Positions 1 through 64,000 of a stretch of DNA of 64,000 bases are shown here, piece after piece; position 1 is the first letter of the stretch, and the number at the start of each line of letters is the position of its first letter. A program made the translations under genes and the position numbers. The stretch is from Mycobacteriales bacterium (GTDB lineage: Bacteria > Actinomycetota > Actinomycetes > Mycobacteriales > QHCA01), in the NCBI GenBank assembly GCA_038276285.1, contig JBBPZR010000002.1, positions 87,454 to 151,453 of the forward strand, read 5' to 3'. The notes beneath the pieces are model-generated. The model was not told the origin of the DNA, did not search any database, and saw only the letters and a list, made by a program, of their open reading frames with translations.

Positions 1-853
1 TGACCGCCTTGATCTGCGGATTGTCCTTGAAGGTTGCCTCGGCTGCCTTCAGATAGGTCACCCGCGCCTGGGACCTGCGATCGCGCGGCACGCCGAACTC
101 CCCGATCATGATCGGCTTGGGATGCTGGTTGGCCCAGGCTAGGAAGGGCGCGAGAACGTCAGTCATCGACGTCCACTGGGGGCCGGGATAGGCGTCAACG
201 CAGGTCCAGTCGACCCACTTGTCGCCCGGGTAGTAGGCGGCCGCTCGGCCGGCGGCAAAGCCCTCAGCAGTTGGGCACCACACCCACCCCGCGTTGGTTA
301 CCTGCTCCTTGTTGAAGATCGCCTTGATGTGGCGCCAGGCCGCGACGAACTCCGGCGCCGTCCCCATGACCTGCAGGTTGGGGCGGTCCATCTCCCAGCG
401 CCATTCCATGAACACCGGCCTGCCGATCGCCTTGACCGCGCGCGCTCGGGTCCGGATCAGATCGTCATAGCGCCCGGAGGTGACGCTCTTCCAGCCGGTA
501 CTCGGGTCGGCCCAGGACAGCTGCATGAGGTAGCCACGCTTGATGAAGTCGAGGTCACTGGAGGTGGGGAAGTCCTCGTTCCAGAGCCGATACGTGTGCA
601 CGATGTCGAGCTTGCGGTGCATGCCGGTCTCCAGGTCGGAGATCGCTTGCCGGCGGCCCTCGTCGGTGAAACGCGTCGGCTTGCTCCAGGCGCCGACGTA
701 CGCCCCGCTGGCGGGAACGGCGGGCCCGGGGACCCGGTCCAGCGGCGGGGCGGGGTGGCGGTGGTGCTGGGTGACGGCGCTCTGATGGGCCCTCAACTGC
801 CAGTACGCGACACCCGCACCGGCGATAAGGGCGAGCACCGCCACGATGCTCAT
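1..853 (-). CDS. Membrane-anchored glycoside hydrolase, GH26/mannanase-like; 3' end runs off the left edge
   Basis: Not in the ORF track because it is truncated. My manual minus-strand translation starts at the ATG at 853: MSIVAVLALIAGAGVAYWQL (N-terminal TM anchor), then ...FMEWRWEMDRPN... and ...KPIMIGEFGV..., which resemble the acid/base and nucleophile Glu motifs of clan GH-A. ORF 329..883 (+) is its antisense shadow. Confidence 0.55.
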   Translation of the reverse strand, partial: MSIVAVLALIAGAGVAYWQLRAHQSAVTQHHRHPAPPLDRVPGPAVPASGAYVGAWSKPTRFTDEGRRQAISDLETGMHRKLDIVHTYRLWNEDFPTSSDLDFIKRGYLMQLSWADPSTGWKSVTSGRYDDLIRTRARAVKAIGRPVFMEWRWEMDRPNLQVMGTAPEFVAAWRHIKAIFNKEQVTNAGWVWCPTAEGFAAGRAAAYYPGDKWVDWTCVDAYPGPQWTSMTDVLAPFLAWANQHPKPIMIGEFGVPRDRRSQARVTYLKAAEATFKDNPQIKAV

Positions 854-978
854 GCCGATGATAAGCGGGTGGCGATTCGGTGAAGGGCTGGAGTGCGGCC
901 AGCCGCGCGGTGTGGTGTCGCCGGCGGTCCAGACCACGTCGTCTCTCTCGGGCTTGCTGACGGGCTTACCGGGGAAGC

Positions 979-2253
979 TCATCGGGCCTCGATCACCATG
1001 CCCGCGCCGACGGTTCGGTTCGTGCCCTCGTCGACGAGGATGAAGCCACCGGTGCTCCGGTTGCGCCGGTATTCGTCGCAGAACAGCGGCTGGGTCGCCC
1101 GCAGGCTGATCCGACCGATCTCGTTGAGGCCCAGCTCGTCGGCGTGGTCGTCGCGGTGCAGGGTATTGACGTCGAGGCGGTACTGCAGGCTGCGGACATG
1201 GGCCCGGGCCGTACGGGTGGTGTGCTTGATAATGTAGATGCTGCCCGGCTTCAGCGGCTGATCGGTCATCCAGCACACCGTGGCCTCCAGGTCCTGGGCG
1301 GCCATCGGGCTGTTGTGCGGGCGGCAGATCATGTCGCCGCGCGAAATGTCGAGATCGTCGGCCAGCCGAAGGGTGACCGACATCGGTGGGAAGGCCTCCT
1401 TGACCGGTCGTCCGGCCACTTCGATACAGGTCACCGTGGTGGTCAGCCCGGAGGCCAGCACCATGACCTCGTCGCCGAGCTTGATCACCCCGCCGGCCAC
1501 CTGGCCGGCGTACCCGCGATAGTCGCGGTGCACCTTGGACTGCGGGCGAATCACGTACTGGACCGGGAACCGCACGTCGACCAGGTTGCGGTCGGAGGCG
1601 ACGTGGACGTTCTCCAAATGGTGCAGCAGGGACGTGCCGTCGTACCACGGCATGTTCTCCGAGCGGGTGACGATGTTGTCACCCTGCAGCGCGGAGACCG
1701 GAATCACCGAGAGGTCCGGGACCTCCAGCTTGGTGGCGAAGGCGGAGAACTCGGCCCGGACCTGCTCGAACACGGCCCGGTCGTAGTCGACCAGATCCAT
1801 CTTGTTGACGCACAACACGAGGTGCGGGACGCGCAGCAGGGATACGAGGAAGGCGTGCCGCCGGCTCTGCTCGAGGAGTCCCTTGCGGGCATCGACCAAG
1901 ACCAGCGCGAGGTCGGCGGTCGAGGCCCCGGTCACCATGTTGCGGGTGTACTGGATGTGACCCGGGGTGTCGGCGATCACGAACTTGCGCCGCGGGGTCG
2001 CGAAGTAGCGGTAGGCGACGTCGATCGTGATGCCCTGCTCGCGCTCGGCGCGCAACCCGTCGGTGAGCAGGGCCAGGTCGGTGTAGTCGTCGCCACGGTC
2101 ACGGCTGGTGCGCTCCACCGACTCGAGCTGGTCTTCGAAGATCGACTTGGTGTCGTAGAGCAGGCGCCCGATCAGCGTGCTCTTGCCGTCGTCCACCGAC
2201 CCCGCAGTGGCAAATCTCAGCATGTCCATCGCTAGCAGATTCGTGGCTGGCAT
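979..2253 (-). CDS. cysN: Sulfate adenylyltransferase subunit 1 (GTPase), with no fused APS kinase domain
   Basis: 424 aa. It has the GTPase motifs GSVDDGKSTLIGRLL, DTPGH and NKMD. Length and C-terminus show no CysC domain. Confidence 0.93.
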   Translation of the reverse strand: MPATNLLAMDMLRFATAGSVDDGKSTLIGRLLYDTKSIFEDQLESVERTSRDRGDDYTDLALLTDGLRAEREQGITIDVAYRYFATPRRKFVIADTPGHIQYTRNMVTGASTADLALVLVDARKGLLEQSRRHAFLVSLLRVPHLVLCVNKMDLVDYDRAVFEQVRAEFSAFATKLEVPDLSVIPVSALQGDNIVTRSENMPWYDGTSLLHHLENVHVASDRNLVDVRFPVQYVIRPQSKVHRDYRGYAGQVAGGVIKLGDEVMVLASGLTTTVTCIEVAGRPVKEAFPPMSVTLRLADDLDISRGDMICRPHNSPMAAQDLEATVCWMTDQPLKPGSIYIIKHTTRTARAHVRSLQYRLDVNTLHRDDHADELGLNEIGRISLRATQPLFCDEYRRNRSTGGFILVDEGTNRTVGAGMVIEAR

Positions 2254-2255
2254 GG

Positions 2256-3176
2256 TCAGAAGTACCCCTCGCGCTTGCGATCCTCCATCGCTGCCTCACT
2301 GGCCCGGTCGTCGGCACGCGTGGCGCCGCGCTCGGTGATCCGCGAGCCGGCCACCTCAGCGATGATCTCGTCGAGAGTGCTGGCAGCCGACGCGACCGCA
2401 CCGGTGCAGGACATGTCGCCGACAGTGCGGTAGCGCACGGTCTCCTCGAAAACCGGCTCGTCGTCGCCGCGGTTGGCGTACTCACTGTCCGCGAGGAGCA
2501 TGCCGTCTCGCTCGAACACTGCACGCTTGTGCGCGAAGTAGATCGAGGGGATCTCCAGCTGCTCGGCTGCGATGTAATGCCAGACGTCGAGCTCGGTCCA
2601 GTTGGACACGGGGAACACCCTGATGCTTTCGCCGTGGTGCACGCGCGTGTTGTAGAGGCTCCATAGCTCGGGCCGCTGGTTCTTAGGGTCCCACTGGCCG
2701 AACTCGTCACGGAAGGAGAACACCCGCTCCTTGGCCCGGGCCTTCTCCTCGTCGCGTCGGGCGCCGCCGAACAGCGCCTCGAAGCCGTGCTTCTCGACGG
2801 CGTCGAGCAGGGTACGGGTCTGCAGCCGGTTGCGGCTGGCGCGGCGACCGCGCTCCTCGACCGAACGGCCCTGGTCGATGCTGGCCTGCACCGAGGCGAC
2901 GATGAGCTTCACCCCGAGCTCATCGACCCGGCGATCTCGGAACTGGAGCGCCTCGGGGAAGTTGTGGCCGGTGTCGATATGCATGACCGGGAAAGGGATC
3001 CGAGCCGGCGCGAAGGCCTTCTCGGCCAGCCGCAGCATGACGATCGAGTCCTTGCCGCCGGAGAAGAGCAGGGCCGGCCGCCGGCACTCCGCCGCCACCT
3101 CGCGGAAGATGTGGATCGACTCCGCCTCGAGCGCGTCCAGCTGGCTGAGCCGGTAGTCGACGAAAGCGGTGTTCAC
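2256..3176 (-). CDS. cysD: Sulfate adenylyltransferase subunit 2
   Basis: 306 aa with a PAPS-reductase-like fold (LFSGGKDSIVMLRLA). It ends 3 nt before the cysN start. Confidence 0.93.
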   Translation of the reverse strand: MNTAFVDYRLSQLDALEAESIHIFREVAAECRRPALLFSGGKDSIVMLRLAEKAFAPARIPFPVMHIDTGHNFPEALQFRDRRVDELGVKLIVASVQASIDQGRSVEERGRRASRNRLQTRTLLDAVEKHGFEALFGGARRDEEKARAKERVFSFRDEFGQWDPKNQRPELWSLYNTRVHHGESIRVFPVSNWTELDVWHYIAAEQLEIPSIYFAHKRAVFERDGMLLADSEYANRGDDEPVFEETVRYRTVGDMSCTGAVASAASTLDEIIAEVAGSRITERGATRADDRASEAAMEDRKREGYF

Positions 3177-3970
3177 AACTGCTCCCCGGGTACGGCCGTC
3201 AACGCGGCGGTTACTTCAAGAATGCGACCCGCCAGGTGCGCCGCACAGACCAGCAGGTCAGGAAGGTACGCGTTGTCCTGGTTGTAGGCCAGCGGCGAAC
3301 CGTCCAGTCGTGACACGTGCAGGCCGGCCGCTTGTGCCACCGCCACCGGGGCCGCGGAGTCCCACTCGTATTGCCCACCGGCGTGCACATAGGCGTCGAC
3401 CTCACCCAGGATGACCGCCGCGCACTTGGCACCGGACGAGCCCATCGGCACCAGATCGGCACCCAGGTGGGCAGCGACCTCGGTGGCGATCGCCGGCGCC
3501 CGGGTACGGCTGACCGCCACCCGGAGGGCGCCGGCGGCGCGCAGGGTGGGCCTGGCCATGTCTGCCGTGCTCAGGGTCAGCCCGCGAGCCGGCAGGGCGA
3601 TGGCTCCAGCAACGAGGTTTCCGCGCTCCCAGAGAGCCACGTGCACCGCCCAGTCGGTGCGGTCCGCCTCGGCGTACTCGCTGGTGCCGTCCAGCGGATC
3701 GATGATCCACACCCGGCTGGCCTGTCGCCGCGTCAGATCGTCCGGCGCCTCCTCGGAGAGCACCGCATCGGCCGGGCGCTCCCCGGCCAACCGGGCGGCC
3801 AGCAGCTGCTGGGCACACCGGTCACCGGCGTTGCGCAGGGCGGCTGGGTCGGCGAAGCCCAGCTGGACGCGAAGTGCGAGCAGAACCTCCCCGGCGCTCG
3901 CCGCGAGGTCGGCGGCAAAGGTGTGGTCGTCGCGGGCAGCTGAGTCGTCGAGGAACACCGACCTGGTCAT
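3173..3970 (-). CDS. cysQ: 3'(2'),5'-bisphosphate nucleotidase (inositol monophosphatase family)
   Basis: 265 aa with the WIIDPLDGT motif. It overlaps cysD by 4 nt and the upstream glycosyltransferase by 4 nt. Confidence 0.85.
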   Translation of the reverse strand: MTRSVFLDDSAARDDHTFAADLAASAGEVLLALRVQLGFADPAALRNAGDRCAQQLLAARLAGERPADAVLSEEAPDDLTRRQASRVWIIDPLDGTSEYAEADRTDWAVHVALWERGNLVAGAIALPARGLTLSTADMARPTLRAAGALRVAVSRTRAPAIATEVAAHLGADLVPMGSSGAKCAAVILGEVDAYVHAGGQYEWDSAAPVAVAQAAGLHVSRLDGSPLAYNQDNAYLPDLLVCAAHLAGRILEVTAALTAVPGEQL

Positions 3971-4800
3971 GCGCCCGCTCGCCGACGCGTCGGCAGCGCT
4001 GACCGCATCAGCAGGAGGAGCGCGAAGGGCAAATCGTCCACGATGTAGCGCCGGAACAGTCGGCGCGGCTCAAGGGCCAGCCGGTGCACCCACTCCAGAC
4101 CGCTGCGTTGCATCCATCGCGGAGCTCGCGGCACCCGGCCCGCGGCGAAGGAAAGCGCGCCACCGCAGCCAATGAACCACGCCGAGGGCAGGACCGCTCG
4201 CAGATCCTGGGCGAGCCGCTCCTGCTTGGGGAAGCCGAGCCCGCAGAAGACGATGTCCGGCTTGGCCGCCTGAACCTCCGAGCGGAGCGCGGCCAGCTCG
4301 GCCGGGTCCTGCTCGAAGCCCATTGGCGGGCACGACGAGCCGGCGACGACCAGGCCCGGGAAGCGCTTCTGCAGGGCGCGGCCAGCCTGGGCCGCGACGC
4401 CTGGAGAGCCGCCGAGGAGAAAGATCGAGGCGTCGCGCCGCGCCGCTACCGCGCTTACCGAGAAGATCAGATTCGAGCCGGCCACCTGCCCGGCCAACGG
4501 CTGGGAGCGCAGCCGGGCGGCCCACAGCAGCGGCATGCCGTCAGCGACCACCAACGACGTTTGGGAGACCAGCCGCTTCAGATCGGCGCTGCGGCTGACT
4601 GCTCGCAAGATGTCGATGTTCGGGGTCACCACCGAGCCGCCCGCACCGGCACCGATGTCAGCGAAAATCCGCTCGATGACCACAGCCTCGGTGAGATTGT
4701 CGAACGACACTCCGGCCAGCTCGACGCGCTCCGGCACCGGTTCGCCGCCAATCTCGCCGCGGGGCCGCGGCACCGCACAGCGATCCAGAGACACGCTCAT
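3967..4800 (-). CDS. WecB/TagA/CpsF family glycosyltransferase
   Basis: 277 aa. The stretch TPNIDILRAV...VVADGMPLLWAARL...FCGLGFPKQE is typical of TagA/WecG. Confidence 0.85.
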   Translation of the reverse strand: MSVSLDRCAVPRPRGEIGGEPVPERVELAGVSFDNLTEAVVIERIFADIGAGAGGSVVTPNIDILRAVSRSADLKRLVSQTSLVVADGMPLLWAARLRSQPLAGQVAGSNLIFSVSAVAARRDASIFLLGGSPGVAAQAGRALQKRFPGLVVAGSSCPPMGFEQDPAELAALRSEVQAAKPDIVFCGLGFPKQERLAQDLRAVLPSAWFIGCGGALSFAAGRVPRAPRWMQRSGLEWVHRLALEPRRLFRRYIVDDLPFALLLLMRSALPTRRRAGA

Positions 4801-4888
4801 CGCTCCCCCTTGTCGAAGCCCAAAAGATACCGCGTCGCGCGAAAACCCGGAGTCAGCGAGTCCGGAAGTCGCGGCGAGCCGGCGTCGG

Positions 4889-6277
4889 TCAGTACGGCAA
4901 GAAGCAGATGCCCATGTGGTTGTGCTGGCCGGCGCACGAGTCGGTGTTCTGCGCGTTGTCGCTGGCGATCCACAGACCGGCCGGAGTCAGCACCATGTCG
5001 TCGGCGCCCAAGCCGCGCCCACGGGTGGGGTTGAAGGTGAGCGCTCCGTTGATGGGGCTGAGCCCCGCCATGCCGGGCGCCACGATGCCGCCCAGGCCCA
5101 GCCGGTCACAGCCGTTGGGATTGCTCGACCAGCGCTCGTGGCCGCCGATGTAGACGGTGCTGGCATCCGCGGCGGTGGAAAACAGCGAGTCACAGCCTGC
5201 GTAGTTGACCCACGAGTGAGCGACGTTGGTCAGACCCGGGGTAGACGGGAAGGCCGCTGCGGCGTCGCACAGTTCGGTCCGCGGGTTGGTGGTGACATAA
5301 CCGGTCCCGGTGGCCGGCTTGTAGCCCGTGGTGGCGATATAGACCTTTGAGCCGTCCGGTGCCCAGGAGGCGTCCTGCAGCCAGAAGGGCTCCACGGTGG
5401 CACAGTTCTTGTCGAATTCGGTGGAGTACCACGGGTCGACGCTAGCGCTCGTCGCGCCCAGGTCGAGCATGAACATCTGGCGTCGGCCGACGCCCCCGAC
5501 CGAGGTGAAGTCGCCCATCACGAGCAGGCGGTTGGTGCCGTCGCGGCTCAACGAGTAGTTGTAGACCCGGGTCGCGTTGGGCTTCGCGGTACGGCCCCCG
5601 AGGTCGGTGTAGACGTAGTTACCCGAGATGTTGAGGTTGACGTAGCCGTCGTCGGAGCCGGTTGAGGTGTTGAGGCTGGCCATGTACTTGTGGGCCGACA
5701 GGTTACCGTTCACCGCGGTGAAGTAGCCGCCGGTCAGCAGGTGGGGGCCGTAGACCAACAGGGCCTCGACCTGGCCGCTAGCGGCGTGCCGAAACGTTGT
5801 GATCAGCGCACCGGTCGAGGTGTTGACGGCAGCGAGGTTGGTCGCCGACTGGCCGCCCACAGTGCTGAACTTGCCGCCGAGGTAGGCCGTCGCGCAGTCC
5901 GCGGACACGCCGACGGTGTTGACCGTGCCGTTGACGTTGGGATCCCAGGCGGACACCACGCCGGTGGTGGCATCGAAGGAGAACGCGTTGTTGCGGGTGT
6001 AGGTCGTGGTGACGTTGCTCGCCGTGCGCTTGATCGAGGTGAACGTGCCCACCGCGTACATCTGGCTGCCGCACGGCACCAGCTGCCGGACCTGCTCCAC
6101 TGTTCCGTCGGTGCCGCTGGTGGCCAGCTGTGGCATGACGTTGGACGGTGTCGCGGAAACCGGGCCGCCCACGACGGCGCTGGCACTCGGAGCCAGACTT
6201 AGGCCAAGGACCATGACCGCCCCGGCCGCGACAGGCGCCAGCCACAGCTTGTTATTATGCACTTCTATGCCCCCCAC
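4889..6277 (-). CDS. Secreted protein with repeated beta-propeller-like blades; function unknown
   Basis: 462 aa with an N-terminal signal-like segment (LWLAPVAAGAVMVLGLSLAPSASA). The G-G-x-F-T-x-V-G/N blade motif recurs (GTFTSIKR, GGKFSTVGG, GGYFTAVNG, GDFTSVGG). Confidence 0.7.
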   Translation of the reverse strand: MGGIEVHNNKLWLAPVAAGAVMVLGLSLAPSASAVVGGPVSATPSNVMPQLATSGTDGTVEQVRQLVPCGSQMYAVGTFTSIKRTASNVTTTYTRNNAFSFDATTGVVSAWDPNVNGTVNTVGVSADCATAYLGGKFSTVGGQSATNLAAVNTSTGALITTFRHAASGQVEALLVYGPHLLTGGYFTAVNGNLSAHKYMASLNTSTGSDDGYVNLNISGNYVYTDLGGRTAKPNATRVYNYSLSRDGTNRLLVMGDFTSVGGVGRRQMFMLDLGATSASVDPWYSTEFDKNCATVEPFWLQDASWAPDGSKVYIATTGYKPATGTGYVTTNPRTELCDAAAAFPSTPGLTNVAHSWVNYAGCDSLFSTAADASTVYIGGHERWSSNPNGCDRLGLGGIVAPGMAGLSPINGALTFNPTRGRGLGADDMVLTPAGLWIASDNAQNTDSCAGQHNHMGICFLPY

Positions 6278-6368
6278 GATGGTCGTTTCAGGTCTGTTGT
6301 ATGAGCGAGTTTCGCTGTTCCGGCTCCCCGCCGCAACCCGAACCGCGTAACCGGCGCGTGCTTCACTG

Positions 6369-7910
6369 TCAGTAGGCGCCCGATGACCGGATCACCGCCG
6401 CCAAGGTCCTCGCCAGGATCACCACATCCAGCGCCAGTGACCAGTTCTCGACATATCGCAGGTCGAGCCGGACCGCCTCTTCCCACCGCAGGTCGGAGCG
6501 CCCGCTAACCTGCCACAAACCGGTCAGACCCGGCTTCACGACCAGCCGGCGTCGCACGTGGTCGGCGTAACGTGCGACCTCGTCCGGCAAAGGGGGCCGA
6601 GGTCCAACCAGGGACATCTCTCCCCGAAGGACATTGAACAACTGTGGTAACTCATCGAGGGAGTACCGCCGCAACCACCGGCCGAGCGGCGTGACCCGCG
6701 GGTCGTTTCTGACCTTGAACAGCACCCCGTCGTGATCGTTGAGAGGACGCACCTCGGCCAGCTGGTCCTCTGCGCCCACGTACATCGTGCGGAACTTGTA
6801 CAGCGAGAAAGTCTTACCGTCAAGACCGACCCGCGTCTGCTTGAACAAGGCCGGGCCAGGATTGGTTCGCCGGATCGCGACCGTTACGGCGAGGAAGACC
6901 GGGGAGAGCACCAGCAGCACGATGCCGCCCACGACCAGGTCGAACATGCTCTTGACTACCCGGCGCGCGCCTGCCAACTCTGGGTGCTCGACGTGCAGCA
7001 GCGGCAGCCCGTCGACCGGGCGAATGGTCGTACGCGGGCCGGCCACGTCAATCAGAGCGGGGGCCACGAAGAGCTCGGTGCGGGTCTTCTCCAGCTTCCA
7101 CGCCAGGCCGCGCAACACCTCGGCGTCTAACTCCGGGCAGGCCAGCACGGCGACCGCGTCAGCCTCCTGCATCTCGACGGCACGGACCACGTCGTCGAAC
7201 GTTCCGAGCACGTCGACGCCGACGTCGTCAAGGCGATCAGGCCGCGGGCGGTGCGGCGGCAGGCAGGCTCCGACGACCTGTACCCCGTGATAACGCTCCC
7301 GGAAGAGCTGGCGGCACATGTTCGCCACGGCTCGCTCGTACCCCACGAGAACGACCCGCTTCATGAACCGGCCTTCGGTGGCCCGGCGCCGGTGCAGCCA
7401 TTTGCGCAGCGCGTGCCGGCCGACGACGTCGGTCAGCGCGAGGACGGGCAGCGCGATCGCCACGTAGCCGCGCGCGAGGTTGAGGTGGACCGCGTAGGAC
7501 ACGAAGGCCACGACGGCGGTGAGCCAGGCAACGGCCATGAGGACCCGGCGGTACTCGTCCGGGCCCACGAACAGGTAGCGCGGCTCGTAGGCCTGACTGA
7601 GCGCGACCATCGCCACCCAAGCGATCGGCAACGTGGCGCTCAACGCGAAATAGAGGCCGTGGTAGCCCCCGATGAAGACGAACCGCACCAGATACGCCAA
7701 AGCACCTGCCAGCAGGGCCGCCCCGAGATCGATCGCCACGACCAGCCGGAGGTACTCCCGCTCCCACCGCTCGCTGTTTTTCCACGCGACGTCGGGTGTC
7801 TGGTGCTCATCGGAGGACCGCTTGGGGACGGCCTCGTGCTCATGACCAAGGCCAGCGGCCATGGCTGGCACAGTTCCCATGGCTTCCATCCAGTCCCCCT
7901 CCAACCGCAC
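6369..7910 (-). CDS. Exopolysaccharide priming polyprenyl glycosylphosphotransferase (WbaP/EpsB-like sugar transferase)
   Basis: 513 aa with N-terminal TM helices. The C-terminal bacterial sugar transferase domain reads LFKQTRVG..GKTFSLYKFRTM...DELPQLFNVLRGEMSLVGPRP. Confidence 0.9.
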   Translation of the reverse strand: MRLEGDWMEAMGTVPAMAAGLGHEHEAVPKRSSDEHQTPDVAWKNSERWEREYLRLVVAIDLGAALLAGALAYLVRFVFIGGYHGLYFALSATLPIAWVAMVALSQAYEPRYLFVGPDEYRRVLMAVAWLTAVVAFVSYAVHLNLARGYVAIALPVLALTDVVGRHALRKWLHRRRATEGRFMKRVVLVGYERAVANMCRQLFRERYHGVQVVGACLPPHRPRPDRLDDVGVDVLGTFDDVVRAVEMQEADAVAVLACPELDAEVLRGLAWKLEKTRTELFVAPALIDVAGPRTTIRPVDGLPLLHVEHPELAGARRVVKSMFDLVVGGIVLLVLSPVFLAVTVAIRRTNPGPALFKQTRVGLDGKTFSLYKFRTMYVGAEDQLAEVRPLNDHDGVLFKVRNDPRVTPLGRWLRRYSLDELPQLFNVLRGEMSLVGPRPPLPDEVARYADHVRRRLVVKPGLTGLWQVSGRSDLRWEEAVRLDLRYVENWSLALDVVILARTLAAVIRSSGAY

Positions 7911-8101
7911 CGACCGAGCCAGGCCGGAACAACCCAGCGTCCCCCGGAAACTCTCGGCTCAGCGGCACGGGCCACACACGAACCCCGACGAGCTACAGAA
8001 AGATAACCGTGAATGACACGCCAGGCCACCCGAACCACCAGATGTGATCTGACGGACACAAGCGGTGAACAGCAGGCGGAGCGTAGCGGCGCGGGCCGGG
8101 T

Positions 8102-8707
8102 TCAGTCGTTGAAGGAGTTCTGCGCCCCCGCCAGCCCCTGTGTGACCAGCGCTTCTACGGCGTCGGCCGCCCGCTCGACGTGGACCGGCAGGTCCTTGCG
8201 TTGCGCCGTCGAAAAATCCCGCAGGACATACTGCGCGGGGTCCTGTCGGCCCGGTGGCCGGCCGATCCCGAACCTGACCCGGCAGAACTCCCCCGTGCTG
8301 AGCGACGACCGAAGGGACCGGAGTCCGTTATGGCCGTTGTCGCCCCCACCCAGCTTGAGCCGAAGCACGCCGTAGGGCAGGTCGAGCTCGTCGTGCACGA
8401 CCACGATTCTCTCCGGTGGCACCTTGTAGTAGTCGCGGAGCGACGCAACCGGGCCACCGGAGAGGTTCATGTACGACTTGGGCTTGGCCAGCAGGACGCG
8501 CTGGCCTGAGATCCGCGCCTCGACGACGTCGGCGCGGCCCTTGTGAGCCTTGAACCGGCTACCCACCCGGGCCGCCAGCACGTTGGCCACCATGAAGCCG
8601 ACGTTGTGGCGCTGGCCCGCATGCTCCGGGCCGGGGTTGCCCAGACCGATGACGAGATGCAGCTCGCCGGTGATGGCGTCAGACCCGCGGCGGAGCAGCG
8701 CGATCAG
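8102..8707 (-). CDS. pth: Peptidyl-tRNA hydrolase (start uncertain)
   Basis: The track ORF starts at an internal Met (8593). The same frame continues upstream as [25 protein letters not shown], the conserved Pth N-terminus. I found no ATG/GTG/TTG upstream in this frame, so the start may be non-canonical, for example the CTG near 8707. Confidence 0.85.
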
Positions 8708-9417
8708 GACTCGGCCGGCGAGGCGGCCTTGTCGGCGTCGCCCTGCTCGGCCGTATCGGCCTCTGCCGCCGCGACGGCTGCCTGCTCCTCGTCGGTGGCC
8801 TCGCGCTCGATCCCGACCTCGGCCTCGGCCTCGGCCAGCTCGGCGTCGAGCTGCTCCGCCGTCGGTGCGGCCAGGCCCTGCACCACGACGTAGGCCGAAT
8901 CGGTCACCAAAGTGGTGCCCTCCGGCAGCGTGACGTCGCCAGCGGTCACGTGCTGGCCGACGGCAAGCCCCGCGATGCTGACGGTCAGCCCGCCGGGAAT
9001 GTGGGTGGCCTCGGCCTCGACGGACAGGGTCATCATCTGCTGGTCCACGAGGGTGTCCGGAGTCGCGTCACCGGTCAGGGCGATCGGAACCTCGACCGTC
9101 ACCTTCTCGCCGAGCCGCACGAGCACCAGGTCGACGTGCTCAAGGATGCCCTTGATCGGATCACGCTGGACCGCCTTGGGGAGGACCAGCTCGCTCTTGC
9201 CTTCGAGGTCGAGGCTGAGCAAGACGTTGGGCGTCTTCAGCGCGAGCATGAGGTCGTGTCCGGGCAGCGAGATGTGCACCGGGTTGCGGCCGTGGCCATA
9301 GACCACGGCGGGCACCTTGCCGGCCCGGCGGGTGCGACGGGCCCCGCCCTTGCCGAACTCAGTGCGGGGCTCGGCGACGATGCTGACCTGGGGCACGGTG
9401 CTCCTCGTACTCTTCAA
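8704..9417 (-). CDS. rplY: 50S ribosomal protein L25 / general stress protein Ctc, with an acidic C-terminal tail
   Basis: 237 aa. It has an L25/Ctc N-domain ([14 protein letters not shown]) and sits in the position expected from the pth-rplY-prs-glmU order. Confidence 0.92.
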
Positions 9418-9531
9418 CGGCTGGGGATCTTGGCGGTTGCGGACGGCATCGACTGCCGGGCAGGAATCCCAGTCTAGCCCGCTGGCCGTACGCGGTAGAA
9501 AACCGGCCGGTCGCGGAGGATCAGCTGGCGA

Positions 9532-10512
9532 TCAGCTGGCGCCGTCGAACATCGACGTCACCGAACCGTCGTCGAATACCTCGCGGATCGCCCGCGCGAT
9601 CATCGGCGCGATCGACAGCACCGTCAGCTTGTCGAAGCGCTGGTCGTCGGAGATCGGCAGCGTGTTGGTGAGTACGACCTCGCTGATCCGGCTGTTTTTC
9701 AGTTGGTCGACCGCCGGGCCGGAGAGCACCCCGTGCGTCGCCGCCGCGATGACCTCGGTGGCGCCCCCGGCGAATAGCGCCTCGGCGGCCTTCACGGTGG
9801 TGCCGCCGGTGTCGATCATGTCGTCGACGATGATGCAGACCCGCCCCTCGACGTCACCGACGACACGGTTGGCCCTGGCTTCGTTCGGGACGAAGGGGTC
9901 GCGGGTCTTGTGGATGAAGGCCAGCGGGCAGCCGCCGAGACGGTCGGTCCAGCGCTCGGCGACCCGCACCCGCCCCGAATCCGGTGCGACCACGGTCACC
10001 TGGGTCACATCGAGCTTGTCGTGCAGGTAGTCGGCCAGCAGGGGCAGGGCGAACAGATGGTCCACCGGGCCGTCGAAGAAGCCCTGGATCTGGGCCGTGT
10101 GCAGGTCGACGGTGAGGATGCGGTCGGCACCCGCCGCCTCGAACAGGTCGGCCACCAGCCGGGCCGAGATGGGCTCGCGGCCCCGGTGCTTCTTGTCTTG
10201 CCGGGCGTACGGATAGAACGGCGCGACAACAGTGATGCGCTTCGCCGACCCGCGCTTGAGCGCGTCGACCATGAGCAACTGCTCCATCAACCACTGGTTG
10301 ATGGGGGAGGTGTGGCTCTGCAGCACGAACGCGTCGCTGCCGCGAACGGAGTCCTCGAATCGGACGTACATCTCGCCGTTCGCGAAGTCGTAGGCCGTCG
10401 TCTGCGTCAGCTCCACGCCGAGTTGCTCGCCGATCTCGTGGGCCAACTCGGGATATCCGCGGCCGGAGAAGAGCATCAGGGTCTTGGAATTGGGCTTCTC
10501 GAGGCCGCTCAC
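9532..10512 (-). CDS. prs: Ribose-phosphate pyrophosphokinase
   Basis: 326 aa with [11 protein letters not shown] and the PRPP-binding loop [11 protein letters not shown]. Confidence 0.95.
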
Positions 10513-12008
10513 ACCGTCGACTCCTCCTGCTGGTCCGGCTCGGATTCGGGAAGATCCGCAATCGGTGGGACGGCGTCGTCGGCCTCGCGGCGCGCCCGGG
10601 TGGCCGCCTCAGCGGCCGGGGTGCCCGGCCGTCGGCGTTCGACCCAGCCGTCGATGTTGCGCTGCTCGCCGCGCGAGACGGCCATCGCACCGGGCGGCAC
10701 GTCGTTGATGATCACCGTGCCGGCCGCTGTGTAGGCGCCGTCGCCGACGCTGACCGGTGCCACGAACATATTGTCCGCCCCGGTGCGGGCATGTGCGCCG
10801 ATGACACTTCGATGTTTGGCAACTCCGTCGTAATTGACGAAGACGCTGGACGCCCCGATGTTGGTGCCCTCGCCGATGGAGGCATCGCCGACGTAGGTCA
10901 GGTGCGGCACCTTGGCGTCCTCACCGAGGTCGGCGTTCTTCACCTCGACGAAGGTGCCGACCTTGGCACGCGGCCCGATGCGGGCGCCGGGCCGCAGGTA
11001 GGCGTACGGACCGACGGTGGCGTACGCAGCGATCTCGGCGCCCTCGCAGTGCGCCCGAACCACCCGCGCGCCCTCGCCGACGGTGGTGTGCAGGAGGGTG
11101 CAGTCGGGGCCGATCTCTGCGCCGCCGGCCACCCGGGTGCGGCCCAACAGCTGGGTGGAGGGATGAATGACGGCGTCGCGCTCGACGTGGACGCCGACGT
11201 CGGCCCACGTGGTCTCGGGGTCGACGATCGTGACACCGTCGCGCATCCACCGCAGCAGCAGGCGATCTCGCAGCCGGCGTCGCGCCGCGGCCAGTTGCAC
11301 CCGATCGTTGACGCCCTCGGTCTCGCCGGCATCCGGTGCCGTGAACGCCCCGACCGCGTAGCCCTCGCCCACCAGCACACCGATGACGTCGGGCAGATAC
11401 TCCTCGCCCTGCACGTTGTTGGTGCCGATCCGGTCGAGTGCCGTCCGCAGCAACGCGGCTTCGAACGCATAGACGCTGGTGCCGACCTCGGTGACATCGA
11501 GTTCTGCCGGAATGGCGTCACGATGCTCCACCACCCGGGTGACCGCACCGCTGCTGTCTCTGATCACTCGGCCGTAGCCCTCCGGATTGGTCGGCACCGC
11601 GGTCAGTAGCGTGGCGGCATCCTCCTCGCCGACATGGTGCTCGACGAGTGCGGCCAGCAACTCCGTGGTGAGCAGGGGCGCGTCACCCGGCAGGACCAAG
11701 ATGGTGCCGTCGGCGTCCGGAAGTGCTTGCAGGGCAAGGCGTACGGCATGGCCGGTGCCATTCTGCTCGGCCTGCACCACGGCCAACGCGTCCGGTGCTT
11801 CGGTGCGGAGTACGTCGATGACCCGCTCACGGCCGAAGCCGACGACGACGACCGTGCGAGCCGCTTTGAGGGGCTCCGCAGCGGCGAGCACATGCCCGAG
11901 CAGGGTGCGTCCGCAGATCTCGTGGAGGACCTTGGGAGTGCTCGAGCGCATCCGGATGCCCTCGCCAGCGGCGAGGACGACGACCGCTGCGGGGCGGGCG
12001 TCCGACAA
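10509..12008 (-). CDS. glmU: Bifunctional UDP-N-acetylglucosamine pyrophosphorylase / glucosamine-1-phosphate N-acetyltransferase
   Basis: 499 aa with [13 protein letters not shown] (the LAAGxGTRM-type motif) and C-terminal hexapeptide repeats. It overlaps prs by 4 nt. Confidence 0.95.
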
Positions 12009-12122
12009 GGAAGCTCCCCTCAGGCGCGGCGTGCTCTGTCACGACAATAGCGGTGGGGACACCCGCCGCTACCCGAGACGCCGCAATCCAGACCGTCGGA
12101 GGAGTCGAACCGTGCTCTTGAG

Positions 12123-12193
12123 CTCCCAGGGGAGGACTCGGACCCCCACCTCTGACACCAAAAGCCAGCGTGCTGCCGTTACACCACCCGGGA
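12123..12193 (-). tRNA. tRNA-Gln (anticodon UUG) with an unusual T-loop
   Basis: I folded the cloverleaf by hand. The acceptor is TCCCGGG/CCTGGGA (U1-A72, one G-U pair). The D arm is GTGT-AACGGCA-GCAC. The anticodon arm is CTGGC-TTTTGGT-GTCAG. The T arm is GGGGG-TCCGAGT-CCTCC. The T-loop has C where U55 is nearly invariant. No CCA is encoded. Confidence 0.7.
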
Positions 12194-12227
12194 CCACAGT
12201 CATTGGGCCGACTGTGACTTGAGGAGT

Positions 12228-12641
12228 CTAGACCGGACGCCTGAGCCGGGCACCGCGCACAACGCCCTGCCACGCACCCGCCGTGCGTTGATACAGCATC
12301 CGCGATTGCAGGACCCTCACGGTGAGGCATCCGTGATAGTCGTCCGACATCCACTGCCGGTTGGTCCGAGGATTGTGGCGCTTGATCGTCGTCTTCATGA
12401 AGGTGCCCTGGTGCCCAACGACACCGTGCCAGAACGCTTCGGCGTCAGCCACGTCAGCAGTCTCGTGGATCGCGACGTGGAATCGCAGGGAGCCGCGAGG
12501 CACCCGCAGTCCCTCGAGCCATCGGAGGTAATCCGTGATCTCGGTGGGGTCGCTGTTGGCGAAGGTGAGCTTCTCGGCCCGGCGATAGGGCTTGTCCTTG
12601 GTGCCCTCGGCCCAATACAGCGCGGCGCCGATCAGGGAGAA
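12228..12641 (-). pseudogene. Possible 5'-truncated LAGLIDADG-like endonuclease-family ORF
   Basis: The frame is open from just after a TAG at 12642-12644 and reads LWFSLIGAALYWAEGTKDKPYRRAEKLTFANSDPTEITDYLRWLEGL... The track calls only the last 91 aa, from a GTG at 12503. The YWAEGTK motif resembles LAGLIDADG-type motifs. No Met precedes it, and the inverted-repeat element abuts the 5' side. Confidence 0.35.
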
Positions 12642-12652
12642 CCATAACTATC

Positions 12653-12730
12653 GCCGACGATCAAGGAGTTGACGTCGACACAATCGGACAAACGGGTACG
12701 AAATTCGACGCAAACTCCTTGATCGTCGGC
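12653..12730. repeat. Inverted-repeat element, copy A (18-bp perfect arms, 42-nt spacer)
   Basis: The arms are GCCGACGATCAAGGAGTT (12653-12670) and AACTCCTTGATCGTCGGC (12713-12730). The arms and parts of the spacer match copy B at 31344-31409. Confidence 0.8.
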
Positions 12731-12784
12731 AATAGGAGGGTCTGGGCACGGACGTCGCGCACGTCACGGCCCTTTCGCCTGGCT

Positions 12785-12817
12785 GGTTACGGTTGCGTAG
12801 GTTACGCTTGCGTAACC
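12785..12817. promoter_or_regulatory. Operator-like repeat and palindrome upstream of the desaturase gene
   Basis: GGTTACGGTTGCGTA is followed by GGTTACGCTTGCGTAACC. The second unit is an 8+8 palindrome (GGTTACGC TT GCGTAACC). It lies about 55 bp upstream of the desaturase start, and a TetR gene is co-oriented downstream. Confidence 0.45.
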
Positions 12818-12823
12818 AGGCAT

Positions 12824-12857
12824 CACGACCGCCAGAGATCCACGACCGCCAGAGATC
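12824..12857. repeat. Perfect 17-bp tandem duplication in the desaturase 5' leader
   Basis: CACGACCGCCAGAGATC occurs twice back to back (12824-12840 and 12841-12857). The second copy ends 12 nt before the ATG at 12870. Confidence 0.85.
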
Positions 12858-12869
12858 GAGGACGAATCC

Positions 12870-13841
12870 ATGACCGCACCCGCGAACACCGCGCTGCTGG
12901 ACTCACCGCCGCCGGCCAAGGTCGGCAAGAAGCCGCTCACCGATGAGGTCAAGTCGGGCTGGGAGCAGATCGCGCTGTACGCCTTCGTGATCATCCCGTT
13001 CCTGGCCGTCCTCGCCGCCGCGCCGGTGGCCTGGGGATGGGGGCTCGGCTGGCACGACGTCGTGATCACCCTCGCGTTCTATATCGTCTCGGGCCTGGGT
13101 ATCACCGTCGGCTTCCACCGCTACTTCACGCACGGCTCCTTCAAGGCCAAGCGCGGACTGCGCATCGCCCTGGCGCTGGCCGGCACGATGGCCATCGAGG
13201 GGCCGGTGATCCGCTGGGTGGCCGACCACCGAAGGCACCACGCCTTCAGTGACAAGGAGGGCGACCCGCACTCGCCCTGGCGCTACGGCACCAGCATCCG
13301 CGCGCTGGCCAAGGGCTTCTGCTACGCCCACCTCGGCTGGCTCTTCGACATCGAGCAGACCAACCAGGAGCGCTTCGCGCCGGACCTGCTCGCCGACAAG
13401 GACCTCCAGAAGATCGACCGGGCGTTCCCGTGGATCGTGGCGTTCAGCCTGCTCGGACCGGCCGTCGTCGGAGGCGTGTGGTCGATGTCGTGGACAGGTG
13501 CCCTCACCGCGTACTTCTGGGCCAGCCTCGTGCGGATCGCGGTTCTGCACCACGTCACCTGGTCGATCAATTCTGTCTGCCACACCATCGGCGAGCGGCC
13601 CTTCGTAGCCAGGGATCAGTCGCGTAACTTCTGGCCGCTGGCGATCATCAGCTTCGGTGAGTCCTGGCACAATCTGCACCATGCCGACCCCACGTCCGCA
13701 CGCCACGGCGTCCTGCCCGGACAACTCGACCCCTCGGCGCGGGTGATCCGATGGTTCGAGCAGGCCGGCTGGGCATCAGAAGCACGCTGGCCGTCGCGCG
13801 AGCGGATCGAGAGCAAGCTTGTGGCCAGCGACAGTCGGTGA
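12870..13841 (+). CDS. Membrane acyl-CoA/acyl-lipid fatty acid desaturase (DesA3-like)
   Basis: 323 aa with three His boxes (HRYFTH, HRRHH, HNLHH) and TM segments. Confidence 0.92.
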   Translation: MTAPANTALLDSPPPAKVGKKPLTDEVKSGWEQIALYAFVIIPFLAVLAAAPVAWGWGLGWHDVVITLAFYIVSGLGITVGFHRYFTHGSFKAKRGLRIALALAGTMAIEGPVIRWVADHRRHHAFSDKEGDPHSPWRYGTSIRALAKGFCYAHLGWLFDIEQTNQERFAPDLLADKDLQKIDRAFPWIVAFSLLGPAVVGGVWSMSWTGALTAYFWASLVRIAVLHHVTWSINSVCHTIGERPFVARDQSRNFWPLAIISFGESWHNLHHADPTSARHGVLPGQLDPSARVIRWFEQAGWASEARWPSRERIESKLVASDSR

Positions 13842-13893
13842 CCTCATCGCCGGGGTAGCCGAGCCCCAACGCAACATCTCAGCGCGCGTGCGG

Positions 13894-14496
13894 ATGACCG
13901 GCAAGGAGCGCCGCGAGCAGTTGCTCGACGTCGGCCGCACCCTCTTTGCCGAGCGCGGCTTCGAGGCCACCTCCATCGAGGAGGTCGCCACCCGCGCCAG
14001 TGTGTCCAAGCCCGTTGTGTACGAGCATTTCGGTGGCAAAGAGGGTCTCTACGCGGTGGTCGTCGACCGCGAGATGCGGACCCTGCTCGAGCGGGTCACC
14101 GGCGCGCTGACCGGCGGTCATCCCCGCGAGCTGCTCGAGCAGGCGGCGCTCGCCCTGCTGACGTACGTCGAAGAGCAGACCGACGGGTTCCGCATCCTGG
14201 TCCGCGACTCTCCGGTCGCCAGCGCCGGTGGCAACTTCTCCAGCCTGATCAACGACATCGCCAGCCAGGTGGAGTACGTGCTCGCGGGCGAGTTCAAGGC
14301 GCGGGGGTTCGAGACCAAGCTCGCCGGCCTGTACTCGCAAGCGCTGGTCGGCATGGTCGCGCTGACCGGTCAGTGGTGGCTCGAGGCCCGCAAGCCCAAG
14401 CGTGACGAAGTAGCCGCCCATCTGGTGAATCTGGCCTGGAACGGCCTGTCGCACCTCGATCCCAAGCCCAGGCTCGGCGTCACTCATCAGCGCTGA
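13894..14496 (+). CDS. TetR family transcriptional regulator
   Basis: I trimmed the ORF to the MTGKERREQLLDVGRTLFAERGFEATSIEEVATRASVSKPVVYEHF HTH. The longer track start at 13819 overlaps the desaturase 3' end. Confidence 0.88.
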   Translation: MTGKERREQLLDVGRTLFAERGFEATSIEEVATRASVSKPVVYEHFGGKEGLYAVVVDREMRTLLERVTGALTGGHPRELLEQAALALLTYVEEQTDGFRILVRDSPVASAGGNFSSLINDIASQVEYVLAGEFKARGFETKLAGLYSQALVGMVALTGQWWLEARKPKRDEVAAHLVNLAWNGLSHLDPKPRLGVTHQR

Positions 14497-14516
14497 GCTG
14501 GCCGGGCGCGGTGGGG

Positions 14517-14993
14517 TCAGTCGCGGCTACCCAGCGGCCGGTCAGTAGGGCGGCCAGGGGTGGAGCGCGCACCGCGGGGGTCGCCGCCGGTCACCCGCCC
14601 GTAGAGCCCGCAGCTCAGCAGCACCAGACCGACCGCGAAACTGAAGATGATGTTGCTCATCTGAAACGCCAGGAAGTTCGCGTCGCTCCGGATCAGCGCA
14701 AGATTCAGCAGGCCGGATACCAGCAGTACGCAACCGACCGCGGTGTTGAGAGAGGCCGCGACGTTGCCGCCGAGCACGGCGCCGCCGAGCAGCACCAGCC
14801 CGAAGATGACCGAGATGAGGCTGAGCATGCCATTGGTGTGCAGGCCAAGGACCACGTGCCCCTGCGTACTGAAGAACTTGCCGCCGCTCAGGAAGCCCAG
14901 AACTCCGAACACAAGAAGGAAGATGCCCGAGATGGCGCCGCCGACGCGGTAGACGACACCGATCGGGCTGTCCAGCGGCAGGTGCTCTTCCAT
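14517..14993 (-). CDS. Small polytopic membrane protein (DUF4383-like)
   Basis: 158 aa with four hydrophobic helices rich in G/L/V. The family name is from memory. Confidence 0.7.
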   Translation of the reverse strand: MEEHLPLDSPIGVVYRVGGAISGIFLLVFGVLGFLSGGKFFSTQGHVVLGLHTNGMLSLISVIFGLVLLGGAVLGGNVAASLNTAVGCVLLVSGLLNLALIRSDANFLAFQMSNIIFSFAVGLVLLSCGLYGRVTGGDPRGARSTPGRPTDRPLGSRD

Positions 14994-15026
14994 CCGGCGA
15001 AACTACCGGATGCGCGGTGTGCAAGG

Positions 15027-16757
15027 TCAGTCGGCCGCGTCTAGCCACGCCTCCTCGGCCGCCAGCCGTTCGGCAGCAAGCCGCCGTAACTCCTCGTCCA
15101 GGCTCGACACCGCCGCGAAGTCGGCCGCCAGCTGCGCCATCTTCTCGTGCAGCGCCGCCTCCCGGGCGCTCAGCCGGGTGACCAGGCGTTCGAGCCTGGC
15201 CAGCTCCTTGCGGTCGGAGCGGGAGTCGCCCTTGCGCTCCCGCGCCGGTGCCCGCTGGCTGGCCGGCGCCGCGGCTCGGCGCTCGAGATACTCCTCCACC
15301 CCGCCGGGCAGCTCCGACACCTGACCGTCGCCCAGCAGGGCGACCACGGTGTCGCAGACGCGCTCCACGAGGTAGCGGTCGTGACTCACCACGATCACCG
15401 TGCCCGGCCACGAGTCGAGCAGGTCCTCGAGTGCGGTCAACGTGTCGATGTCGAGGTCGTTGGTGGGCTCGTCGAGCAGGAGGACGTTGGGCTCGGCCAT
15501 GAGCAGTCGCAATAGCTGGAGCCGGCGGCGCTCACCGCCCGACAGGTCGGCCACCGGTGTCCACTGCCGGGTCGAGCCGAAGCCGAACTGCTCCAGCAAC
15601 TGTGAGGCCGACAGCTGCGTGCCACCAACTGTCGCGTAGCGGGCCACCTCCTCGACCGCTTCGAGCACGCGCAACCCGGCCGCAAGCTCGGCCACCAACT
15701 GCGAGAGATACGCCGGTCGTACCGTCCGGCCGGTCTTCACGACGCCGGTCTCGGGCGCCAACTCACCCAGCAACAGCCGGAGCAGTGTGGTCTTGCCCGA
15801 GCCGTTGACCCCCACGACGCCGACCCGCTCCCCGGGGCCGACCCGCCAGGTCGCCCGCCGGAGCAGGGCCCGATCACCGACGTGGAAGGTCACGTCCTCG
15901 ACGTCGTAGACACTCTTGCCGAGCCGCGAAGTCGCCAGCGCCCGCAGCGACACGGCATCGCGGGGCGCCGGCTCGCCGTCGATGAGCGCCATGGCGGCGT
16001 CGATACGGAAGCGCGGCTTCGAGGTGCGCGCCGGCGGGCCGCGACGCAGCCAGGCCAGCTCCTTGCGCAGCAGATTCGCGCGGCGGGCCTCGGTCGCCTC
16101 CGCCACCCGGACCCGCTCAGCCCGGGCCAGGACGTACGCGGAGTAGCCGCCGTCGTAGGCATGCACCCCCCCGTCAGCGACCTCCCAGGTGCTGGTGGAT
16201 ACGGCGTCGAGGACCCAACGGTCGTGGGTGACCAGGACCAGGCCACCGCTGCGTGCGGCCAGATGACCGGCCAGCCATCCGACGCCGTCGATGTCGAGAT
16301 GGTTGGTCGGCTCGTCCAGGATCAGCAGGTCGGTCCCGCGTACCAGCAACGCCGCCAGCGCCACCCGCCGGCGCTCGCCTCCGGACAGTCGCCCGACCGC
16401 GGCGTCGAGCCCGACCTCGTGCAGGCCGAGCCCGTCGAGAACCTCCCGCACGCCCGAATCCGAAGCCCACTCGTGCTCGGCATCGAAGCTCGGCCCCAGT
16501 ACGACGCTGCGCACGGTGCCCTCGGGCAGGTGCCCGTGCTGGCCGAGGAACCCGACCCGCAGCCCCGTGTTGGAGGTGACGCGACCGGTGTCGGGGTCGC
16601 GGCGCCCGGCCAGGATCTCCAGGAGGGTGGTCTTGCCGGCGCCGTTGGCCCCGACGACCCCGATCCGATCGGTGTCCGCGACGCCGAGTGAGACCTGGTC
16701 GAGCAGTACGACACCGGCGTAGGCCCTGGCGACCCGGGAGAGGTTGACGAGATTCAT
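15027..16757 (-). CDS. ABC-F family ATPase (two ABC domains, no TM domain)
   Basis: I trimmed the start to MNLVNLSRVARAY. There are two Walker A motifs (GANGAGKTT, GVNGSGKTT) and two LSGGE signatures. A C-terminal coiled-coil tail is present. The 70 codons upstream in the track ORF overlap the ispE end. Confidence 0.9.
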   Translation of the reverse strand: MNLVNLSRVARAYAGVVLLDQVSLGVADTDRIGVVGANGAGKTTLLEILAGRRDPDTGRVTSNTGLRVGFLGQHGHLPEGTVRSVVLGPSFDAEHEWASDSGVREVLDGLGLHEVGLDAAVGRLSGGERRRVALAALLVRGTDLLILDEPTNHLDIDGVGWLAGHLAARSGGLVLVTHDRWVLDAVSTSTWEVADGGVHAYDGGYSAYVLARAERVRVAEATEARRANLLRKELAWLRRGPPARTSKPRFRIDAAMALIDGEPAPRDAVSLRALATSRLGKSVYDVEDVTFHVGDRALLRRATWRVGPGERVGVVGVNGSGKTTLLRLLLGELAPETGVVKTGRTVRPAYLSQLVAELAAGLRVLEAVEEVARYATVGGTQLSASQLLEQFGFGSTRQWTPVADLSGGERRRLQLLRLLMAEPNVLLLDEPTNDLDIDTLTALEDLLDSWPGTVIVVSHDRYLVERVCDTVVALLGDGQVSELPGGVEEYLERRAAAPASQRAPARERKGDSRSDRKELARLERLVTRLSAREAALHEKMAQLAADFAAVSSLDEELRRLAAERLAAEEAWLDAAD

Positions 16758-16767
16758 CGGCGGCCGG

Positions 16768-17769
16768 TCAGTGCGGCTCGGTCGCTTCGATGAGGCGCGC
16801 ACCGGTAGCGGGTCCGAATACGGTGCGTACGGTGCGGCATACCCCGGCGCCGGCCAGCGCCGCCGCCAGCCGTACGGCATCGTCGGCCGACCCGGCCAGG
16901 AACGCGCAGGTGGGGCCCGAGCCGCTGACGACCGCACCGACCGCGCCAAGCTCGGTCCCGGCGGCAAGCGTGCGCGCGAGTTCGGGCCGCAGCAAGAGCG
17001 CCGCCTCCTGCAGGTCGTTACCGAGGGCCGGGCCGAGCCGGTCGGGTTGGCCGGAGCGCAGGGCGTTTATCACCGGGTCGGCCGGCCCGGTCGCCAGGAC
17101 GACATCGCGCTCGCGGCGGCGGTCGAGCGCCCGATAGACGTCGCCGGCGCGCAGGCCACCCTCGGCAAGGGCGAGCACCCAGTGCCACTGGCCGCCGGCC
17201 AGCACCGGCGAGAGCCGTTCGCCGCGGCCGGTCCCGAGCGCGGTGCCACCGGTGAGCGCGAACGGCACGTCGCTGCCGAGCCCCGCGGCGAGGTCGAACA
17301 GAGCGGCGCGATCCATCCGGGTCTGCCACAGGGCGTCGCATGCCACAAGTGCCGCCGCTGCGTCGGCGCTGCCACCGGCCAGCCCTCCCGCGACCGGGAT
17401 GGCCTTGCGGATATCCAGGTGCACCAAGGGCTGGAGGCCGGCCGCCTCGGCCAGGACAAGGGCGGCCTGTACGGCGAGGTTCGTGTCGTCGAGTGGCACC
17501 TCCGCGGCACCTTCGCCGCGTACGACCACGGACAGGGACTCGCCCGGGGATGCCGTCACCTCGTCGTAGAGCGAGACGGCGTGGAACACCGTGGTGAGGT
17601 CGTGATAGCCGTCGGCGCGGCGGAGGCTGACGGCCAGATGCAGGTTGAGCTTGCCCGGCGCGCGGGCTCGGACCGGTCCGCTGGCGCCCGCCAGCTCTCG
17701 GCGCGGCGCCGGACGGCTCAGAACCTCACCCCGGTCGACTCCCTCGTGCGCGGTTTCTTGGTGCCCCAT
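16768..17769 (-). CDS. ispE: 4-diphosphocytidyl-2-C-methyl-D-erythritol kinase
   Basis: 333 aa of the GHMP kinase family with APGKLNLHLAV and the IPVAGGLAGGSADAAA motif. The exact start is uncertain. Confidence 0.9.
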   Translation of the reverse strand: MGHQETAHEGVDRGEVLSRPAPRRELAGASGPVRARAPGKLNLHLAVSLRRADGYHDLTTVFHAVSLYDEVTASPGESLSVVVRGEGAAEVPLDDTNLAVQAALVLAEAAGLQPLVHLDIRKAIPVAGGLAGGSADAAAALVACDALWQTRMDRAALFDLAAGLGSDVPFALTGGTALGTGRGERLSPVLAGGQWHWVLALAEGGLRAGDVYRALDRRRERDVVLATGPADPVINALRSGQPDRLGPALGNDLQEAALLLRPELARTLAAGTELGAVGAVVSGSGPTCAFLAGSADDAVRLAAALAGAGVCRTVRTVFGPATGARLIEATEPH

Positions 17770-17772
17770 AGG

Positions 17773-18222
17773 CTAGAGCCGCTTGGTGAAGTACCTGCAC
17801 GGCATCCCGCCCAGCTTGCCGCGACCGGTTTCGGTGTAGCCCTCGCCTCGGTACAACTCGATCGCGGCAGCTTGGCGCTCAGTCGTGTCGAGGGTCAGCT
17901 CCAGGAAGCCAAGAGCACGAGCCCGATCCTCAAGAGCGTGTAGGAGCCGGCGGCCGAAGCCCCGGCGCTGCGCGGCCGGGTGAACGCGCATCCGGGTGAT
18001 CGCGGCGATGCGCTCGTCGCGTCGGCGGAGTCCTCCCATCGCGACGATATGGTTGTCGAGCACGCCGACGAGGAACTCGCCGCCATCGGCTAGGTAGACG
18101 GCTGGAATCTCAAGCAGGTCCTCATCCCACGGACCGTTGCCACCGTGTGCGCCGATGTGGTGCAGGGCGAGGTTGGGCAGCTCCCACACGGTCCCGCGAT
18201 CGCCGAGCTCGTAGCGGCGCAT
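17773..18222 (-). CDS. GNAT family N-acetyltransferase
   Basis: I trimmed the start to MRRYELGD. The acetyl-CoA motif is RMRVHPAAQRRGFGRRLL. The upstream part of the track ORF is Pro/Thr/Ser-rich junk that overlaps the repeat region. Confidence 0.85.
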   Translation of the reverse strand: MRRYELGDRGTVWELPNLALHHIGAHGGNGPWDEDLLEIPAVYLADGGEFLVGVLDNHIVAMGGLRRRDERIAAITRMRVHPAAQRRGFGRRLLHALEDRARALGFLELTLDTTERQAAAIELYRGEGYTETGRGKLGGMPCRYFTKRL

Positions 18223-18298
18223 TTGCACGCCGCTCACAGTAGAGGGCCGACCCTCACCCGCCGGGTGCGGCCGGGCCGGAGAGCTCGAAGTCGAGCTG

Positions 18299-18475
18299 GC
18301 GCGGGTTGTAACGGTGGTGGCGTTGGGGTTGACCGGCCGGGTGTATCCAGGCCGGAGGGTAGAAGGTGGATGGGCCCTCGGCTTCGATGCTGACGGTCCA
18401 GCCGTGGCGGTGTATGCCGACGTCGTGGCGCACGCAGCGCGGGACCTGGTGGTGCAGGGCGGTCGGCCCACCGTC
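18299..18475 (-). pseudogene. C-terminal remnant of a DUF222/13E12-type HNH endonuclease
   Basis: The minus frame reads GGPTALHHQVPRCVRHDVGIHRHGWTVSIEAEGPSTFYPPAWIHPAGQPQRHHRYNP. This matches the conserved tail pattern HHxxxHxxGWxV...F.PPxWxD...P..N of actinobacterial HNH endonucleases. The HNH core and N-terminus are absent or frameshifted. Confidence 0.55.
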
Positions 18476-18604
18476 GGACCCAGTGCCGCCAACAGCGGAT
18501 GCGCCGGCCCACGTTCGTGACCTGAAACCAGCCTGCGGGTATGACACAACCAACCGCCCAGGACCCTGGTGGACAAAGAACTTTCATCGATTCCGACCCA
18601 CCAA

Positions 18605-18764
18605 GATCCAGGGAAGATTTGGCCGGTTCCAGCCGGACTAACTCTCCATGGATCATGGAAGGGCGGCAGGCTGGGTTCGCGACCCCCGTCCGGCTGGCAC
18701 CCTCCTTTGATGATCCAGGGAACGCTGGGCCGGTTCCAGCCGGACCAACTCTCCCTGGATCATG
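18605..18764. repeat. Two copies of a 53-bp hairpin-forming repeat
   Basis: Copy 1 (18605-18657) is GATCCAGGGAAGATTTGGCCGGTTCCAGCCGGACTAACTCTCCATGGATCATG. Copy 2 (18712-18764) is GATCCAGGGAACGCTGGGCCGGTTCCAGCCGGACCAACTCTCCCTGGATCATG. Each ends in inverted termini GATCCAGGGA / TCCCTGGATC. Confidence 0.8.
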
Positions 18765-18810
18765 CTTCGCCGCAGACTTCAGGTGCCAGCCGCACGACAC
18801 CGAGCCGGCA

Positions 18811-19674
18811 TCAGCCGGGTGCCGCTGTCTGCGCAGCCAACGCGGCGGCGATGCGTACGAACGCTTGCACATCGAGGACCTCTCCCCGCGCACCAGGAAG
18901 GACACCCGCCGCACCTAGCACCTGCTCGGCGCGAGCCGGGGAACCGGCCAGGCCGGCGAGGGCCGATCGGAGTGTCTTGCGGCGCTGCGAGAACGCGGCG
19001 TCCACCGCCGCGAACACCGCCTCGCGCGGCGCGCCGACCGGCGCCGGCCGCCGCGTCAGCAACACCAGCCCCGATTCCACATTGGGCTCGGGCCAGAACA
19101 CCTTGCGGCTGACGGTCCCGGCCCGGCTCACTTCCGCGTACCAGGCGGCCTTCACCGACGGCACTCCGTAGACCCGCGACCCCGGTGGTGCCGCGAGCCG
19201 CTCGGCGACCTCGGCTTGCACCATGACAAGGACGCGCCGCAGGGTCGGCAAGAGCTCCAGCAGATGCAGCAACACCGGCACCGCGACGTTGTAGGGGAGG
19301 TTGGCGACCAGCACGGTGGGCGGCGGCCCGGGAAGAGAGGTCAGCCGCAGCGCGTCGCCGATGACAACGCGCAGCCGGTCGCCGTACGCCGGCAGGCGAC
19401 TCTCTACTGTGGACGGCAACTGGGCCGCGAGCACCGGATCGATCTCGACCGCCACGACCTCGCGGCAGGCGGACAGCAGTCCGAGCGTCAGCGAACCGAG
19501 GCCCGGCCCCACCTCCACGACCACGTCGTCTGATGACAACGCGGCCAGGCGGACGATCCGGCGGATGGTGTTGGCATCGTGCAGGAAGTTCTGGCCGAGT
19601 GCCTTGGTCGGCTTCAGGGCCAGCTTGGCGGCAAGCGCACGCAGGTCAGCGGGCCCGAGCAGCCCATCGGTCAC
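18811..19674 (-). CDS. rsmA: 16S rRNA (adenine1518/1519-N6)-dimethyltransferase
   Basis: I trimmed the start to the GTG at 19674 ([31 protein letters not shown]), which overlaps the rpfB stop as GTGA. The SAM motif is [12 protein letters not shown]. Confidence 0.92.
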
Positions 19675-20765
19675 GTGAAGAGGTTGCGACCGCAGACCGG
19701 CCACTGACCGGCCCCGGAACGCCTGTACAACAGTTGGGCCCGGTAGGTCTGTTCGGCCGGTGCCGCATCGGTGGGCAGCCCGACCCCACCCACTCCGCGC
19801 CACGTGCTGGCGCTGAACTGGTAGAGCCCGTAATAGGGCCCCGCGGCGTTGTAGGCCTTCGGGTTGCCGCCCGACTCACACCTCGCCAGCGCCGCCCAGT
19901 TGAGCCCGTCGGGTGACGGGTTGTGGGCCGGCGCCGGCCGCGTGCCGAAGGCCAGGATCCTGGGCCGCGGATGGCTCCGGATGACCGACGACAGCAACCG
20001 CTTGGCGGTCACCTTTCCGTCCGTGATCGTGTACGCAAATGTCTGTACGACAACCCCCGGCGCGCCCGGATCGAGCACCTTCGTCTGGCCCACCGTCATG
20101 CTCGCGTCAGGCTTGCGGATCACCGGTTGGGGCACCGCGACGCTCACCACGCCGACGGTCCCGCGGATCCGGGTCACCGCGACCACCAGGCCGTCGGTCA
20201 CAGATTGGTCGTACGGAACCGTCATCTTGTCCGTCGGGCCGAGCGTGACGTGGGCGAGCTCGAGCAGTTGGCGCACAGTGGGTGCCGTGGTGGTGAGCAC
20301 CGTGGCCCGGCGGTCGGCAACCACGGTCGCCTCCTTCGGCACCCGCATCCGCAGGGCGAGCCCGCCGAGCGGGATCGGCCGTGACCGCGAGGCCGACAGC
20401 CAGACGCCGGCGTCGCGCAGCCCGACCTGCTCGAGCAGCTCGCCGACCGAGCGCGCGGTGACCCACAGGTGCCTGGGCTGCCCGTCGACGTAGATGGTGA
20501 CGGGCCGGGCCCGGCGAAGCACGACGTACGACCCGTTCTGCACGGAGACGTCGCGATCCGGGGCCAGCAGATCGTGCCGGCCCACGGCGAGGCCGGCCGA
20601 GGCCAACACTCCCTCAACGGTGCGCGCGTGGGTGCTGACCGGCACCGACGCGCCGTCGAGCAGGACGATCACCCGCTTGTCGGAGGACGCCCAGACGGCG
20701 GCGGCGCCAACCAGCGAAGCCAGCAGGAGGGTCTTCAGGACGATCGCGGTAAGGCGATGGCGCAC
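19671..20765 (-). CDS. rpfB: Resuscitation-promoting factor RpfB-like (DUF348 repeats, G5 domain, Rpf transglycosylase domain)
   Basis: I trimmed the start to the GTG at 20765, which is preceded by GGGAG ([24 protein letters not shown] signal/anchor). The C-terminus reads [18 protein letters not shown]...[11 protein letters not shown]. The upstream 315 codons of the 679-aa track ORF are antisense to the ABC ATPase gene. Confidence 0.9.
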
Positions 20766-20891
20766 GTTGCTCCCGTGCTCGGCGGTCCGGGCTGCCCCCT
20801 GGCCCCGGCGATCGGTAATTCCGAGACGATAACGGTGTGGCATCGCCGGAGCCAACCCCTGACGCCATCCGGGTCGGCTAACTTCAGTGAT

Positions 20892-21791
20892 GTGAGCGCG
20901 GTGATCGTCGACGGCCTGCGGAAGTCCTACGGGTCGGTCGAGGCGGTACGCGGGGTGAGCTTCGCCGTGGAGCCCGGCGAGGTCTTCGCGCTGCTCGGTC
21001 CCAACGGCGCGGGCAAGACGACGACACTCGGCGTGCTCGAGGGATACCGCGACCGCGACGAGGGCCGGGTCGAGGTGCTCGGCACCGATCCCGCCGTGGG
21101 CGGCCGGGCGCTGCGGGAGCGGGTGGGCATCGTGCTGCAGGACATCGCGGTGCAGCCCTACCTCACCGTCCGGGAGTCCCTGCGGCGTACGTCCGGCTAC
21201 TACCCGCGACCCCGCGCCGTCGACGAGGTGATCGACCTGGTCGGCCTGGGCGAGCAGGCAGCCACCCGGGTGCGCCGGCTGTCCGGCGGCCAGCAGCGCC
21301 GGCTCGACCTCGCGCTGGCGGTCATCGGACGGCCCGACCTGCTCTTCCTCGACGAGCCGACCACCGGCTTCGACGCGGCGGCCCGGCGCGAGGCCTGGGC
21401 GCTGGTACGCGACCTGCGCGACCTGGGTACGACGATCCTGCTCACCACGCATTACATGGACGAAGCGCAGGCGCTGGCCGACCGGATCGCGGTGATCGAC
21501 CACGGCCGGCTGGTGGCCGAGGGCACTCCGGAGACGGTCGGCGGGCGGGACACCGCCGAGAGCGTGGTGCGGTTCACGCTGCCTGACCACGACGATGCGA
21601 CCGGCGTGCCGATGCCCGACGGTGCGACGGCGGCCGGCGGCGTGGTCACGGTTCGTACCACGGAACCGCTGAGTTACCTCTACACGCTGAGTTCGTGGGC
21701 CATGCGCCATGACGTTCGGGTGGAGGGCCTGAGCGTGGGCCGGCCGTCCCTCGAGGACGTCTATCTCCAGCTGACCAGGGACCCCTTGTGA
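20892..21791 (+). CDS. ABC transporter ATP-binding protein (DrrA-like exporter)
   Basis: I trimmed the start to a GTG (VSAVIVDGLRKSYGSVEAVRGVSF). It has Walker A GPNGAGKTT, the signature LSGGQQRR and Walker B LLFLDEPT. The start is uncertain by a few codons. Confidence 0.88.
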   Translation: MSAVIVDGLRKSYGSVEAVRGVSFAVEPGEVFALLGPNGAGKTTTLGVLEGYRDRDEGRVEVLGTDPAVGGRALRERVGIVLQDIAVQPYLTVRESLRRTSGYYPRPRAVDEVIDLVGLGEQAATRVRRLSGGQQRRLDLALAVIGRPDLLFLDEPTTGFDAAARREAWALVRDLRDLGTTILLTTHYMDEAQALADRIAVIDHGRLVAEGTPETVGGRDTAESVVRFTLPDHDDATGVPMPDGATAAGGVVTVRTTEPLSYLYTLSSWAMRHDVRVEGLSVGRPSLEDVYLQLTRDPL

Positions 21792-22561
21792 GCCGCCGCG
21801 GCGACATCACGATGGTGCTGCGGGAGGCCCGCTGGGAACAGCTGGCCTTCTGGCGCAATCCGGCCGCGGCGGTATTCACCGGGGCCTTTCCGGTGATGTT
21901 CCTGGTGATCTTCGGCACCATCAACCAGGGCTCGCGGATAGCGTTCTACGGCGGCATCCGCTTCGCGCAGTACTACGTACCCGCCATCATCTCGTTTTCG
22001 ATGATGGGCGCCTGCTACACCGCGCTGGCCATGCAACTCGTCAACCGCCGGGAGTCCGGCATCCTCAAGCGAACCCGGGCCACTCCCCTGCCGGCGTGGG
22101 CGGTCATCGCCAGCCAGATCCTCAGCTCGCTGGTGGTCGGACTCCTGGTGAGCCTGCTCGTGGGCATCATCGGGGTGGCCGCATACGGAGTGCACGTCTA
22201 CTGGTCGCGGCTGCCGGTGTTCATCGTGGTGATGCTGCTCGGTGGGCTCTCGCTCGCGGCGCTCGGCCTGCTGGTGGGCTCGCTGGTGCCGAACATGGAC
22301 GCCGCGCCGGGGATCGTCAACTTCATCTTCTTCCCGATCGTCTTCCTCTCCGGCACGTTCTACCCGATCAAGGCCACGTCCTTGGTGTCGCAGATCATGC
22401 AGTGGCTCCCGCTTCGTCCCTTCACCCTGTCCATGTTCAGGGTCTTCGACCCGCGCGGCGGGCCGCTGATTGACTTCCGCGACCTCCTCGTCCTGGCCGC
22501 CTGGGGCGTCGGCTCGGCCGTGCTGGCGGCCCGGGTGTTCCGCTGGGAGCCCAAGCACTGA
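21788..22561 (+). CDS. ABC-2 type transporter permease
   Basis: 257 aa with six hydrophobic helices. It overlaps the ATPase gene by 4 nt. Confidence 0.85.
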   Translation: MSRRGDITMVLREARWEQLAFWRNPAAAVFTGAFPVMFLVIFGTINQGSRIAFYGGIRFAQYYVPAIISFSMMGACYTALAMQLVNRRESGILKRTRATPLPAWAVIASQILSSLVVGLLVSLLVGIIGVAAYGVHVYWSRLPVFIVVMLLGGLSLAALGLLVGSLVPNMDAAPGIVNFIFFPIVFLSGTFYPIKATSLVSQIMQWLPLRPFTLSMFRVFDPRGGPLIDFRDLLVLAAWGVGSAVLAARVFRWEPKH

Positions 22562-22707
22562 AATCAGGCCTCGCAGCCTCTTGCCGCTGTCCACCTCGAC
22601 CGGATGCACCAGCGGGCTCGCTCCGACCAGATGCCTCAGCTGTGGAGACTTGGGCTCGCCATAGCGTGCAAAAGTTTCCACACCCCGCTCGTGGGGCGGA
22701 GCGGGCG

Positions 22708-23445
22708 TCAGGCGGGGTCGGGGGCGGGCAGGCCCATGGCTCGGGCCGCCAGCCGTACCTCGGCTATGAACAGCTCGTCACGGGCCTCGTCGGAGAAGGC
22801 ATGCAGGTGGCCGTATGCCTCGAGACAGGCGAAGCCGTGCAGCATGGCCCAGCAGTGCAGCATCGCCTGGTAGGTGGGATGCGGTATCGCGCGGGCGGCG
22901 CCCACAGGTGGGTTCGACGCGCACTCGGCGGCCAGCGCCGGGCCGATGTCGCTCACGAGCGGCGCCTGCGCCTCCCCTCGCGACATTGCCAGCAGTACCA
23001 GTGCCTCCAGATTGCCCATCGCTCGCTTGGCGGCCTCATGCGTCGGGCCCTCAGACGGGGCTGCGTACCCGGGGACGGGCAGGCCGAAGATGAGCGCGAA
23101 GCGCTGCTGGTCCTGGCTGGCCCACTGGCGGTACGCCTCCGCCGTGGCCATGAGCAGCGCGCCCAGATCGTCGCCCCCGACCGCGGCCGCGGCGTCGGCA
23201 AGCGCGTCGCTGAGATCGTCGTACCCGTCCACGATCATCGCCGTCAGCAACTCGTCGCGATCGGCGAAGTAGCGGTAGAGAGCGGGGGCGGTCAGGCCCA
23301 TGGCCCGGGCGATGTCGGCGAAGCGCACGTCCGTCGTCGCGCGCTCGCGCATGAGCGCGAGGGCGGTCTGCTTGATCTCGTCCACCGTCGCGGCGCGGGC
23401 GCGCTCGCGGCGGGTGGGCGCGGTGACAACCGCTTCGCCGGCCAA
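22708..23445 (-). CDS. TetR family transcriptional regulator
   Basis: 245 aa with the N-terminal HTH VDEIKQTALALMRERATTDVRFADIARAMGLTAPALYRYF. It is divergent from the MMPL gene. Confidence 0.88.
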   Translation of the reverse strand: MAGEAVVTAPTRRERARAATVDEIKQTALALMRERATTDVRFADIARAMGLTAPALYRYFADRDELLTAMIVDGYDDLSDALADAAAAVGGDDLGALLMATAEAYRQWASQDQQRFALIFGLPVPGYAAPSEGPTHEAAKRAMGNLEALVLLAMSRGEAQAPLVSDIGPALAAECASNPPVGAARAIPHPTYQAMLHCWAMLHGFACLEAYGHLHAFSDEARDELFIAEVRLAARAMGLPAPDPA

Positions 23446-23477
23446 CGAGCGCCTCCCTCCGTCGGGTCCAGTGAATA

Positions 23478-23497
23478 GTCTTCACCCTAGTGAAGAC
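23478..23497. promoter_or_regulatory. Palindromic operator candidate in the TetR/MMPL divergent region
   Basis: GTCTTCAC-CCTA-GTGAAGAC is a perfect 8-bp inverted repeat between the divergent TetR and MMPL genes. Confidence 0.5.
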
Positions 23498-23582
23498 GCT
23501 TGACAAGCAACGGGTCAATCGTGTTTTGTTACAGGGCATCACTGAGATGACGCTACGTCACAGGCCGCTTTCGGGAGATCAG

Positions 23583-25844
23583 ATGACCCAGGACACCCTT
23601 ACCAAGGCCCAGCCGCCGGCCGCGAGCGGTACGCCACGGCCTGGTCCGCTGGGCCGACTGGCGGGTGTCGCCTACCGTCGCCGCGGCCTGGTCGTGGTCC
23701 TATGGGCCGCCGGGCTGGCCGTGGCGTTCGGCCTCTCCGCGAGCATCCACGGCGCATTCAAGGCCGACTACAGTGCCCCCGGTTCTGACTCGCGGGCCGC
23801 GCAGACGTTCGTCGCAGCGCGCTTCCCCGCACGGTCCGGCGAGTCGATCGCCGTTGTGGTGCACTCGACCGCGCCGGTGACTGACCCGGCAGTGCGCTCC
23901 GAGGTCGGCAAGGTCCTCGGAAAGCTGGGATCCGGGCCACACGTTGTCGCGGCCGATGACCCGTACTCCACGCCAGGTGCGGTCTCGCGAGACGGGCACA
24001 CCCTGCTGGCCAGTCTGCGGCTGGATGTGAACACCCCTGACGACATGCCCGTACCGGATACCCAGAAGCTGGTCGCGCTCGCCGATGCCGCGCGACACGG
24101 CGGTCTGGAGGTGGCCCTCGGCGGCCAGGCCGTCGAACACGCGGAGCAGGGTGCCATCGGCTCAGAGGGGCTTGGTCTGGCCGCGGCCGCGATCCTCCTG
24201 TTGCTCATGTTCGGCTCGGTGGTTGCGGCCGGCCTGCCGATCATCGTCGCGGTCGCCGGCTTGGGCCTGAGCAGCCTGCTGACCGGCGTCATCGCGGCCG
24301 GGATGCCGGTGCCGGACTGGTCGACCTCGCTCGCCGCGATGATGGGCATCGGGATCGGGATCGACTACGCCCTGCTCATGGTGACCCGCTTCCGCGAGTG
24401 GCGGGCGGCCGGCCTGGAGCCGGAGGCGGCCACCATCGCCACCCTGGACACCGCCGGCCGCTCTGTCCTGCTGGCCGGCAGTACGGTCGTCGTCAGCATG
24501 TTCGGCCTGTTCGCCATGGGCCTTTCGTTCATGCGCGGCGCCGCCATGATGACCATCGTCGGAGTGTTCATCGTGATGGCCGCTGCCATCACGCTGTTCC
24601 CGGCCATGCTGGGCTACGCCGGCGCCCGGATCGACCGGCTGCGCATCCCGCTGCCCCGCCGACGCGGTGCCGCCGCTCGCGCCCAGAGCACCGAGCCTGG
24701 ACGGGGATGGCTGCGCTGGAGCCGCCTGCTCGAGCGACACCGGATCATCGGCGTACTGGCCGGGCTGGCCATCCTGGGTGCGCTCGCCACGCCGTTCCTG
24801 AGCGTGCGCTTCGGCTTCCCCGATGCCGGCAACAACCCGGCCACCAGTTCGACTCACCGTGCGTACGATGGCACCGCCCGGGCCTTCGGGATCGGCGCAA
24901 ACGGTCCCCTGGTGCTCGTCGCCGAGTTGCCGTCGAGTGGCGGCGCCGAGGTGCTCGCCGGGCTGCGGCAGGATCTGCGGGCGACCAAGGGGGTGGCCGC
25001 CGTCACCGCACCGCACGTCAACCCAGCGGGCGACTCCGCCGTACTGACGGTGCAGCCGACCACCGGGCCGCAGGCCGCGGCCACCAACGCCTTGATCCGT
25101 GCCCTGCGCGATGACGTCATCCCGGCTCGCACCCAGGGGAGCGGCGTCAGGGTGCACGTCGGCGGTGTCACGGCGCAGTCCATCGACTCCACCGCCAACA
25201 TCGTCTCGCGGCTGCCTCTGCTAGTCGGCGGTGTCGTGGCGCTGTCGATGCTGCTCCTGCTGGTGTCCTTCCGCAGCGTGGCGGTGGCGATCAAGGCCGC
25301 GGTGATGAACCTGCTCTCGGTCGCGGCGGCCTACGGCGTCGTCGCCTTGGTCCTGCAGGGCGGCACGCTCGGGCACCTCTTCGGCATCCACAATCGCACC
25401 CCGCTACCCGCCTTCATCCCCGTGCTCATGTTCGCCGTCCTCTTCGGGCTGTCGATGGACTACGAGGTCTTCCTCGTCGCCCGGATGCGCGAGGCCTGGC
25501 TGCGCACGCGCGACAACAGTTCGGCGATCGTCAGCGGCCTGGCCGGCACGGCCAGGGTGATCACGGCCGCGGCGGCCATCATGGTGGCGGTGTTCGCCGC
25601 CTTCATCCCCAGCTCGCAGCTGTCCCTGAAGGTGATCGGGGTCGGGATGGCGGCGGCCATCTTCATCGACGCGACGGTGGTGCGCATCCTGCTGGTACCG
25701 GCGGTCATGCACCTGCTCGGCCGCGCCAACTGGTGGATGCCGAGCCGACTGTCCCGCATCGTGCCCGAGCTGCATGTGGAGGGCCGGCCGGACCGGCATC
25801 TGGCAAGGCGCCCCGCGGCGCAGCCCGCACCGCAGCCGGCATGA
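23583..25844 (+). CDS. MMPL family RND-type membrane transporter
   Basis: It has two 6-TM bundles with intervening periplasmic domains and MMPL-type motifs (GIGIDYALLMVTRFRE, GLSMDYEVFLVARMRE). The start could be 23490, 23547 or 23583. I chose MTQDTLTK at 23583. Confidence 0.88.
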   Translation: MTQDTLTKAQPPAASGTPRPGPLGRLAGVAYRRRGLVVVLWAAGLAVAFGLSASIHGAFKADYSAPGSDSRAAQTFVAARFPARSGESIAVVVHSTAPVTDPAVRSEVGKVLGKLGSGPHVVAADDPYSTPGAVSRDGHTLLASLRLDVNTPDDMPVPDTQKLVALADAARHGGLEVALGGQAVEHAEQGAIGSEGLGLAAAAILLLLMFGSVVAAGLPIIVAVAGLGLSSLLTGVIAAGMPVPDWSTSLAAMMGIGIGIDYALLMVTRFREWRAAGLEPEAATIATLDTAGRSVLLAGSTVVVSMFGLFAMGLSFMRGAAMMTIVGVFIVMAAAITLFPAMLGYAGARIDRLRIPLPRRRGAAARAQSTEPGRGWLRWSRLLERHRIIGVLAGLAILGALATPFLSVRFGFPDAGNNPATSSTHRAYDGTARAFGIGANGPLVLVAELPSSGGAEVLAGLRQDLRATKGVAAVTAPHVNPAGDSAVLTVQPTTGPQAAATNALIRALRDDVIPARTQGSGVRVHVGGVTAQSIDSTANIVSRLPLLVGGVVALSMLLLLVSFRSVAVAIKAAVMNLLSVAAAYGVVALVLQGGTLGHLFGIHNRTPLPAFIPVLMFAVLFGLSMDYEVFLVARMREAWLRTRDNSSAIVSGLAGTARVITAAAAIMVAVFAAFIPSSQLSLKVIGVGMAAAIFIDATVVRILLVPAVMHLLGRANWWMPSRLSRIVPELHVEGRPDRHLARRPAAQPAPQPA

Positions 25845-25850
25845 GGGGCC

Positions 25851-28406
25851 TCAGGCGACGACGCGCGCCTTGACTGCCAGCCGTTGGCGGGCCCGCCGCT
25901 CGCGGTTCCTGAGCCAACCGAGTAGCTCATCGGCGGGCATCGGGCGGCCGATGTAGTAGCCCTGACCGGTGGCGGCGCCCAGCGCTGAGAGCCGTTCCCA
26001 GGCGGTGCGACTCTCGATCCCCTCCGCGATGACGTCCAGCCGCAGGTTGGATCCCAGGTCGACGATGGCCCTGACGATGGCGGCATCGTCGGCGCGACTG
26101 ACCATCCCGCTCACGAACGACTTGTCGATCTTTATCTCGCGCACCGGCAGCATCCGCAAATAGGTCAGCGACGACTGGCCGGTGCCGAAGTCGTCGATCG
26201 AGAGCCGCACACCCATGGCGGCCAGCCGGTGCAGTACCTCCATGGAACGGCCTGTCTCGGTCACGACGATGCCCTCGGTGATCTCGAGGGTGAGCGCCGA
26301 CGCGGGCACGCCGTGCTTGTCGAGCAACTCGGCCACCTGATCGACGAACTCCGGGTAGGCGAGACTGCGCGCCGAGAGGTTCACGCTCACGCCGATGGCC
26401 ACACCCGCGTCCCGCCAGGCAGCGTTGACCTCGAGCGACTTGTCCAGCACCAGGCTGGTGAGCTGCTCCATCAGGCCACTGCGCTCCGCCAGCGAGATGA
26501 ACTCGTCGGGACGCAGAAGGCCCTCATCCGGGTGCTGCCAGCGCACCAAGGCCTCGACGCCAACTACCTCACCGGTGGCCAGGTCGGCCTGCGGCTGGAC
26601 GTACACGGTCAGCTGCTCCGCCGCGATAGCCGACCGCAACTCACCGCTGAGAGCGAGCCGGCGGCGCACCTCCTCCTGCAAGGTCGGCTCATAGCGCTGG
26701 ACCCCACGGCCGTGGACCTTGGCGGCGTACATGGCGATGTCGGCCCGCTTGAGCAGAGCAGCGGCGTCCGCACCGTCCTCGGGGGCAAGCGCGATGCCAA
26801 TGGACGCGCGTACTTCGACGCGGATTCCGTCGAGCGTGCACGGCGGCTGGAGGGCTGCGAGCAGACCGCGCGCCTGCTGCTCGGCCGACCCGTAATCGGC
26901 GACGTCCCGCAAGAGGATGGCGAACTCGTCACCGCCGAGCCGGGCCAGGTTTGCCGAGCGAGGAGCGGCGGCCCGCATCCGAGCCGCGACTTCCTGAAGC
27001 AGCAGGTCACCCTGGTGGTGGCCGAGGGTGTCGTTGATCTCCTTGAAACCGTCAAGATCCATGAGCAGTACGGCGATGCCCTCGCCGACACGGCCGGCCG
27101 AGACACCGAAGAGAGCCTGCTGGAGGTCGTGACGCAGAGCGGTCCGATTGGGCAGACCGGTCAAGGCGTCGTGACTGGCCTCGTGTCGCAACTGGTCGAC
27201 CAGCCGCCCCCTGGACAGGGCGACGCTCGCATGGTTGGCGATGGTCTCGAGAAGTCGAACGTCCGATCCGTCGAACGTGCGCACCTGGCCCACCCGATCG
27301 GCCACGCGCAGAGCTCCGAGCACCTGCGACTCGCCACCGAGCGGCACGACGACGGCCTCCCTGAGGCTGCGCTCGTCGAGATGGCGGCGCAGCCTCTGGT
27401 TCTTGGTCTTGCGCGGCAGCAACACCGGCTTGCCACCGCGGACCACTTCCTGGGTCAGCTCGTCGAGGACCCGCGCGCCCGCGATGTCGCACCGCTGGGG
27501 GAAGCCGGTCGGACCGAGACTCAGCACGCGCCCAACCGCTTCCGGCCCGTCCGGGAAGAACGTGATCTCGGCGCGCTCGGCACGGAGCAACTCGCTGGCC
27601 TGTCGCAACACGGACAGCAGGGCGCCATCGCTATCGGCAGCGCTGCCGACCACCTGGCTGAAGCGGTAGAGCCGTTCCAGGCTCAGGTGGCGTTCCCGCA
27701 AAGATGCGTACCCCCGGTAGCCGATCACCAGCAACGCGGCGCAGCCCAGCAATGCCCACGCGCTGCGCGGGTCCGCCGCAAGGGCATAGGCCGCGGCCAC
27801 GGCGACCGTCCCGACGGCTGCCGACACCGGGGCCGCCGCGAGCACCTGGGCTCGCAGATCGCGTAGCCGCACCGAGTCCTCGTAAAACGAGATCACGAGG
27901 GTCGTCGCCAGGGCGTCAAGGGCGCCCGCGGCGGCGAGAGCGAGGTAAACCGCCAGCCACGATCGCACCCCGAACACAGGGCTGTCGCCGAGCACGGCAT
28001 AGAAGACCACCAAGGCCAGCGCGGTGTCGGCCAAGGTAAGGGCGGTGTTGTAGGTGACCTTCAGCGAGCGCTGTCGCCGATAGAAGATGAAGACGAGTAC
28101 GACGCCGGCCAGCCGACCGCTGAGCAACGTTGCGGGTGAGGCGCACAACAGACCCAGCGCGAGCGGGATCTCGCTGAGCGAGACCGTCTGGGCCTCGCGC
28201 CGGATCGGCAGGTGCAGGACGTACATCTCCGTTACCGCGAAGAGCGCCGACAGCATCCACCAGGGGATGTACACCGTGCTGGCGAGCGGCGGCGTCGATC
28301 CGTAGGTGAGCTGGTAGCCGATCACCCCTAGCACACAGAGCACGCCGGTGACGCTCAGAACCCGCGAGCCCGGCCCCACCGAGCGGCGGGCGATCGACGG
28401 CATCAT
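25851..28406 (-). CDS. Membrane-anchored GAF-GGDEF-EAL c-di-GMP turnover protein
   Basis: I trimmed the start to MMPSIARR at 28406 (ATGATG overlapping the S8 stop). It has N-terminal TM helices, a GAF-like region, GGDEF (RLGGDEFAILL) and an EAL domain (GVEALVRW, EITEG, DDFGTG). Confidence 0.9.
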   Translation of the reverse strand: MMPSIARRSVGPGSRVLSVTGVLCVLGVIGYQLTYGSTPPLASTVYIPWWMLSALFAVTEMYVLHLPIRREAQTVSLSEIPLALGLLCASPATLLSGRLAGVVLVFIFYRRQRSLKVTYNTALTLADTALALVVFYAVLGDSPVFGVRSWLAVYLALAAAGALDALATTLVISFYEDSVRLRDLRAQVLAAAPVSAAVGTVAVAAAYALAADPRSAWALLGCAALLVIGYRGYASLRERHLSLERLYRFSQVVGSAADSDGALLSVLRQASELLRAERAEITFFPDGPEAVGRVLSLGPTGFPQRCDIAGARVLDELTQEVVRGGKPVLLPRKTKNQRLRRHLDERSLREAVVVPLGGESQVLGALRVADRVGQVRTFDGSDVRLLETIANHASVALSRGRLVDQLRHEASHDALTGLPNRTALRHDLQQALFGVSAGRVGEGIAVLLMDLDGFKEINDTLGHHQGDLLLQEVAARMRAAAPRSANLARLGGDEFAILLRDVADYGSAEQQARGLLAALQPPCTLDGIRVEVRASIGIALAPEDGADAAALLKRADIAMYAAKVHGRGVQRYEPTLQEEVRRRLALSGELRSAIAAEQLTVYVQPQADLATGEVVGVEALVRWQHPDEGLLRPDEFISLAERSGLMEQLTSLVLDKSLEVNAAWRDAGVAIGVSVNLSARSLAYPEFVDQVAELLDKHGVPASALTLEITEGIVVTETGRSMEVLHRLAAMGVRLSIDDFGTGQSSLTYLRMLPVREIKIDKSFVSGMVSRADDAAIVRAIVDLGSNLRLDVIAEGIESRTAWERLSALGAATGQGYYIGRPMPADELLGWLRNRERRARQRLAVKARVVA

Positions 28407-30217
28407 TGCCAGTCCGACCCGGCCAGGCCGGTGCCCGCCCAGGTGCGCCCGGTCCACCCGAAGCCCGACCACGAGCTGCTCGACCAGTTGGTGTCGGCCC
28501 AGGTGCGACCGTCCCAGTAGCCGGTGGCCCAGGTCCGGCCGGTCCACGGGCCGCCGGCCCAGGTACGGCCGGTCCACGGCGCGGTTGGCACGCTGTACCC
28601 GCTCCAGCCCGCGCCGGTCCAGACCGAGCCGTTCCAGGTGCCGCCGCTCCAGCTGGTCCGGCTGAGCTCCAGCGCGGCCATCGACGACGAGTTGAAGGCG
28701 TGGCCGAACAGATCCTGCTCGCCGGTGAGGCTGATCCCGTCCAGGATGAGGTGGTTGGTGCCACGGGACTGCTCGATCGAGCCGGTGCCGACTGCTGGCG
28801 TGGCCAGTTGCAAGCCGATCGGGACTAGCCCGAGCAGGGATGAGGTGCCGAGGTTGATCAGGCCGCTGCCCTGCGCCCGCGGGTCAGCGATCAGCAGGTG
28901 CAGCACCAGGGACTTGACGACGTACTTCGCCTGGTCGGGGGTCAGCCATGGCCGTTGTTGCAGCAGCAGCGCCACCGCCCCCGAGACGATGGCCGTTGCC
29001 TGCGAGGTGCCGCTGCCCCGGAAGAAGCGATCGTTGATCTGTCCGGTGCCGCCGTAGGTCTGGTCAATGTAGGAGGCCGGCACCCGCAGGCTCTGCACAT
29101 GCACACCCGGCGCGACGACGTCCGGGCTGCGCAGCAGGGTGCCACGGCTGGAGAAGCTAGGGATCGTGTCGTCGAGGGTGAGCGACGTGCCGTGGGTGTC
29201 GTCGGCACCGACGGCGAGCACGAACGGGTCCAGCGCCGGGTCGGCCAGCCGCCCGTCGGCGAAACCGCTGTTTCCGGCCGCCGCGACGACGACGATGCCC
29301 TTGCGCCAGGCGACCTCGGCGGCGTAGGCGAGCGGGTCGTAGAGGTAGCCCTGGGGTGAGTTGGTGCCGAACGACAGGTTCAGTACGCGGATGTTGAGGC
29401 CCGGGTCGTGCGCATGCTGCACCGCCCAGTCGATCCCGGCGATGACTTGCGAGACGTCGGTCGCGCCGTGCGCGTCGGCCACCTTGATGCTGACGATCCG
29501 CGCGCCGGGGGCCACGCCGAGGAACGGCGCGCTGTTGTTGATCGATGCGGCCGCATTGACACCGGGGTCGCGGCCCGCGATGAGGCCCGCCATGTGGGTG
29601 CCGTGACCGAAGGTGTCGAGATACCGGGTAGCGCTGTTCTGTGACTCGGGGGTCAGGTCGGGCCCGTTGAGGATCTTTCCCGCGTCGGAGAGCCCGGTGA
29701 CCGGAGCGACCCCGGAGTCGAGCAGGGCGACGTCGATGCCCAGACCGGTATACCCGCTGCCCCACATGGAGGGGACACCGATGAGGCGCTCGAGGTTGTA
29801 CAGCGAGTTCGGGTCGGCCGCCGGGTCGTACGTCACCGGCACAGCGCTGGCCGCCGTGCTCAGCAGCGTCAGACGCGAGTCGGCGGTGACACCGGTGACC
29901 CGGGGGTCGCGGCGCAATGCCGACGCGGCCGCCGCCGGCAACCGGCACACGACGGCATTGATCAGACGTAGGTGCCCGGTCGTCCGGCCACCCAGCCGGG
30001 TGAGCCGGGCCGCGACCGCGGGCATCTCGCCCGGCGCCGCCCGCACGATGTAGCTGCGCTGCGTCGTCGGCCCGGCCACCACGCGGTCAGCCCGCGCGCC
30101 GGCGGCCGCGGGTGTCGAGCCGATGGCCAGGCTGAGCAGGGCCGCCGCAACAGCTAAGGTCCCCGCGAGGAGCCGAGGCCCGGGTCGTGGCCCGGTAGCC
30201 CTGGTCAAGCGCGACAC
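28403..30217 (-). CDS. Secreted S8 (subtilisin-like) serine peptidase with a Trp-rich C-terminal repeat region
   Basis: The catalytic motifs are VALLDSGV, HGTHMAGLIAG and GSGTSQATAIVSG. The signal-like segment is LLAGTLAVAAALLSLAIGSTPAAAGA. The likely GTG start is near 30217, so the upstream part of the track ORF is doubtful. The last roughly 90 aa are WxG/TGRTWA repeats. Confidence 0.88.
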   Translation of the reverse strand: MSRLTRATGPRPGPRLLAGTLAVAAALLSLAIGSTPAAAGARADRVVAGPTTQRSYIVRAAPGEMPAVAARLTRLGGRTTGHLRLINAVVCRLPAAAASALRRDPRVTGVTADSRLTLLSTAASAVPVTYDPAADPNSLYNLERLIGVPSMWGSGYTGLGIDVALLDSGVAPVTGLSDAGKILNGPDLTPESQNSATRYLDTFGHGTHMAGLIAGRDPGVNAAASINNSAPFLGVAPGARIVSIKVADAHGATDVSQVIAGIDWAVQHAHDPGLNIRVLNLSFGTNSPQGYLYDPLAYAAEVAWRKGIVVVAAAGNSGFADGRLADPALDPFVLAVGADDTHGTSLTLDDTIPSFSSRGTLLRSPDVVAPGVHVQSLRVPASYIDQTYGGTGQINDRFFRGSGTSQATAIVSGAVALLLQQRPWLTPDQAKYVVKSLVLHLLIADPRAQGSGLINLGTSSLLGLVPIGLQLATPAVGTGSIEQSRGTNHLILDGISLTGEQDLFGHAFNSSSMAALELSRTSWSGGTWNGSVWTGAGWSGYSVPTAPWTGRTWAGGPWTGRTWATGYWDGRTWADTNWSSSSWSGFGWTGRTWAGTGLAGSDWQ

Positions 30218-30472
30218 GCCAGCATGATCCAGGTCCGTCCGTGCTGGGTGCCAGCCGAAATGCTCACCAAGCGCTCCGGTCGAGGTTGCGGCTGATGATT
30301 TCCTCCCGACCCGAACGGCACCCGAGACCCCTTCGAGGCGACGGTATGACCTACCTTGCGGCACAGAGAGTGTGGACCGCTCGGGCTCTGAGGTGGCGGA
30401 AACCCCGAAAAATGAGCCGTTCCACCTAGGGCTGTTGGACGTTGACCCCGTGATGTAGTCCTTATGGGCTAG

Positions 30473-31297
30473 TCAAGCTGGGCCGAAGACCCGCTCGGCG
30501 GTCGCCGTCACCGCTCGGCACAGGTCGTCGACCGCGACCTCTTTGAGCGCGGCCAGATACCGCAGCGTGATTGGCACCAGGTGGGGGGCGTTGGGCCGCC
30601 CCCGGTAGGGCATCGGCGTCAGGAACGGCGCATCGGTCTCCACGAGCAGGAGCTCGATCGGCGCCACCTGCGCCGCCTCCTGCAGCGCGGTCGCGTTCTT
30701 GAAGGTCACGTTGCCCGCGAAGCTCACGACATAGCCGTGCTCGGCACAGGCGCGCGCCATGCCGGCGTCACCGGAGAAGCAGTGGAAGACCACGTGCTCC
30801 GGTGCGCCCTCCTCGGCCAGGATCCGGAGCACGTCGTCGTGCGCCTCCCGGTCGTGGATCATCAACGCGCGGCCGGTGCGCTTGGCGATGTCGATGTGCG
30901 CGCGGAACGACGCCTGCTGCGCGGGCTGGTCGTCGGGCCCGGTGCGGTAGTAGTCCAGACCGGTCTCCCCCACCGCTCGCACCTGGGGCAGTTGGGCCAG
31001 CCGCTCGATCTCGGCAAGCGCCGCCTCGTCGGCGTGATGAGGCGCTTCGTTGGGATGGATGGCCACACCGGCCTGGATTTCGTCGTACTCCGCGGCGACG
31101 TCGGCACACCATCGCGACGTGGCGACGTCGACGCCGATGGTGAGCATGCGCGTGATGCCCACGGCGCGGGCCTGCGCGATGGCCTCCTCGATCGGAGTGT
31201 CCATCAGGTCGAGATGGCAGTGCGAGTCGAGGGCGGGTACGGCGAGTGGCTCGGGAAGCGGCGGCGGGCGTGGTGGGCGTGGTGGCTCGCGGCTCAT
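30473..31297 (-). CDS. tatD: TatD family metal-dependent hydrolase
   Basis: 274 aa with the DSHCHLD metal-binding motif, and positioned downstream of metG as expected. Confidence 0.9.
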   Translation of the reverse strand: MSREPPRPPRPPPLPEPLAVPALDSHCHLDLMDTPIEEAIAQARAVGITRMLTIGVDVATSRWCADVAAEYDEIQAGVAIHPNEAPHHADEAALAEIERLAQLPQVRAVGETGLDYYRTGPDDQPAQQASFRAHIDIAKRTGRALMIHDREAHDDVLRILAEEGAPEHVVFHCFSGDAGMARACAEHGYVVSFAGNVTFKNATALQEAAQVAPIELLLVETDAPFLTPMPYRGRPNAPHLVPITLRYLAALKEVAVDDLCRAVTATAERVFGPA

Positions 31298-31343
31298 GCT
31301 GTCACGCGAGCCCGGACGCTCACCGCACGCCCCCCATCGCGGT

Positions 31344-31409
31344 GATCAAGGACTTCACGGCTGACAAAACGGACTTTTCGGGGCCGAAATCGACGTGAAG
31401 TCCTTGATC
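31344..31409. repeat. Inverted-repeat element, copy B (16-bp perfect arms, 34-nt spacer)
   Basis: The arms are GATCAAGGACTTCACG (31344-31359) and CGTGAAGTCCTTGATC (31394-31409). The core GATCAAGGAsTT...AAsTCCTTGATCGTCG and spacer blocks (GACAAAACGG, GAAATCGACG) are shared with copy A. Confidence 0.8.
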
Positions 31410-31503
31410 GTCGCGGAAGGGGTCGCGGAAGGGGTCGCGGAAGGGGTCGCGGAAGGGGTCGCGGAAGGGGTCGCGGAAGGGGTCGCGGAAGGGTCGCGGA
31501 AGG
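31410..31503. repeat. 12-bp tandem array (about 8 units of GTCGCGGAAGGG)
   Basis: The array lies directly in the metG-tatD intergenic region. It starts at the right flank of IR copy B and ends 6 nt from the metG stop codon. One unit has a 1-nt deletion. Confidence 0.9.
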
Positions 31504-31509
31504 CGCGGG

Positions 31510-33312
31510 TCACGCAGACCCCTCCAGGCGGGCCAACTCTTCGTCGACGATCGAGGGATCGAGCTTGGTGAACACCGGCGTGGGTGCCGCCAACGGTGTA
31601 CCGGCCTTGATCGGCACGGACTCCCAGCGGGCGCCCGTGTCGTACTCCCCGGTGAGTACGGAGTACCCCGGCGAGCCGACCGCCGTCTCCTCGGGCACCT
31701 CGACGAGCTCCGGCAACGCCGCCCAGATGCCAGCGCCGCCCAGCGCCTCGTGCACCTGCTGCGCGGAGTGCGGCAGGAACGGCGTGAGCAGGGTCTTGCA
31801 GTCATCGACGGCCTGCAGGGCCACGTGCAGCACGGTGTTCATCCGGGCCGGGTCGTCGTTCTTGAGCTTCCACGGCGCCTGGTCGGAGAGGTACTTGTTG
31901 GCCTCGGCGACCGTCTTCATGGCCTCGGCGATCCCCGCCTTCTGCCGCGATCGGCCCAACAGCTCTCCGACGGTGCCAAAGGCGGCCTGGGTGGTGGCGA
32001 GGAGTTCGTGGTCGGCCGGCGCGAGCTCCCCGGGATCGGGGATCGCGCCGACGTTCTTGGCGGCCATCGACACGGTCCGGTTGACCAGGTTGCCCCAGCC
32101 GGCGACCAACTCGTCGTTGTTGCGGCGGAGGAACTCCTCCCAGGTGAAGTTGACGTCCGAGGTCTCCGGCCCCGCCGCCGCCAGGTAGTAGCGCAGCGCG
32201 TCGGGGTCGTACCGGCTCAGGAAGTCCCGGACCAGCACGCCGATGCCCCGGGACGAGGAGAACTTGCGCGCCTCGACGGTGAGGTACTCGCTCGACACCA
32301 CCTCGTTGGGCAACTGGAGAGCCCCGAGCGAGCCGGCCCGCCCGCCGCGATCGCCGCCGCCGGAGTAGCCGAGCAGCAGCGCCGGCCAGATCTCGGCGTG
32401 GAAGACGATGTTGTCCTTGCCCATGAAGTAGTAGGACTCGCAGTCCTCGCCCTGCCACCACGCGCGCCAGGCCTCCGGGTCGCCGCTGCGCCGGGCCCAC
32501 TCCACCGACGCCGAGAGGTAGCCGATCACCGCGTCGAACCACACGTAGAGCCGTTTGTCGGACCGGTCCCGCCAGCCGTCGAGCGGCACCGGCACGCCCC
32601 AGTCGAGGTCGCGGGTGATCGCCCGAGGCTTGAGGTCGCCGAGCAGGTTCATCGAGAACCGCAGGACGTTGGGCCGCCAGTTCTGCCGGGTCTGCAGCCA
32701 GGCGCCCAGCGTCTCGGTGAAGGCCGGCAGGTCGAGGAAGTAGTGCTCGGTCTCGATGAACTTGGGGGCCTCGCCGTTGATCCGCGACCGCGGCTTGATC
32801 AGGTCGGTGGGATCGAGTTGGTTGCCGCAGTTGTCGCACTGATCACCACGGGCGCCGTCGTAGCCGCAGATCGGGCAGGTGCCCTCGATGTAGCGGTCGG
32901 GCAGCGTACGCCCGGTCGACGGCGAGATCGCGCCCATGGTGGTCTTGGGGAAGACGTACCCGTTGCCCAGCAGGCCCAGGAAGAGGTCCTGCACGACGGC
33001 GTAGTGGTTGCCGGTGGTCGTGCGGGTGAAGAGGTCGTAGGACAGGCCCAGCGCGCGCAGGTCTTCGGCGATCACCCGGTTGTAGCGGTCGGCGAGCTCC
33101 CGGGGGCTGGCGCCTTCCTGGTCGGCGGCGACCAGGATCGGGGTGCCGTGCTCGTCGGTACCGCTGACCATGAGTACGCGGTTGCCGGCCAGCCGCTGGT
33201 AGCGGCTGAAGACATCTGACGGCACGCCGAACCCCGCGACGTGGCCAATGTGCCGCGGGCCGCTGGCATAGGGCCAGGCGACGGCGGTGAGCACGTGTCG
33301 AGGGGCGGGCAT
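31510..33312 (-). CDS. metG: Methionine--tRNA ligase
   Basis: I trimmed the start to the ATG at 33312 ([27 protein letters not shown], the HIGH motif). It also has the zinc knuckle [18 protein letters not shown] and a KFSSS (KMSKS-type) motif. The upstream 116 codons of the track ORF are non-coding. Confidence 0.95.
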
Positions 33313-33625
33313 GCCGCCAAGCCTAGTGATCGGGACCCGCCGGATTTTCAGTCCGCAGCCACCCGTGGCCGTCGCGCGGTTCGCTTCCGCTCCCCGCCGC
33401 GATCCATGCGGATCAGTCCCGCCCCGGTCGATGGGTGTGGGCCATCCCCTCACGGCGCGTGTCGATTTGTTCCGTACGGGGAGCAAAGTCGGCATAGTCA
33501 TGTCACGGTCCACGCCCCTGCAGTCCGCGTCCACCGGCCTCGATCGACGTCGCTCCGGCCACGCAGCAAGGCGACATCCGCCGAGGGGGGATCCGCAGGG
33601 CGGCCGGCAACTCCGCAATCGAGCC

Positions 33626-34801
33626 CTAGCCGCGCCAGTCGAGGCACACCGCGGTGGCATCGTCGGCGAGCTGACCCGCGCGGTGGTCGATGACCGCGTC
33701 AGTCAGCAGCCGGACTACCTCGTTCGGGGGCTGCGTCGCGGTCTCCAGCAGGCGCCGGGCCAGTTGGCGATCGCCGAACGCCTCACCCCCGACCGGGCAC
33801 GCCTCCGTCACGCCGTCGCTGAAGAGCAGCAGCCGGTCGCCGGACCGCAACCGCAACGCGGCCGGCCGGTAGGCCGTGCCGGCGAACATGCCCATCGGCG
33901 GGTCGGGGTCGACCGGGATCAGCCGGACCTCACCGTCGCGCACCAGCATCGGCAGCGGATGTCCGGCGTTGATCACCACTCCCGCGCCACTGGCAATGTC
34001 GATTCGCAGGACCACGCCCGTGACATATTGCTCACCACCGAACTGCTCGTTGAGCCGCTGGGATGCGCCATCGACCTGCTGCTCGACGCCGTCGCCGCGG
34101 CGCCGCCGGTTGCGCATCGCGGTCACCGCGAGGCTGCCGAGCATGGCCGCGCGCAGGCCGTGCCCCATGGCGTCGGTGACCGTCACGGTGAGGGTTTCGG
34201 CGGCGACCGCGTAGTCGAAGGTGTCGCCGCCAATCTCGTACGCCGGTTCGAGCCTGCCGGCGATGGAGAACGACGGCGCGTCGTAGGCCAGGATCGGCAG
34301 CAGCTCCCACTGGATCTCGGCCGCCAGATCCAGGTCGCGGCGGCGCCGGATGCGCTCGAACCGGTCGGTGTAGCGCCGGGCCGCCACCAGCGCGTATCCG
34401 AGGAAGCGCGCGATGTCGGCCAGTGCCAGGCGCAGCGCCGGATCGTCGCCCGGCAGGTCGACCTCGAGCACACCGAGGCGTTCCGCCCGCATGGTCACCG
34501 GGAAGTAGCCGACGAACCCCGCTCCCACCGGGACGACGGTGGCCTCCTGCGCGAGATACGCCGCACCGGCGACGCTGCCTTCAAGCCGCTGCTCGCCGGT
34601 GGTCGAGGACTCGCCGGCACCCGGCACCGGCTCCAGGGTGCGTTCCTCGTAGTCGGACAGCAGAAGCGTGCAGGCATGGGCGCCGGCGACCTGGCGCAGG
34701 TGGCGAAGCAGGATCTCGGCGAAGTCATAAGGCGGTGCGTCGTCGAGCGCCCGAGCGAGGTCACCCAGGTAGGACCGGACGCCTTCGCGATACGGCTTCA
34801 C
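33626..34801 (-). CDS. GAF domain-containing PP2C/SpoIIE family serine phosphatase
   Basis: 391 aa with an N-terminal GAF-like region. The SpoIIE-type C-terminus reads GGDTFDYAV...VTDAMGHG...[10 protein letters not shown]. Confidence 0.85.
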
Positions 34802-34811
34802 CGGGCCGACC

Positions 34812-35660
34812 CTAACCCGGGCGATTGGCCAGCACGGCGTCGTAGACGACCCGCTTGGCCACGCCGGCGTCGCGGGCCACGTCGGCGATCGCCTCCTTGC
34901 GCGGCTCGCCGGTGGCCTCCCGCCGGGTCACCTCGGCGGCCAGCTGATCCGGCGCGCTGTCCACGGTTGTCCGCGCGGCCCCTGACAGCACGATCGTCAC
35001 CTCGCCGCGGACCCCGTGCGTCGCCCAGACCGCCAGCTCGCCGAGCGGGCCACGCCGTACCTCTTCGTGCGTCTTGGTCAGCTCACGGCAGACGGCGGCG
35101 AGCCGCTCGCCTCCGAAGACGATGGCCAGGTCCGCCAGGGATTCGGCCAGCCGGTGCGGCGCCTCGAAGAACACCATCGTGCGGCGCTCGCCGATCAGCG
35201 CCTGGTACGCGGTCCGCCGGGCCGCCGACCGCCGCGGCGGGAAGCCCTCGAAGCAGAACCGGTCGCACGGCAGGCCCGACAGGGCCAGCGCGGTGGTCAC
35301 GGCGCTCGGGCCGGGAATCGCCGTCACCGGCACGCCGGCCGCGGCCGCCGCCACCACGAGGCGGTAGCCCGGGTCGGACACCGTCGGCATGCCGGCGTCG
35401 GTCACCAGCAGCACGTCGTCACCGGCCAGCAATGCGTAGAGCAGCTCGGGCGTACGGGCCGTCTCGTTGGCGTCGAAGTACGACACCACCCGGCCGGTGA
35501 CGGTGACGCCGAGGTCGCGGGCGAGCCGCTTGAGGCGCCGGGTGTCCTCGGCCGCGACGACGCTGCTGGTCGCCAGGGCCGCGCGGAGCCGCTCGGAGGC
35601 GTCGCCCGGCCGCCCGATGGGCACCCCGGCCAGCGTCAAGGTGCCCGGCTCGGCCTTCAT
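34812..35660 (-). CDS. rsmI: 16S rRNA (cytidine1402-2'-O)-methyltransferase
   Basis: 282 aa with a tetrapyrrole-methylase-like fold (VAAEDTRRLKRLARDLG, TDAGMPTVSDPG). Confidence 0.9.
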   Translation of the reverse strand: MKAEPGTLTLAGVPIGRPGDASERLRAALATSSVVAAEDTRRLKRLARDLGVTVTGRVVSYFDANETARTPELLYALLAGDDVLLVTDAGMPTVSDPGYRLVVAAAAAGVPVTAIPGPSAVTTALALSGLPCDRFCFEGFPPRRSAARRTAYQALIGERRTMVFFEAPHRLAESLADLAIVFGGERLAAVCRELTKTHEEVRRGPLGELAVWATHGVRGEVTIVLSGAARTTVDSAPDQLAAEVTRREATGEPRKEAIADVARDAGVAKRVVYDAVLANRPG

Positions 35661-35959
35661 CGCGCCGTGGCCCGGACCTCCCGGGTCACGCTGCGTTCCA
35701 CGATGAAGGCCAGGAACGGCACCGTGCCCGCGAGCAGCACGAGCGCCGTACGCGGGAGGGCCCAGCGCCGCCGCAGGGCCAGGTCGAGCCCGGCCAGCAG
35801 GTAGACGATGTAGAGGAAGCCGTGCGCCGGCCCAACGACCTGCACCACTCCGGGCCGGTGGGCGAAGTACTTCAGCGGCATGCCGACCAGCACCAGGATC
35901 AGCAGTCCCACGCCGACGACATAGGCCATCACGCGGTAGCGCGTGAGCGCGGCATTCAC
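35657..35959 (-). CDS. DUF3817-like small integral membrane protein
   Basis: I trimmed the start to the GTG at 35959 (VNAALTRYRVMAYVVGVGLLILV...), which overlaps the upstream stop as GTGA. It is 100 aa with three helices. Confidence 0.7.
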   Translation of the reverse strand: MNAALTRYRVMAYVVGVGLLILVLVGMPLKYFAHRPGVVQVVGPAHGFLYIVYLLAGLDLALRRRWALPRTALVLLAGTVPFLAFIVERSVTREVRATAR

Positions 35960-36312
35960 CGGGTGGGCCGCTGATCCTGCTCGTGCAGCCAGGCCAGATA
36001 GCGGTTGTAGGTGTCCAGCTCCTCGTCGGGCTCTTCCTCGGCAGGGTGCTGGTCGACCCACGGCCGGCCGGTCACCGGCGCCTCGGCGGGTCGCTGGGAC
36101 TCCGGGTGCCGCTCCATGTGCAGGGTCCGCCCCCACCAGAAGATGGCGAAGGCCGCGAACAGCGGCCACTCGAAGGCGTAACCGAAGCTGCGCCCGTTGC
36201 CGGCGTCGGCCCGGCTCCACTGCCACCGGCCGAGGGCCAGGAAGGCGCCGATGGCAAGCAGCAGCAGGACATGGCGCAGCAGCCACCGCCGGGACAGCAA
36301 GAGCCGGAGCAC
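35956..36312 (-). CDS. Hypothetical membrane protein
   Basis: The likely GTG start gives VLRLLLSRRWLLRHVLLLLAIGAFLALGRWQW. It has two TM helices followed by an acidic tail. The start is uncertain. Confidence 0.6.
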   Translation of the reverse strand: MLRLLLSRRWLLRHVLLLLAIGAFLALGRWQWSRADAGNGRSFGYAFEWPLFAAFAIFWWGRTLHMERHPESQRPAEAPVTGRPWVDQHPAEEEPDEELDTYNRYLAWLHEQDQRPTR

Positions 36313-36368
36313 GCCCTTGAGGTTACCGTCGCGAGGCAACGGGCGAGCCCCCCGCCTACGATCACCGG

Positions 36369-37817
36369 GTGGCTGCCACGTCGCTCGCAAAGCCGGTCGG
36401 CGGTGGTGTGGTTGCCGCACCGACGAGCCCGGGTGCGCTGAGCGTTCCGATGCCGGCCGATCGGCTCAGCTCGTGGCTGTGGGCGCTCGCGGTCACCGCA
36501 GTTGCCGGGGGGCTGCGATTCAGCGGCCTGGGATCACCCGGCGAGAAGATCTTCGACGAGATCTATTACGCCAAGGACGCCCGCAGCTTGCTGAAGCACG
36601 GCGTCGAGCTCAACAGCGACGGCACCGGCCCCGGATTCGTCGTACATCCGCCACTGGGCAAGTGGTTGATCGCCATCGGTGAGCACGTGTACGGCTACAA
36701 CGCCTTGGGCTGGCGGGTTGCGGCCGCCGTGGCAGGCACGTTGTCGGTGCTGGTCCTGGTGCGGGTGGCCCGGCGGATGACCCGCTCGACGCTGCTCGGC
36801 TGCGTCGCCGGGCTGCTCATCTCACTTGACGGCCTGCACTTCGTACAGAGCCGGGTCGCGATGCTGGACATCTTCCTGATGTTATGGATCCTGCTGGCCT
36901 TCGCCTGCCTGGTCGCCGACCGCGACGCGCTCCGCGGGCGCTTGGCGGGGGGTCTGTCGGCCGGTCTGCGGCCCTGGCGGCTGGCCGCCGTCCTGTGCCT
37001 CGGGCTGGCCCTGGCGACGAAGTGGAGCGCGATCTGGTACGTCGTCGGGTTCGCCGTGCTGGCCTTCGCGTGGGACTGCGGCGCTCACCGTTCGGCGGGC
37101 GCGGACCACCCGGTGCTCAAGGCGTTCACCGACGGCCTCGCTTGGGCCGTGCCATACGCGACGATCCTGGTCGCCGTCTACACGGCCTCGTGGACCGGAT
37201 GGTTCCTCACCCAGAACGGCTACGACCGGCACTACGGCGGCAGTGCTCTGGCCGGGCTGATCAAGTACCACCGCGAGATATTGCATTTTCACACCGGGCT
37301 GACGACCTACCACCGCTACGCCTCGCAGCCGTGGTCATGGCTGCTGCTCGGCCGGCCCGTGGCCTACTTCTACAGCGCGCCAACCGACTGCGGGGCGCCC
37401 AGCTGCTCGCGCGAGGTCATCGCGCTGGGCAACCCGGCGCTGTGGTGGCCCTTCGCCGGCGCTCTCGTCGGCGTGACCTGGCGTTGGTTGGCCCACCGCG
37501 ACTGGCGGGGCGCCGCGGTGCTGGTCGGAGTGGGCGCCGGCTTCCTGCCCTGGCTGCCGTATCCGCACCGCACCATGTTCCTGTTCTACGCCCTGCCGGC
37601 CCTGCCCTTCCTCGTCCTGGCCACGACGATCTGCCTGGGCATGGTGCTCGGCGGGCCGAGAGCAAGCCCGCAGCGGCGCCTCATCGGCGCGCTGCTCGTC
37701 GCGGGCTACGTGGTGCTCGTCGCGGGGACCTTCGCCTTCTTCCACCCGATCCTGGCCGGCAGCGGCCTCACGTACGAGCAATGGCACAACCGGATGTGGT
37801 TCAACACCTGGATCTAG
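36369..37817 (+). CDS. pmt: Polyprenol-phosphate-mannose--protein mannosyltransferase (PMT family)
   Basis: 482 aa, polytopic, with the PMT N-terminal loop motif EKIFDEIYYAKDA. It is divergent from rsmI, as I recall for mycobacteria. The start is uncertain. Confidence 0.88.
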   Translation: MAATSLAKPVGGGVVAAPTSPGALSVPMPADRLSSWLWALAVTAVAGGLRFSGLGSPGEKIFDEIYYAKDARSLLKHGVELNSDGTGPGFVVHPPLGKWLIAIGEHVYGYNALGWRVAAAVAGTLSVLVLVRVARRMTRSTLLGCVAGLLISLDGLHFVQSRVAMLDIFLMLWILLAFACLVADRDALRGRLAGGLSAGLRPWRLAAVLCLGLALATKWSAIWYVVGFAVLAFAWDCGAHRSAGADHPVLKAFTDGLAWAVPYATILVAVYTASWTGWFLTQNGYDRHYGGSALAGLIKYHREILHFHTGLTTYHRYASQPWSWLLLGRPVAYFYSAPTDCGAPSCSREVIALGNPALWWPFAGALVGVTWRWLAHRDWRGAAVLVGVGAGFLPWLPYPHRTMFLFYALPALPFLVLATTICLGMVLGGPRASPQRRLIGALLVAGYVVLVAGTFAFFHPILAGSGLTYEQWHNRMWFNTWI

Positions 37818-37871
37818 CCCAGATCCAGCCCGGCAGCCGACGTATGGCACCATAGCTGGTACCCTATGTAG

Positions 37872-38093
37872 GTGAACAAAACCACGGTCTACCTGACTGA
37901 CGACCTGAAAGCGCTGCTAGCCCGCATGGCCGCTGCGACGGGCCAGTCGGAGGCGGCCTTGATCCGGCAGGCGATTGCGGGAATGGCCCGCAGCGCAGTA
38001 CGTCCCCGGCCCACGGGCGCCCTCTTCGCCAGCGGGGACGCATCTCTCTCTGAGCACGCCGACGAGGCACTCGCCGGCTTCGGCGACCGCTGA
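37872..38093 (+). CDS. vapB: Ribbon-helix-helix (CopG-like) antitoxin, VapB-type
   Basis: 73 aa (MNKTTVYLTDDLKALLARMAAATGQSEAALIRQAI). It ends 2 nt before the PIN gene. Confidence 0.8.
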   Translation: MNKTTVYLTDDLKALLARMAAATGQSEAALIRQAIAGMARSAVRPRPTGALFASGDASLSEHADEALAGFGDR

Positions 38094-38095
38094 GC

Positions 38096-38512
38096 ATGCT
38101 CATCTGCGACACCAGCGGCCTGATCGCCTACTTCGACGCAAGCGACGCGCATCACCGGCCGGTGAGCGCGGCCATCGACGCCGACCCCGGGCCGTTCATC
38201 GTCTCGCCCTACGTCATGGCCGAGGTCGATTATCTCGCTACCCGCCGCGGCGTACCGGCAGAGCTAGCGGCTCTGAGCCAACTCCACAGTGGCGCCTGGG
38301 AACTTCCCTGCTGCGGCAGCGCCGACATCCGCGGCGCGTCCGACATCATCGACCGCTACGCCGACCACAACATCGGTTTGACCGACGCCTCACTCGTGGT
38401 TCTCGCCGGCCGCTACCGAACGAACCGGCTGTTGACCCTTGACCATCGACACTTCCGCGTCGTCCGCACTATGACTGGCGGGCCGTTCAGGCTCGTACCG
38501 GCACAGCTCTGA
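38096..38512 (+). CDS. vapC: PIN-domain ribonuclease toxin, VapC-type
   Basis: 138 aa with MLICDTSGLIAYFD (the first acidic PIN residue) and later conserved acidic residues (E..D, DASLV). Confidence 0.85.
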   Translation: MLICDTSGLIAYFDASDAHHRPVSAAIDADPGPFIVSPYVMAEVDYLATRRGVPAELAALSQLHSGAWELPCCGSADIRGASDIIDRYADHNIGLTDASLVVLAGRYRTNRLLTLDHRHFRVVRTMTGGPFRLVPAQL

Positions 38513-38523
38513 GCGGGCACAAC

Positions 38524-39156
38524 ATGGTCGCTGGGGACGGGGAGTTCGCCGCGGTCGTCTTCGATCTTGGTGGAGTCCTGATCGAGTGGGACCCGCGCCA
38601 TCTTTACCGCCACCTGCTGCCAGACGCCCAGGCCATTGAGGACTACCTCATCACGGTCGGTTTCATGGCATGGAACTCCCGCCAGGACGCCGGCCGACCC
38701 TGGGCTGAGGCGGTAGCCGACCTCTCAGCCGAGCACCCGCAGTACGCCGAACTCATCGCCGCCTATCCGGACCGCTTCGAAGAGTCCCTTGTCGGGCCGT
38801 TGGATGAGGCCGTTGGAGTGTTGAACGACCTCTACCGCACCGGTGTGCGCCTGCTGGCCCTGACGAACTGGTCCGCCGAGACATTCGTTCACGCGCGAAA
38901 GCGCTTCGGGTTTCTCGAGCTGTTCGAAGCCATCGTCGTATCCGGGGAAGAGCGGCTGTCGAAGCCCGATCCGGCCGTCTTCGGTGTTCTGATCGACCGC
39001 TACGGGCTGCTCCCGTCGCGCACCGTGTACATCGACGACGCGGAGGCCAACGTCGAGGTGGCCCGGGGGCTCGGGATGCATGCCATCCGGTTCACTTCAG
39101 GCCCGAGGCTCCGCGAGCAGCTCAGAGCGGTCGGCCTGCTCGTTGGCCGGCCCTAG
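38524..39156 (+). CDS. HAD-superfamily hydrolase (subfamily IA-like)
   Basis: 210 aa with motif I VVFDLGGVLI, motif II LTNWS, and the C-terminal YIDD acidic motif. Confidence 0.85.
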   Translation: MVAGDGEFAAVVFDLGGVLIEWDPRHLYRHLLPDAQAIEDYLITVGFMAWNSRQDAGRPWAEAVADLSAEHPQYAELIAAYPDRFEESLVGPLDEAVGVLNDLYRTGVRLLALTNWSAETFVHARKRFGFLELFEAIVVSGEERLSKPDPAVFGVLIDRYGLLPSRTVYIDDAEANVEVARGLGMHAIRFTSGPRLREQLRAVGLLVGRP

Positions 39157-39171
39157 CCCGTCCGCAAATGA

Positions 39172-40545
39172 TCACCCGATGATCTTGCCGGCCTTGAGGA
39201 CTACCCAGGTGAGCTCGGGATGGACGATGTCGCTGTGTGCCCCGCTCGGTGGACCTCCTGCGCTCACGATCGCCGAAGAATCGATGTTGAGGACCTTATG
39301 GTCCTCGAATCGGTAGACCGCGTCAGGCCCGGCCGACTGTAGGGAGTCGAGCTTGGCGGACACGGCCTGGGCGCCGTCGTGCCCCATCCCACCCCAGCGG
39401 TAGAAACGGTCCTGCGCCGCCGCCGAGTCGTCCCGGGCCGCGATGGAGGCCAGCGGGTAGAACCGGCCCACGGCGTAGTCGTGTTCGGAGAAGCACACCG
39501 TGAGCGGCCCTTCGATCCGCGCGAGCAGGCCGGCCAACCCGCCCTTGCGTCCGGCGTCGAACGGCAGGCTCTCAGCGAAGGCGAAGTGCGAGAAGGCACC
39601 CTGCAGTAGGGTCAACGACCGCACCGGCGATGGCTTCGCCGCGGGCAACCCGGCCAGGGTGTACGAGACCAGGCGCGCCCCGAAGCTGTGACCGACGAGG
39701 TGCACTCCGAGTTGCGGATTGGCTTCGGCCAGGCGGCCGACGAAGGGGCCGAGACCGGCCCGACCCACGACGCCGGCTCGGTTTTTCATCTGCCAGTACG
39801 TCAGCTGGCGCAGGGCCTCCTTCGCACCCTGCCAGAGCCCCCTGAGCCGGTCGCCCAAACCGGCCTCACCGCCATCAGTGTCGGGAAGCACGCCGCTGTC
39901 GCGGAGCTGGCTGGCGTACCGGTCGAACAGGTCCCTCGGATCGTCGTCGAGCATTCGCGGTGTCCCGGCCGCAACGCCCTTCTGCGCCGATTCGCCGTCG
40001 TCCTCGTCGACAGCGGTCGCCTTCGCGAAGGCGTCCATCTCCTTCTTGAACGCGGCGAGGGCTGCCGTCGAGGGTTCCGCAGCCAACAGTTCGGCCATCC
40101 GGTCGAGGTTCCCCGCACCGTTCGGGAACATCTCACGCAGCCCCGCGAGGGTTTCCTTGTCGATCTCCGGGCTCCCCGCGGTCGCCGTTTGCCGGCTAGT
40201 CACCGCGGCCGCGTCACCGCCGGCAGTCGGTCGAGCAGCGGCCTGAAAGTCCGGGATGGGTTCGTCCGACCAGCGTTGAGACGGCCAGAAAACCCCGACC
40301 AGACCCACCTGTACCGGTCGATCGGTCCGGGCCGCGTCGAGTTGGCCGGCCAAGGTGGTGAACCAAGCGTCGTAGAGCGTGCGCGCAGTCTCTTGGCTGT
40401 TGTTCCAGCCGTGCGAGAAGACCACGAGGTCGGTCACGTCGCGCTGTTGGATTTCGTCGATGACAGCCTGGGCCCGCGCCGCGTCGGCGTCGCCCTCGGC
40501 ATCGAAGGTCAGCTGCCAGAATGGCAGTCCGGCGAGATCGGTCAT
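39172..40545 (-). CDS. Cytoplasmic alpha/beta-hydrolase (lipase/esterase-like) with a large acidic insert
   Basis: 457 aa with FSHGWNN near the N-terminus and the nucleophile elbow LVGHSFGARL. I saw no signal peptide. It is the last gene of the EACC1-caspase operon. Confidence 0.75.
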   Translation of the reverse strand: MTDLAGLPFWQLTFDAEGDADAARAQAVIDEIQQRDVTDLVVFSHGWNNSQETARTLYDAWFTTLAGQLDAARTDRPVQVGLVGVFWPSQRWSDEPIPDFQAAARPTAGGDAAAVTSRQTATAGSPEIDKETLAGLREMFPNGAGNLDRMAELLAAEPSTAALAAFKKEMDAFAKATAVDEDDGESAQKGVAAGTPRMLDDDPRDLFDRYASQLRDSGVLPDTDGGEAGLGDRLRGLWQGAKEALRQLTYWQMKNRAGVVGRAGLGPFVGRLAEANPQLGVHLVGHSFGARLVSYTLAGLPAAKPSPVRSLTLLQGAFSHFAFAESLPFDAGRKGGLAGLLARIEGPLTVCFSEHDYAVGRFYPLASIAARDDSAAAQDRFYRWGGMGHDGAQAVSAKLDSLQSAGPDAVYRFEDHKVLNIDSSAIVSAGGPPSGAHSDIVHPELTWVVLKAGKIIG

Positions 40546-40569
40546 GTCATGCCCCTTGGGGTCGTTTGC

Positions 40570-42405
40570 TCAGATGGACTGCAGCGCGCGCATCAGGTCG
40601 ACGAGGCCACCTCCCTCGAAGTTCGGGTCGCGACCGAGCGTGGTCGCCGAGTCGGTGAAGATGCGCTTGACCAGGTCGGGCCGGCCGATGAACTCGCGCC
40701 GCACGGACAGAAAGGCCGCCACCACGCCGGACACGTGCGGAGCGGCCATACTCGTGCCGCTGTCCTGAACGTAGACGGCAGCGTCCTCCTGGCCGGCCGG
40801 GAGCGAGACGGCCGCGCGCATCCGGCCGGCCGCCGCCGAGGTGATCTGTTCGCCCGGCGCGACCAGGTCCGGCTTGCGTCGGCCGTCGCCGGTGGGTCCC
40901 TTGGAGGAAAAGTACGAGACGCCGTACACGTGCGGCGAATCTCGGTGTGTCGAGCCGACGGTGATGGCTCGTTCGGCGTTCCCAGGATCGTTGATCGTCA
41001 TCGCGAGCCCAAACTGCGAGACCGTGCTCAGCTTGGGGTTCAGCGTGCCGTAACCGGAGTTGCCCGCTGCGACGACGACCACGACCCCGGTGCGCACGAG
41101 CTTGTCCACCTCCTGGCACAGGGGACTCTGGCCGCAGGCGAACCACGTCGGGTCGAAGTCGTAGCCGACGCTGAGGTTCACACCGTGGATGCGCGGGAGT
41201 TTGTCGCTCTCCGCGTTCAACTCGCGCACGTACGCCAAGGCCTCGATGACGCGGCTCACCCGGCTCTCCAGCGTTCCTCCGGCGCCGAGGACCTTGAGAC
41301 TCACCAGCTTGGCCCGGGGAGCCATCCCGTTTAGTCGCTCTTTCGGATCCGTCAGCGGCCGCGGCTGGCGCAGTGGCTCGTCGGGGTTATCGACGTTGAA
41401 GCGGTTCTCGGTGACGACTACCGCGCTCTTGTTCCACTGCCTCAGGCCGCCAGCGATGATGGCGGCGACGTGGGTGCCGTGACCGTCGGCGTCCTCGAGG
41501 GGGTCGTCCGCTTTCCCGTTCTCCGGCGGCAGAAAGCTGTGGTGCAGCTTTGCCACGGACGGGTCCGTGAGCGTGGCGTATCCCTGGAAGTGGGGATGCT
41601 TGGCGTCGATACCGGAATCGACCACCGCCCACACGACGTCGTCACCGAAGGAGTTGAACGACCGGTGAGCGGCGTCCGCCTTCACGGTGACCACCGAGGC
41701 ATCGATGAGCTTGTGCATCCGGAAGTCGGGCCAGATGCGATAGATGCTGCGCCTGGACCACACGATCGGTGCGGCGTCGGCTGCAACTAGACGCTTCATC
41801 TCTCCCAACGTCAGCACCCCGGTGGCGTACTCCTCCGCGAGCGGTTCGGGTCCCGGCCGGCCGGTTACCCGCCGCCACAGCCGGCGCAGCTCGTTCATCG
41901 CCGCTCGTGGGCCGCGCGCGTGGCGAAGGTTCAACTCGATCATCACGGGCATCGCGTCCGGGTCGTCGACACCGGCGCGCAACCGGCCATGCGCGGTACG
42001 CAGCGGCGGGGCGATCACGCCGCTGACCAGGCTCGACATGGCGGGGCGGACATCCGTCTCGCCGTCGTTGGCCAGGTCGCGCGAAGCATCCGTGCGTTCG
42101 GCCGGCTCGGCCAGCAGCCGCTGCGCCGCCTCCGCGGCTACGGCGGTGCCGTGGCTCGTCAGGCGTTTCCGGCCCCGTGGGGCAGTCTCGACCACGCCCT
42201 GGTCAACGAGTGTCGTGAAGGCGGCCAGGACGGCCGAGTGCCAGGTGGGCCGATCACCGTCGTACGTCCGATCCGTCGGCTCGAACTGGTCGGCGAACTG
42301 GACCGCGACCTCCTGGACTACCGCGTCGCCGGTGGCGGCCTTCGCTAGGTGGCTCATGGCGGAAAGGGTGCGGTCGAGCCACAGTTGCGACGGGTCGGGG
42401 GCCAT
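40570..42405 (-). CDS. Intracellular S8 (subtilisin-like) serine peptidase with an N-terminal winged-helix-like domain
   Basis: I trimmed the start to MAPDPSQLW (42405), which is preceded by a GAGAGG RBS. The triad motifs are AVVDSGIDAKHPHF, HGTHVAAIIAG and SGTSMAAPHVSG. There is no signal peptide. The N-terminal roughly 100 aa (..WHSAVLAAFTTLVDQGVVETAPRGRKRLTSHG) look like an Mrr_N-type wHTH. Confidence 0.85.
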   Translation of the reverse strand: MAPDPSQLWLDRTLSAMSHLAKAATGDAVVQEVAVQFADQFEPTDRTYDGDRPTWHSAVLAAFTTLVDQGVVETAPRGRKRLTSHGTAVAAEAAQRLLAEPAERTDASRDLANDGETDVRPAMSSLVSGVIAPPLRTAHGRLRAGVDDPDAMPVMIELNLRHARGPRAAMNELRRLWRRVTGRPGPEPLAEEYATGVLTLGEMKRLVAADAAPIVWSRRSIYRIWPDFRMHKLIDASVVTVKADAAHRSFNSFGDDVVWAVVDSGIDAKHPHFQGYATLTDPSVAKLHHSFLPPENGKADDPLEDADGHGTHVAAIIAGGLRQWNKSAVVVTENRFNVDNPDEPLRQPRPLTDPKERLNGMAPRAKLVSLKVLGAGGTLESRVSRVIEALAYVRELNAESDKLPRIHGVNLSVGYDFDPTWFACGQSPLCQEVDKLVRTGVVVVVAAGNSGYGTLNPKLSTVSQFGLAMTINDPGNAERAITVGSTHRDSPHVYGVSYFSSKGPTGDGRRKPDLVAPGEQITSAAAGRMRAAVSLPAGQEDAAVYVQDSGTSMAAPHVSGVVAAFLSVRREFIGRPDLVKRIFTDSATTLGRDPNFEGGGLVDLMRALQSI

Positions 42406-42439
42406 CGCGCTCACCTCTCGTGATCGATGGGATCGATGC

Positions 42440-44530
42440 CTACGAGCTGGGCGGGTCCGGGTTGGGCCCGCGCTGGACGGACTCTGATGAGGCAAGGCCG
42501 CGTCTTGCGCTGCGCTGCCTGAAGCCGACCAGGATGAGGGTCGCCCCGAAGATGATCAGCCAGTCTTTGACGAGGTTGTCGAGCGAACCGCGGACCAGGT
42601 ACACGATGCCGGCCGACAGGCCGACCACCGCGAGCACGGCGGAGACGATCTCCAGTCCACGTGTCGGCCGGGAGCCGCCCCTGATTGCGCCAACGATCTG
42701 GACGGGGCCATCGACCAACCAGAACATCACGACAATCGTCACCATCGTGTTCTCGGTGTCGTCATTCAGCGCGTTTGCCACGACGAGCCCCCCAGCGAGC
42801 AGCGACACCGTGGCGAGGATTTCCAACAATTGCCGCCGGCCCGCCCTGGCCTCGTCGGCGTCGAAAGACTGGATGACGCGGAGCGCGCCGTAAACGATCA
42901 ATACGAGGCCGAGCATCACGTGGCCGGCCCGGTACGGCACGTGCAAGGCCACGGCTGCCACCACGACGACGCCGCCGGCGACTATCGACGCAACGGGGGT
43001 TCGATTTGACCGGACGTGCGACCCGCCGGACGGCGTGGCTCCGAGCGGCGTCGGTGCCAGGCTGGGTATCCCCGCGGGTGTCGGGGAGTGGGCGGCCGGC
43101 TCCCGGACCGGGGCGGGTGGGTACGACGGTTCGCCCGCCGGGTGCGACGGGGAGGCTGAGGTGCGCTCGATGGCGGGCTGCGGTGCTTGCCGGGCCTCGG
43201 CGATGGGCCGGGGCGCCGGGATTGGGATCGACTCCGCCGTAACGATCGGCGTTGGATCGTGCGCCGCCGGCTCCTCCGGGCTTGGCGTCACTTCGACGTC
43301 GACAGGAATCAGGGCCTTGCCGGTGGGACCCTTGATGGCGATATTGCCGCGAAACTCGCCCGCTTGGGAGGTGTCGACCGATACGTCGAGGCCATCGGTC
43401 GTCTCCTCGATCCGGATCCAGCCCTGCGAGGGCTGGAACGTGCAGGCGCGGGCGATCGGGGGACCTAGCAGATGGATCTCACGGTGGACCGGCCTCGAAT
43501 CCTTGGCCACCTGCCCGAAGTGCAGGTCGCGCTCCCTCGTTTGGACGGCGCCCTCGCGGAGCGCCACTGCCGCGGCCTCGGCGACGTATTGGATGTCGGT
43601 GCGGGCGGTATCCTCCAGTGCGTTGTAGGCGCCTGCTGCGGCTGACAGGTCGTCGCTCGTCAGCCGTGCCCGCAGCTCGGTCACCGCACCGATGCGGGTG
43701 AACATGTTCGAGTCGGTTCGGGCGTCCTCCAGGTTCGGTGGGATGGGCAGTGGCCGGATGCGTCGCCGCCGGCTGCGGGCGAGGTACAGCTCCCCCTGCA
43801 TTTCGACGTCGCGGCTCGGCGTCTGATGCGGGTTCTGTTCGCGAACCCGGTCGAATAGGTAGTCGTACAACTCGTCTAGCGACACCCAGCCGTCCTCGTC
43901 GCGGTCGGCTTCGCCGGTGGCGAGTCCCTCCACCAGAGCGGTGGTGAACACCGATGGCTGGGGGTCGTGATCGTCGGCGAGCTGGTCGCCCTCGAAGGCG
44001 TACTCCATTGAGTTGGATGCGGTTATGACAGCCCGGCCGCGCCCACCGCCGAGCTTTCCGCCGGGAAAGCTGTCCAGAACGTTGACGTCCCCGGAACCGC
44101 GAACGGTTACACCCTGGCCGAATGCGCCCCCGTAGCAGCAATCCAGCAACAAAACGATGCTGCGCGACCGGCTCGTCCGCATGCACTGCTGGACGAAGTT
44201 CGCTGAGATCGCGGTGGAGCCAAGCCTGTTCGGGCGCGTGTTGCGGGCGGCGAAGTACAGCTCCCCGGACTCACTCTTCAGCCCGTGACAGGAGAAGTGA
44301 ACCAGGAGAACGTCGTCGGCCCGGCTCTCCGAGAACAGATCCTCGATCTGCGCCTGGACAACGTGCGCCGGCTCGTTGCGCGCCACCCGCACATCGAAGT
44401 CGCCGATCTCACGGTCGCCGAGGACACCTGCCAGCGCCTTCGCGTCCGCCGCCGGGGAGAGCAGGTGCCGCAGGCCCTCGTGTTCATAGTCGTCGCAGGC
44501 GACGATCAGTGCCTTCCGCCGGCCGTTCAC
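42440..44530 (-). CDS. Caspase-family (C14) peptidase with a C-terminal multi-TM module, EACC1-associated type
   Basis: I trimmed the start to the GTG at 44530 (VNGRRKALIVACDDY), which overlaps the EACC1 stop as GTGA. The catalytic His is in HFSCHG (codon at 44285-44287) and the Cys in LLLDCCYGG (44135-44140). After a long linker with a Pro-rich stretch, several hydrophobic helices occupy the last roughly 190 aa. Confidence 0.85.
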   Translation of the reverse strand: MNGRRKALIVACDDYEHEGLRHLLSPAADAKALAGVLGDREIGDFDVRVARNEPAHVVQAQIEDLFSESRADDVLLVHFSCHGLKSESGELYFAARNTRPNRLGSTAISANFVQQCMRTSRSRSIVLLLDCCYGGAFGQGVTVRGSGDVNVLDSFPGGKLGGGRGRAVITASNSMEYAFEGDQLADDHDPQPSVFTTALVEGLATGEADRDEDGWVSLDELYDYLFDRVREQNPHQTPSRDVEMQGELYLARSRRRRIRPLPIPPNLEDARTDSNMFTRIGAVTELRARLTSDDLSAAAGAYNALEDTARTDIQYVAEAAAVALREGAVQTRERDLHFGQVAKDSRPVHREIHLLGPPIARACTFQPSQGWIRIEETTDGLDVSVDTSQAGEFRGNIAIKGPTGKALIPVDVEVTPSPEEPAAHDPTPIVTAESIPIPAPRPIAEARQAPQPAIERTSASPSHPAGEPSYPPAPVREPAAHSPTPAGIPSLAPTPLGATPSGGSHVRSNRTPVASIVAGGVVVVAAVALHVPYRAGHVMLGLVLIVYGALRVIQSFDADEARAGRRQLLEILATVSLLAGGLVVANALNDDTENTMVTIVVMFWLVDGPVQIVGAIRGGSRPTRGLEIVSAVLAVVGLSAGIVYLVRGSLDNLVKDWLIIFGATLILVGFRQRSARRGLASSESVQRGPNPDPPSS

Positions 44531-44919
44531 TGGTCGCTCGCCCCGGCGGCGTGCCGGCCAACGAATAGCCCGATGAGCCGCTCCTGGTCGGCTGCCGACG
44601 CCTCGGAGAGTTCCAGCACGTCGCCCTCGATCTCCAGGCGGACCGTGCGACGGGTTCCTTCGCCGCGCGCGAGCCACTTCCTAATCGCGGAGACGACCGC
44701 CCGTAGGCTCTGGGCAGACCGGCCGAGCGTGATCAACAGCCCACCGGCCGCGACCACGTCGAACACCCTGGCGCCCGGCGGCGGCTCACCGGCCGGCAGC
44801 GCGGACGCTCTCTCCACGTCCAACTGGAGGAGTTCTTCGCGAAGGTATCCGATCAGGCTGTCGAGCCGCTCGGCATCCGCACCGTCTTCTCCCAGCTGAA
44901 GGCGCAATTCACCGCCCAT
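44527..44919 (-). CDS. Effector-associated constant component EACC1-like small protein
   Basis: I trimmed the start to MGGELRLQLGEDGADAERLDSLIGYLREELLQLD...VVAAGGLLITLG...RTVRLEIEGDVLELSEASAADQERLIGLF (130 aa), preceded by a G-rich RBS. The pattern matches my memory of the EACC1 family that pairs with caspase effectors. I have not verified this with an HMM. Confidence 0.6.
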   Translation of the reverse strand: MGGELRLQLGEDGADAERLDSLIGYLREELLQLDVERASALPAGEPPPGARVFDVVAAGGLLITLGRSAQSLRAVVSAIRKWLARGEGTRRTVRLEIEGDVLELSEASAADQERLIGLFVGRHAAGASDQ

Positions 44920-45084
44920 TGGCCCCCCTTCGCGCGGGTGAGGCCTTGCAGACAACACCAACACCCATGCTACCGACTGGGCCGGGCGGACAGTACGACA
45001 AACCTCGGTCGGCAACGAGACCCTTCACCGTCAAGCGTCCGGAACCGCGGCGCCAAGATAGACCTGTTTCGCGCAATGCTCCCG

Positions 45085-45876
45085 TCATCCGGCGTCCGGA
45101 CCTTCCGGTGAAACCTGCTTCGCGAATGCCCGCTTCGCGATCGGTTGCTCCGCGTCGAGTACCAACGGCTGGTCCGTTCGTGCGGCCGCCTGCTTGGCGC
45201 TGGCCAGCTCGCTGCCCGGCGTGGCGTAGATGACCTTCACGGCGCCGTTGCCGGATCCCCGGCGGTCGACCGGCGTTACCGCGGCGGGTTGGCCGTGCCC
45301 GTCGTCCACCCACAACTCGAAGTCGTCGTACTTGAAGAACGAGATCTCGGTGATCGGCCCCGGATAGTGGTGCACCCCACCGCCCTTCGGCAGCAAGCCC
45401 GTGTGCGCGTCCGCGGGCAGCGGCACGCTCGCGTTGCAGATGCTGTCGGTCCATCGCGCGACCCCGTCGGCATCGGTGATGGGGGTGTCGAGAAGACTGC
45501 GGATGCCGAGCTCCTCGACGGCCGCCGGGAACAGGGCGTAAAGCCGCCTCGCGTTCAGTCGCAGCATGTCGACCTTGGCCGGGTCCGCGCAAAACTGCGA
45601 CGACCACTCCATTCCGGCCAGGTTGCGCACGAGGAACCAGCCGTCGTCGTCCTTGAGCCACAAGCCGCCGCCGTGATGGTCCTGGTAGGGCGCCCTACCG
45701 TAGAGCAGACCGGCGACAGCCTCGGCCATCGCGACCATCCGTTTGCGGGACTTGACGTACGTCGCCGAGTCGGTGCGTCGCGGATGGCCGGGGATGTTGA
45801 TGCCCCACGGATGGTCCTCGCGTTCAATGTGCGGCTGACCCACCCCGGATGCGGAGGCACTCGGGTCACCTGTCAT
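45085..45876 (-). CDS. Hypothetical protein; no family recognised
   Basis: 263 aa. The start overlaps the stop of the catalase-related gene as ATGA, which suggests translational coupling. Third-position GC looks coding by eye. Confidence 0.7.
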   Translation of the reverse strand: MTGDPSASASGVGQPHIEREDHPWGINIPGHPRRTDSATYVKSRKRMVAMAEAVAGLLYGRAPYQDHHGGGLWLKDDDGWFLVRNLAGMEWSSQFCADPAKVDMLRLNARRLYALFPAAVEELGIRSLLDTPITDADGVARWTDSICNASVPLPADAHTGLLPKGGGVHHYPGPITEISFFKYDDFELWVDDGHGQPAAVTPVDRRGSGNGAVKVIYATPGSELASAKQAAARTDQPLVLDAEQPIAKRAFAKQVSPEGPDAG

Positions 45877-47072
45877 GTCTCAAAGTCCTCCTCACCGGTC
45901 GGCTCCAAATGATGGACCTGGTTCATGCTCTGGCGCAGCTCGGCCAGCTCCCAATACATCTGCCGCCGCGCACGGTTGGAGTTTCCGAGAGGCTTGTGCT
46001 GCGGCAAGCTGTGCCATGGGTTGAACCGCAGCACGTCGGCGAACCTGAGCTGCGCGTCGGAGTCGAAACGCTGGGCCGCGAGGTGCAGCCGAGCCACCGG
46101 GATGTACGGCGACAGACGCTCGGGCCATTTGACCGTGGCGTCTTCGAGAGGCATCCGGCGCGCGTCTGTCTGCACCTGCACCATGAAGTCGAAGTTCCAC
46201 TCGCCCTCGCAAAGTGTTCGGACCATGGCTTCGCGAAGGTAGTTTTCCGCCGGACGGGCCGGAATTTTGCTCCTCCCCCGCGACACTGGCTTCAACGAGT
46301 ACTGAACCGCCTGACCTTCGCCGAGCAGGAACGGAACGTTGCTGTAGTACTGCACCTCGAGCGGACTGGCGTGCATGGGTGAGTAGAGCAGCTGCATGAA
46401 CAAGTGCAGCAGGTGGAAATGGAACGGGTTCAACAGATATCCTAGCGGCGCTTTCGCGCGGACCCACCGCTGCATCTTCGCGTTCTCGCGGATGTCCGGT
46501 GTCACGAAACTCGCCGGAGACACGAGGATGAGATCCTGTGTCGCCACCTCGTCCGCCATGAGTTTCGGTCCGGCCACACCCATGATTTTGATGCCGACGG
46601 AGCACTGTCCGAGGTCTTCCAGGTCCGGCGGAGCGTACGGTCCCGGCCCGGAGAAGCGGACCCAGGCGGGGTAGCTGCCCGGCTCGGCAAACAGGCCCTG
46701 ACGCAGATGTGTCGGCAGCCCGGCCACGACCGAGAACTCGCCGCGCACGATGCCGAAGGTCTTCGTGTTGCCGAAGCGCTGGACAGACCCCGGCAGCCAG
46801 TTCTCCCGAGTGAACTTCGTGAGCTCGGCGATGATCTCCCGGGTGTAGCGCTCCTCGCCGGGCAGCAACCGCTCCTCCGCCAGACCGAGGTGCTCCTTGC
46901 GCCGCAACAGGTTTTGCAATGCCTGAGCAGCAGCGAACAGCGAGGGGCGCAGCCACCTGTCGAACTGCGGCCGGTACAGGAACTCCACCCGGCGCTCGAG
47001 ACGCCACAGCCACAGCACGAAGTCGCTCAGCGGGCGCAGGACGAGGAAGGTGAACAGTCCTTCGGGGTTCAT
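45873..47072 (-). CDS. Catalase-related hemoprotein (allene-oxide-synthase / hydroperoxide-lyase-like clade)
   Basis: 399 aa. QRFGNTKTFGIVRGEF aligns to catalase ERVVHAKGAGAFGYF. PAWVRFS aligns to catalase VRFS. NSNRARRQMYWE carries the R-x-x-x-Y proximal Tyr pattern (Tyr codon at 45954-45956). The distal His position is Asn (46767-46769). Confidence 0.7.
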   Translation of the reverse strand: MNPEGLFTFLVLRPLSDFVLWLWRLERRVEFLYRPQFDRWLRPSLFAAAQALQNLLRRKEHLGLAEERLLPGEERYTREIIAELTKFTRENWLPGSVQRFGNTKTFGIVRGEFSVVAGLPTHLRQGLFAEPGSYPAWVRFSGPGPYAPPDLEDLGQCSVGIKIMGVAGPKLMADEVATQDLILVSPASFVTPDIRENAKMQRWVRAKAPLGYLLNPFHFHLLHLFMQLLYSPMHASPLEVQYYSNVPFLLGEGQAVQYSLKPVSRGRSKIPARPAENYLREAMVRTLCEGEWNFDFMVQVQTDARRMPLEDATVKWPERLSPYIPVARLHLAAQRFDSDAQLRFADVLRFNPWHSLPQHKPLGNSNRARRQMYWELAELRQSMNQVHHLEPTGEEDFET

Positions 47073-47096
47073 GCGATCCCCTCGTCGTTGCAGCGA

Positions 47097-47465
47097 TCAG
47101 CGCCGGGCGGCGGTCACCGCGAGCGCGGTGTTGCCCGCGGAGATCAGCGTCGTGAGCGCGGCCACCCGTGGGGGGAGCTCTCGGCGCAGCCCGGCGGTGA
47201 GCGCCGAGAGCGTGTCGGTGGCGTGGATGAGTACGGCGACACGGACCGCCCGCTCGCGCTGCTCACCGCGGAGGAGCAGCAGGTCGAAGCCGATCACCAC
47301 GGTGCGGACTCCGAACATCCGCAGCGGGTAGACGGCCGTCGGCTCACGCCTCACATCGGTGCCCAACCGGCCCAGGATGAACGCGGGCGCGACCAAGGCA
47401 ATAGTGCCGTTGACGATGCGAATGGCAGCCAGAGCGGTCCGGGCACGGTCCTGCGACAACAACAT
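47097..47465 (-). CDS. Small hydrophobic protein; first gene of the minus-strand heme operon
   Basis: I trimmed the start to MLLSQDRARTALAAIRIVNGTIALVAPAFILG (122 aa). The upstream part of the 312-aa track ORF is antisense to the plus-strand membrane protein. Confidence 0.55.
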   Translation of the reverse strand: MLLSQDRARTALAAIRIVNGTIALVAPAFILGRLGTDVRREPTAVYPLRMFGVRTVVIGFDLLLLRGEQRERAVRVAVLIHATDTLSALTAGLRRELPPRVAALTTLISAGNTALAVTAARR

Positions 47466-47505
47466 GTAAGGCAATCTGGCACCGTCGTGGCGGACCGTCA
47501 ACCGG

Positions 47506-47523
47506 CTGTCAAGTATTTGACAG
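47506..47523. promoter_or_regulatory. Palindrome in the divergent promoter region of the heme-enzyme locus
   Basis: CTGTCAA-GTAT-TTGACAG is a perfect 7-bp inverted repeat that contains TTGACA. It lies between the divergent starts at 47465 (-) and 47595 (+). Confidence 0.4.
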
Positions 47524-47594
47524 TCGTAGCCCCTTAACAAGTCAGCGTTCCCGGGCCATGCTGAAGTCAATAGTGGCGATTGGCAGGCGGACAC

Positions 47595-49115
47595 ATGGAA
47601 TCCACGAACCCGGCCCAGCAGGTTTGGCGCATGGTCATGTCCGCGCTGATCTTCGCCGTCATCCTCACGGTGCTCGCCTTCGCCACACTTCCCGGGTTCT
47701 CGTGGCAGATTCTGGCGCTGAAGGCCTTCCTGGTTTTCGTCCTCGGGCTGTTCCCGGGGTGGCTCTATCTCCAATTCATCGGTTTCAGGGCGTGGACCTT
47801 GTACGACGAATACGTCCTGAACCTGCATAGGCTGCGCATTGACGACCCACGCAACCTGCCTAAACCGCCGCCAGGTACCCCATTCTATGCGAGCTGGCGC
47901 GAGTCGCTGCCGGCCGGGATTCGGCTCGATCAGAACATCTATCTCAAGAAGTTCGAGGCCGCCTACGGCGCGTCCGCGGTTCCGCCGTCCCGGCGCGGGA
48001 ACGACGACGAGGACGCCGCTGCGATTCGCCGTCAACGGCTCACCACACAGATCAAGCAGGAACGTTTTGGACCCGTTCTATTGGCGACGGCTGTGTTCAC
48101 CGTGGGCTGGGCCACTGTGTTGCAGCCTGAGATATACCACGGCTCGTTTCTGCACCTCTTCGGCGATTTTCGACTCTCCGGACTGCCCCGGCTGCCACTT
48201 GACGCGCTCCGGATGGGCTACATCGGTTCGTACGCCTTTGTCGTGCAGTCGCTCGTCCGCCGATATTTTCAGCAGGACCTCAAGTCTCGTGCGTACGTCG
48301 GCTTCGTCGCACGCATCATCTTCGTCTCGGCCGTTGTAGTCGCGCTCCATCCGGTCTGGACTTCGCTGAAGTCAGGCGCCTCGGTCGAGGTTTCCGCGGC
48401 GTTCGTCTTGGGTTTCTACCCGGAGCTAGGACTTCGCCTGCTCAAGCAACGGGTGATGTCGTCGTTCAAGCGAGCGGCAAATGACGATGAGGAGCAGTAC
48501 CCCCTCCGAGACCTCGACGGCTGCAATCTCTGGTGCCAGGCGCGGTTGCTCGAGGAAGGCGTCGAGGACATGCAGAACCTCGTGACCGCTAACCTCGTGG
48601 ACCTGATGGTCAACACCCGGATGCCGGTGTACCGCATGCTCGACTGGATGGACCAGGCGTATCTCTACCTGCTGCTCGAGACTCCCAAAGGGACGGATTC
48701 GGCCGGGCGACGGGACCGCAGGGTGCTGCGCGGTTACGGCGTGCGGACCGCCAGCCAGCTGTGTGAGCTGGTCGAGGCGGGCGGGCCCCCGAAGTTGGTG
48801 GCCGGCCTTTCCAGGCTGCTCAACGTCGACAAGCTGGACAAGGACGACGGACTCCCCAGCCGAATCCGGGCGATGCACCGGACGCTCGGCGGCGAGGTGA
48901 ACCTCTGGCACATCCGCGCGTGGAAGCGCCGCGACTGGCTCGCCGAATCAAGACGTCCGACGACTGTCGACCTGACACCCGCCGGCCTTGTCGTTCCCAA
49001 GCCCAGACCGCAAGGAGGCGACCATGACCACCCAGCACAGGATCGGGGACCGGCAACTGCTGAGCCTCGACGGAACAGAGCTGGACAGGCTCTTCAGGAC
49101 CAGCCCGGCCGGTGA
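47595..49115 (+). CDS. Polytopic membrane protein with a C-terminal soluble helical region; family unknown
   Basis: The start is at MESTNPAQQVW. There are at least 6 hydrophobic helices in two clusters separated by a charged loop. The C-terminal part reads (..CNLWCQARLLEEGVEDMQNLVTANLVDLMVNTRM..LRGYGVRTASQLCELV) and looks like paired helix-hairpin-helix motifs. The 3' end overlaps the next gene by 92 nt. Confidence 0.65.
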   Translation: MESTNPAQQVWRMVMSALIFAVILTVLAFATLPGFSWQILALKAFLVFVLGLFPGWLYLQFIGFRAWTLYDEYVLNLHRLRIDDPRNLPKPPPGTPFYASWRESLPAGIRLDQNIYLKKFEAAYGASAVPPSRRGNDDEDAAAIRRQRLTTQIKQERFGPVLLATAVFTVGWATVLQPEIYHGSFLHLFGDFRLSGLPRLPLDALRMGYIGSYAFVVQSLVRRYFQQDLKSRAYVGFVARIIFVSAVVVALHPVWTSLKSGASVEVSAAFVLGFYPELGLRLLKQRVMSSFKRAANDDEEQYPLRDLDGCNLWCQARLLEEGVEDMQNLVTANLVDLMVNTRMPVYRMLDWMDQAYLYLLLETPKGTDSAGRRDRRVLRGYGVRTASQLCELVEAGGPPKLVAGLSRLLNVDKLDKDDGLPSRIRAMHRTLGGEVNLWHIRAWKRRDWLAESRRPTTVDLTPAGLVVPKPRPQGGDHDHPAQDRGPATAEPRRNRAGQALQDQPGR

Positions 49116-49485
49116 CTTGCCGACCGGCGACGCCGACGGGACGGTGCTGCTGTGGTCGGGCACCTGGCTAGGCCTTGCTGCAGCGCGGGTCGCGCGAGCC
49201 GTCGGCTGGCAGGGCAAGGCGTTCGATGCCGACGGACGCGGGCTCCGCAACAAGATCACGCCGTTCGGCGTGCGTGCGATCCGGGCGCAGGTCTACCCAG
49301 GGCAAAGCTGGGTTGACGGCGGCGACTGCATCGTTCTGGACTACTCGAAGAAGTCCCTGGTCGCACGCTGGGTCCGCGACGAGATTCGGCTGGTCGGGCC
49401 GGATCACTTCCTCGGTGTCGTGTGGTTGCGGCACCGGCGCGTCGCGGCATTTTCGCTGCGATTCGCTCGCGCCCTCGACGGCTGA
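49024..49485 (+). CDS. GXWXG / DUF4334-type small protein
   Basis: I trimmed the start to MTTQHRIGDR, which is preceded by CAAGGAGG. It has a GTWLG (GXWXG) motif, followed by ..NKITPFG..A.VYPG..DGG.CIVLDYS....RDEIRLVG.....GV. The family name is from memory. Confidence 0.65.
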   Translation: MTTQHRIGDRQLLSLDGTELDRLFRTSPAGDLPTGDADGTVLLWSGTWLGLAAARVARAVGWQGKAFDADGRGLRNKITPFGVRAIRAQVYPGQSWVDGGDCIVLDYSKKSLVARWVRDEIRLVGPDHFLGVVWLRHRRVAAFSLRFARALDG

Positions 49486-49492
49486 GTCCGCC

Positions 49493-50767
49493 GTGCCGCA
49501 CCAACTCGCCGTGACTGTGCGCGCACCAATCGCACCGGGGCGCAAAGCAGACGTCGTGCAATTGCTCTCCGACATCAACCGCAAGGGCGCGGCGAGCGGG
49601 CCGCTGCCCTTCGCCGAAATGGAAGGCGTGCACTTCGCGCGCTTGTTCGTGATCGACGACGCAACCGACCTCGAAGGTAGGTCGCTACCGGCCAGCCTGG
49701 TGTACATGGCCGACATCGACGCACCGCTGGGCCGTCACTGGGGTGAGCTCGCCGCCAAGGCGGGGCCTGGTCTCGACGAGGTATTCGGGCGCTGCGCCGA
49801 CTACCCCACCGAGCCGGTGACCCCGGGCGCCCGAACGGCCTGGCTCCGCGGCCACAGCGTCGCCAGCGGCGCCGTCTACGTCAACACCGTCGGCCGGGGG
49901 CTGCAGCAGATCCGGGGCGAGGCGTGGCTGCGGGAGGCGATCGAGGACTTCCTCGACGACCCCAGCGTGAGCCGGGCTCGGGCTTCCGCCACTGAAGTCC
50001 GAGCCGCCGTGCGCGAGTTCGTCGCGTCGCGCCCGGACCTGGCCTGGGCGCTGCGTCCCCCTTCTCCGCCGTCACTGGGCTTCCGACTGCGGGAAGCGGC
50101 CCACAAGGTCTGCGTCCCCCTCGTGGCGCTCCTCTTGTCACCCTTGCTGCTGCTTGCGCTGCCGGTCTGGGGGGTCTTGCTTCGCACGCATGAGCGGCGC
50201 GATGCGGCCAACCGCGAGCGTCCCAGTCTCGAACACGTGCGGATGCTCGACCGGTACGAGGATCACGCCACGCAGAACCCTTTCACCGCCGTGGGTCTGG
50301 TCAAGGGCGGGTGGTTCCGGCAACTGACGATCCGCGCGGTGCTCTACGCCACGAACTACGGCACCCGACACCTTTTCGCGAGGGGGAACCTCGCGGGCGT
50401 CAAGACGATCCATTTCGCCCGGTGGGTCAGCATCGACGACCGCCGTCGCGTCATCTTCGTGAGCAACTACGACGGCAGCCTGGAGAGCTACATGGACGAC
50501 TTCATCGACAAGGTCGCCTGGGGCCTCAACGCCGTCTTCAGCAACGGCTCCGGCTACCCGGCGACTCGCTGGCTCGTGCTCGACGGCGCGAAGGACGAGC
50601 AGGCCTTCAAGAACTACCTGCGCCGCGGGCAACTGCCGACCCAGGTGTGGTACTCGGCCTACGACACGCTCACCGCGCACAACGTCGCGACGAACGCCAG
50701 CCTGCGCGCCGGCCTATGGGCCGACCTGACGCCCGACCAGACTCGCGACTGGTTGACTCTGCTATGA
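49493..50767 (+). CDS. Hypothetical protein with two HFAR-motif halves (internal duplication)
   Basis: I trimmed the start to the GTG at 49493 (VPHQLAVTVRAPIAPG). The two related blocks are GVHFARLFVIDD (49631-49642 for HFAR) and TIHFARWVSIDD (50411-50422). The stop overlaps the DyP start as ATGA. Confidence 0.7.
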   Translation: MPHQLAVTVRAPIAPGRKADVVQLLSDINRKGAASGPLPFAEMEGVHFARLFVIDDATDLEGRSLPASLVYMADIDAPLGRHWGELAAKAGPGLDEVFGRCADYPTEPVTPGARTAWLRGHSVASGAVYVNTVGRGLQQIRGEAWLREAIEDFLDDPSVSRARASATEVRAAVREFVASRPDLAWALRPPSPPSLGFRLREAAHKVCVPLVALLLSPLLLLALPVWGVLLRTHERRDAANRERPSLEHVRMLDRYEDHATQNPFTAVGLVKGGWFRQLTIRAVLYATNYGTRHLFARGNLAGVKTIHFARWVSIDDRRRVIFVSNYDGSLESYMDDFIDKVAWGLNAVFSNGSGYPATRWLVLDGAKDEQAFKNYLRRGQLPTQVWYSAYDTLTAHNVATNASLRAGLWADLTPDQTRDWLTLL

Positions 50768-52140
50768 CGATTGAGCTGGACCTCCCCGATATCCAAGGCC
50801 TCGTCGCGCGGGGGTACGGCCAACTGCCCCATTCCCGCTTCCTGATGCTGTCGGTCACCGACCGCGCCGGCGCCCGTGAGGCGCTGAGCCGGCTACTGCC
50901 ACAGGTGACGACGGCTGACGAGCGCCCAGATGCGACGGCTCTCAATGTCGCGGTGACGGCGCACGGCCTGGCTGCGCTCGGTGTTCCGGATCGGGTCGCC
51001 GACGGTTTCCCCCGGGAGTTCCTCGCCGGCATGAGCGACCCGCACACGAGTCGTCTGTTGGGTGATCTCGACGGGTCCGCGCCGGAGCACTGGGCCTGGG
51101 GAGGGCCTGCGACGCCTCCGGTCGATGCCGCGCTGTTGACCTACGCGGCCGACGCGGCAGCGCTCGACCGGCAGTGCGACGCACTCGAACAGGATGTCCG
51201 GAGCAGCGGCTGGCGCGTCGCCGCGCGACTGGACACCCTGCCGCTGCAGCCAGACGAGCCGTTCGGCTTCCACGACGGCATCTCCCAGCCGCTGCTGGAG
51301 GGACTGCCCAGGGCGGCAGGGCGCGACGCGACCGTCCGCGCGGGTGAGTTCGTGCTCGGCTACCCCAACGAGTACGGCAAGCTCACCGACCGACCGCTCG
51401 TGGATGCCGGAGACGATCCTGCGGGCGTGTTGGCGCACAACGGCGGCCGCGACAACCGCAACGACCTCGGCCACAACGGCAGCTACCTCGTGGCGCGCAC
51501 GCTCCGCCAGGACGTCGACGGCTTCTGGCGATGGGCAAGGGAGGCGACTCGCGGCTCGGACGGCACTTCGGACGAGGCGCGCGCCGTTGCCCTCGCCGCC
51601 AAGGTGGTCGGGCGCTGGCCGAGCGGCGCATCGCTGGTCAAGACGCCCGAGGGCGACGATCCGGCTCTCGCCGACGACAACGACTTCGGCTACCACCATT
51701 CCGACCCGCATGGGTTCGCCTGCCCGATTGGCTCGCACGTACGCCGTGCCAACCCGCGCGATGCACTGGACCCCGACCCGGGTTCACCGGAGTCGATCGC
51801 CGTCAGCAACCGCCACCGGCTGTTGCGGCGCGGCCGCGTGTACCGCAATGACGACGGCGAGACCGGGCTGCATTTCCTGTGCATCGGCGCGAACCTCTCC
51901 CGCCAGTTCGAATTCGTCCAGCACACCTGGCTCGCCAACCCGAACTTCGCCGGGCTCTACGACGACGCCGACCCGCTGGTCGGCCCACGCGCTGCGCGGG
52001 GGGCGACGTTCACGGCACCCGGCCAACCCGTCCGCCAGCGCTACCGTGACCTGCCGCGGTTCGTCACCGTCCGCGGCGGCGCCTACCTGTTCCTCCCCGG
52101 TCTGCGGGCGTTGTCCTGGATCGCCGGGGACCATCCGTGA
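50764..52140 (+). CDS. Dye-decolorizing (DyP-type) heme peroxidase
   Basis: I trimmed the start to MTIELDLPDIQGLV. It has the GXXDG motif FGFHDGISQP (Asp at 51274-51276), the proximal His in GSHVRRANPRD (51736-51738) and the distal Arg context LLRRGRVY. Confidence 0.88.
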   Translation: MTIELDLPDIQGLVARGYGQLPHSRFLMLSVTDRAGAREALSRLLPQVTTADERPDATALNVAVTAHGLAALGVPDRVADGFPREFLAGMSDPHTSRLLGDLDGSAPEHWAWGGPATPPVDAALLTYAADAAALDRQCDALEQDVRSSGWRVAARLDTLPLQPDEPFGFHDGISQPLLEGLPRAAGRDATVRAGEFVLGYPNEYGKLTDRPLVDAGDDPAGVLAHNGGRDNRNDLGHNGSYLVARTLRQDVDGFWRWAREATRGSDGTSDEARAVALAAKVVGRWPSGASLVKTPEGDDPALADDNDFGYHHSDPHGFACPIGSHVRRANPRDALDPDPGSPESIAVSNRHRLLRRGRVYRNDDGETGLHFLCIGANLSRQFEFVQHTWLANPNFAGLYDDADPLVGPRAARGATFTAPGQPVRQRYRDLPRFVTVRGGAYLFLPGLRALSWIAGDHP

Positions 52141-52164
52141 GCGAATCGAGAAGAGAGGACCATC

Positions 52165-53997
52165 ATGCGCGAGGCTGACGGTCACGGTTCTGCCGGCCGG
52201 TTCCACGACACTCCCTTCTGGCGGACCTACGACCGGCTGGCCAAATGGGCCGACCGCCGGTGGGGGTGGGACCGGCTGCCCAAGCCACTTGGCTTGGCCG
52301 TGCTGATCGGCGTACGGGACCTGCTGCGCCGCGAAAACCTGTTCGACACGAGCCACGAGCCGGCCACCGACCTGCCGCCCGTCGCCGCACCGGACCCACG
52401 CCACTCGACGGCGCGCGGCATCGACGGCAGCTACAACGATCTCGCCGCACCTCGGATGGGCATGGCGGGATCGCGCTTCGGCCGCAACATTCCCCCGGAC
52501 CTCACCGCCCAGCCGGCGGTCGAGACGATCCTCTCTTCACCGAGCCCGCGCGAGGTCAGCCGGTCACTTCTGACCCGGACGACGTTCGTGCCAGCAGAGT
52601 CCGTCAACGCCCTCGTCGCCGCCTGGCTGCAGTTCATGATCCACGACTGGTTCAGCCACGGTAAGAGCCCCAAGGACGACCCGTGGGAGGTGCGCCTGCT
52701 CGACGACGACCCGTGGCCCGACCGTCCAATGAGGATCATGCGCTCGCGACCGGACCCGACCAGACCTCCCGGCGCCCGCGGACCCGCGACCTACGCCAAC
52801 TCGGAGACGCATTGGTGGGACGCCTCGCAGATCTATGGAAGCAACCGCGAGTGGCACGACTTCGTCCGCACCGGCCAGGACGGCAAGCTCAAGGTGAACC
52901 CTGACGGGACGCTGCCCAGGCCCACCCACCCTGACCACGATCCCTCCCGCGCCCCTGGCTTCTGGGTGGGCCTGTCGATGATGCAGACCCTGTTCACCCT
53001 GGAGCACAACGCGATCTGCGACCGGCTCCGGGCCGACTACCCGAATTGGGCGGACGACGACCTGTTCCAGCGCGCCCGCCTGGTCAACGCGGCCCTCATC
53101 GCGAAGATCCACACCGTGGAGTGGACGCCCGCGGTGATCAGCCACCCCACAGCGGTGACCGGCCTGCGGGCGAACTGGTGGGGCATCGCCGGCGAGCGGG
53201 TCAGCCGCCTGTTCGGCCGGCTCAGCTCCAGCGAGGTGATCAGCGGCATCCCAGGATCACGCACCGAGCACTACGGCGTTCCGTACGCCCTCACCGAGGA
53301 GTTCGTCGCCGTGTACCGAATGCACCCCCTCGTGCCCGATGACTACCGGCTGCGATCAACCGCTGACGACACCGTCTTGCGGGAATGCACCTTCCGTGAC
53401 CTCGCCGGTCCGAACGCCCTGGAGGTCGTGGACAAGATCGGCCTCTGCGACCTCTTCTATTCCTTCGGTACACAGAATCCCGGCCTTGTCTGCCTGCACA
53501 ACTTCCCGCGCTTCATGCAGGAGTTCGAGCGGCCCGACGGCATCCTGCAGGACCTGGGCGCCACCGATATCCTCCGCTCACGGGAGCTCGGCGTGCCGCG
53601 GTACAACGAGTTCCGCCGCCTACTGCACCTGCGACCCGCCAACGACTTCAACGACCTGACCGACAACCCGACGTGGGCCCGCGAGATCGAGCGCGTCTAC
53701 CACGGCGACATCGAGCAGGTCGACGTGACGGTCGGCATGTACGCGGAGAAACGGCCGAAGGGGTTCGCGTTCAGCGACACCGCGTTCAGGATCTTTGCGC
53801 TGATGGCCTCTAGACGGCTCAACAGCGACCGGTTCTTCACCACCGACTACACGCCCGCGGTCTACACGCGCACGGGTCTGGACTGGATCGCGGACAACAC
53901 GATGGCGACGGTTCTGTTGAGGCACTACCCCGGCCTTCGCCCCGCGATGCGCCAGGTCGACAACGCCTTCGCCCCATGGAAGCAAGCGTCTGGATGA
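52165..53997 (+). CDS. Heme peroxidase-cyclooxygenase superfamily fatty-acid dioxygenase (alpha-dioxygenase/COX-like)
   Basis: 610 aa. AAWLQFMIHDWFSHG carries the distal His (52642-52644). HYGVPYALTEEFVAVYRMHPLVPD carries the Y-x-x-H arrangement (Tyr 53314-53316, His 53323-53325) seen in COX and plant alpha-DOX. RSRELGVPRYNEFRRLL is also typical. Confidence 0.85.
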   Translation: MREADGHGSAGRFHDTPFWRTYDRLAKWADRRWGWDRLPKPLGLAVLIGVRDLLRRENLFDTSHEPATDLPPVAAPDPRHSTARGIDGSYNDLAAPRMGMAGSRFGRNIPPDLTAQPAVETILSSPSPREVSRSLLTRTTFVPAESVNALVAAWLQFMIHDWFSHGKSPKDDPWEVRLLDDDPWPDRPMRIMRSRPDPTRPPGARGPATYANSETHWWDASQIYGSNREWHDFVRTGQDGKLKVNPDGTLPRPTHPDHDPSRAPGFWVGLSMMQTLFTLEHNAICDRLRADYPNWADDDLFQRARLVNAALIAKIHTVEWTPAVISHPTAVTGLRANWWGIAGERVSRLFGRLSSSEVISGIPGSRTEHYGVPYALTEEFVAVYRMHPLVPDDYRLRSTADDTVLRECTFRDLAGPNALEVVDKIGLCDLFYSFGTQNPGLVCLHNFPRFMQEFERPDGILQDLGATDILRSRELGVPRYNEFRRLLHLRPANDFNDLTDNPTWAREIERVYHGDIEQVDVTVGMYAEKRPKGFAFSDTAFRIFALMASRRLNSDRFFTTDYTPAVYTRTGLDWIADNTMATVLLRHYPGLRPAMRQVDNAFAPWKQASG

Positions 53998-54500
53998 GTG
54001 CCGTCGCAAGTTCGACAAGTGGCAAGGAGACCCGGCTCGGTGCGAAGGCCGCACTCGGCCGACGCGGAGGCGCCGCGATCTATCCCGGCGTCAGATTCCG
54101 GGCGTACATTGACCGGATGGGACCGTCGCGGGTCCGTTGTCGACCACCGTCGATGCCTGGCCTCCGCGGCGAACGTCGGTGCTCAAGTGGTCGCCCTTGA
54201 AGCCGGTCTGCGACCCAGTCCGCGATTCGTTGCCCAAATCGGCCCCGATGTCGCCCCGCGGGATCGAGGTGGGTCACGACTCGCGCCTGACAGCTGGTGT
54301 CCCCCCGCGCATGGTGAAGTGGCGAGACACCAGGTCGTTGTCGTGGGCAGCGCCACACCGGCGTGGGCCCGTAGGGGGTCTCATGATCGTTCGTTTCCGG
54401 CGACGGGTGCTGGTTTCGGGCGGAACGGGCGCGCGGTCTCCACCGGGTTCGGGCCTCATCCGTGACCAAGCCGCAAGCCGAGGCAATGGGAGATTCACGC

Positions 54501-54710
54501 ATGATCACACCCAGGTGTTTCTTTGTCCCACCTCACATCACCGCCCACATCGCCAGGACCACCCCGCGGGAGAACGCCGACCCCACGGCCGCAAGTCGCA
54601 CGGCCGTAGTCGACAACCTCCTGCGTCAGCAGCGCAAGAGCGTGGCCTACGCGAACCTGCAGACGCTCACGCCGCCCCGCCCGGGCAAGGGTGACCGCCA
54701 GATTTTCCAC
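54501..54710 (+). pseudogene. Possible N-terminal fragment of a protealysin-like M4 metallopeptidase (propeptide region only)
   Basis: MITPRCFFVPPHITAHIARTTPRENADPTAASRTAVVDNLLRQQRK resembles the C-x-x-x-PP-x-x-L N-terminus of protealysin-type M4 peptidases. No catalytic domain (HEXXH) follows in any frame. Confidence 0.3.
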
Positions 54711-54829
54711 GGCCTGCTCGAACTCGCCGGCGTACTCCGACACGGCCACCAACCCGAAGCCGGGCAAGCCCGTCAACACCAGCATCGCCGTCGCCGCAGT
54801 AACGTCAACACGCACCTGGGACCTCCACA

Positions 54830-54860
54830 GATCAAGGACTTCGACACCCCTGATCGTGAG
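54830..54860. repeat. Possible collapsed third copy of the GATCAAGGA inverted-repeat element
   Basis: GATCAAGGACTTCGACACCCCTGATCGTGAG shares the left arm (GATCAAGGACTTC) and the right end (CTGATCGT) with copy B but lacks the spacer. Confidence 0.3.
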
Positions 54861-55057
54861 GTCCCAGGCCAATTTCCGGGCTCAGGCTGGAAGTCGTGTC
54901 GCGGCCCGGTCACCACGCTTCGCTGAGAAGAGCCAATCATGCCGACGTCGGCACAATAGGGCTTATGCCGACTCGGCGCGGATCAGCTGCGGGGTAAAGG
55001 GGTATCCCGCCCGCCGAAGTCGAGCAAGTCTAGTACTGTCAGAACTGCAGCCTATGG

Positions 55058-55078
55058 AGGCTGGTCTCTCACCAGCCT
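55058..55078 (-). terminator. Stem-loop downstream of the TPR gene (possible terminator)
   Basis: AGGCTGGT-CTCTC-ACCAGCCT is an 8-bp perfect stem about 45 nt past the stop at 55121. There is no U-tract. Confidence 0.3.
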
Positions 55079-55120
55079 GGGTCTGCGGATTCACTCACCC
55101 GGGTCGATTTCAGCGTCCGC

Positions 55121-57361
55121 TCACAATCTCGGCGGGGTCGGAATACTCCTATACCGGACCTTGAATATTTCGGGGGGCCGGTCTGGCGGTCGCAGTATCG
55201 GCGGTTGCGGCAACAGTCCCCGTCGATCACCGCGTTCCAAAAGCTCTACCTCGAGCACGCCGATCTTCAGTCGGCTAGAATTAGGGAGCAGATATGCCGC
55301 GAGGGGAAGCAAGAGCAATACAGCAATGATCGCCGCGAACCCGGCCGAACTCAAGCGATGCTCCCAAAGTAGCCACGTGATTAGGCCTAGCAGCACGATG
55401 GCCAGGCCAGTCACGACTGGCGCGAATCTGCGAGGCAGGGGACGCGGGCCGCTGGCCAGAGACCGTATGTACTTATCGGCGGTAATGAGTTCCACGCTGC
55501 CAGCACCGGCAATCTGAGCCGCGCGCCGCCATGCCGCGCGTGCGTCACGGAGATGACGTAGTAGTAGTTGCGCCTCCCCCTCAAGGAGGAAGAGTCTTGC
55601 TTGGTCGCGGCGCTCGTGCGGCGGCAGCGTTTCGCTTGCCTCCCACAGGGACTTAGCCTTGCCGATGTCGTCCAGGGCGGCCCGCGCCTCCTCGCGGTCG
55701 CTGTCTCGATCGGCTAGCGTGAACCGGATTCCAGCCCTCACTCCGTAGAGCCGCCACGTTGTCTGCCAGTTCGCATCGACGCTAAGCCGGATCGCCTGGT
55801 CTATCCCAGCTTCCGCTTCGTAAGGCAGATCCAGCCGGTTGAGGACGTCGGCGAGCGTTGCGAAAGCTGTCGGCGAAGCATCGCCGAGGCTAATCGACTC
55901 CTGACAGGCCTGGCGGGCCTCAGAAAGATCGTCACCAATTTGCAATAGGACGTATCCAATTCCCTCATATGCCTGCGACAAGGTATCGGTGGAGCCGCTG
56001 TTCCGCGCCAAATCGCGGGCCTTCTCATATGCGAGCAACGCCTCCAGATGCCTCCCAAGGGCGCAATAAGCTCCTCCGCGCCCAACCTGCAGCCTCCCAT
56101 CTGCTGGGTATCTGAGGCGCTCGGCTTCGCGATAGTCATCTAGTGCCTCAGCCTCCATGCCAAGTCGGCAGCGAACTCCAGCTCTCAAAAAGTAGGCGGG
56201 CGCATTACCAGGATCTTGCTCAATGACCTGGTCTATGACGCGCTTTGCCTCAGCTGGCCGCCCCGCGATGTTTAGTACGGCAGCCCGCGTACGCTGCAGG
56301 TTCGGATATCGATCGTTGATGCTGGCGGCTTTATCGTAGGCCTTTAGCGCCTCGTCGTACTGGCGATGCAACGCCCTACTGGAACCGAGGCTCATCCATG
56401 AACCAACGTCGGTATCCGCGCGCCTGACCAGTCGCTCATACATGGCGGCGGCGGACGCGAAGCGATCTAGCTCGTAGAGAATTGCTGCCAGCCACTCATC
56501 CAGATCAAGACTCCGCTCGAGAGTATCGGAGTAGCCATGTTTACGCGCCTTATTGAAAGCGGAGAGTGCCCGCGCAAACAGCCGCCGAGATTCTCGATGT
56601 TCCACTCCATCTGCTCCGCCGAGTTGGTACAGGCAGGCACCACGCCAGACGTGGAGGTTGGCGACGTCCGCAAAGCCGCGTTCGAGAGCATCATCAAAAA
56701 GGCTGAGAGCAGCCCCGTAATCTCGGGCGACGGTGTACGCCCGGAACCCAGAGCCGAACTCCGCTTCGCCCGGGGCCGCAGCTGGCTCTTCGGACGGTTG
56801 CTCCTCGAATTGTGGGGTGAAGTCCTTAGTCAGCGTCCGCATGCGGTCCGCCTCAGCCGCATCAAAGAGAATGCCTTGAACCGAGCCGCCAGGTCGACTG
56901 AAGTCAGTCATCACCTGTACTGCGAAGTCGAGGGGGCCATTACTCGAAAAAGGACGGGCGTTGGGGATTCGATCGTAGGCATCGAACAGGAACGTCTCCG
57001 GCACGCCGACGTATACGGGGGCAGACGCTCGCAGTTTGGCGAGCCGGCCGGGAAGCTCATCAGCATGCTCGATGAGCAGCACGGCCTCGGAACCCTTGGG
57101 AACGTCATGGGTCCATGGCGCGACGTCATTTGCTTCAAGGTAGGGAACGCCCCGCACAGCCGGAGCTACGAAGGTGGCCATTGCACGGGCAGACTCGGTG
57201 ACTAGGTCTTCCAGCAGCCGGGCGAGCCCTTGAGCGTCGTCTTCATCACGCAGCAGCACGAGGAAGGCGTACCGCTGGTCCGACCGGTCGGCTTCCAATG
57301 CGTCCATGTTGGACAATCTTGCCTTAGTTGCGCGCAGGCCTGCAGCGTTCCTCCCTCCCAT
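55121..57361 (-). CDS. TPR-repeat protein with an unknown N-terminal domain and C-terminal TM helices; lower GC than its surroundings
   Basis: 746 aa. The central roughly 400 aa are TPR-like repeats with a recurring A..Y/F....A...P pattern. The C-terminus has two hydrophobic helices (VVTGLAIVLLGLITWLLW, FAAIIAVLLLLPLAAYLL). The start is Met at 57361 or 57307. Codon usage is visibly more A/T-rich than in the neighbours. Confidence 0.75.
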   Translation of the reverse strand: MGGRNAAGLRATKARLSNMDALEADRSDQRYAFLVLLRDEDDAQGLARLLEDLVTESARAMATFVAPAVRGVPYLEANDVAPWTHDVPKGSEAVLLIEHADELPGRLAKLRASAPVYVGVPETFLFDAYDRIPNARPFSSNGPLDFAVQVMTDFSRPGGSVQGILFDAAEADRMRTLTKDFTPQFEEQPSEEPAAAPGEAEFGSGFRAYTVARDYGAALSLFDDALERGFADVANLHVWRGACLYQLGGADGVEHRESRRLFARALSAFNKARKHGYSDTLERSLDLDEWLAAILYELDRFASAAAMYERLVRRADTDVGSWMSLGSSRALHRQYDEALKAYDKAASINDRYPNLQRTRAAVLNIAGRPAEAKRVIDQVIEQDPGNAPAYFLRAGVRCRLGMEAEALDDYREAERLRYPADGRLQVGRGGAYCALGRHLEALLAYEKARDLARNSGSTDTLSQAYEGIGYVLLQIGDDLSEARQACQESISLGDASPTAFATLADVLNRLDLPYEAEAGIDQAIRLSVDANWQTTWRLYGVRAGIRFTLADRDSDREEARAALDDIGKAKSLWEASETLPPHERRDQARLFLLEGEAQLLLRHLRDARAAWRRAAQIAGAGSVELITADKYIRSLASGPRPLPRRFAPVVTGLAIVLLGLITWLLWEHRLSSAGFAAIIAVLLLLPLAAYLLPNSSRLKIGVLEVELLERGDRRGLLPQPPILRPPDRPPEIFKVRYRSIPTPPRL

Positions 57362-57485
57362 CGGGCGGCGTGACCGGAGCTGCGAGGAAGATCCCGGAGA
57401 ACAGCTAGGGCCAGCCCGACAACAACACGGTAGTCACCGGGCCATGTTCGTATGCCCTCTTGACACCCCCTCATGGGTGCCGCCG

Positions 57486-57563
<78 letters not shown>

Positions 57564-57596
57564 CAGTACGGCGCCAAGGCTAGCAGCCAGCGACCG

Positions 57597-58427
57597 TCAG
57601 TCGTTCACGGCGAGGCGCCGCTCCATCTCGTCGAGGTCGTGGTCCAGGTGCTCCTCGGCGGTCAATGGGCGGTCGGCCGCAAGGCCGGCCGAGGCTGCGG
57701 GAGCGGAGGGTGCGGCCGGCAGCGGCGGGGCCGGCGGGGCGGTCACGTACGTCGGCAGCGGCACGGGCACCGGGTGCCAGGAGCCGTCCTCCTGGCGCTC
57801 GATGATCACGGCGTTGGACGGCGTGACAATGGGCGGGGCGTCGGCCCGGGCCGTCGCCGCTGCGTGGGCGGCGGCCATCTGCTCCGCCGCGCGACGCGCG
57901 CGCTGGGCGGCGCGGGCCCGGCGGGCCCGCATCCGGGCGGTCTCGCGGCGGACATGGACGACGAAGGCGGCCAGCAACAGGTCGATGAGCACCTGCCCGG
58001 CCCACAGCACCGGCGCGACCGTGAGCGCGAGCGGCAGCAGGAGCACCGCCACCGCGGCCAGCCCGATCACGAGCCGTCGGCGCCGGGCGATGACCCCGCG
58101 TCTGGCCAGTTCTGGATCGCGGCCGGCTCGTACTTCGGCAGACTCCGTCCGGCGCTCCTCGTCGTCGGCCACCCGGCGGCGGGCCTCGGCGGCTTCCGTG
58201 GCCCACTGGCTGGTCCCGTTGACCACAACGCTGGGTGAGCTGTCGGGCCGGCGCGGCACGACGACATAGCGCCGATCGCCGGCCGGGCGGCGGGCCAGCA
58301 CGCGCATGGCGGTGGCGAACCGGTCGACCGAACGCGCCTCGCTCGCCGCGTCGTGGCGGTTCAGGAGCATCGGAACCAGGACCACTGCCCACGCTGCGAC
58401 GATCACCAACAAGATGAGCGAGCTCAC
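57597..58427 (-). CDS. Conserved actinobacterial membrane protein (Rv0996-like by position)
   Basis: 276 aa with an N-terminal TM helix (LILLVIVAAWAVVLVPMLL), a second TM pair and an Ala/Arg-rich region. It lies downstream of rimJ, as I recall for mycobacteria. Confidence 0.75.
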   Translation of the reverse strand: MSSLILLVIVAAWAVVLVPMLLNRHDAASEARSVDRFATAMRVLARRPAGDRRYVVVPRRPDSSPSVVVNGTSQWATEAAEARRRVADDEERRTESAEVRAGRDPELARRGVIARRRRLVIGLAAVAVLLLPLALTVAPVLWAGQVLIDLLLAAFVVHVRRETARMRARRARAAQRARRAAEQMAAAHAAATARADAPPIVTPSNAVIIERQEDGSWHPVPVPLPTYVTAPPAPPLPAAPSAPAASAGLAADRPLTAEEHLDHDLDEMERRLAVND

Positions 58428-58469
58428 GAGTTCACACGCTATGGCGGGTACGGCCGACGGGCCGGGACG

Positions 58470-59081
58470 TCAGCCGGTGTGTCGAGCGGAAAGCCACCGC
58501 GTCAGCAGCCCACGCGGCACATCCTCCTTGGTCACGGCGTAGCCGACGTGATCACGCCAGGCACCGTCGATGAAGAGCAGCCGCTCGTGCAGGCCCTCCT
58601 CGCGGAACCCCAGTTTCTCCACGACCCGCCTGCTGGCGGTGTTCTCCGGCCGGATGTTGACCTCGATTCGGTGCAGGGCGGCCGGGCCGAGACAGTGATC
58701 GACCGTCAGTGCCAGGGCGGTCGGCATGATCCCGCGACCGGCCACCCGCCCGTCCACCCAGTAGCCGGCGTACCCCGACTGGAAGGAGCCGCGCACGATG
58801 TTGCCGATGGTCACCTGCCCGACCAGGCGGCCTTCGTAGGTGATGGCGAACGGCAGGGTCTGACCGGCGCGGGCCTGGCGGCGCAAGGCGCGCGCCATCG
58901 CCCGGAAGACCGGCCGGGTGTGGCGCTCGGACCACGGCAGGGGTGCCGATGGCTCCCACGGCAGCAGCCAGCGTTCGTTGGCCAGCCGTACGGCGCACCA
59001 CTCGGCCGCGTCCCGCTGGCGCAGCGACCGGATCCCCACCGGGCCGTGGGAAGCGCTGCCTGGCCAGCCGGGAGTGCTCAT
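58470..59081 (-). CDS. rimJ: GNAT family ribosomal-protein N-acetyltransferase (RimJ-like)
   Basis: 203 aa. GYWVDGRVAGRGIMPTAL and the NTASRRVVEKLGFREEG tail are typical of RimJ/RimL. Confidence 0.85.
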   Translation of the reverse strand: MSTPGWPGSASHGPVGIRSLRQRDAAEWCAVRLANERWLLPWEPSAPLPWSERHTRPVFRAMARALRRQARAGQTLPFAITYEGRLVGQVTIGNIVRGSFQSGYAGYWVDGRVAGRGIMPTALALTVDHCLGPAALHRIEVNIRPENTASRRVVEKLGFREEGLHERLLFIDGAWRDHVGYAVTKEDVPRGLLTRWLSARHTG

Positions 59082-59094
59082 GCGCGAGGCCGCG

Positions 59095-60318
59095 CTACCG
59101 GTCGGCGCGGCCGAGCACGAGCACGTCGACCTCGCTGCCGACGGGTACCTCGGTGGTGTCGTCGTCGATGACGATCAGCGCGTTGGCTCCCGCGAGCCCG
59201 GCCAGCAGGTGCGATCCGGTGCCCCCGTGCGGGCTGACGACGTACTCCTCGCCCTGCACCGTCAGCTGGGCCCTGCGGTACTGCCGCTTGCCAGGGGGCG
59301 TGGTCACGGCCTCGAGCAGGCGGGCGCGGACCATCCGCCGGTGCAGCTTGTGGAAGCCCGCCATCCGCCGGATCGCCGGGCGTACGAACACCTCGAACGC
59401 GACGAGCGCACTCACCGGGTTGCCGGGCAGGCAGAAAATCGGGGTGGCATCCGGGCCGATGGTGCCGAATCCCTGGGGCATCCCGGGCTGCATGGCGACC
59501 CGCTCGAAGCGCACGGTGCCCAGCTTGCTGAGCGCCTTCTTGACCACATCGCGCTCGCCGACGCTCACCCCGCCGCTGGTGATCACCAGATCGGCGCGGA
59601 TCAGGTGGTCGTCGAGGATCGCCACCAGCCGATCGGCATCGTCGCCGACGATTCCCGCGCGATAGCCGTCGCCGCCGGCCTCGGTCACCGACGCGGTCAG
59701 GGCGTAACTGTTGGAGTCGTAGATCTGGCCGGGCCGCGGCGGCTCGCCGGGCTCCACGACCTCGTCGCCGGTCGACAGCACGACGGCTCGGGGCTTGGGA
59801 TGCACTAGCGCGTGGTCGCGGCCGACGGCGGCGAGCAACGCAAGCTGCGCCGCGTGTATGACACCCCCACGCGGCGCCACGAGTTCGCCGCCCCGCACGT
59901 CCTCGCCCACCCGGCGTACGTGCTGGCCCTCCTGCGGTGCGCGGCTGATCAGCACCGAGGCGAGCCCGCCGTCGGTCCACTCGACGGGCACCACCGAGTC
60001 GGCGCCGGCCGGCATCGTGGCGCCGGTCATGATCCGCAAGCACGACCCGGCGCTGACGGCAAGTGCCTTCCACGAGCCGGCCATGACGTCCCCGATGACG
60101 GCCAGCCGGACCGGATCGTCGTCACTCGCACCCGCGACGTCGGCGGTTCGCACGGCATAACCGTCCATCGCGGAGTTGTCGAAGGCCGGGAGTGGGGCGG
60201 GGGCGTGGACCTCCTCGGCCAGCACGCACCCGTGTGTTTCCGCGAGTTGCAGGTCGATCGGGCTCAGGGGGTGTACGGCAGCGAGCACGTCGGCCAGGTG
60301 CTTGTCGACGCTTTTCAC
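59095..60318 (-). CDS. moeA: Molybdopterin molybdenumtransferase
   Basis: 407 aa with the MoeA N, MoCF-binding (TSGGVSVGERD) and C-terminal domains. Confidence 0.92.
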   Translation of the reverse strand: MKSVDKHLADVLAAVHPLSPIDLQLAETHGCVLAEEVHAPAPLPAFDNSAMDGYAVRTADVAGASDDDPVRLAVIGDVMAGSWKALAVSAGSCLRIMTGATMPAGADSVVPVEWTDGGLASVLISRAPQEGQHVRRVGEDVRGGELVAPRGGVIHAAQLALLAAVGRDHALVHPKPRAVVLSTGDEVVEPGEPPRPGQIYDSNSYALTASVTEAGGDGYRAGIVGDDADRLVAILDDHLIRADLVITSGGVSVGERDVVKKALSKLGTVRFERVAMQPGMPQGFGTIGPDATPIFCLPGNPVSALVAFEVFVRPAIRRMAGFHKLHRRMVRARLLEAVTTPPGKRQYRRAQLTVQGEEYVVSPHGGTGSHLLAGLAGANALIVIDDDTTEVPVGSEVDVLVLGRADR

Positions 60319-60342
60319 GGCAGGACCTTCACGGCAGGACCT

Positions 60343-61248
60343 TCACGGGAGTGTCCGGACGTACTCCTTGAGCCAGCCGCGGAAGGCCGGGCCGACGTCC
60401 TCACGTTCGCAGGCCACCTCGACGACCGCCTTCAGGTAGTCGCCGCAGTCCCCGGTGTCGTAGCGCCGCCCGGTGAAGACCACTCCGTGCACCGGCGTAC
60501 CGCGGCGCAGCAGGGTGGCCATGGCGTCGGTGAGCTGGATCTCGCCGCCGGCGCCCGGGACGGTGTCGCGCAGCACCTCGAAGATCTCGGCCGGCAGCAC
60601 ATAACGGCCGATCACCGCAAGCGTGCTCGGTGCCTCCGCCGGATCGGGCTTCTCGACCAGGCCGGTGATGCGTACGACGTCGTCGTCGTCCGTCGGCTGC
60701 ACCGATGCGATGCCGTAGCGACTGACAAGATCCGCCGGCACGTCGATCAGGCCCAGCACGATCCCGCCCCGCTCGGCCTGCAGGTCGAGCATGCGCGGCA
60801 GCAGCGGGGTCCGCCCGTCGATGATGTCGTCGCCGAGCAGCACGGCGAACGGATGGCGACCGACGTGCGCCGCGGCACAGAGCACGGCGTGCCCGAGGCC
60901 ACGGGCGACGTCCTGACGTGAGGTGGAGATGTCGGCGAGCTCACTGGAGTGCCGGACAGCGGCCAGCCGCTCCTTGTCACCCTTGAGTTCGAGTGCGCTC
61001 TCCAGGCCGGGCGCTCGATCGAAGTGGTCGGCGATCGCGTCCTTGCCCCGGCTGATGACCAGGTGGACGTCGGTGAGCCCGGCGGTGGCCGCCTCCTCGA
61101 CGATGTACTCGATGGCCGGCGTGTCGACGATCGGCAGGAGTTCCTTGGGCACCGACTTGGTCGCCGGCACGAAGCGGGTGCCCAGCCCGGCAGCCGGGAT
61201 GACCGCCTTGACCGCGCGGCCAACCCGGTTTGTCTCGGCATGCAGCAT
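60343..61248 (-). CDS. galU: UTP--glucose-1-phosphate uridylyltransferase
   Basis: 301 aa with the AVIPAAGLGTRFVPATKSVPKELLPIVD motif. Confidence 0.95.
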   Translation of the reverse strand: MLHAETNRVGRAVKAVIPAAGLGTRFVPATKSVPKELLPIVDTPAIEYIVEEAATAGLTDVHLVISRGKDAIADHFDRAPGLESALELKGDKERLAAVRHSSELADISTSRQDVARGLGHAVLCAAAHVGRHPFAVLLGDDIIDGRTPLLPRMLDLQAERGGIVLGLIDVPADLVSRYGIASVQPTDDDDVVRITGLVEKPDPAEAPSTLAVIGRYVLPAEIFEVLRDTVPGAGGEIQLTDAMATLLRRGTPVHGVVFTGRRYDTGDCGDYLKAVVEVACEREDVGPAFRGWLKEYVRTLP

Positions 61249-61304
61249 TGTTAGAGCGTAGATGCCGCCGCGCGGCGGTGTGCGCTGACCGACAGGATGA
61301 GGCG

Positions 61305-61964
61305 GTGTACGAGGACAAGGCCGCGCTCCGCCAGGAGGTGCTGGCCCGCCGGCGGGCAGTGGGCGAGGTCACCCTCCGCGCAGCGGCGGCGGCGCTGCTC
61401 GACCACGTCATGGCGGCCGTGCGGCAGGCCGGATTCCGCCGGGTCTGCGCCTACGTCCCGTTCGGTACCGAGCCGGGTTCCCTCGCGCTGCTCGACGCGC
61501 TGGTTGCCGGTGGGGTTGACGTGCTGCTGCCCGTGCTGCGCGCCGACCAGGATCTCGACTGGGCCGTGTACGGTGGTCGGCACTCGTTGGTCGCGGCCGG
61601 GCCGAGTGGGCCGACTGGGCCGAGTGGGCCGAGCGAGCCGAGCGAGCCGAGCGGACCGAGCGAGCCGAGCGGACCGAGCGAGCCGAGCGAGCCGAGCGAG
61701 CCGGTCGGGCCGCGGCTGGGCGTGGCGGCGGTGCGGACCGTCGATGTGCTGCTCGTGCCGGCGCTCGCCGTCGATCCGGCCGGCCATCGTCTCGGCCGGG
61801 GGGGCGGGTCCTATGACCGGGTGCTTGCCCGGGTTGCGGGCGAGCACCCTGTCGTGGCGCTCCTGCACGACGGTGAGCGGGTGGCCGCCGTGCCGGTCGA
61901 GTCGCACGACTGGCCGGTGAGCCACACGGTCACACCGACCGAGGGCTGGCAGCCGGTCGGCTAA
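61305..61964 (+). CDS. 5-formyltetrahydrofolate cyclo-ligase with an in-frame Pro/Ser/Glu/Gly repeat insert
   Basis: The start is probably the GTG at 61305 (VYEDKAALRQEVLARRRAV). The family C-terminal motif is GHRLGRGGGSYDR. A 34-aa PSGPTGPSGPSEPSEPSGPSEP... insert lies between conserved blocks. Confidence 0.85.
   Translation: MYEDKAALRQEVLARRRAVGEVTLRAAAAALLDHVMAAVRQAGFRRVCAYVPFGTEPGSLALLDALVAGGVDVLLPVLRADQDLDWAVYGGRHSLVAAGPSGPTGPSGPSEPSEPSGPSEPSGPSEPSEPSEPVGPRLGVAAVRTVDVLLVPALAVDPAGHRLGRGGGSYDRVLARVAGEHPVVALLHDGERVAAVPVESHDWPVSHTVTPTEGWQPVG
61598..61703 (+). repeat. In-frame short tandem repeat (units of 9 nt, GAGCCGAGC/GGGCCGAGT-like) inside the MTHFS gene
   Basis: The DNA reads gggccgagtgggccgactgggccgagtgggccgagcgagccgagcgagccgagcggaccgagcgagccgagcggaccgagcgagccgagcgagccgagcgagccg. 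It translates as a P-S/T-G/E repeat. Confidence 0.85.
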
Positions 61965-62101
61965 CCGTGACGAGCTTGCCTCTCGCCGTTTCGGATGGGC
62001 GAGTCGACGCCCACCGCCCTGCGACCGTCTGTCATCAAGTGAGCTATGACGCACGTTTCGACAGACGAACCGGGATCCCGGCCCCTTGCCATGACACACT
62101 G

Positions 62102-62128
62102 TTGGCACTCCCCTTAAGAGAGTGCCAG
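62102..62128. promoter_or_regulatory. CIRCE-like HrcA operator
   Basis: TTGGCACTC-N9(CCCTTAAGA)-GAGTGCCAG compares well with the CIRCE consensus TTAGCACTC-N9-GAGTGCTAA. It lies 32 nt upstream of the GTG of the zinc-ribbon gene. Confidence 0.75.
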
Positions 62129-62159
62129 TCTTGAGAATGGCAAGGCCAGGAGGTCTCGG

Positions 62160-62570
62160 GTGCCGACGTACGAGTACGCATGCAGGCAATGCGACCATCG
62201 CCTCGAGGCGGTTCAGTCCTTCATCGACGACCCACTCACGAACTGCCCCCAGTGCAGCGGTGCACTTCGCAAGGTGTTCTCGGCGGTGGGAGTTGTGTTC
62301 AAGGGGTCCGGTTTTTATCGCAACGACAGCCGCCCGAAATCGGATAAGTCCTCGAGCAGCGACGGTGCCGGCACGTCGGAGAGCAAGTCCGACTCGAAAT
62401 CCGACTCGAAATCCGACTCGAAGTCCGAGTCGAAGTCCGAGTCGAAGTCCGGCAGCAGCGCGTCAGGCAGTACCTCCGGCGGCGGGTCCGACGGCTCGTC
62501 GGGCGGCACGAAGTCGAAGAGCAAGCCGGCCGCCAAGAACGACTCGTCCACAGCGGCCAAGTCGGCCTGA
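62160..62570 (+). CDS. ruc: FmdB-family zinc-ribbon protein with a disordered Ser/Lys/Asp tail (Rv0991c/Ruc-like)
   Basis: 136 aa with a GTG start after CCAGGAGG. The N-terminus reads MPTYEYACRQCDHRLEAVQSFIDDPLTNCPQCSG (CxxC...CxxC), followed by a low-complexity tail SKSDSKSDSKSDSKSESKSESKS. Confidence 0.8.
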   Translation: MPTYEYACRQCDHRLEAVQSFIDDPLTNCPQCSGALRKVFSAVGVVFKGSGFYRNDSRPKSDKSSSSDGAGTSESKSDSKSDSKSDSKSESKSESKSGSSASGSTSGGGSDGSSGGTKSKSKPAAKNDSSTAAKSA

Positions 62571-62655
62571 TTCCTCCACAGTCGGTGCTCGGCCGACGGC
62601 TGCCGGTGCCTCGATCTGGTTAGGGTCGTCTCCTGGTTCAGCGACAGGAGGACAC

Positions 62656-63477
62656 GTGCCCGAGGAGCCCGCTGGGAAGCCCCGCGCCGAGATCGCGGTG
62701 ATCGGCGGGTCAGGTTTCTACTCCTTCCTCGACGACGTCCGCAGGGTCGAGGTCGATACTCCGTACGGGCCACCGAGCGCGGCCGTGTCTGTCGGGCAGA
62801 TGGGTGGCCGCAGGGTCGCCTTCCTGCCGCGGCACGGCGCCGATCATCGGTTCCCGCCGCACCGCCTGCCCTACCGCGCCAACGCCTGGGCCCTTCGCGC
62901 GCTCGGCGTCACCCAGATCCTCGCGCCTTGCGCCGTGGGGTCGCTGCAGGCCACGCTGGGACCGGGTGATGTCGTGGTGCCCGATCAGCTGGTCGACCGC
63001 ACCTCCGGCCGGCCGCAGACGTTCCACGACAGCGGAGCCGTGCACGTCGCCTTCGCCGATCCCTACTGTCCCGCCGGTCGCCAGGCGGTGCTCGAAGCAT
63101 CTCAGGCCACCGGCCGACCCGCGGTCGATGGCGGCACCGTGGTCGTGGTCGAGGGACCACGCTTTTCCACGCGGGCCGAGTCGCGGTGGTACGCCCGGCA
63201 GGGCTGGGCACTGGTCAACATGACCGGGCACCCCGAGGCTGTCCTCGCCCGTGAGCTGGCCATGTGCTACACCGCCATCGGCCTCGTCACTGATCTCGAC
63301 GCGGGCCTGGCCTCCGGCGACGAGGTCTCCCAGGCGGAGGTGTTCGGGGTCTTCGCCGCCAACGTCGAGCGGCTGCGCGCGCTGTTGGTCGACGTCATCG
63401 CAGCGCTGCCGGCCGACCGCGACTGCCCCTGCGCACGCGCCCTCGATGGAATCGAGCTCGGCTTCGAGCTCCCGTGA
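62656..63477 (+). CDS. mtnP: S-methyl-5'-thioadenosine phosphorylase
   Basis: I trimmed the start to the GTG at 62656, which follows GACAGGAGGAC. Motifs include IAVIGGSGFY, FLPRHGADHRFPPHRLPYRANAWAL and MTGHPEAVLARE. The 178 upstream codons of the track ORF overlap the ruc frame. Confidence 0.9.
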   Translation: MPEEPAGKPRAEIAVIGGSGFYSFLDDVRRVEVDTPYGPPSAAVSVGQMGGRRVAFLPRHGADHRFPPHRLPYRANAWALRALGVTQILAPCAVGSLQATLGPGDVVVPDQLVDRTSGRPQTFHDSGAVHVAFADPYCPAGRQAVLEASQATGRPAVDGGTVVVVEGPRFSTRAESRWYARQGWALVNMTGHPEAVLARELAMCYTAIGLVTDLDAGLASGDEVSQAEVFGVFAANVERLRALLVDVIAALPADRDCPCARALDGIELGFELP

Positions 63478-64000
63478 CGCGCCGCCGGGCGCGTCCCGAC
63501 GAGCGGCTGCACCGGCCGCCGTTCCGGTTGCCGCGGCCGGCCGGCGGGATAGCCGGAGCGGTCCGCTGGCTGGTGGCCACCGGGCTGCTCGGGCTGGCCG
63601 CATTGCTGCTCGCCGCGGGCCCGCCGCCGGTCGTGGCCGGGCCGTCATCAGCGGTGCTCACCGCCGCACGCGATCTGCCCGGCGGCGTGGCACTCACCAC
63701 CGCTGACCTGCGCCTCGTGCGTCTCCCCCGCCCCCTGGTGCCGCGCGGCGCTCTCAGCCGGCCATCGGCGGCGCTCGGTCGGATCCCCGCCGGTCCGGTG
63801 CGGGCGGGTGAGGCGCTCACCGACGTACGCCTGCTCGGGCCGGCCCTGGTACGCGCGACGGGTGGCGACGGTGCGGTGGCCGCACCCGTCCGGATCGCGG
63901 ACCCGGCAGTGGTGGCGCTGCTCCGGCCGGGCGATCGGGTCGACGTGGTCGCCGCCGGCGGAGAAACGCCCGGCGCTGCGTCAGCTGCGCGGGTGGTGGC
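63474..64000 (+). CDS. SAF-domain / CpaB-like membrane-anchored protein; 3' end runs off the right edge
   Basis: Not in the ORF track because it is truncated. My manual translation from the GTG at 63474 (overlapping the mtnP stop as GTGA) reads VTRRRARPDERLHRPPFRLPRPAGGIAGAVRWLVATGLLGLAALLLAAG...VLTAARDLPGGVALTTADLRLVRLP...GRIPAGPVRAGEALTDVRLLG. This is a TM anchor followed by a SAF-like pattern. Confidence 0.6.
   Translation, partial: MTRRRARPDERLHRPPFRLPRPAGGIAGAVRWLVATGLLGLAALLLAAGPPPVVAGPSSAVLTAARDLPGGVALTTADLRLVRLPRPLVPRGALSRPSAALGRIPAGPVRAGEALTDVRLLGPALVRATGGDGAVAAPVRIADPAVVALLRPGDRVDVVAAGGETPGAASAARVV

Follow-up and report, generated by a model that had tools for sequence, protein, structure and literature searches.

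A widespread, undescribed family of predicted tandem alpha+beta-barrel proteins with a putative hydrophobic hairpin is encoded next to class C/D DyP-type peroxidases

Results

The locus and its protein family

The analysed window, a stretch of 64,000 nucleotides, contains an ORF with a GTG start codon whose product (the target protein) is encoded directly upstream of a DyP-type peroxidase gene and amidst several genes related to lipid oxidation (Table 1). An earlier note on this DNA had reported the ORF at 49493-50767, its 424-aa product, two HFAR motifs and a stop codon overlapping the DyP start, and all of these were found as described, including the ATGA at 50764-50767. The protein sequence matches database protein P0001 exactly, and its homologues begin with the same N-terminus, MPHQxAVT. 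These homologues, more than 4200 in 90 % clusters, fall into 2537 clusters at 50 %, and every one bears the name 'hypothetical'. Scans of the target against Pfam, NCBIfam and PADLOC gave no match (a DinB_2 match with an E of 0.06 was judged to be noise), sequence and profile searches of the PDB returned noise or transmembrane-helix matches confined to a hydrophobic insert, and full-text literature searches retrieved no description of either the family or its association with DyP. The family is widespread and undescribed, and lies outside every Pfam and NCBIfam model.

Table 1. Features of the locus in window coordinates
Feature	Position	Strand	Basis
Catalase-related (allene-oxide-synthase-like) protein, 399 aa	45873..47072	-	Family profile matches
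Small membrane protein, ~122 aa, weakly DUF4267-like; usually adjoins the alpha-dioxygenase gene	47097..47465	-	Present in 45/80 loci
Upstream accessory gene, 153-aa FABP/calycin-like beta-barrel protein; RBS AAGGAGG before ATG	49024..49485	+	Fold, loci survey
Target gene, 424-aa predicted pseudo-dimeric alpha+beta-barrel protein, undescribed family	49493..50767	+	ORF/start check, homologues, AF2
N-terminal ferredoxin-like unit (predicted), aa 1-135; strands 5-13, 46-54, 68-75, 127-130	49493..49897	+	AF2, hhalign, alignment
First HFAR-x3-IDD block EGVHFARLFVIDDATD (H47), aa 44-59, strand beta2 of the N-half	49622..49669	+	Sequence, alignment
Helical insertion between the halves (predicted), aa 136-254; helices 137-155, 166-179, 195-214, 216-235, 246-254	49898..50254	+	AF2
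Conserved hydrophobic hairpin (predicted) AHKVCVPLVALLLSPLLLLALPVWGVLL, aa 203-230	50099..50182	+	Hydropathy, family alignment
C-terminal ferredoxin-like unit (predicted), aa 255-424	50255..50764	+	AF2, hhalign, alignment
Second block KTIHFARWVSIDDRRRVIFVSNYDGS (H307, W311, D327-G328), aa 304-329	50402..50479	+	Sequence, alignment
ATGA stop/start overlap, target TGA and DyP ATG (translational coupling)	50764..50767	+	Sequence
Partner DyP, cytoplasmic class C/D (V) DyP-type peroxidase, 458 aa, complete catalytic set, no signal peptide	50764..52140	+	Motifs, profile, structure match
Fatty-acid alpha-dioxygenase homologue (An_peroxidase); FMIHDW and YRMH kept	52165..53997	+	24 nt after DyP

Internal duplication and conservation

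From the HFAR motifs, located at residues 47 and 307, the earlier note had proposed a tandem duplication of one fold, and two comparisons bear this out. Local Smith-Waterman alignment of residues 1-200 with residues 241-424 yielded a score of 71, which none of 500 shuffles reached (30.0 ± 4.8, maximum 52), and hhalign comparison of N-half and C-half profiles built from 66 diverse homologues gave a probability of 99.8 % (E 2.8e-28, 121 aligned columns). The N-half is the less conserved of the two, with a mean identity of 32 %, whereas the C-half attains 49 % and its core (aa 298-390) 59 % across phyla. Invariant polar and aromatic residues, among them W311, D327, Y333 and R377, are numerous in the C-half, where the family shows the signature tIHFARW...F.SNYDGSwEsYl.DFI around the second block. 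Over the whole protein, Tyr333 is invariant and His47, His307 and Cys101 are near-invariant, with H307 replaced by Gln in one cluster.

Predicted fold and relation to known barrel families

The AF2 model of the target (pLDDT 87.4, pTM 0.88) consists of two beta-alpha-beta-beta-alpha-beta units, in line with the duplicated ferredoxin-like alpha+beta fold anticipated in the earlier note, and on this model the protein is assigned to the dimeric alpha+beta-barrel fold with tandem ferredoxin-like units. When the model was compared with the PDB using Foldseek, the best match, over the full length, was WhiE-ORFI (9lmn; E 9e-6 and 5e-5, prob 1.0, ~396-399 aligned columns), at a sequence identity of 9-10 % and a TM-score of 0.36-0.46, a modest fold similarity that counts against the explanation favoured below. 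It was followed by weak single ABM domains with E values of 0.2-0.7 (3gz7, prob 0.87; 3mcs, 3f44, 4dn9 and 2zdp weaker). At the sequence level, the ABM, Dabb, EthD and SchA Pfam models were absent for 66 family members at E <= 1 among the most recurrent 25 of 40 families, and the family profile did not retrieve 9lmn from the PDB at E <= 10.

WhiE-ORFI belongs to the SchA-CurD-like proteins of type II polyketide spore-pigment clusters and, like the target, is a single chain with two ABM-like alpha+beta units, accessory and without an assigned catalytic role. They differ in their context, which is a polyketide synthase in one case and a DyP in the other; no PKS-related Pfam model matched among the annotated neighbours in the window and in loci L081-L088. 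Furthermore, we found no sign in WhiE-ORFI of the hydrophobic hairpin insertion. The ABM proteins at large, including ForS-type chaperone-like members and IsdG/IsdI, share with the target a beta-alpha-beta-beta-alpha-beta unit, two of which pair up as a barrel, but the target is predicted to be a pseudo-dimer fused in one chain, with a helical and putative membrane insert of 120 aa. The ABM fold offers precedent both for cofactor-free oxygenases and for non-catalytic, chaperone-like partners in multi-enzyme complexes (PMC6689052).

A different affiliation, with the DyP/chlorite dismutase/EfeB (CDE) group, had been suggested earlier and was not supported. The probability given by hhalign was below 1 % when the whole target, either half or the insert was compared with a profile of 77 partner DyPs; the Pfam models DyP_N and Dyp_perox_C had no match in the 66 members among the most recurrent 25 of 40 families, nor did TIGR01413 match the target; and no DyP, Cld, HemQ or EfeB chain appeared among the best 50 Foldseek PDB matches. 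GXXDG, HxRRxNPR and RRG patterns like those of the partner DyP were likewise not found in the target. The structural comparison therefore upheld the expected likeness to alpha+beta barrels as regards the ABM/SchA-like tandem match, but not as regards DyP, Cld or EfeB, and the target is not a detectable DyP paralogue. CDE haem proteins resemble it in having two ferredoxin-like halves, the C-terminal one more conserved, and are functionally linked to it through the adjacent DyP; they differ from it in that no profile or fold match connects them and no haem-site motifs were found in the target.

A conserved hydrophobic segment, probably a hairpin, between the two halves

The putative hairpin within the insertion is flanked on either side by basic residues, followed by a conserved R..E..D. 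Its mean Kyte-Doolittle hydropathy over 19 residues rises to 2.5 in the target and exceeds 1.6 in 62 of the 66 family members; the uncharged run has a median length of 28.5 aa, with a central Pro or Gly in 61/66 members, and AF2 models the segment as helix-break-helix. The only PDB matches of the family profile were transmembrane helices. In principle, a hydrophobic run of ~28 residues might instead cross the membrane once, as one transmembrane helix. No signal peptide was detected in the target or in the partner DyP and, given the basic flanks on both sides, both halves would be cytoplasmic, as the barrel model requires.

Strict association with a class C/D DyP

The partner DyP displays the motifs GFHDG (D171), HVRRANPR (H325) and RRGRVY. 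Its score on TIGR01413 is 93 bits, and the Deinococcus radiodurans DyP (8re3) is matched at E 5e-60. That homologues of the target would precede DyP genes as their partners had been surmised from this one locus, and the survey of related loci strongly agreed. In 83 of the 83 assessable loci, covering about ten phyla, the gene immediately downstream of the target homologue encodes an intact class C/D DyP. These comprise 79 out of 80 genome loci (Actinomycetota, Chloroflexota, Acidobacteriota, Pseudomonadota, Cyanobacteria, Verrucomicrobiota, Rokubacteria and others), the single exception being cut by a contig end, plus 4/4 distant loci from Bacteroidota, Rhodothermales and metagenomic sequence, in which the target adjoins DyP and no other gene of the cluster was detected by tblastn at E <= 1e-3. 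The intergenic gap, calculated for 77 loci, has a median of 7 nt and is 30 nt or shorter in 63 of them, with the 4-nt overlap present in 25. Moreover, the pairwise-identity matrices of target and DyP correlate with r = 0.88, the highest value among all gene pairs.

The two proteins also occur as natural fusions, namely P0134, whose DyP part is 46 % identical to the DyP in the window, and Rhizobium leguminosarum BA011_RS34570; P450-target-DyP fusions are found in Novosphingobium aromaticivorans (SARO_RS19865) and Sulfitobacter (IV89_RS16865). The linker between the C-half of the target and the DyP in these fusions is only ~8-10 aa long. DyPs that share an operon with a dedicated non-peroxidase partner fixing their location are known from EfeUOB iron uptake and from encapsulin-packaged DyPs, where the partner is a permease/cupredoxin pair or an HK97-fold shell and the DyP belongs to class A or B. 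Here, by contrast, the partner is a predicted alpha+beta barrel with a putative membrane hairpin, and the DyP is of class C/D.

Lipid-oxidation context of the neighbouring genes

A lipid-related role for the target, contemplated in the earlier note, fits the gene context. The alpha-dioxygenase homologue (E 6e-115 to 4hhr) is encoded in 54 of the 80 loci and the catalase-related protein, whose family profile matches 1u5u at E 4.7e-5 and 3e4w at E 0.017, in 67. The upstream ORF (165 aa) was assigned as FABP-like by fold only, sequence-level searches having provided no identification (a GXWXG hint in one member, E 0.13, was too weak), and in many Streptomyces this gene is fused to the N-terminus of the target. 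The FABP-like gene, the hydrophobic hairpin and the wider operon had all gone unmentioned in the earlier note. P450 and EEP partners recur with the family, the P450 being added in some lineages; the fused P450 was considered as a hydroperoxide user of the CYP74/prostacyclin-synthase type, but it looks like a common type of bacterial P450, with EryK as its best match (E 1e-9). The caspase, subtilase and TPR genes that flank the locus raised the possibility of a defence system, which was rejected for the target as these genes are not conserved in related loci and PADLOC was negative.

Oxylipin cascades of eukaryotes employ a plant alpha-dioxygenase, a coral catalase-related allene oxide synthase or fungal DOX-P450 fusions; the extended operon encodes an alpha-dioxygenase homologue and a catalase-related AOS-like protein, to which some lineages add a P450. 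To our knowledge, no DyP or alpha+beta-barrel component is part of those cascades, and the target-DyP core pair also occurs without alpha-dioxygenase or AOS-like genes.

Discussion

A proposed membrane-tethering subunit for DyP

The reading that we favour, and to which we give about an even chance, is that the target is a non-haem subunit that tethers a two-component DyP to the membrane and presents a hydrophobic substrate to it. Its two ABM-like ferredoxin folds would associate as a pseudo-dimer to form an alpha+beta barrel, from which the Pro/Gly-centred helical hairpin between the halves may dip into the membrane from its cytoplasmic side. The strongly conserved C-half would dock on the N-terminus of the cytoplasmic class C/D DyP, keeping the soluble peroxidase at the membrane, while the target would bind and hand over a membrane- or lipid-derived compound. 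The likeliest substrates would be fatty-acid (hydro)peroxides formed by the alpha-dioxygenase and the catalase-related enzyme encoded alongside; a quinol-type reductant is the alternative class. Since the Bacteroidota pair has no lipid-oxygenating neighbour, a fatty-acid hydroperoxide substrate may hold in some lineages only.

The strong conservation of the C-half would suit an active site no less than an interface, and the target could itself be catalytic, as an ABM-type cofactor-independent oxygenase, isomerase or cyclase with a hydrophobic substrate such as a quinol- or anthrone-like aromatic or an oxylipin. It would then catalyse a step before or after DyP, with its product or a peroxide intermediate serving as the DyP substrate. 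Some ABM enzymes, ActVA-Orf6 and YgiN among them, oxidise anthrones or quinols, compounds whose chemistry is close to that of the classic DyP dyes, and the nearest folds of the target are indeed ABM/SchA-like. The invariant polar and aromatic residues of the C-half are typical of a catalytic pocket, with the N-half looking degenerate, and the P450, alpha-dioxygenase and AOS-like neighbours suggest a multistep oxidative pathway. Nevertheless, we regard a catalytic target as unlikely: its sequence matched no ABM Pfam model or characterised enzyme, H307 is exchanged for Gln in one cluster, and a strict 1:1 adjacency and fusion with DyP, even where other pathway genes are missing, is more in keeping with a subunit than with a neighbour in a pathway. 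Catalysis by the target is, in any case, compatible with its serving as a tethering subunit.

Considerably less probable is that the target binds haem, be it as an IsdG-like binder or degrader, as a haem chaperone that loads DyP and the cluster's further haem enzymes, or as a b-type electron relay from the membrane to DyP or P450. The alpha+beta-barrel fold does include haem binders, IsdI is among the weak Foldseek matches (prob 0.38), candidate ligands exist in the symmetric His47/His307 pair, Tyr333 and Cys101, and the target is always beside or between haem enzymes, as in the P450-target-DyP order. Matches of the IsdI type, however, were far weaker than that to the ABM/SchA protein; no similarity to the IsdG, MhuD or HemQ sequence families was found, position 307 is Gln in one cluster, and C101 appears to be absent in fusion P0134, where the alignment is uncertain. 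As for a highly divergent DyP/chlorite dismutase/EfeB paralogue born by duplication of the neighbouring DyP gene, the adjacency of two tandem ferredoxin-like barrels is outweighed by the failure of every segment in hhalign, by the absence of a Pfam DyP match in the 66 members and of DyP/Cld chains from the best 50 Foldseek matches, together with the lack of a GXXDG, proximal-His and distal-Arg triad in DyP-like spacing, which makes this origin very improbable.

Implications for DyP function

What bacterial DyP peroxidases do physiologically, and on which natural substrates they act, is for the most part still unknown, as stated in the paper on the closest solved relative, DrDyP (PMC10820274). 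A strictly co-inherited, coupled and sometimes fused partner of a whole DyP clade renders this question testable. Extending the membrane-tethering subunit to its full consequences, target and DyP may constitute a hitherto unrecognised peroxidase of two subunits associated with the membrane, widespread among bacteria of soil and aquatic habitats, that transforms or detoxifies lipid (fatty-acid) hydroperoxides or oxidises membrane quinols and, in many Actinomycetota, Chloroflexota and Acidobacteriota, is the terminal module of an alpha-dioxygenase/catalase-related-AOS oxylipin pathway. We put this broader proposal forward tentatively, as a possibility that is somewhat improbable in its entirety. 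If true, it would provide the first physiological partner and substrate class for the large class C/D DyP clade and might account for the inactivity of isolated relatives, DrDyP among them, at neutral pH. The finding of the target also defines a large protein family, with more than 2500 clusters at 50 % identity, beyond Pfam and NCBIfam, and the conserved bacterial operon, composed of alpha-dioxygenase, catalase-related AOS-like protein, FABP-like barrel and DyP, is a candidate prokaryotic oxylipin pathway.

Internal repeat and predicted fold of the HFAR protein

The ORF preceding the DyP gene encodes a 424-aa protein identical in sequence to P0001, an entry in a public protein collection, and its GTG start agrees with the N-terminal consensus (MPHQxAVT) found in 66 homologues. 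The two related blocks from which the earlier note had proposed a tandem duplication were located at aa 44-59 and aa 304-329, with HFAR at residues 47 and 307, and the overlap of its stop codon with the ATG of the DyP ORF, also noted there, was confirmed as ATGA at 50764-50767. The repeat goes beyond chance resemblance: local alignment of the N- and C-terminal parts scored 71, compared to 30.0 ± 4.8 (maximum 52) in 500 shuffles, and profile-profile comparison of aa 1-135 with aa 255-424, using profiles built from 66 homologues (32-55% identity), aligned 121 columns with 99.8% probability and an E value of 2.8e-28.

The protein matched no Pfam, NCBIfam or PADLOC model, a Pfam scan of 66 diverse family members showed no recurring family among the matches listed, and sequence and profile searches of the PDB returned only transmembrane-helix noise on the middle segment. 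An AlphaFold2 model based on a 67-sequence alignment was confident (mean pLDDT 87.4, pTM 0.88) and contained two beta-alpha-beta-beta-alpha-beta units (aa 5-130 and aa 261-388) with a helical insertion (aa 137-254) between them. Foldseek ranked first in the PDB WhiE-ORFI (9lmn), a tandem ABM/SchA-like protein resembling the two-unit arrangement (E values 9e-6 and 5e-5, probability 1.0, about 396-399 columns, TM 0.36-0.46), followed by weaker matches to single ABM domains (3gz7, 3mcs, 3f44, 4dn9 and IsdI 2zdp), the ferredoxin-like repeat protein 3gn6 and sulfur oxygenase reductase. The best 50 PDB matches contained no chain of DyP, chlorite dismutase or EfeB, and when a profile of 77 partner DyPs was compared by hhalign with the complete protein, with either half and with the insert, the probability stayed <1% throughout. 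Together, the Foldseek ranking and the hhalign results place the modelled protein in the dimeric alpha+beta-barrel superfold, structurally nearest to ABM-type proteins, and rule it out as a detectable DyP paralogue. Thus, of the earlier proposal of a divergent DyP/chlorite dismutase/EfeB superfamily member, the fold was retained and the kinship was not.

A conserved hydrophobic segment and C-terminal half

The pseudo-dimeric ABM-like barrel carries a conserved hydrophobic segment in its insertion. A comparable segment (19-residue Kyte-Doolittle mean hydropathy >1.6) was present in 62 of the 66 family members, with a median uncharged run of 28.5 residues and, in 61 of the 66, a central Pro or Gly; a conserved R..E..D comes after the segment. 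The basic flanks on both sides, the absence of signal peptides in this protein and in the partner DyP, and the position of DyP directly after the C-half in natural fusions suggest that both halves should be cytoplasmic, and the segment would most simply form a membrane-dipping hairpin. Conservation was concentrated in the C-half (mean identity 49%, rising to 59% in the core, aa 298-390) compared to 32% in the N-half and 31% in the insert, with the near-universal signature tIHFARW...F.SNYDGSwEsYl.DFI.K...GL...WSN..GFP.T...GA...FK...R..Q..T.vWYsaY. The helix-break-helix, the hydrophobic segment and the C-half conservation had gone unnoticed in the earlier note.

Features of the peroxidase cluster and its surroundings
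Feature	Position	Strand	Remarks
Fatty-acid desaturase	12870-13841
Subtilase	40570-42495
Caspase-like Peptidase_C14 protein	42440-44677		C-terminal DUF308 membrane repeats
162-aa ORF	44527-45015
Catalase-related protein	45873-47072	-	399 aa, divergently encoded; in 67/80 loci
Small membrane protein	47097-47465	-	about 122 aa, weakly DUF4267-like
Multi-helix membrane protein (predicted)	47580-49115	+	511 aa
FABP-like gene	49024 (ATG, most likely start) to 49485	+	153 aa; AAGGAGG ribosome-binding site before ATG
HFAR protein	49493-50767	+	424 aa
Hydrophobic segment AHKVCVPLVALLLSPLLLLALPVWGVLL	aa 203-230 of HFAR protein		tip of helix-break-helix (helices 195-214 and 216-235) in insertion
Partner DyP	50764-52140	+
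Alpha-dioxygenase homologue	start 24 nt past DyP		4hhr match, E 6e-115; in 54/80 loci
TPR protein	55121-57361		746 aa

Genetic linkage and fusion with DyP

The partner DyP is intact (G-F-H-D171-G, H325 within HVRRANPR, and RRGRVY), scored 93 bits on TIGR01413 and matched the D. radiodurans DyP 8re3 (E 5e-60) as well as fungal-type and class C/D DyPs such as 4g2c and 5c2i. Adjacency to this cytoplasmic peroxidase was obligate: of 80 genome loci whose HFAR homologue is 40-62% identical, 79 have a DyP homologue as the next gene downstream, the exception (L033) being a locus that ends 100 nt past the gene. These loci came from Actinomycetota, Chloroflexota, Acidobacteriota, Pseudomonadota, Cyanobacteria, Verrucomicrobiota, Rokubacteria, Dormibacterota and others. 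The genes were closely coupled, with a median gap of 7 nt (≤30 nt in 63/77 loci) and a 4-nt overlap in 25/77. In each of four loci of greater divergence (31-37% identity), from Sporocytophaga, Segetibacter, a Rhodothermales MAG and a metagenome contig, a DyP (37-45% identity) still lay directly downstream, and tblastn at E ≤ 1e-3 detected no counterpart of any other cluster gene; the conserved core is therefore the two-gene pair. Pairwise-identity matrices of both proteins correlated with r = 0.88, the top value among cluster genes, albeit confounded by shared phylogeny.

Natural fusions confirm this link. In the database homologue P0134 the HFAR protein is joined to a DyP part 46% identical to that of the window; P0153, P0225, P0234, P0251 and BA011_RS34570 (Rhizobium leguminosarum) are further examples. 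P450-HFAR-DyP fusions were found in Novosphingobium aromaticivorans (SARO_RS19865) and Sulfitobacter (IV89_RS16865), P0189 is a P450-HFAR fusion, and in Skermanella HFAR protein, DyP and P450 are encoded by three overlapping genes. Where HFAR protein and DyP are fused, the linker between C-half and DyP spans only about 8-10 residues. The single chains on plasmid pNL2 of N. aromaticivorans (L085, 3814-8145; 1443 aa) and on the Sulfitobacter plasmid (L086, 3790-8652; 1620 aa), which carry no annotation beyond 'Dyp-type peroxidase domain-containing protein' and 'cytochrome P450', respectively, each hold two different haem domains with the alpha+beta-barrel module as a bridge between them. An endonuclease/exonuclease/phosphatase (EEP) domain is a second recurrent accessory partner, joined directly to the HFAR protein in P0124 (692 aa) and encoded after the HFAR-DyP fusion on a R. 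leguminosarum plasmid (L087, 4098-8267).

The wider cluster

The pair recurrently occurs with enzymes that act on fatty acids or their hydroperoxides and with proteins that bind such compounds. The FABP-like gene ends 7 nt ahead of the HFAR gene; compared to the 153 aa encoded from the most likely start, its longest ORF (48988-49485, 165 aa) is overlong and the database entry P0269 (122 aa) apparently cut short. A homologue occurred somewhere in 74/80 loci, directly upstream in 58, and is fused to the HFAR protein in many Streptomyces. Its AlphaFold2 model (pLDDT 79) matched Tcur_1030 (4mve, TM 0.66), followed by many proteins that bind fatty acids, retinoids or bile acids (probability 0.7-0.94), matches that identify the modelled protein as an FABP/calycin-like barrel. 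In the alpha-dioxygenase homologue, the motifs with the distal His (FMIHDW) and with Tyr/His (YRMH) are retained. The catalase-related protein had no Pfam match, and its family profile matched the coral catalase-related allene oxide synthase 1u5u (E 4.7e-5) and MAP_2744c (3e4w, E 0.017); an R-x3-Y is invariant near its C-terminus, and Asn may stand in place of its distal His, in a region where the alignment is unreliable.

The small membrane protein was found in 45/80 loci, usually beside the alpha-dioxygenase gene; the mechanical 312-aa ORF at this place (47097-48035) is overlong and would run into the 511-aa ORF. The latter lies between the divergent halves of the cluster and looks like a window-specific insertion, since none of the 80 related loci contained a homologue and it had no Pfam/NCBIfam match.

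Proposed role

In the best-supported reading, the HFAR protein is the subunit that tethers a two-component DyP to the membrane and presents a hydrophobic substrate to it. It would form a stable complex with the peroxidase through its conserved C-half, sit in the membrane by a hairpin and hand over a lipid-derived (hydro)peroxide or quinol-type substrate. ABM-fold precedents include non-catalytic chaperone-like partners and also cofactor-free oxygenases (PMC6689052), and because both exist, the main rival is that the conserved C-half may itself be catalytic. A weaker rival is that H47, H307, Y333 or C101 may bind haem, since one cluster has Gln in place of H307 and the fusion P0134 apparently lacks C101, in a stretch where the alignment is uncertain.

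The superfold is known; the family, the putative membrane-hairpin architecture and the two-component arrangement with DyP are new. The family comprises >4200 clusters at 90% identity (2537 at 50%), has no model in Pfam (2025) or NCBIfam (2026), and all its source names are 'hypothetical protein'; full-text literature searches found no description of it or of such a DyP partner. The paper on the closest solved DyP stressed that neither the physiological substrates of such DyPs nor their activation is understood (PMC10820274), and the pairing makes this question of DyP physiology experimentally approachable.

Surroundings of the cluster

The caspase-like gene, adjoined by the subtilase gene and the 162-aa ORF, and the TPR gene across the peroxidase cluster may represent a conflict or defence-type island; the caspase-like, subtilase and TPR genes were not kept beside the cluster elsewhere. 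The flanking regions (1-40000 and 59000-64000) have the appearance of an ordinary actinomycete chromosome, encoding CysN/CysD-like, GlmU-like and RpfB-like (DUF348-G5-transglycosylase) proteins, an MMPL transporter, a GGDEF-EAL protein, MetRS, a PMT mannosyltransferase, MoeA and the desaturase.
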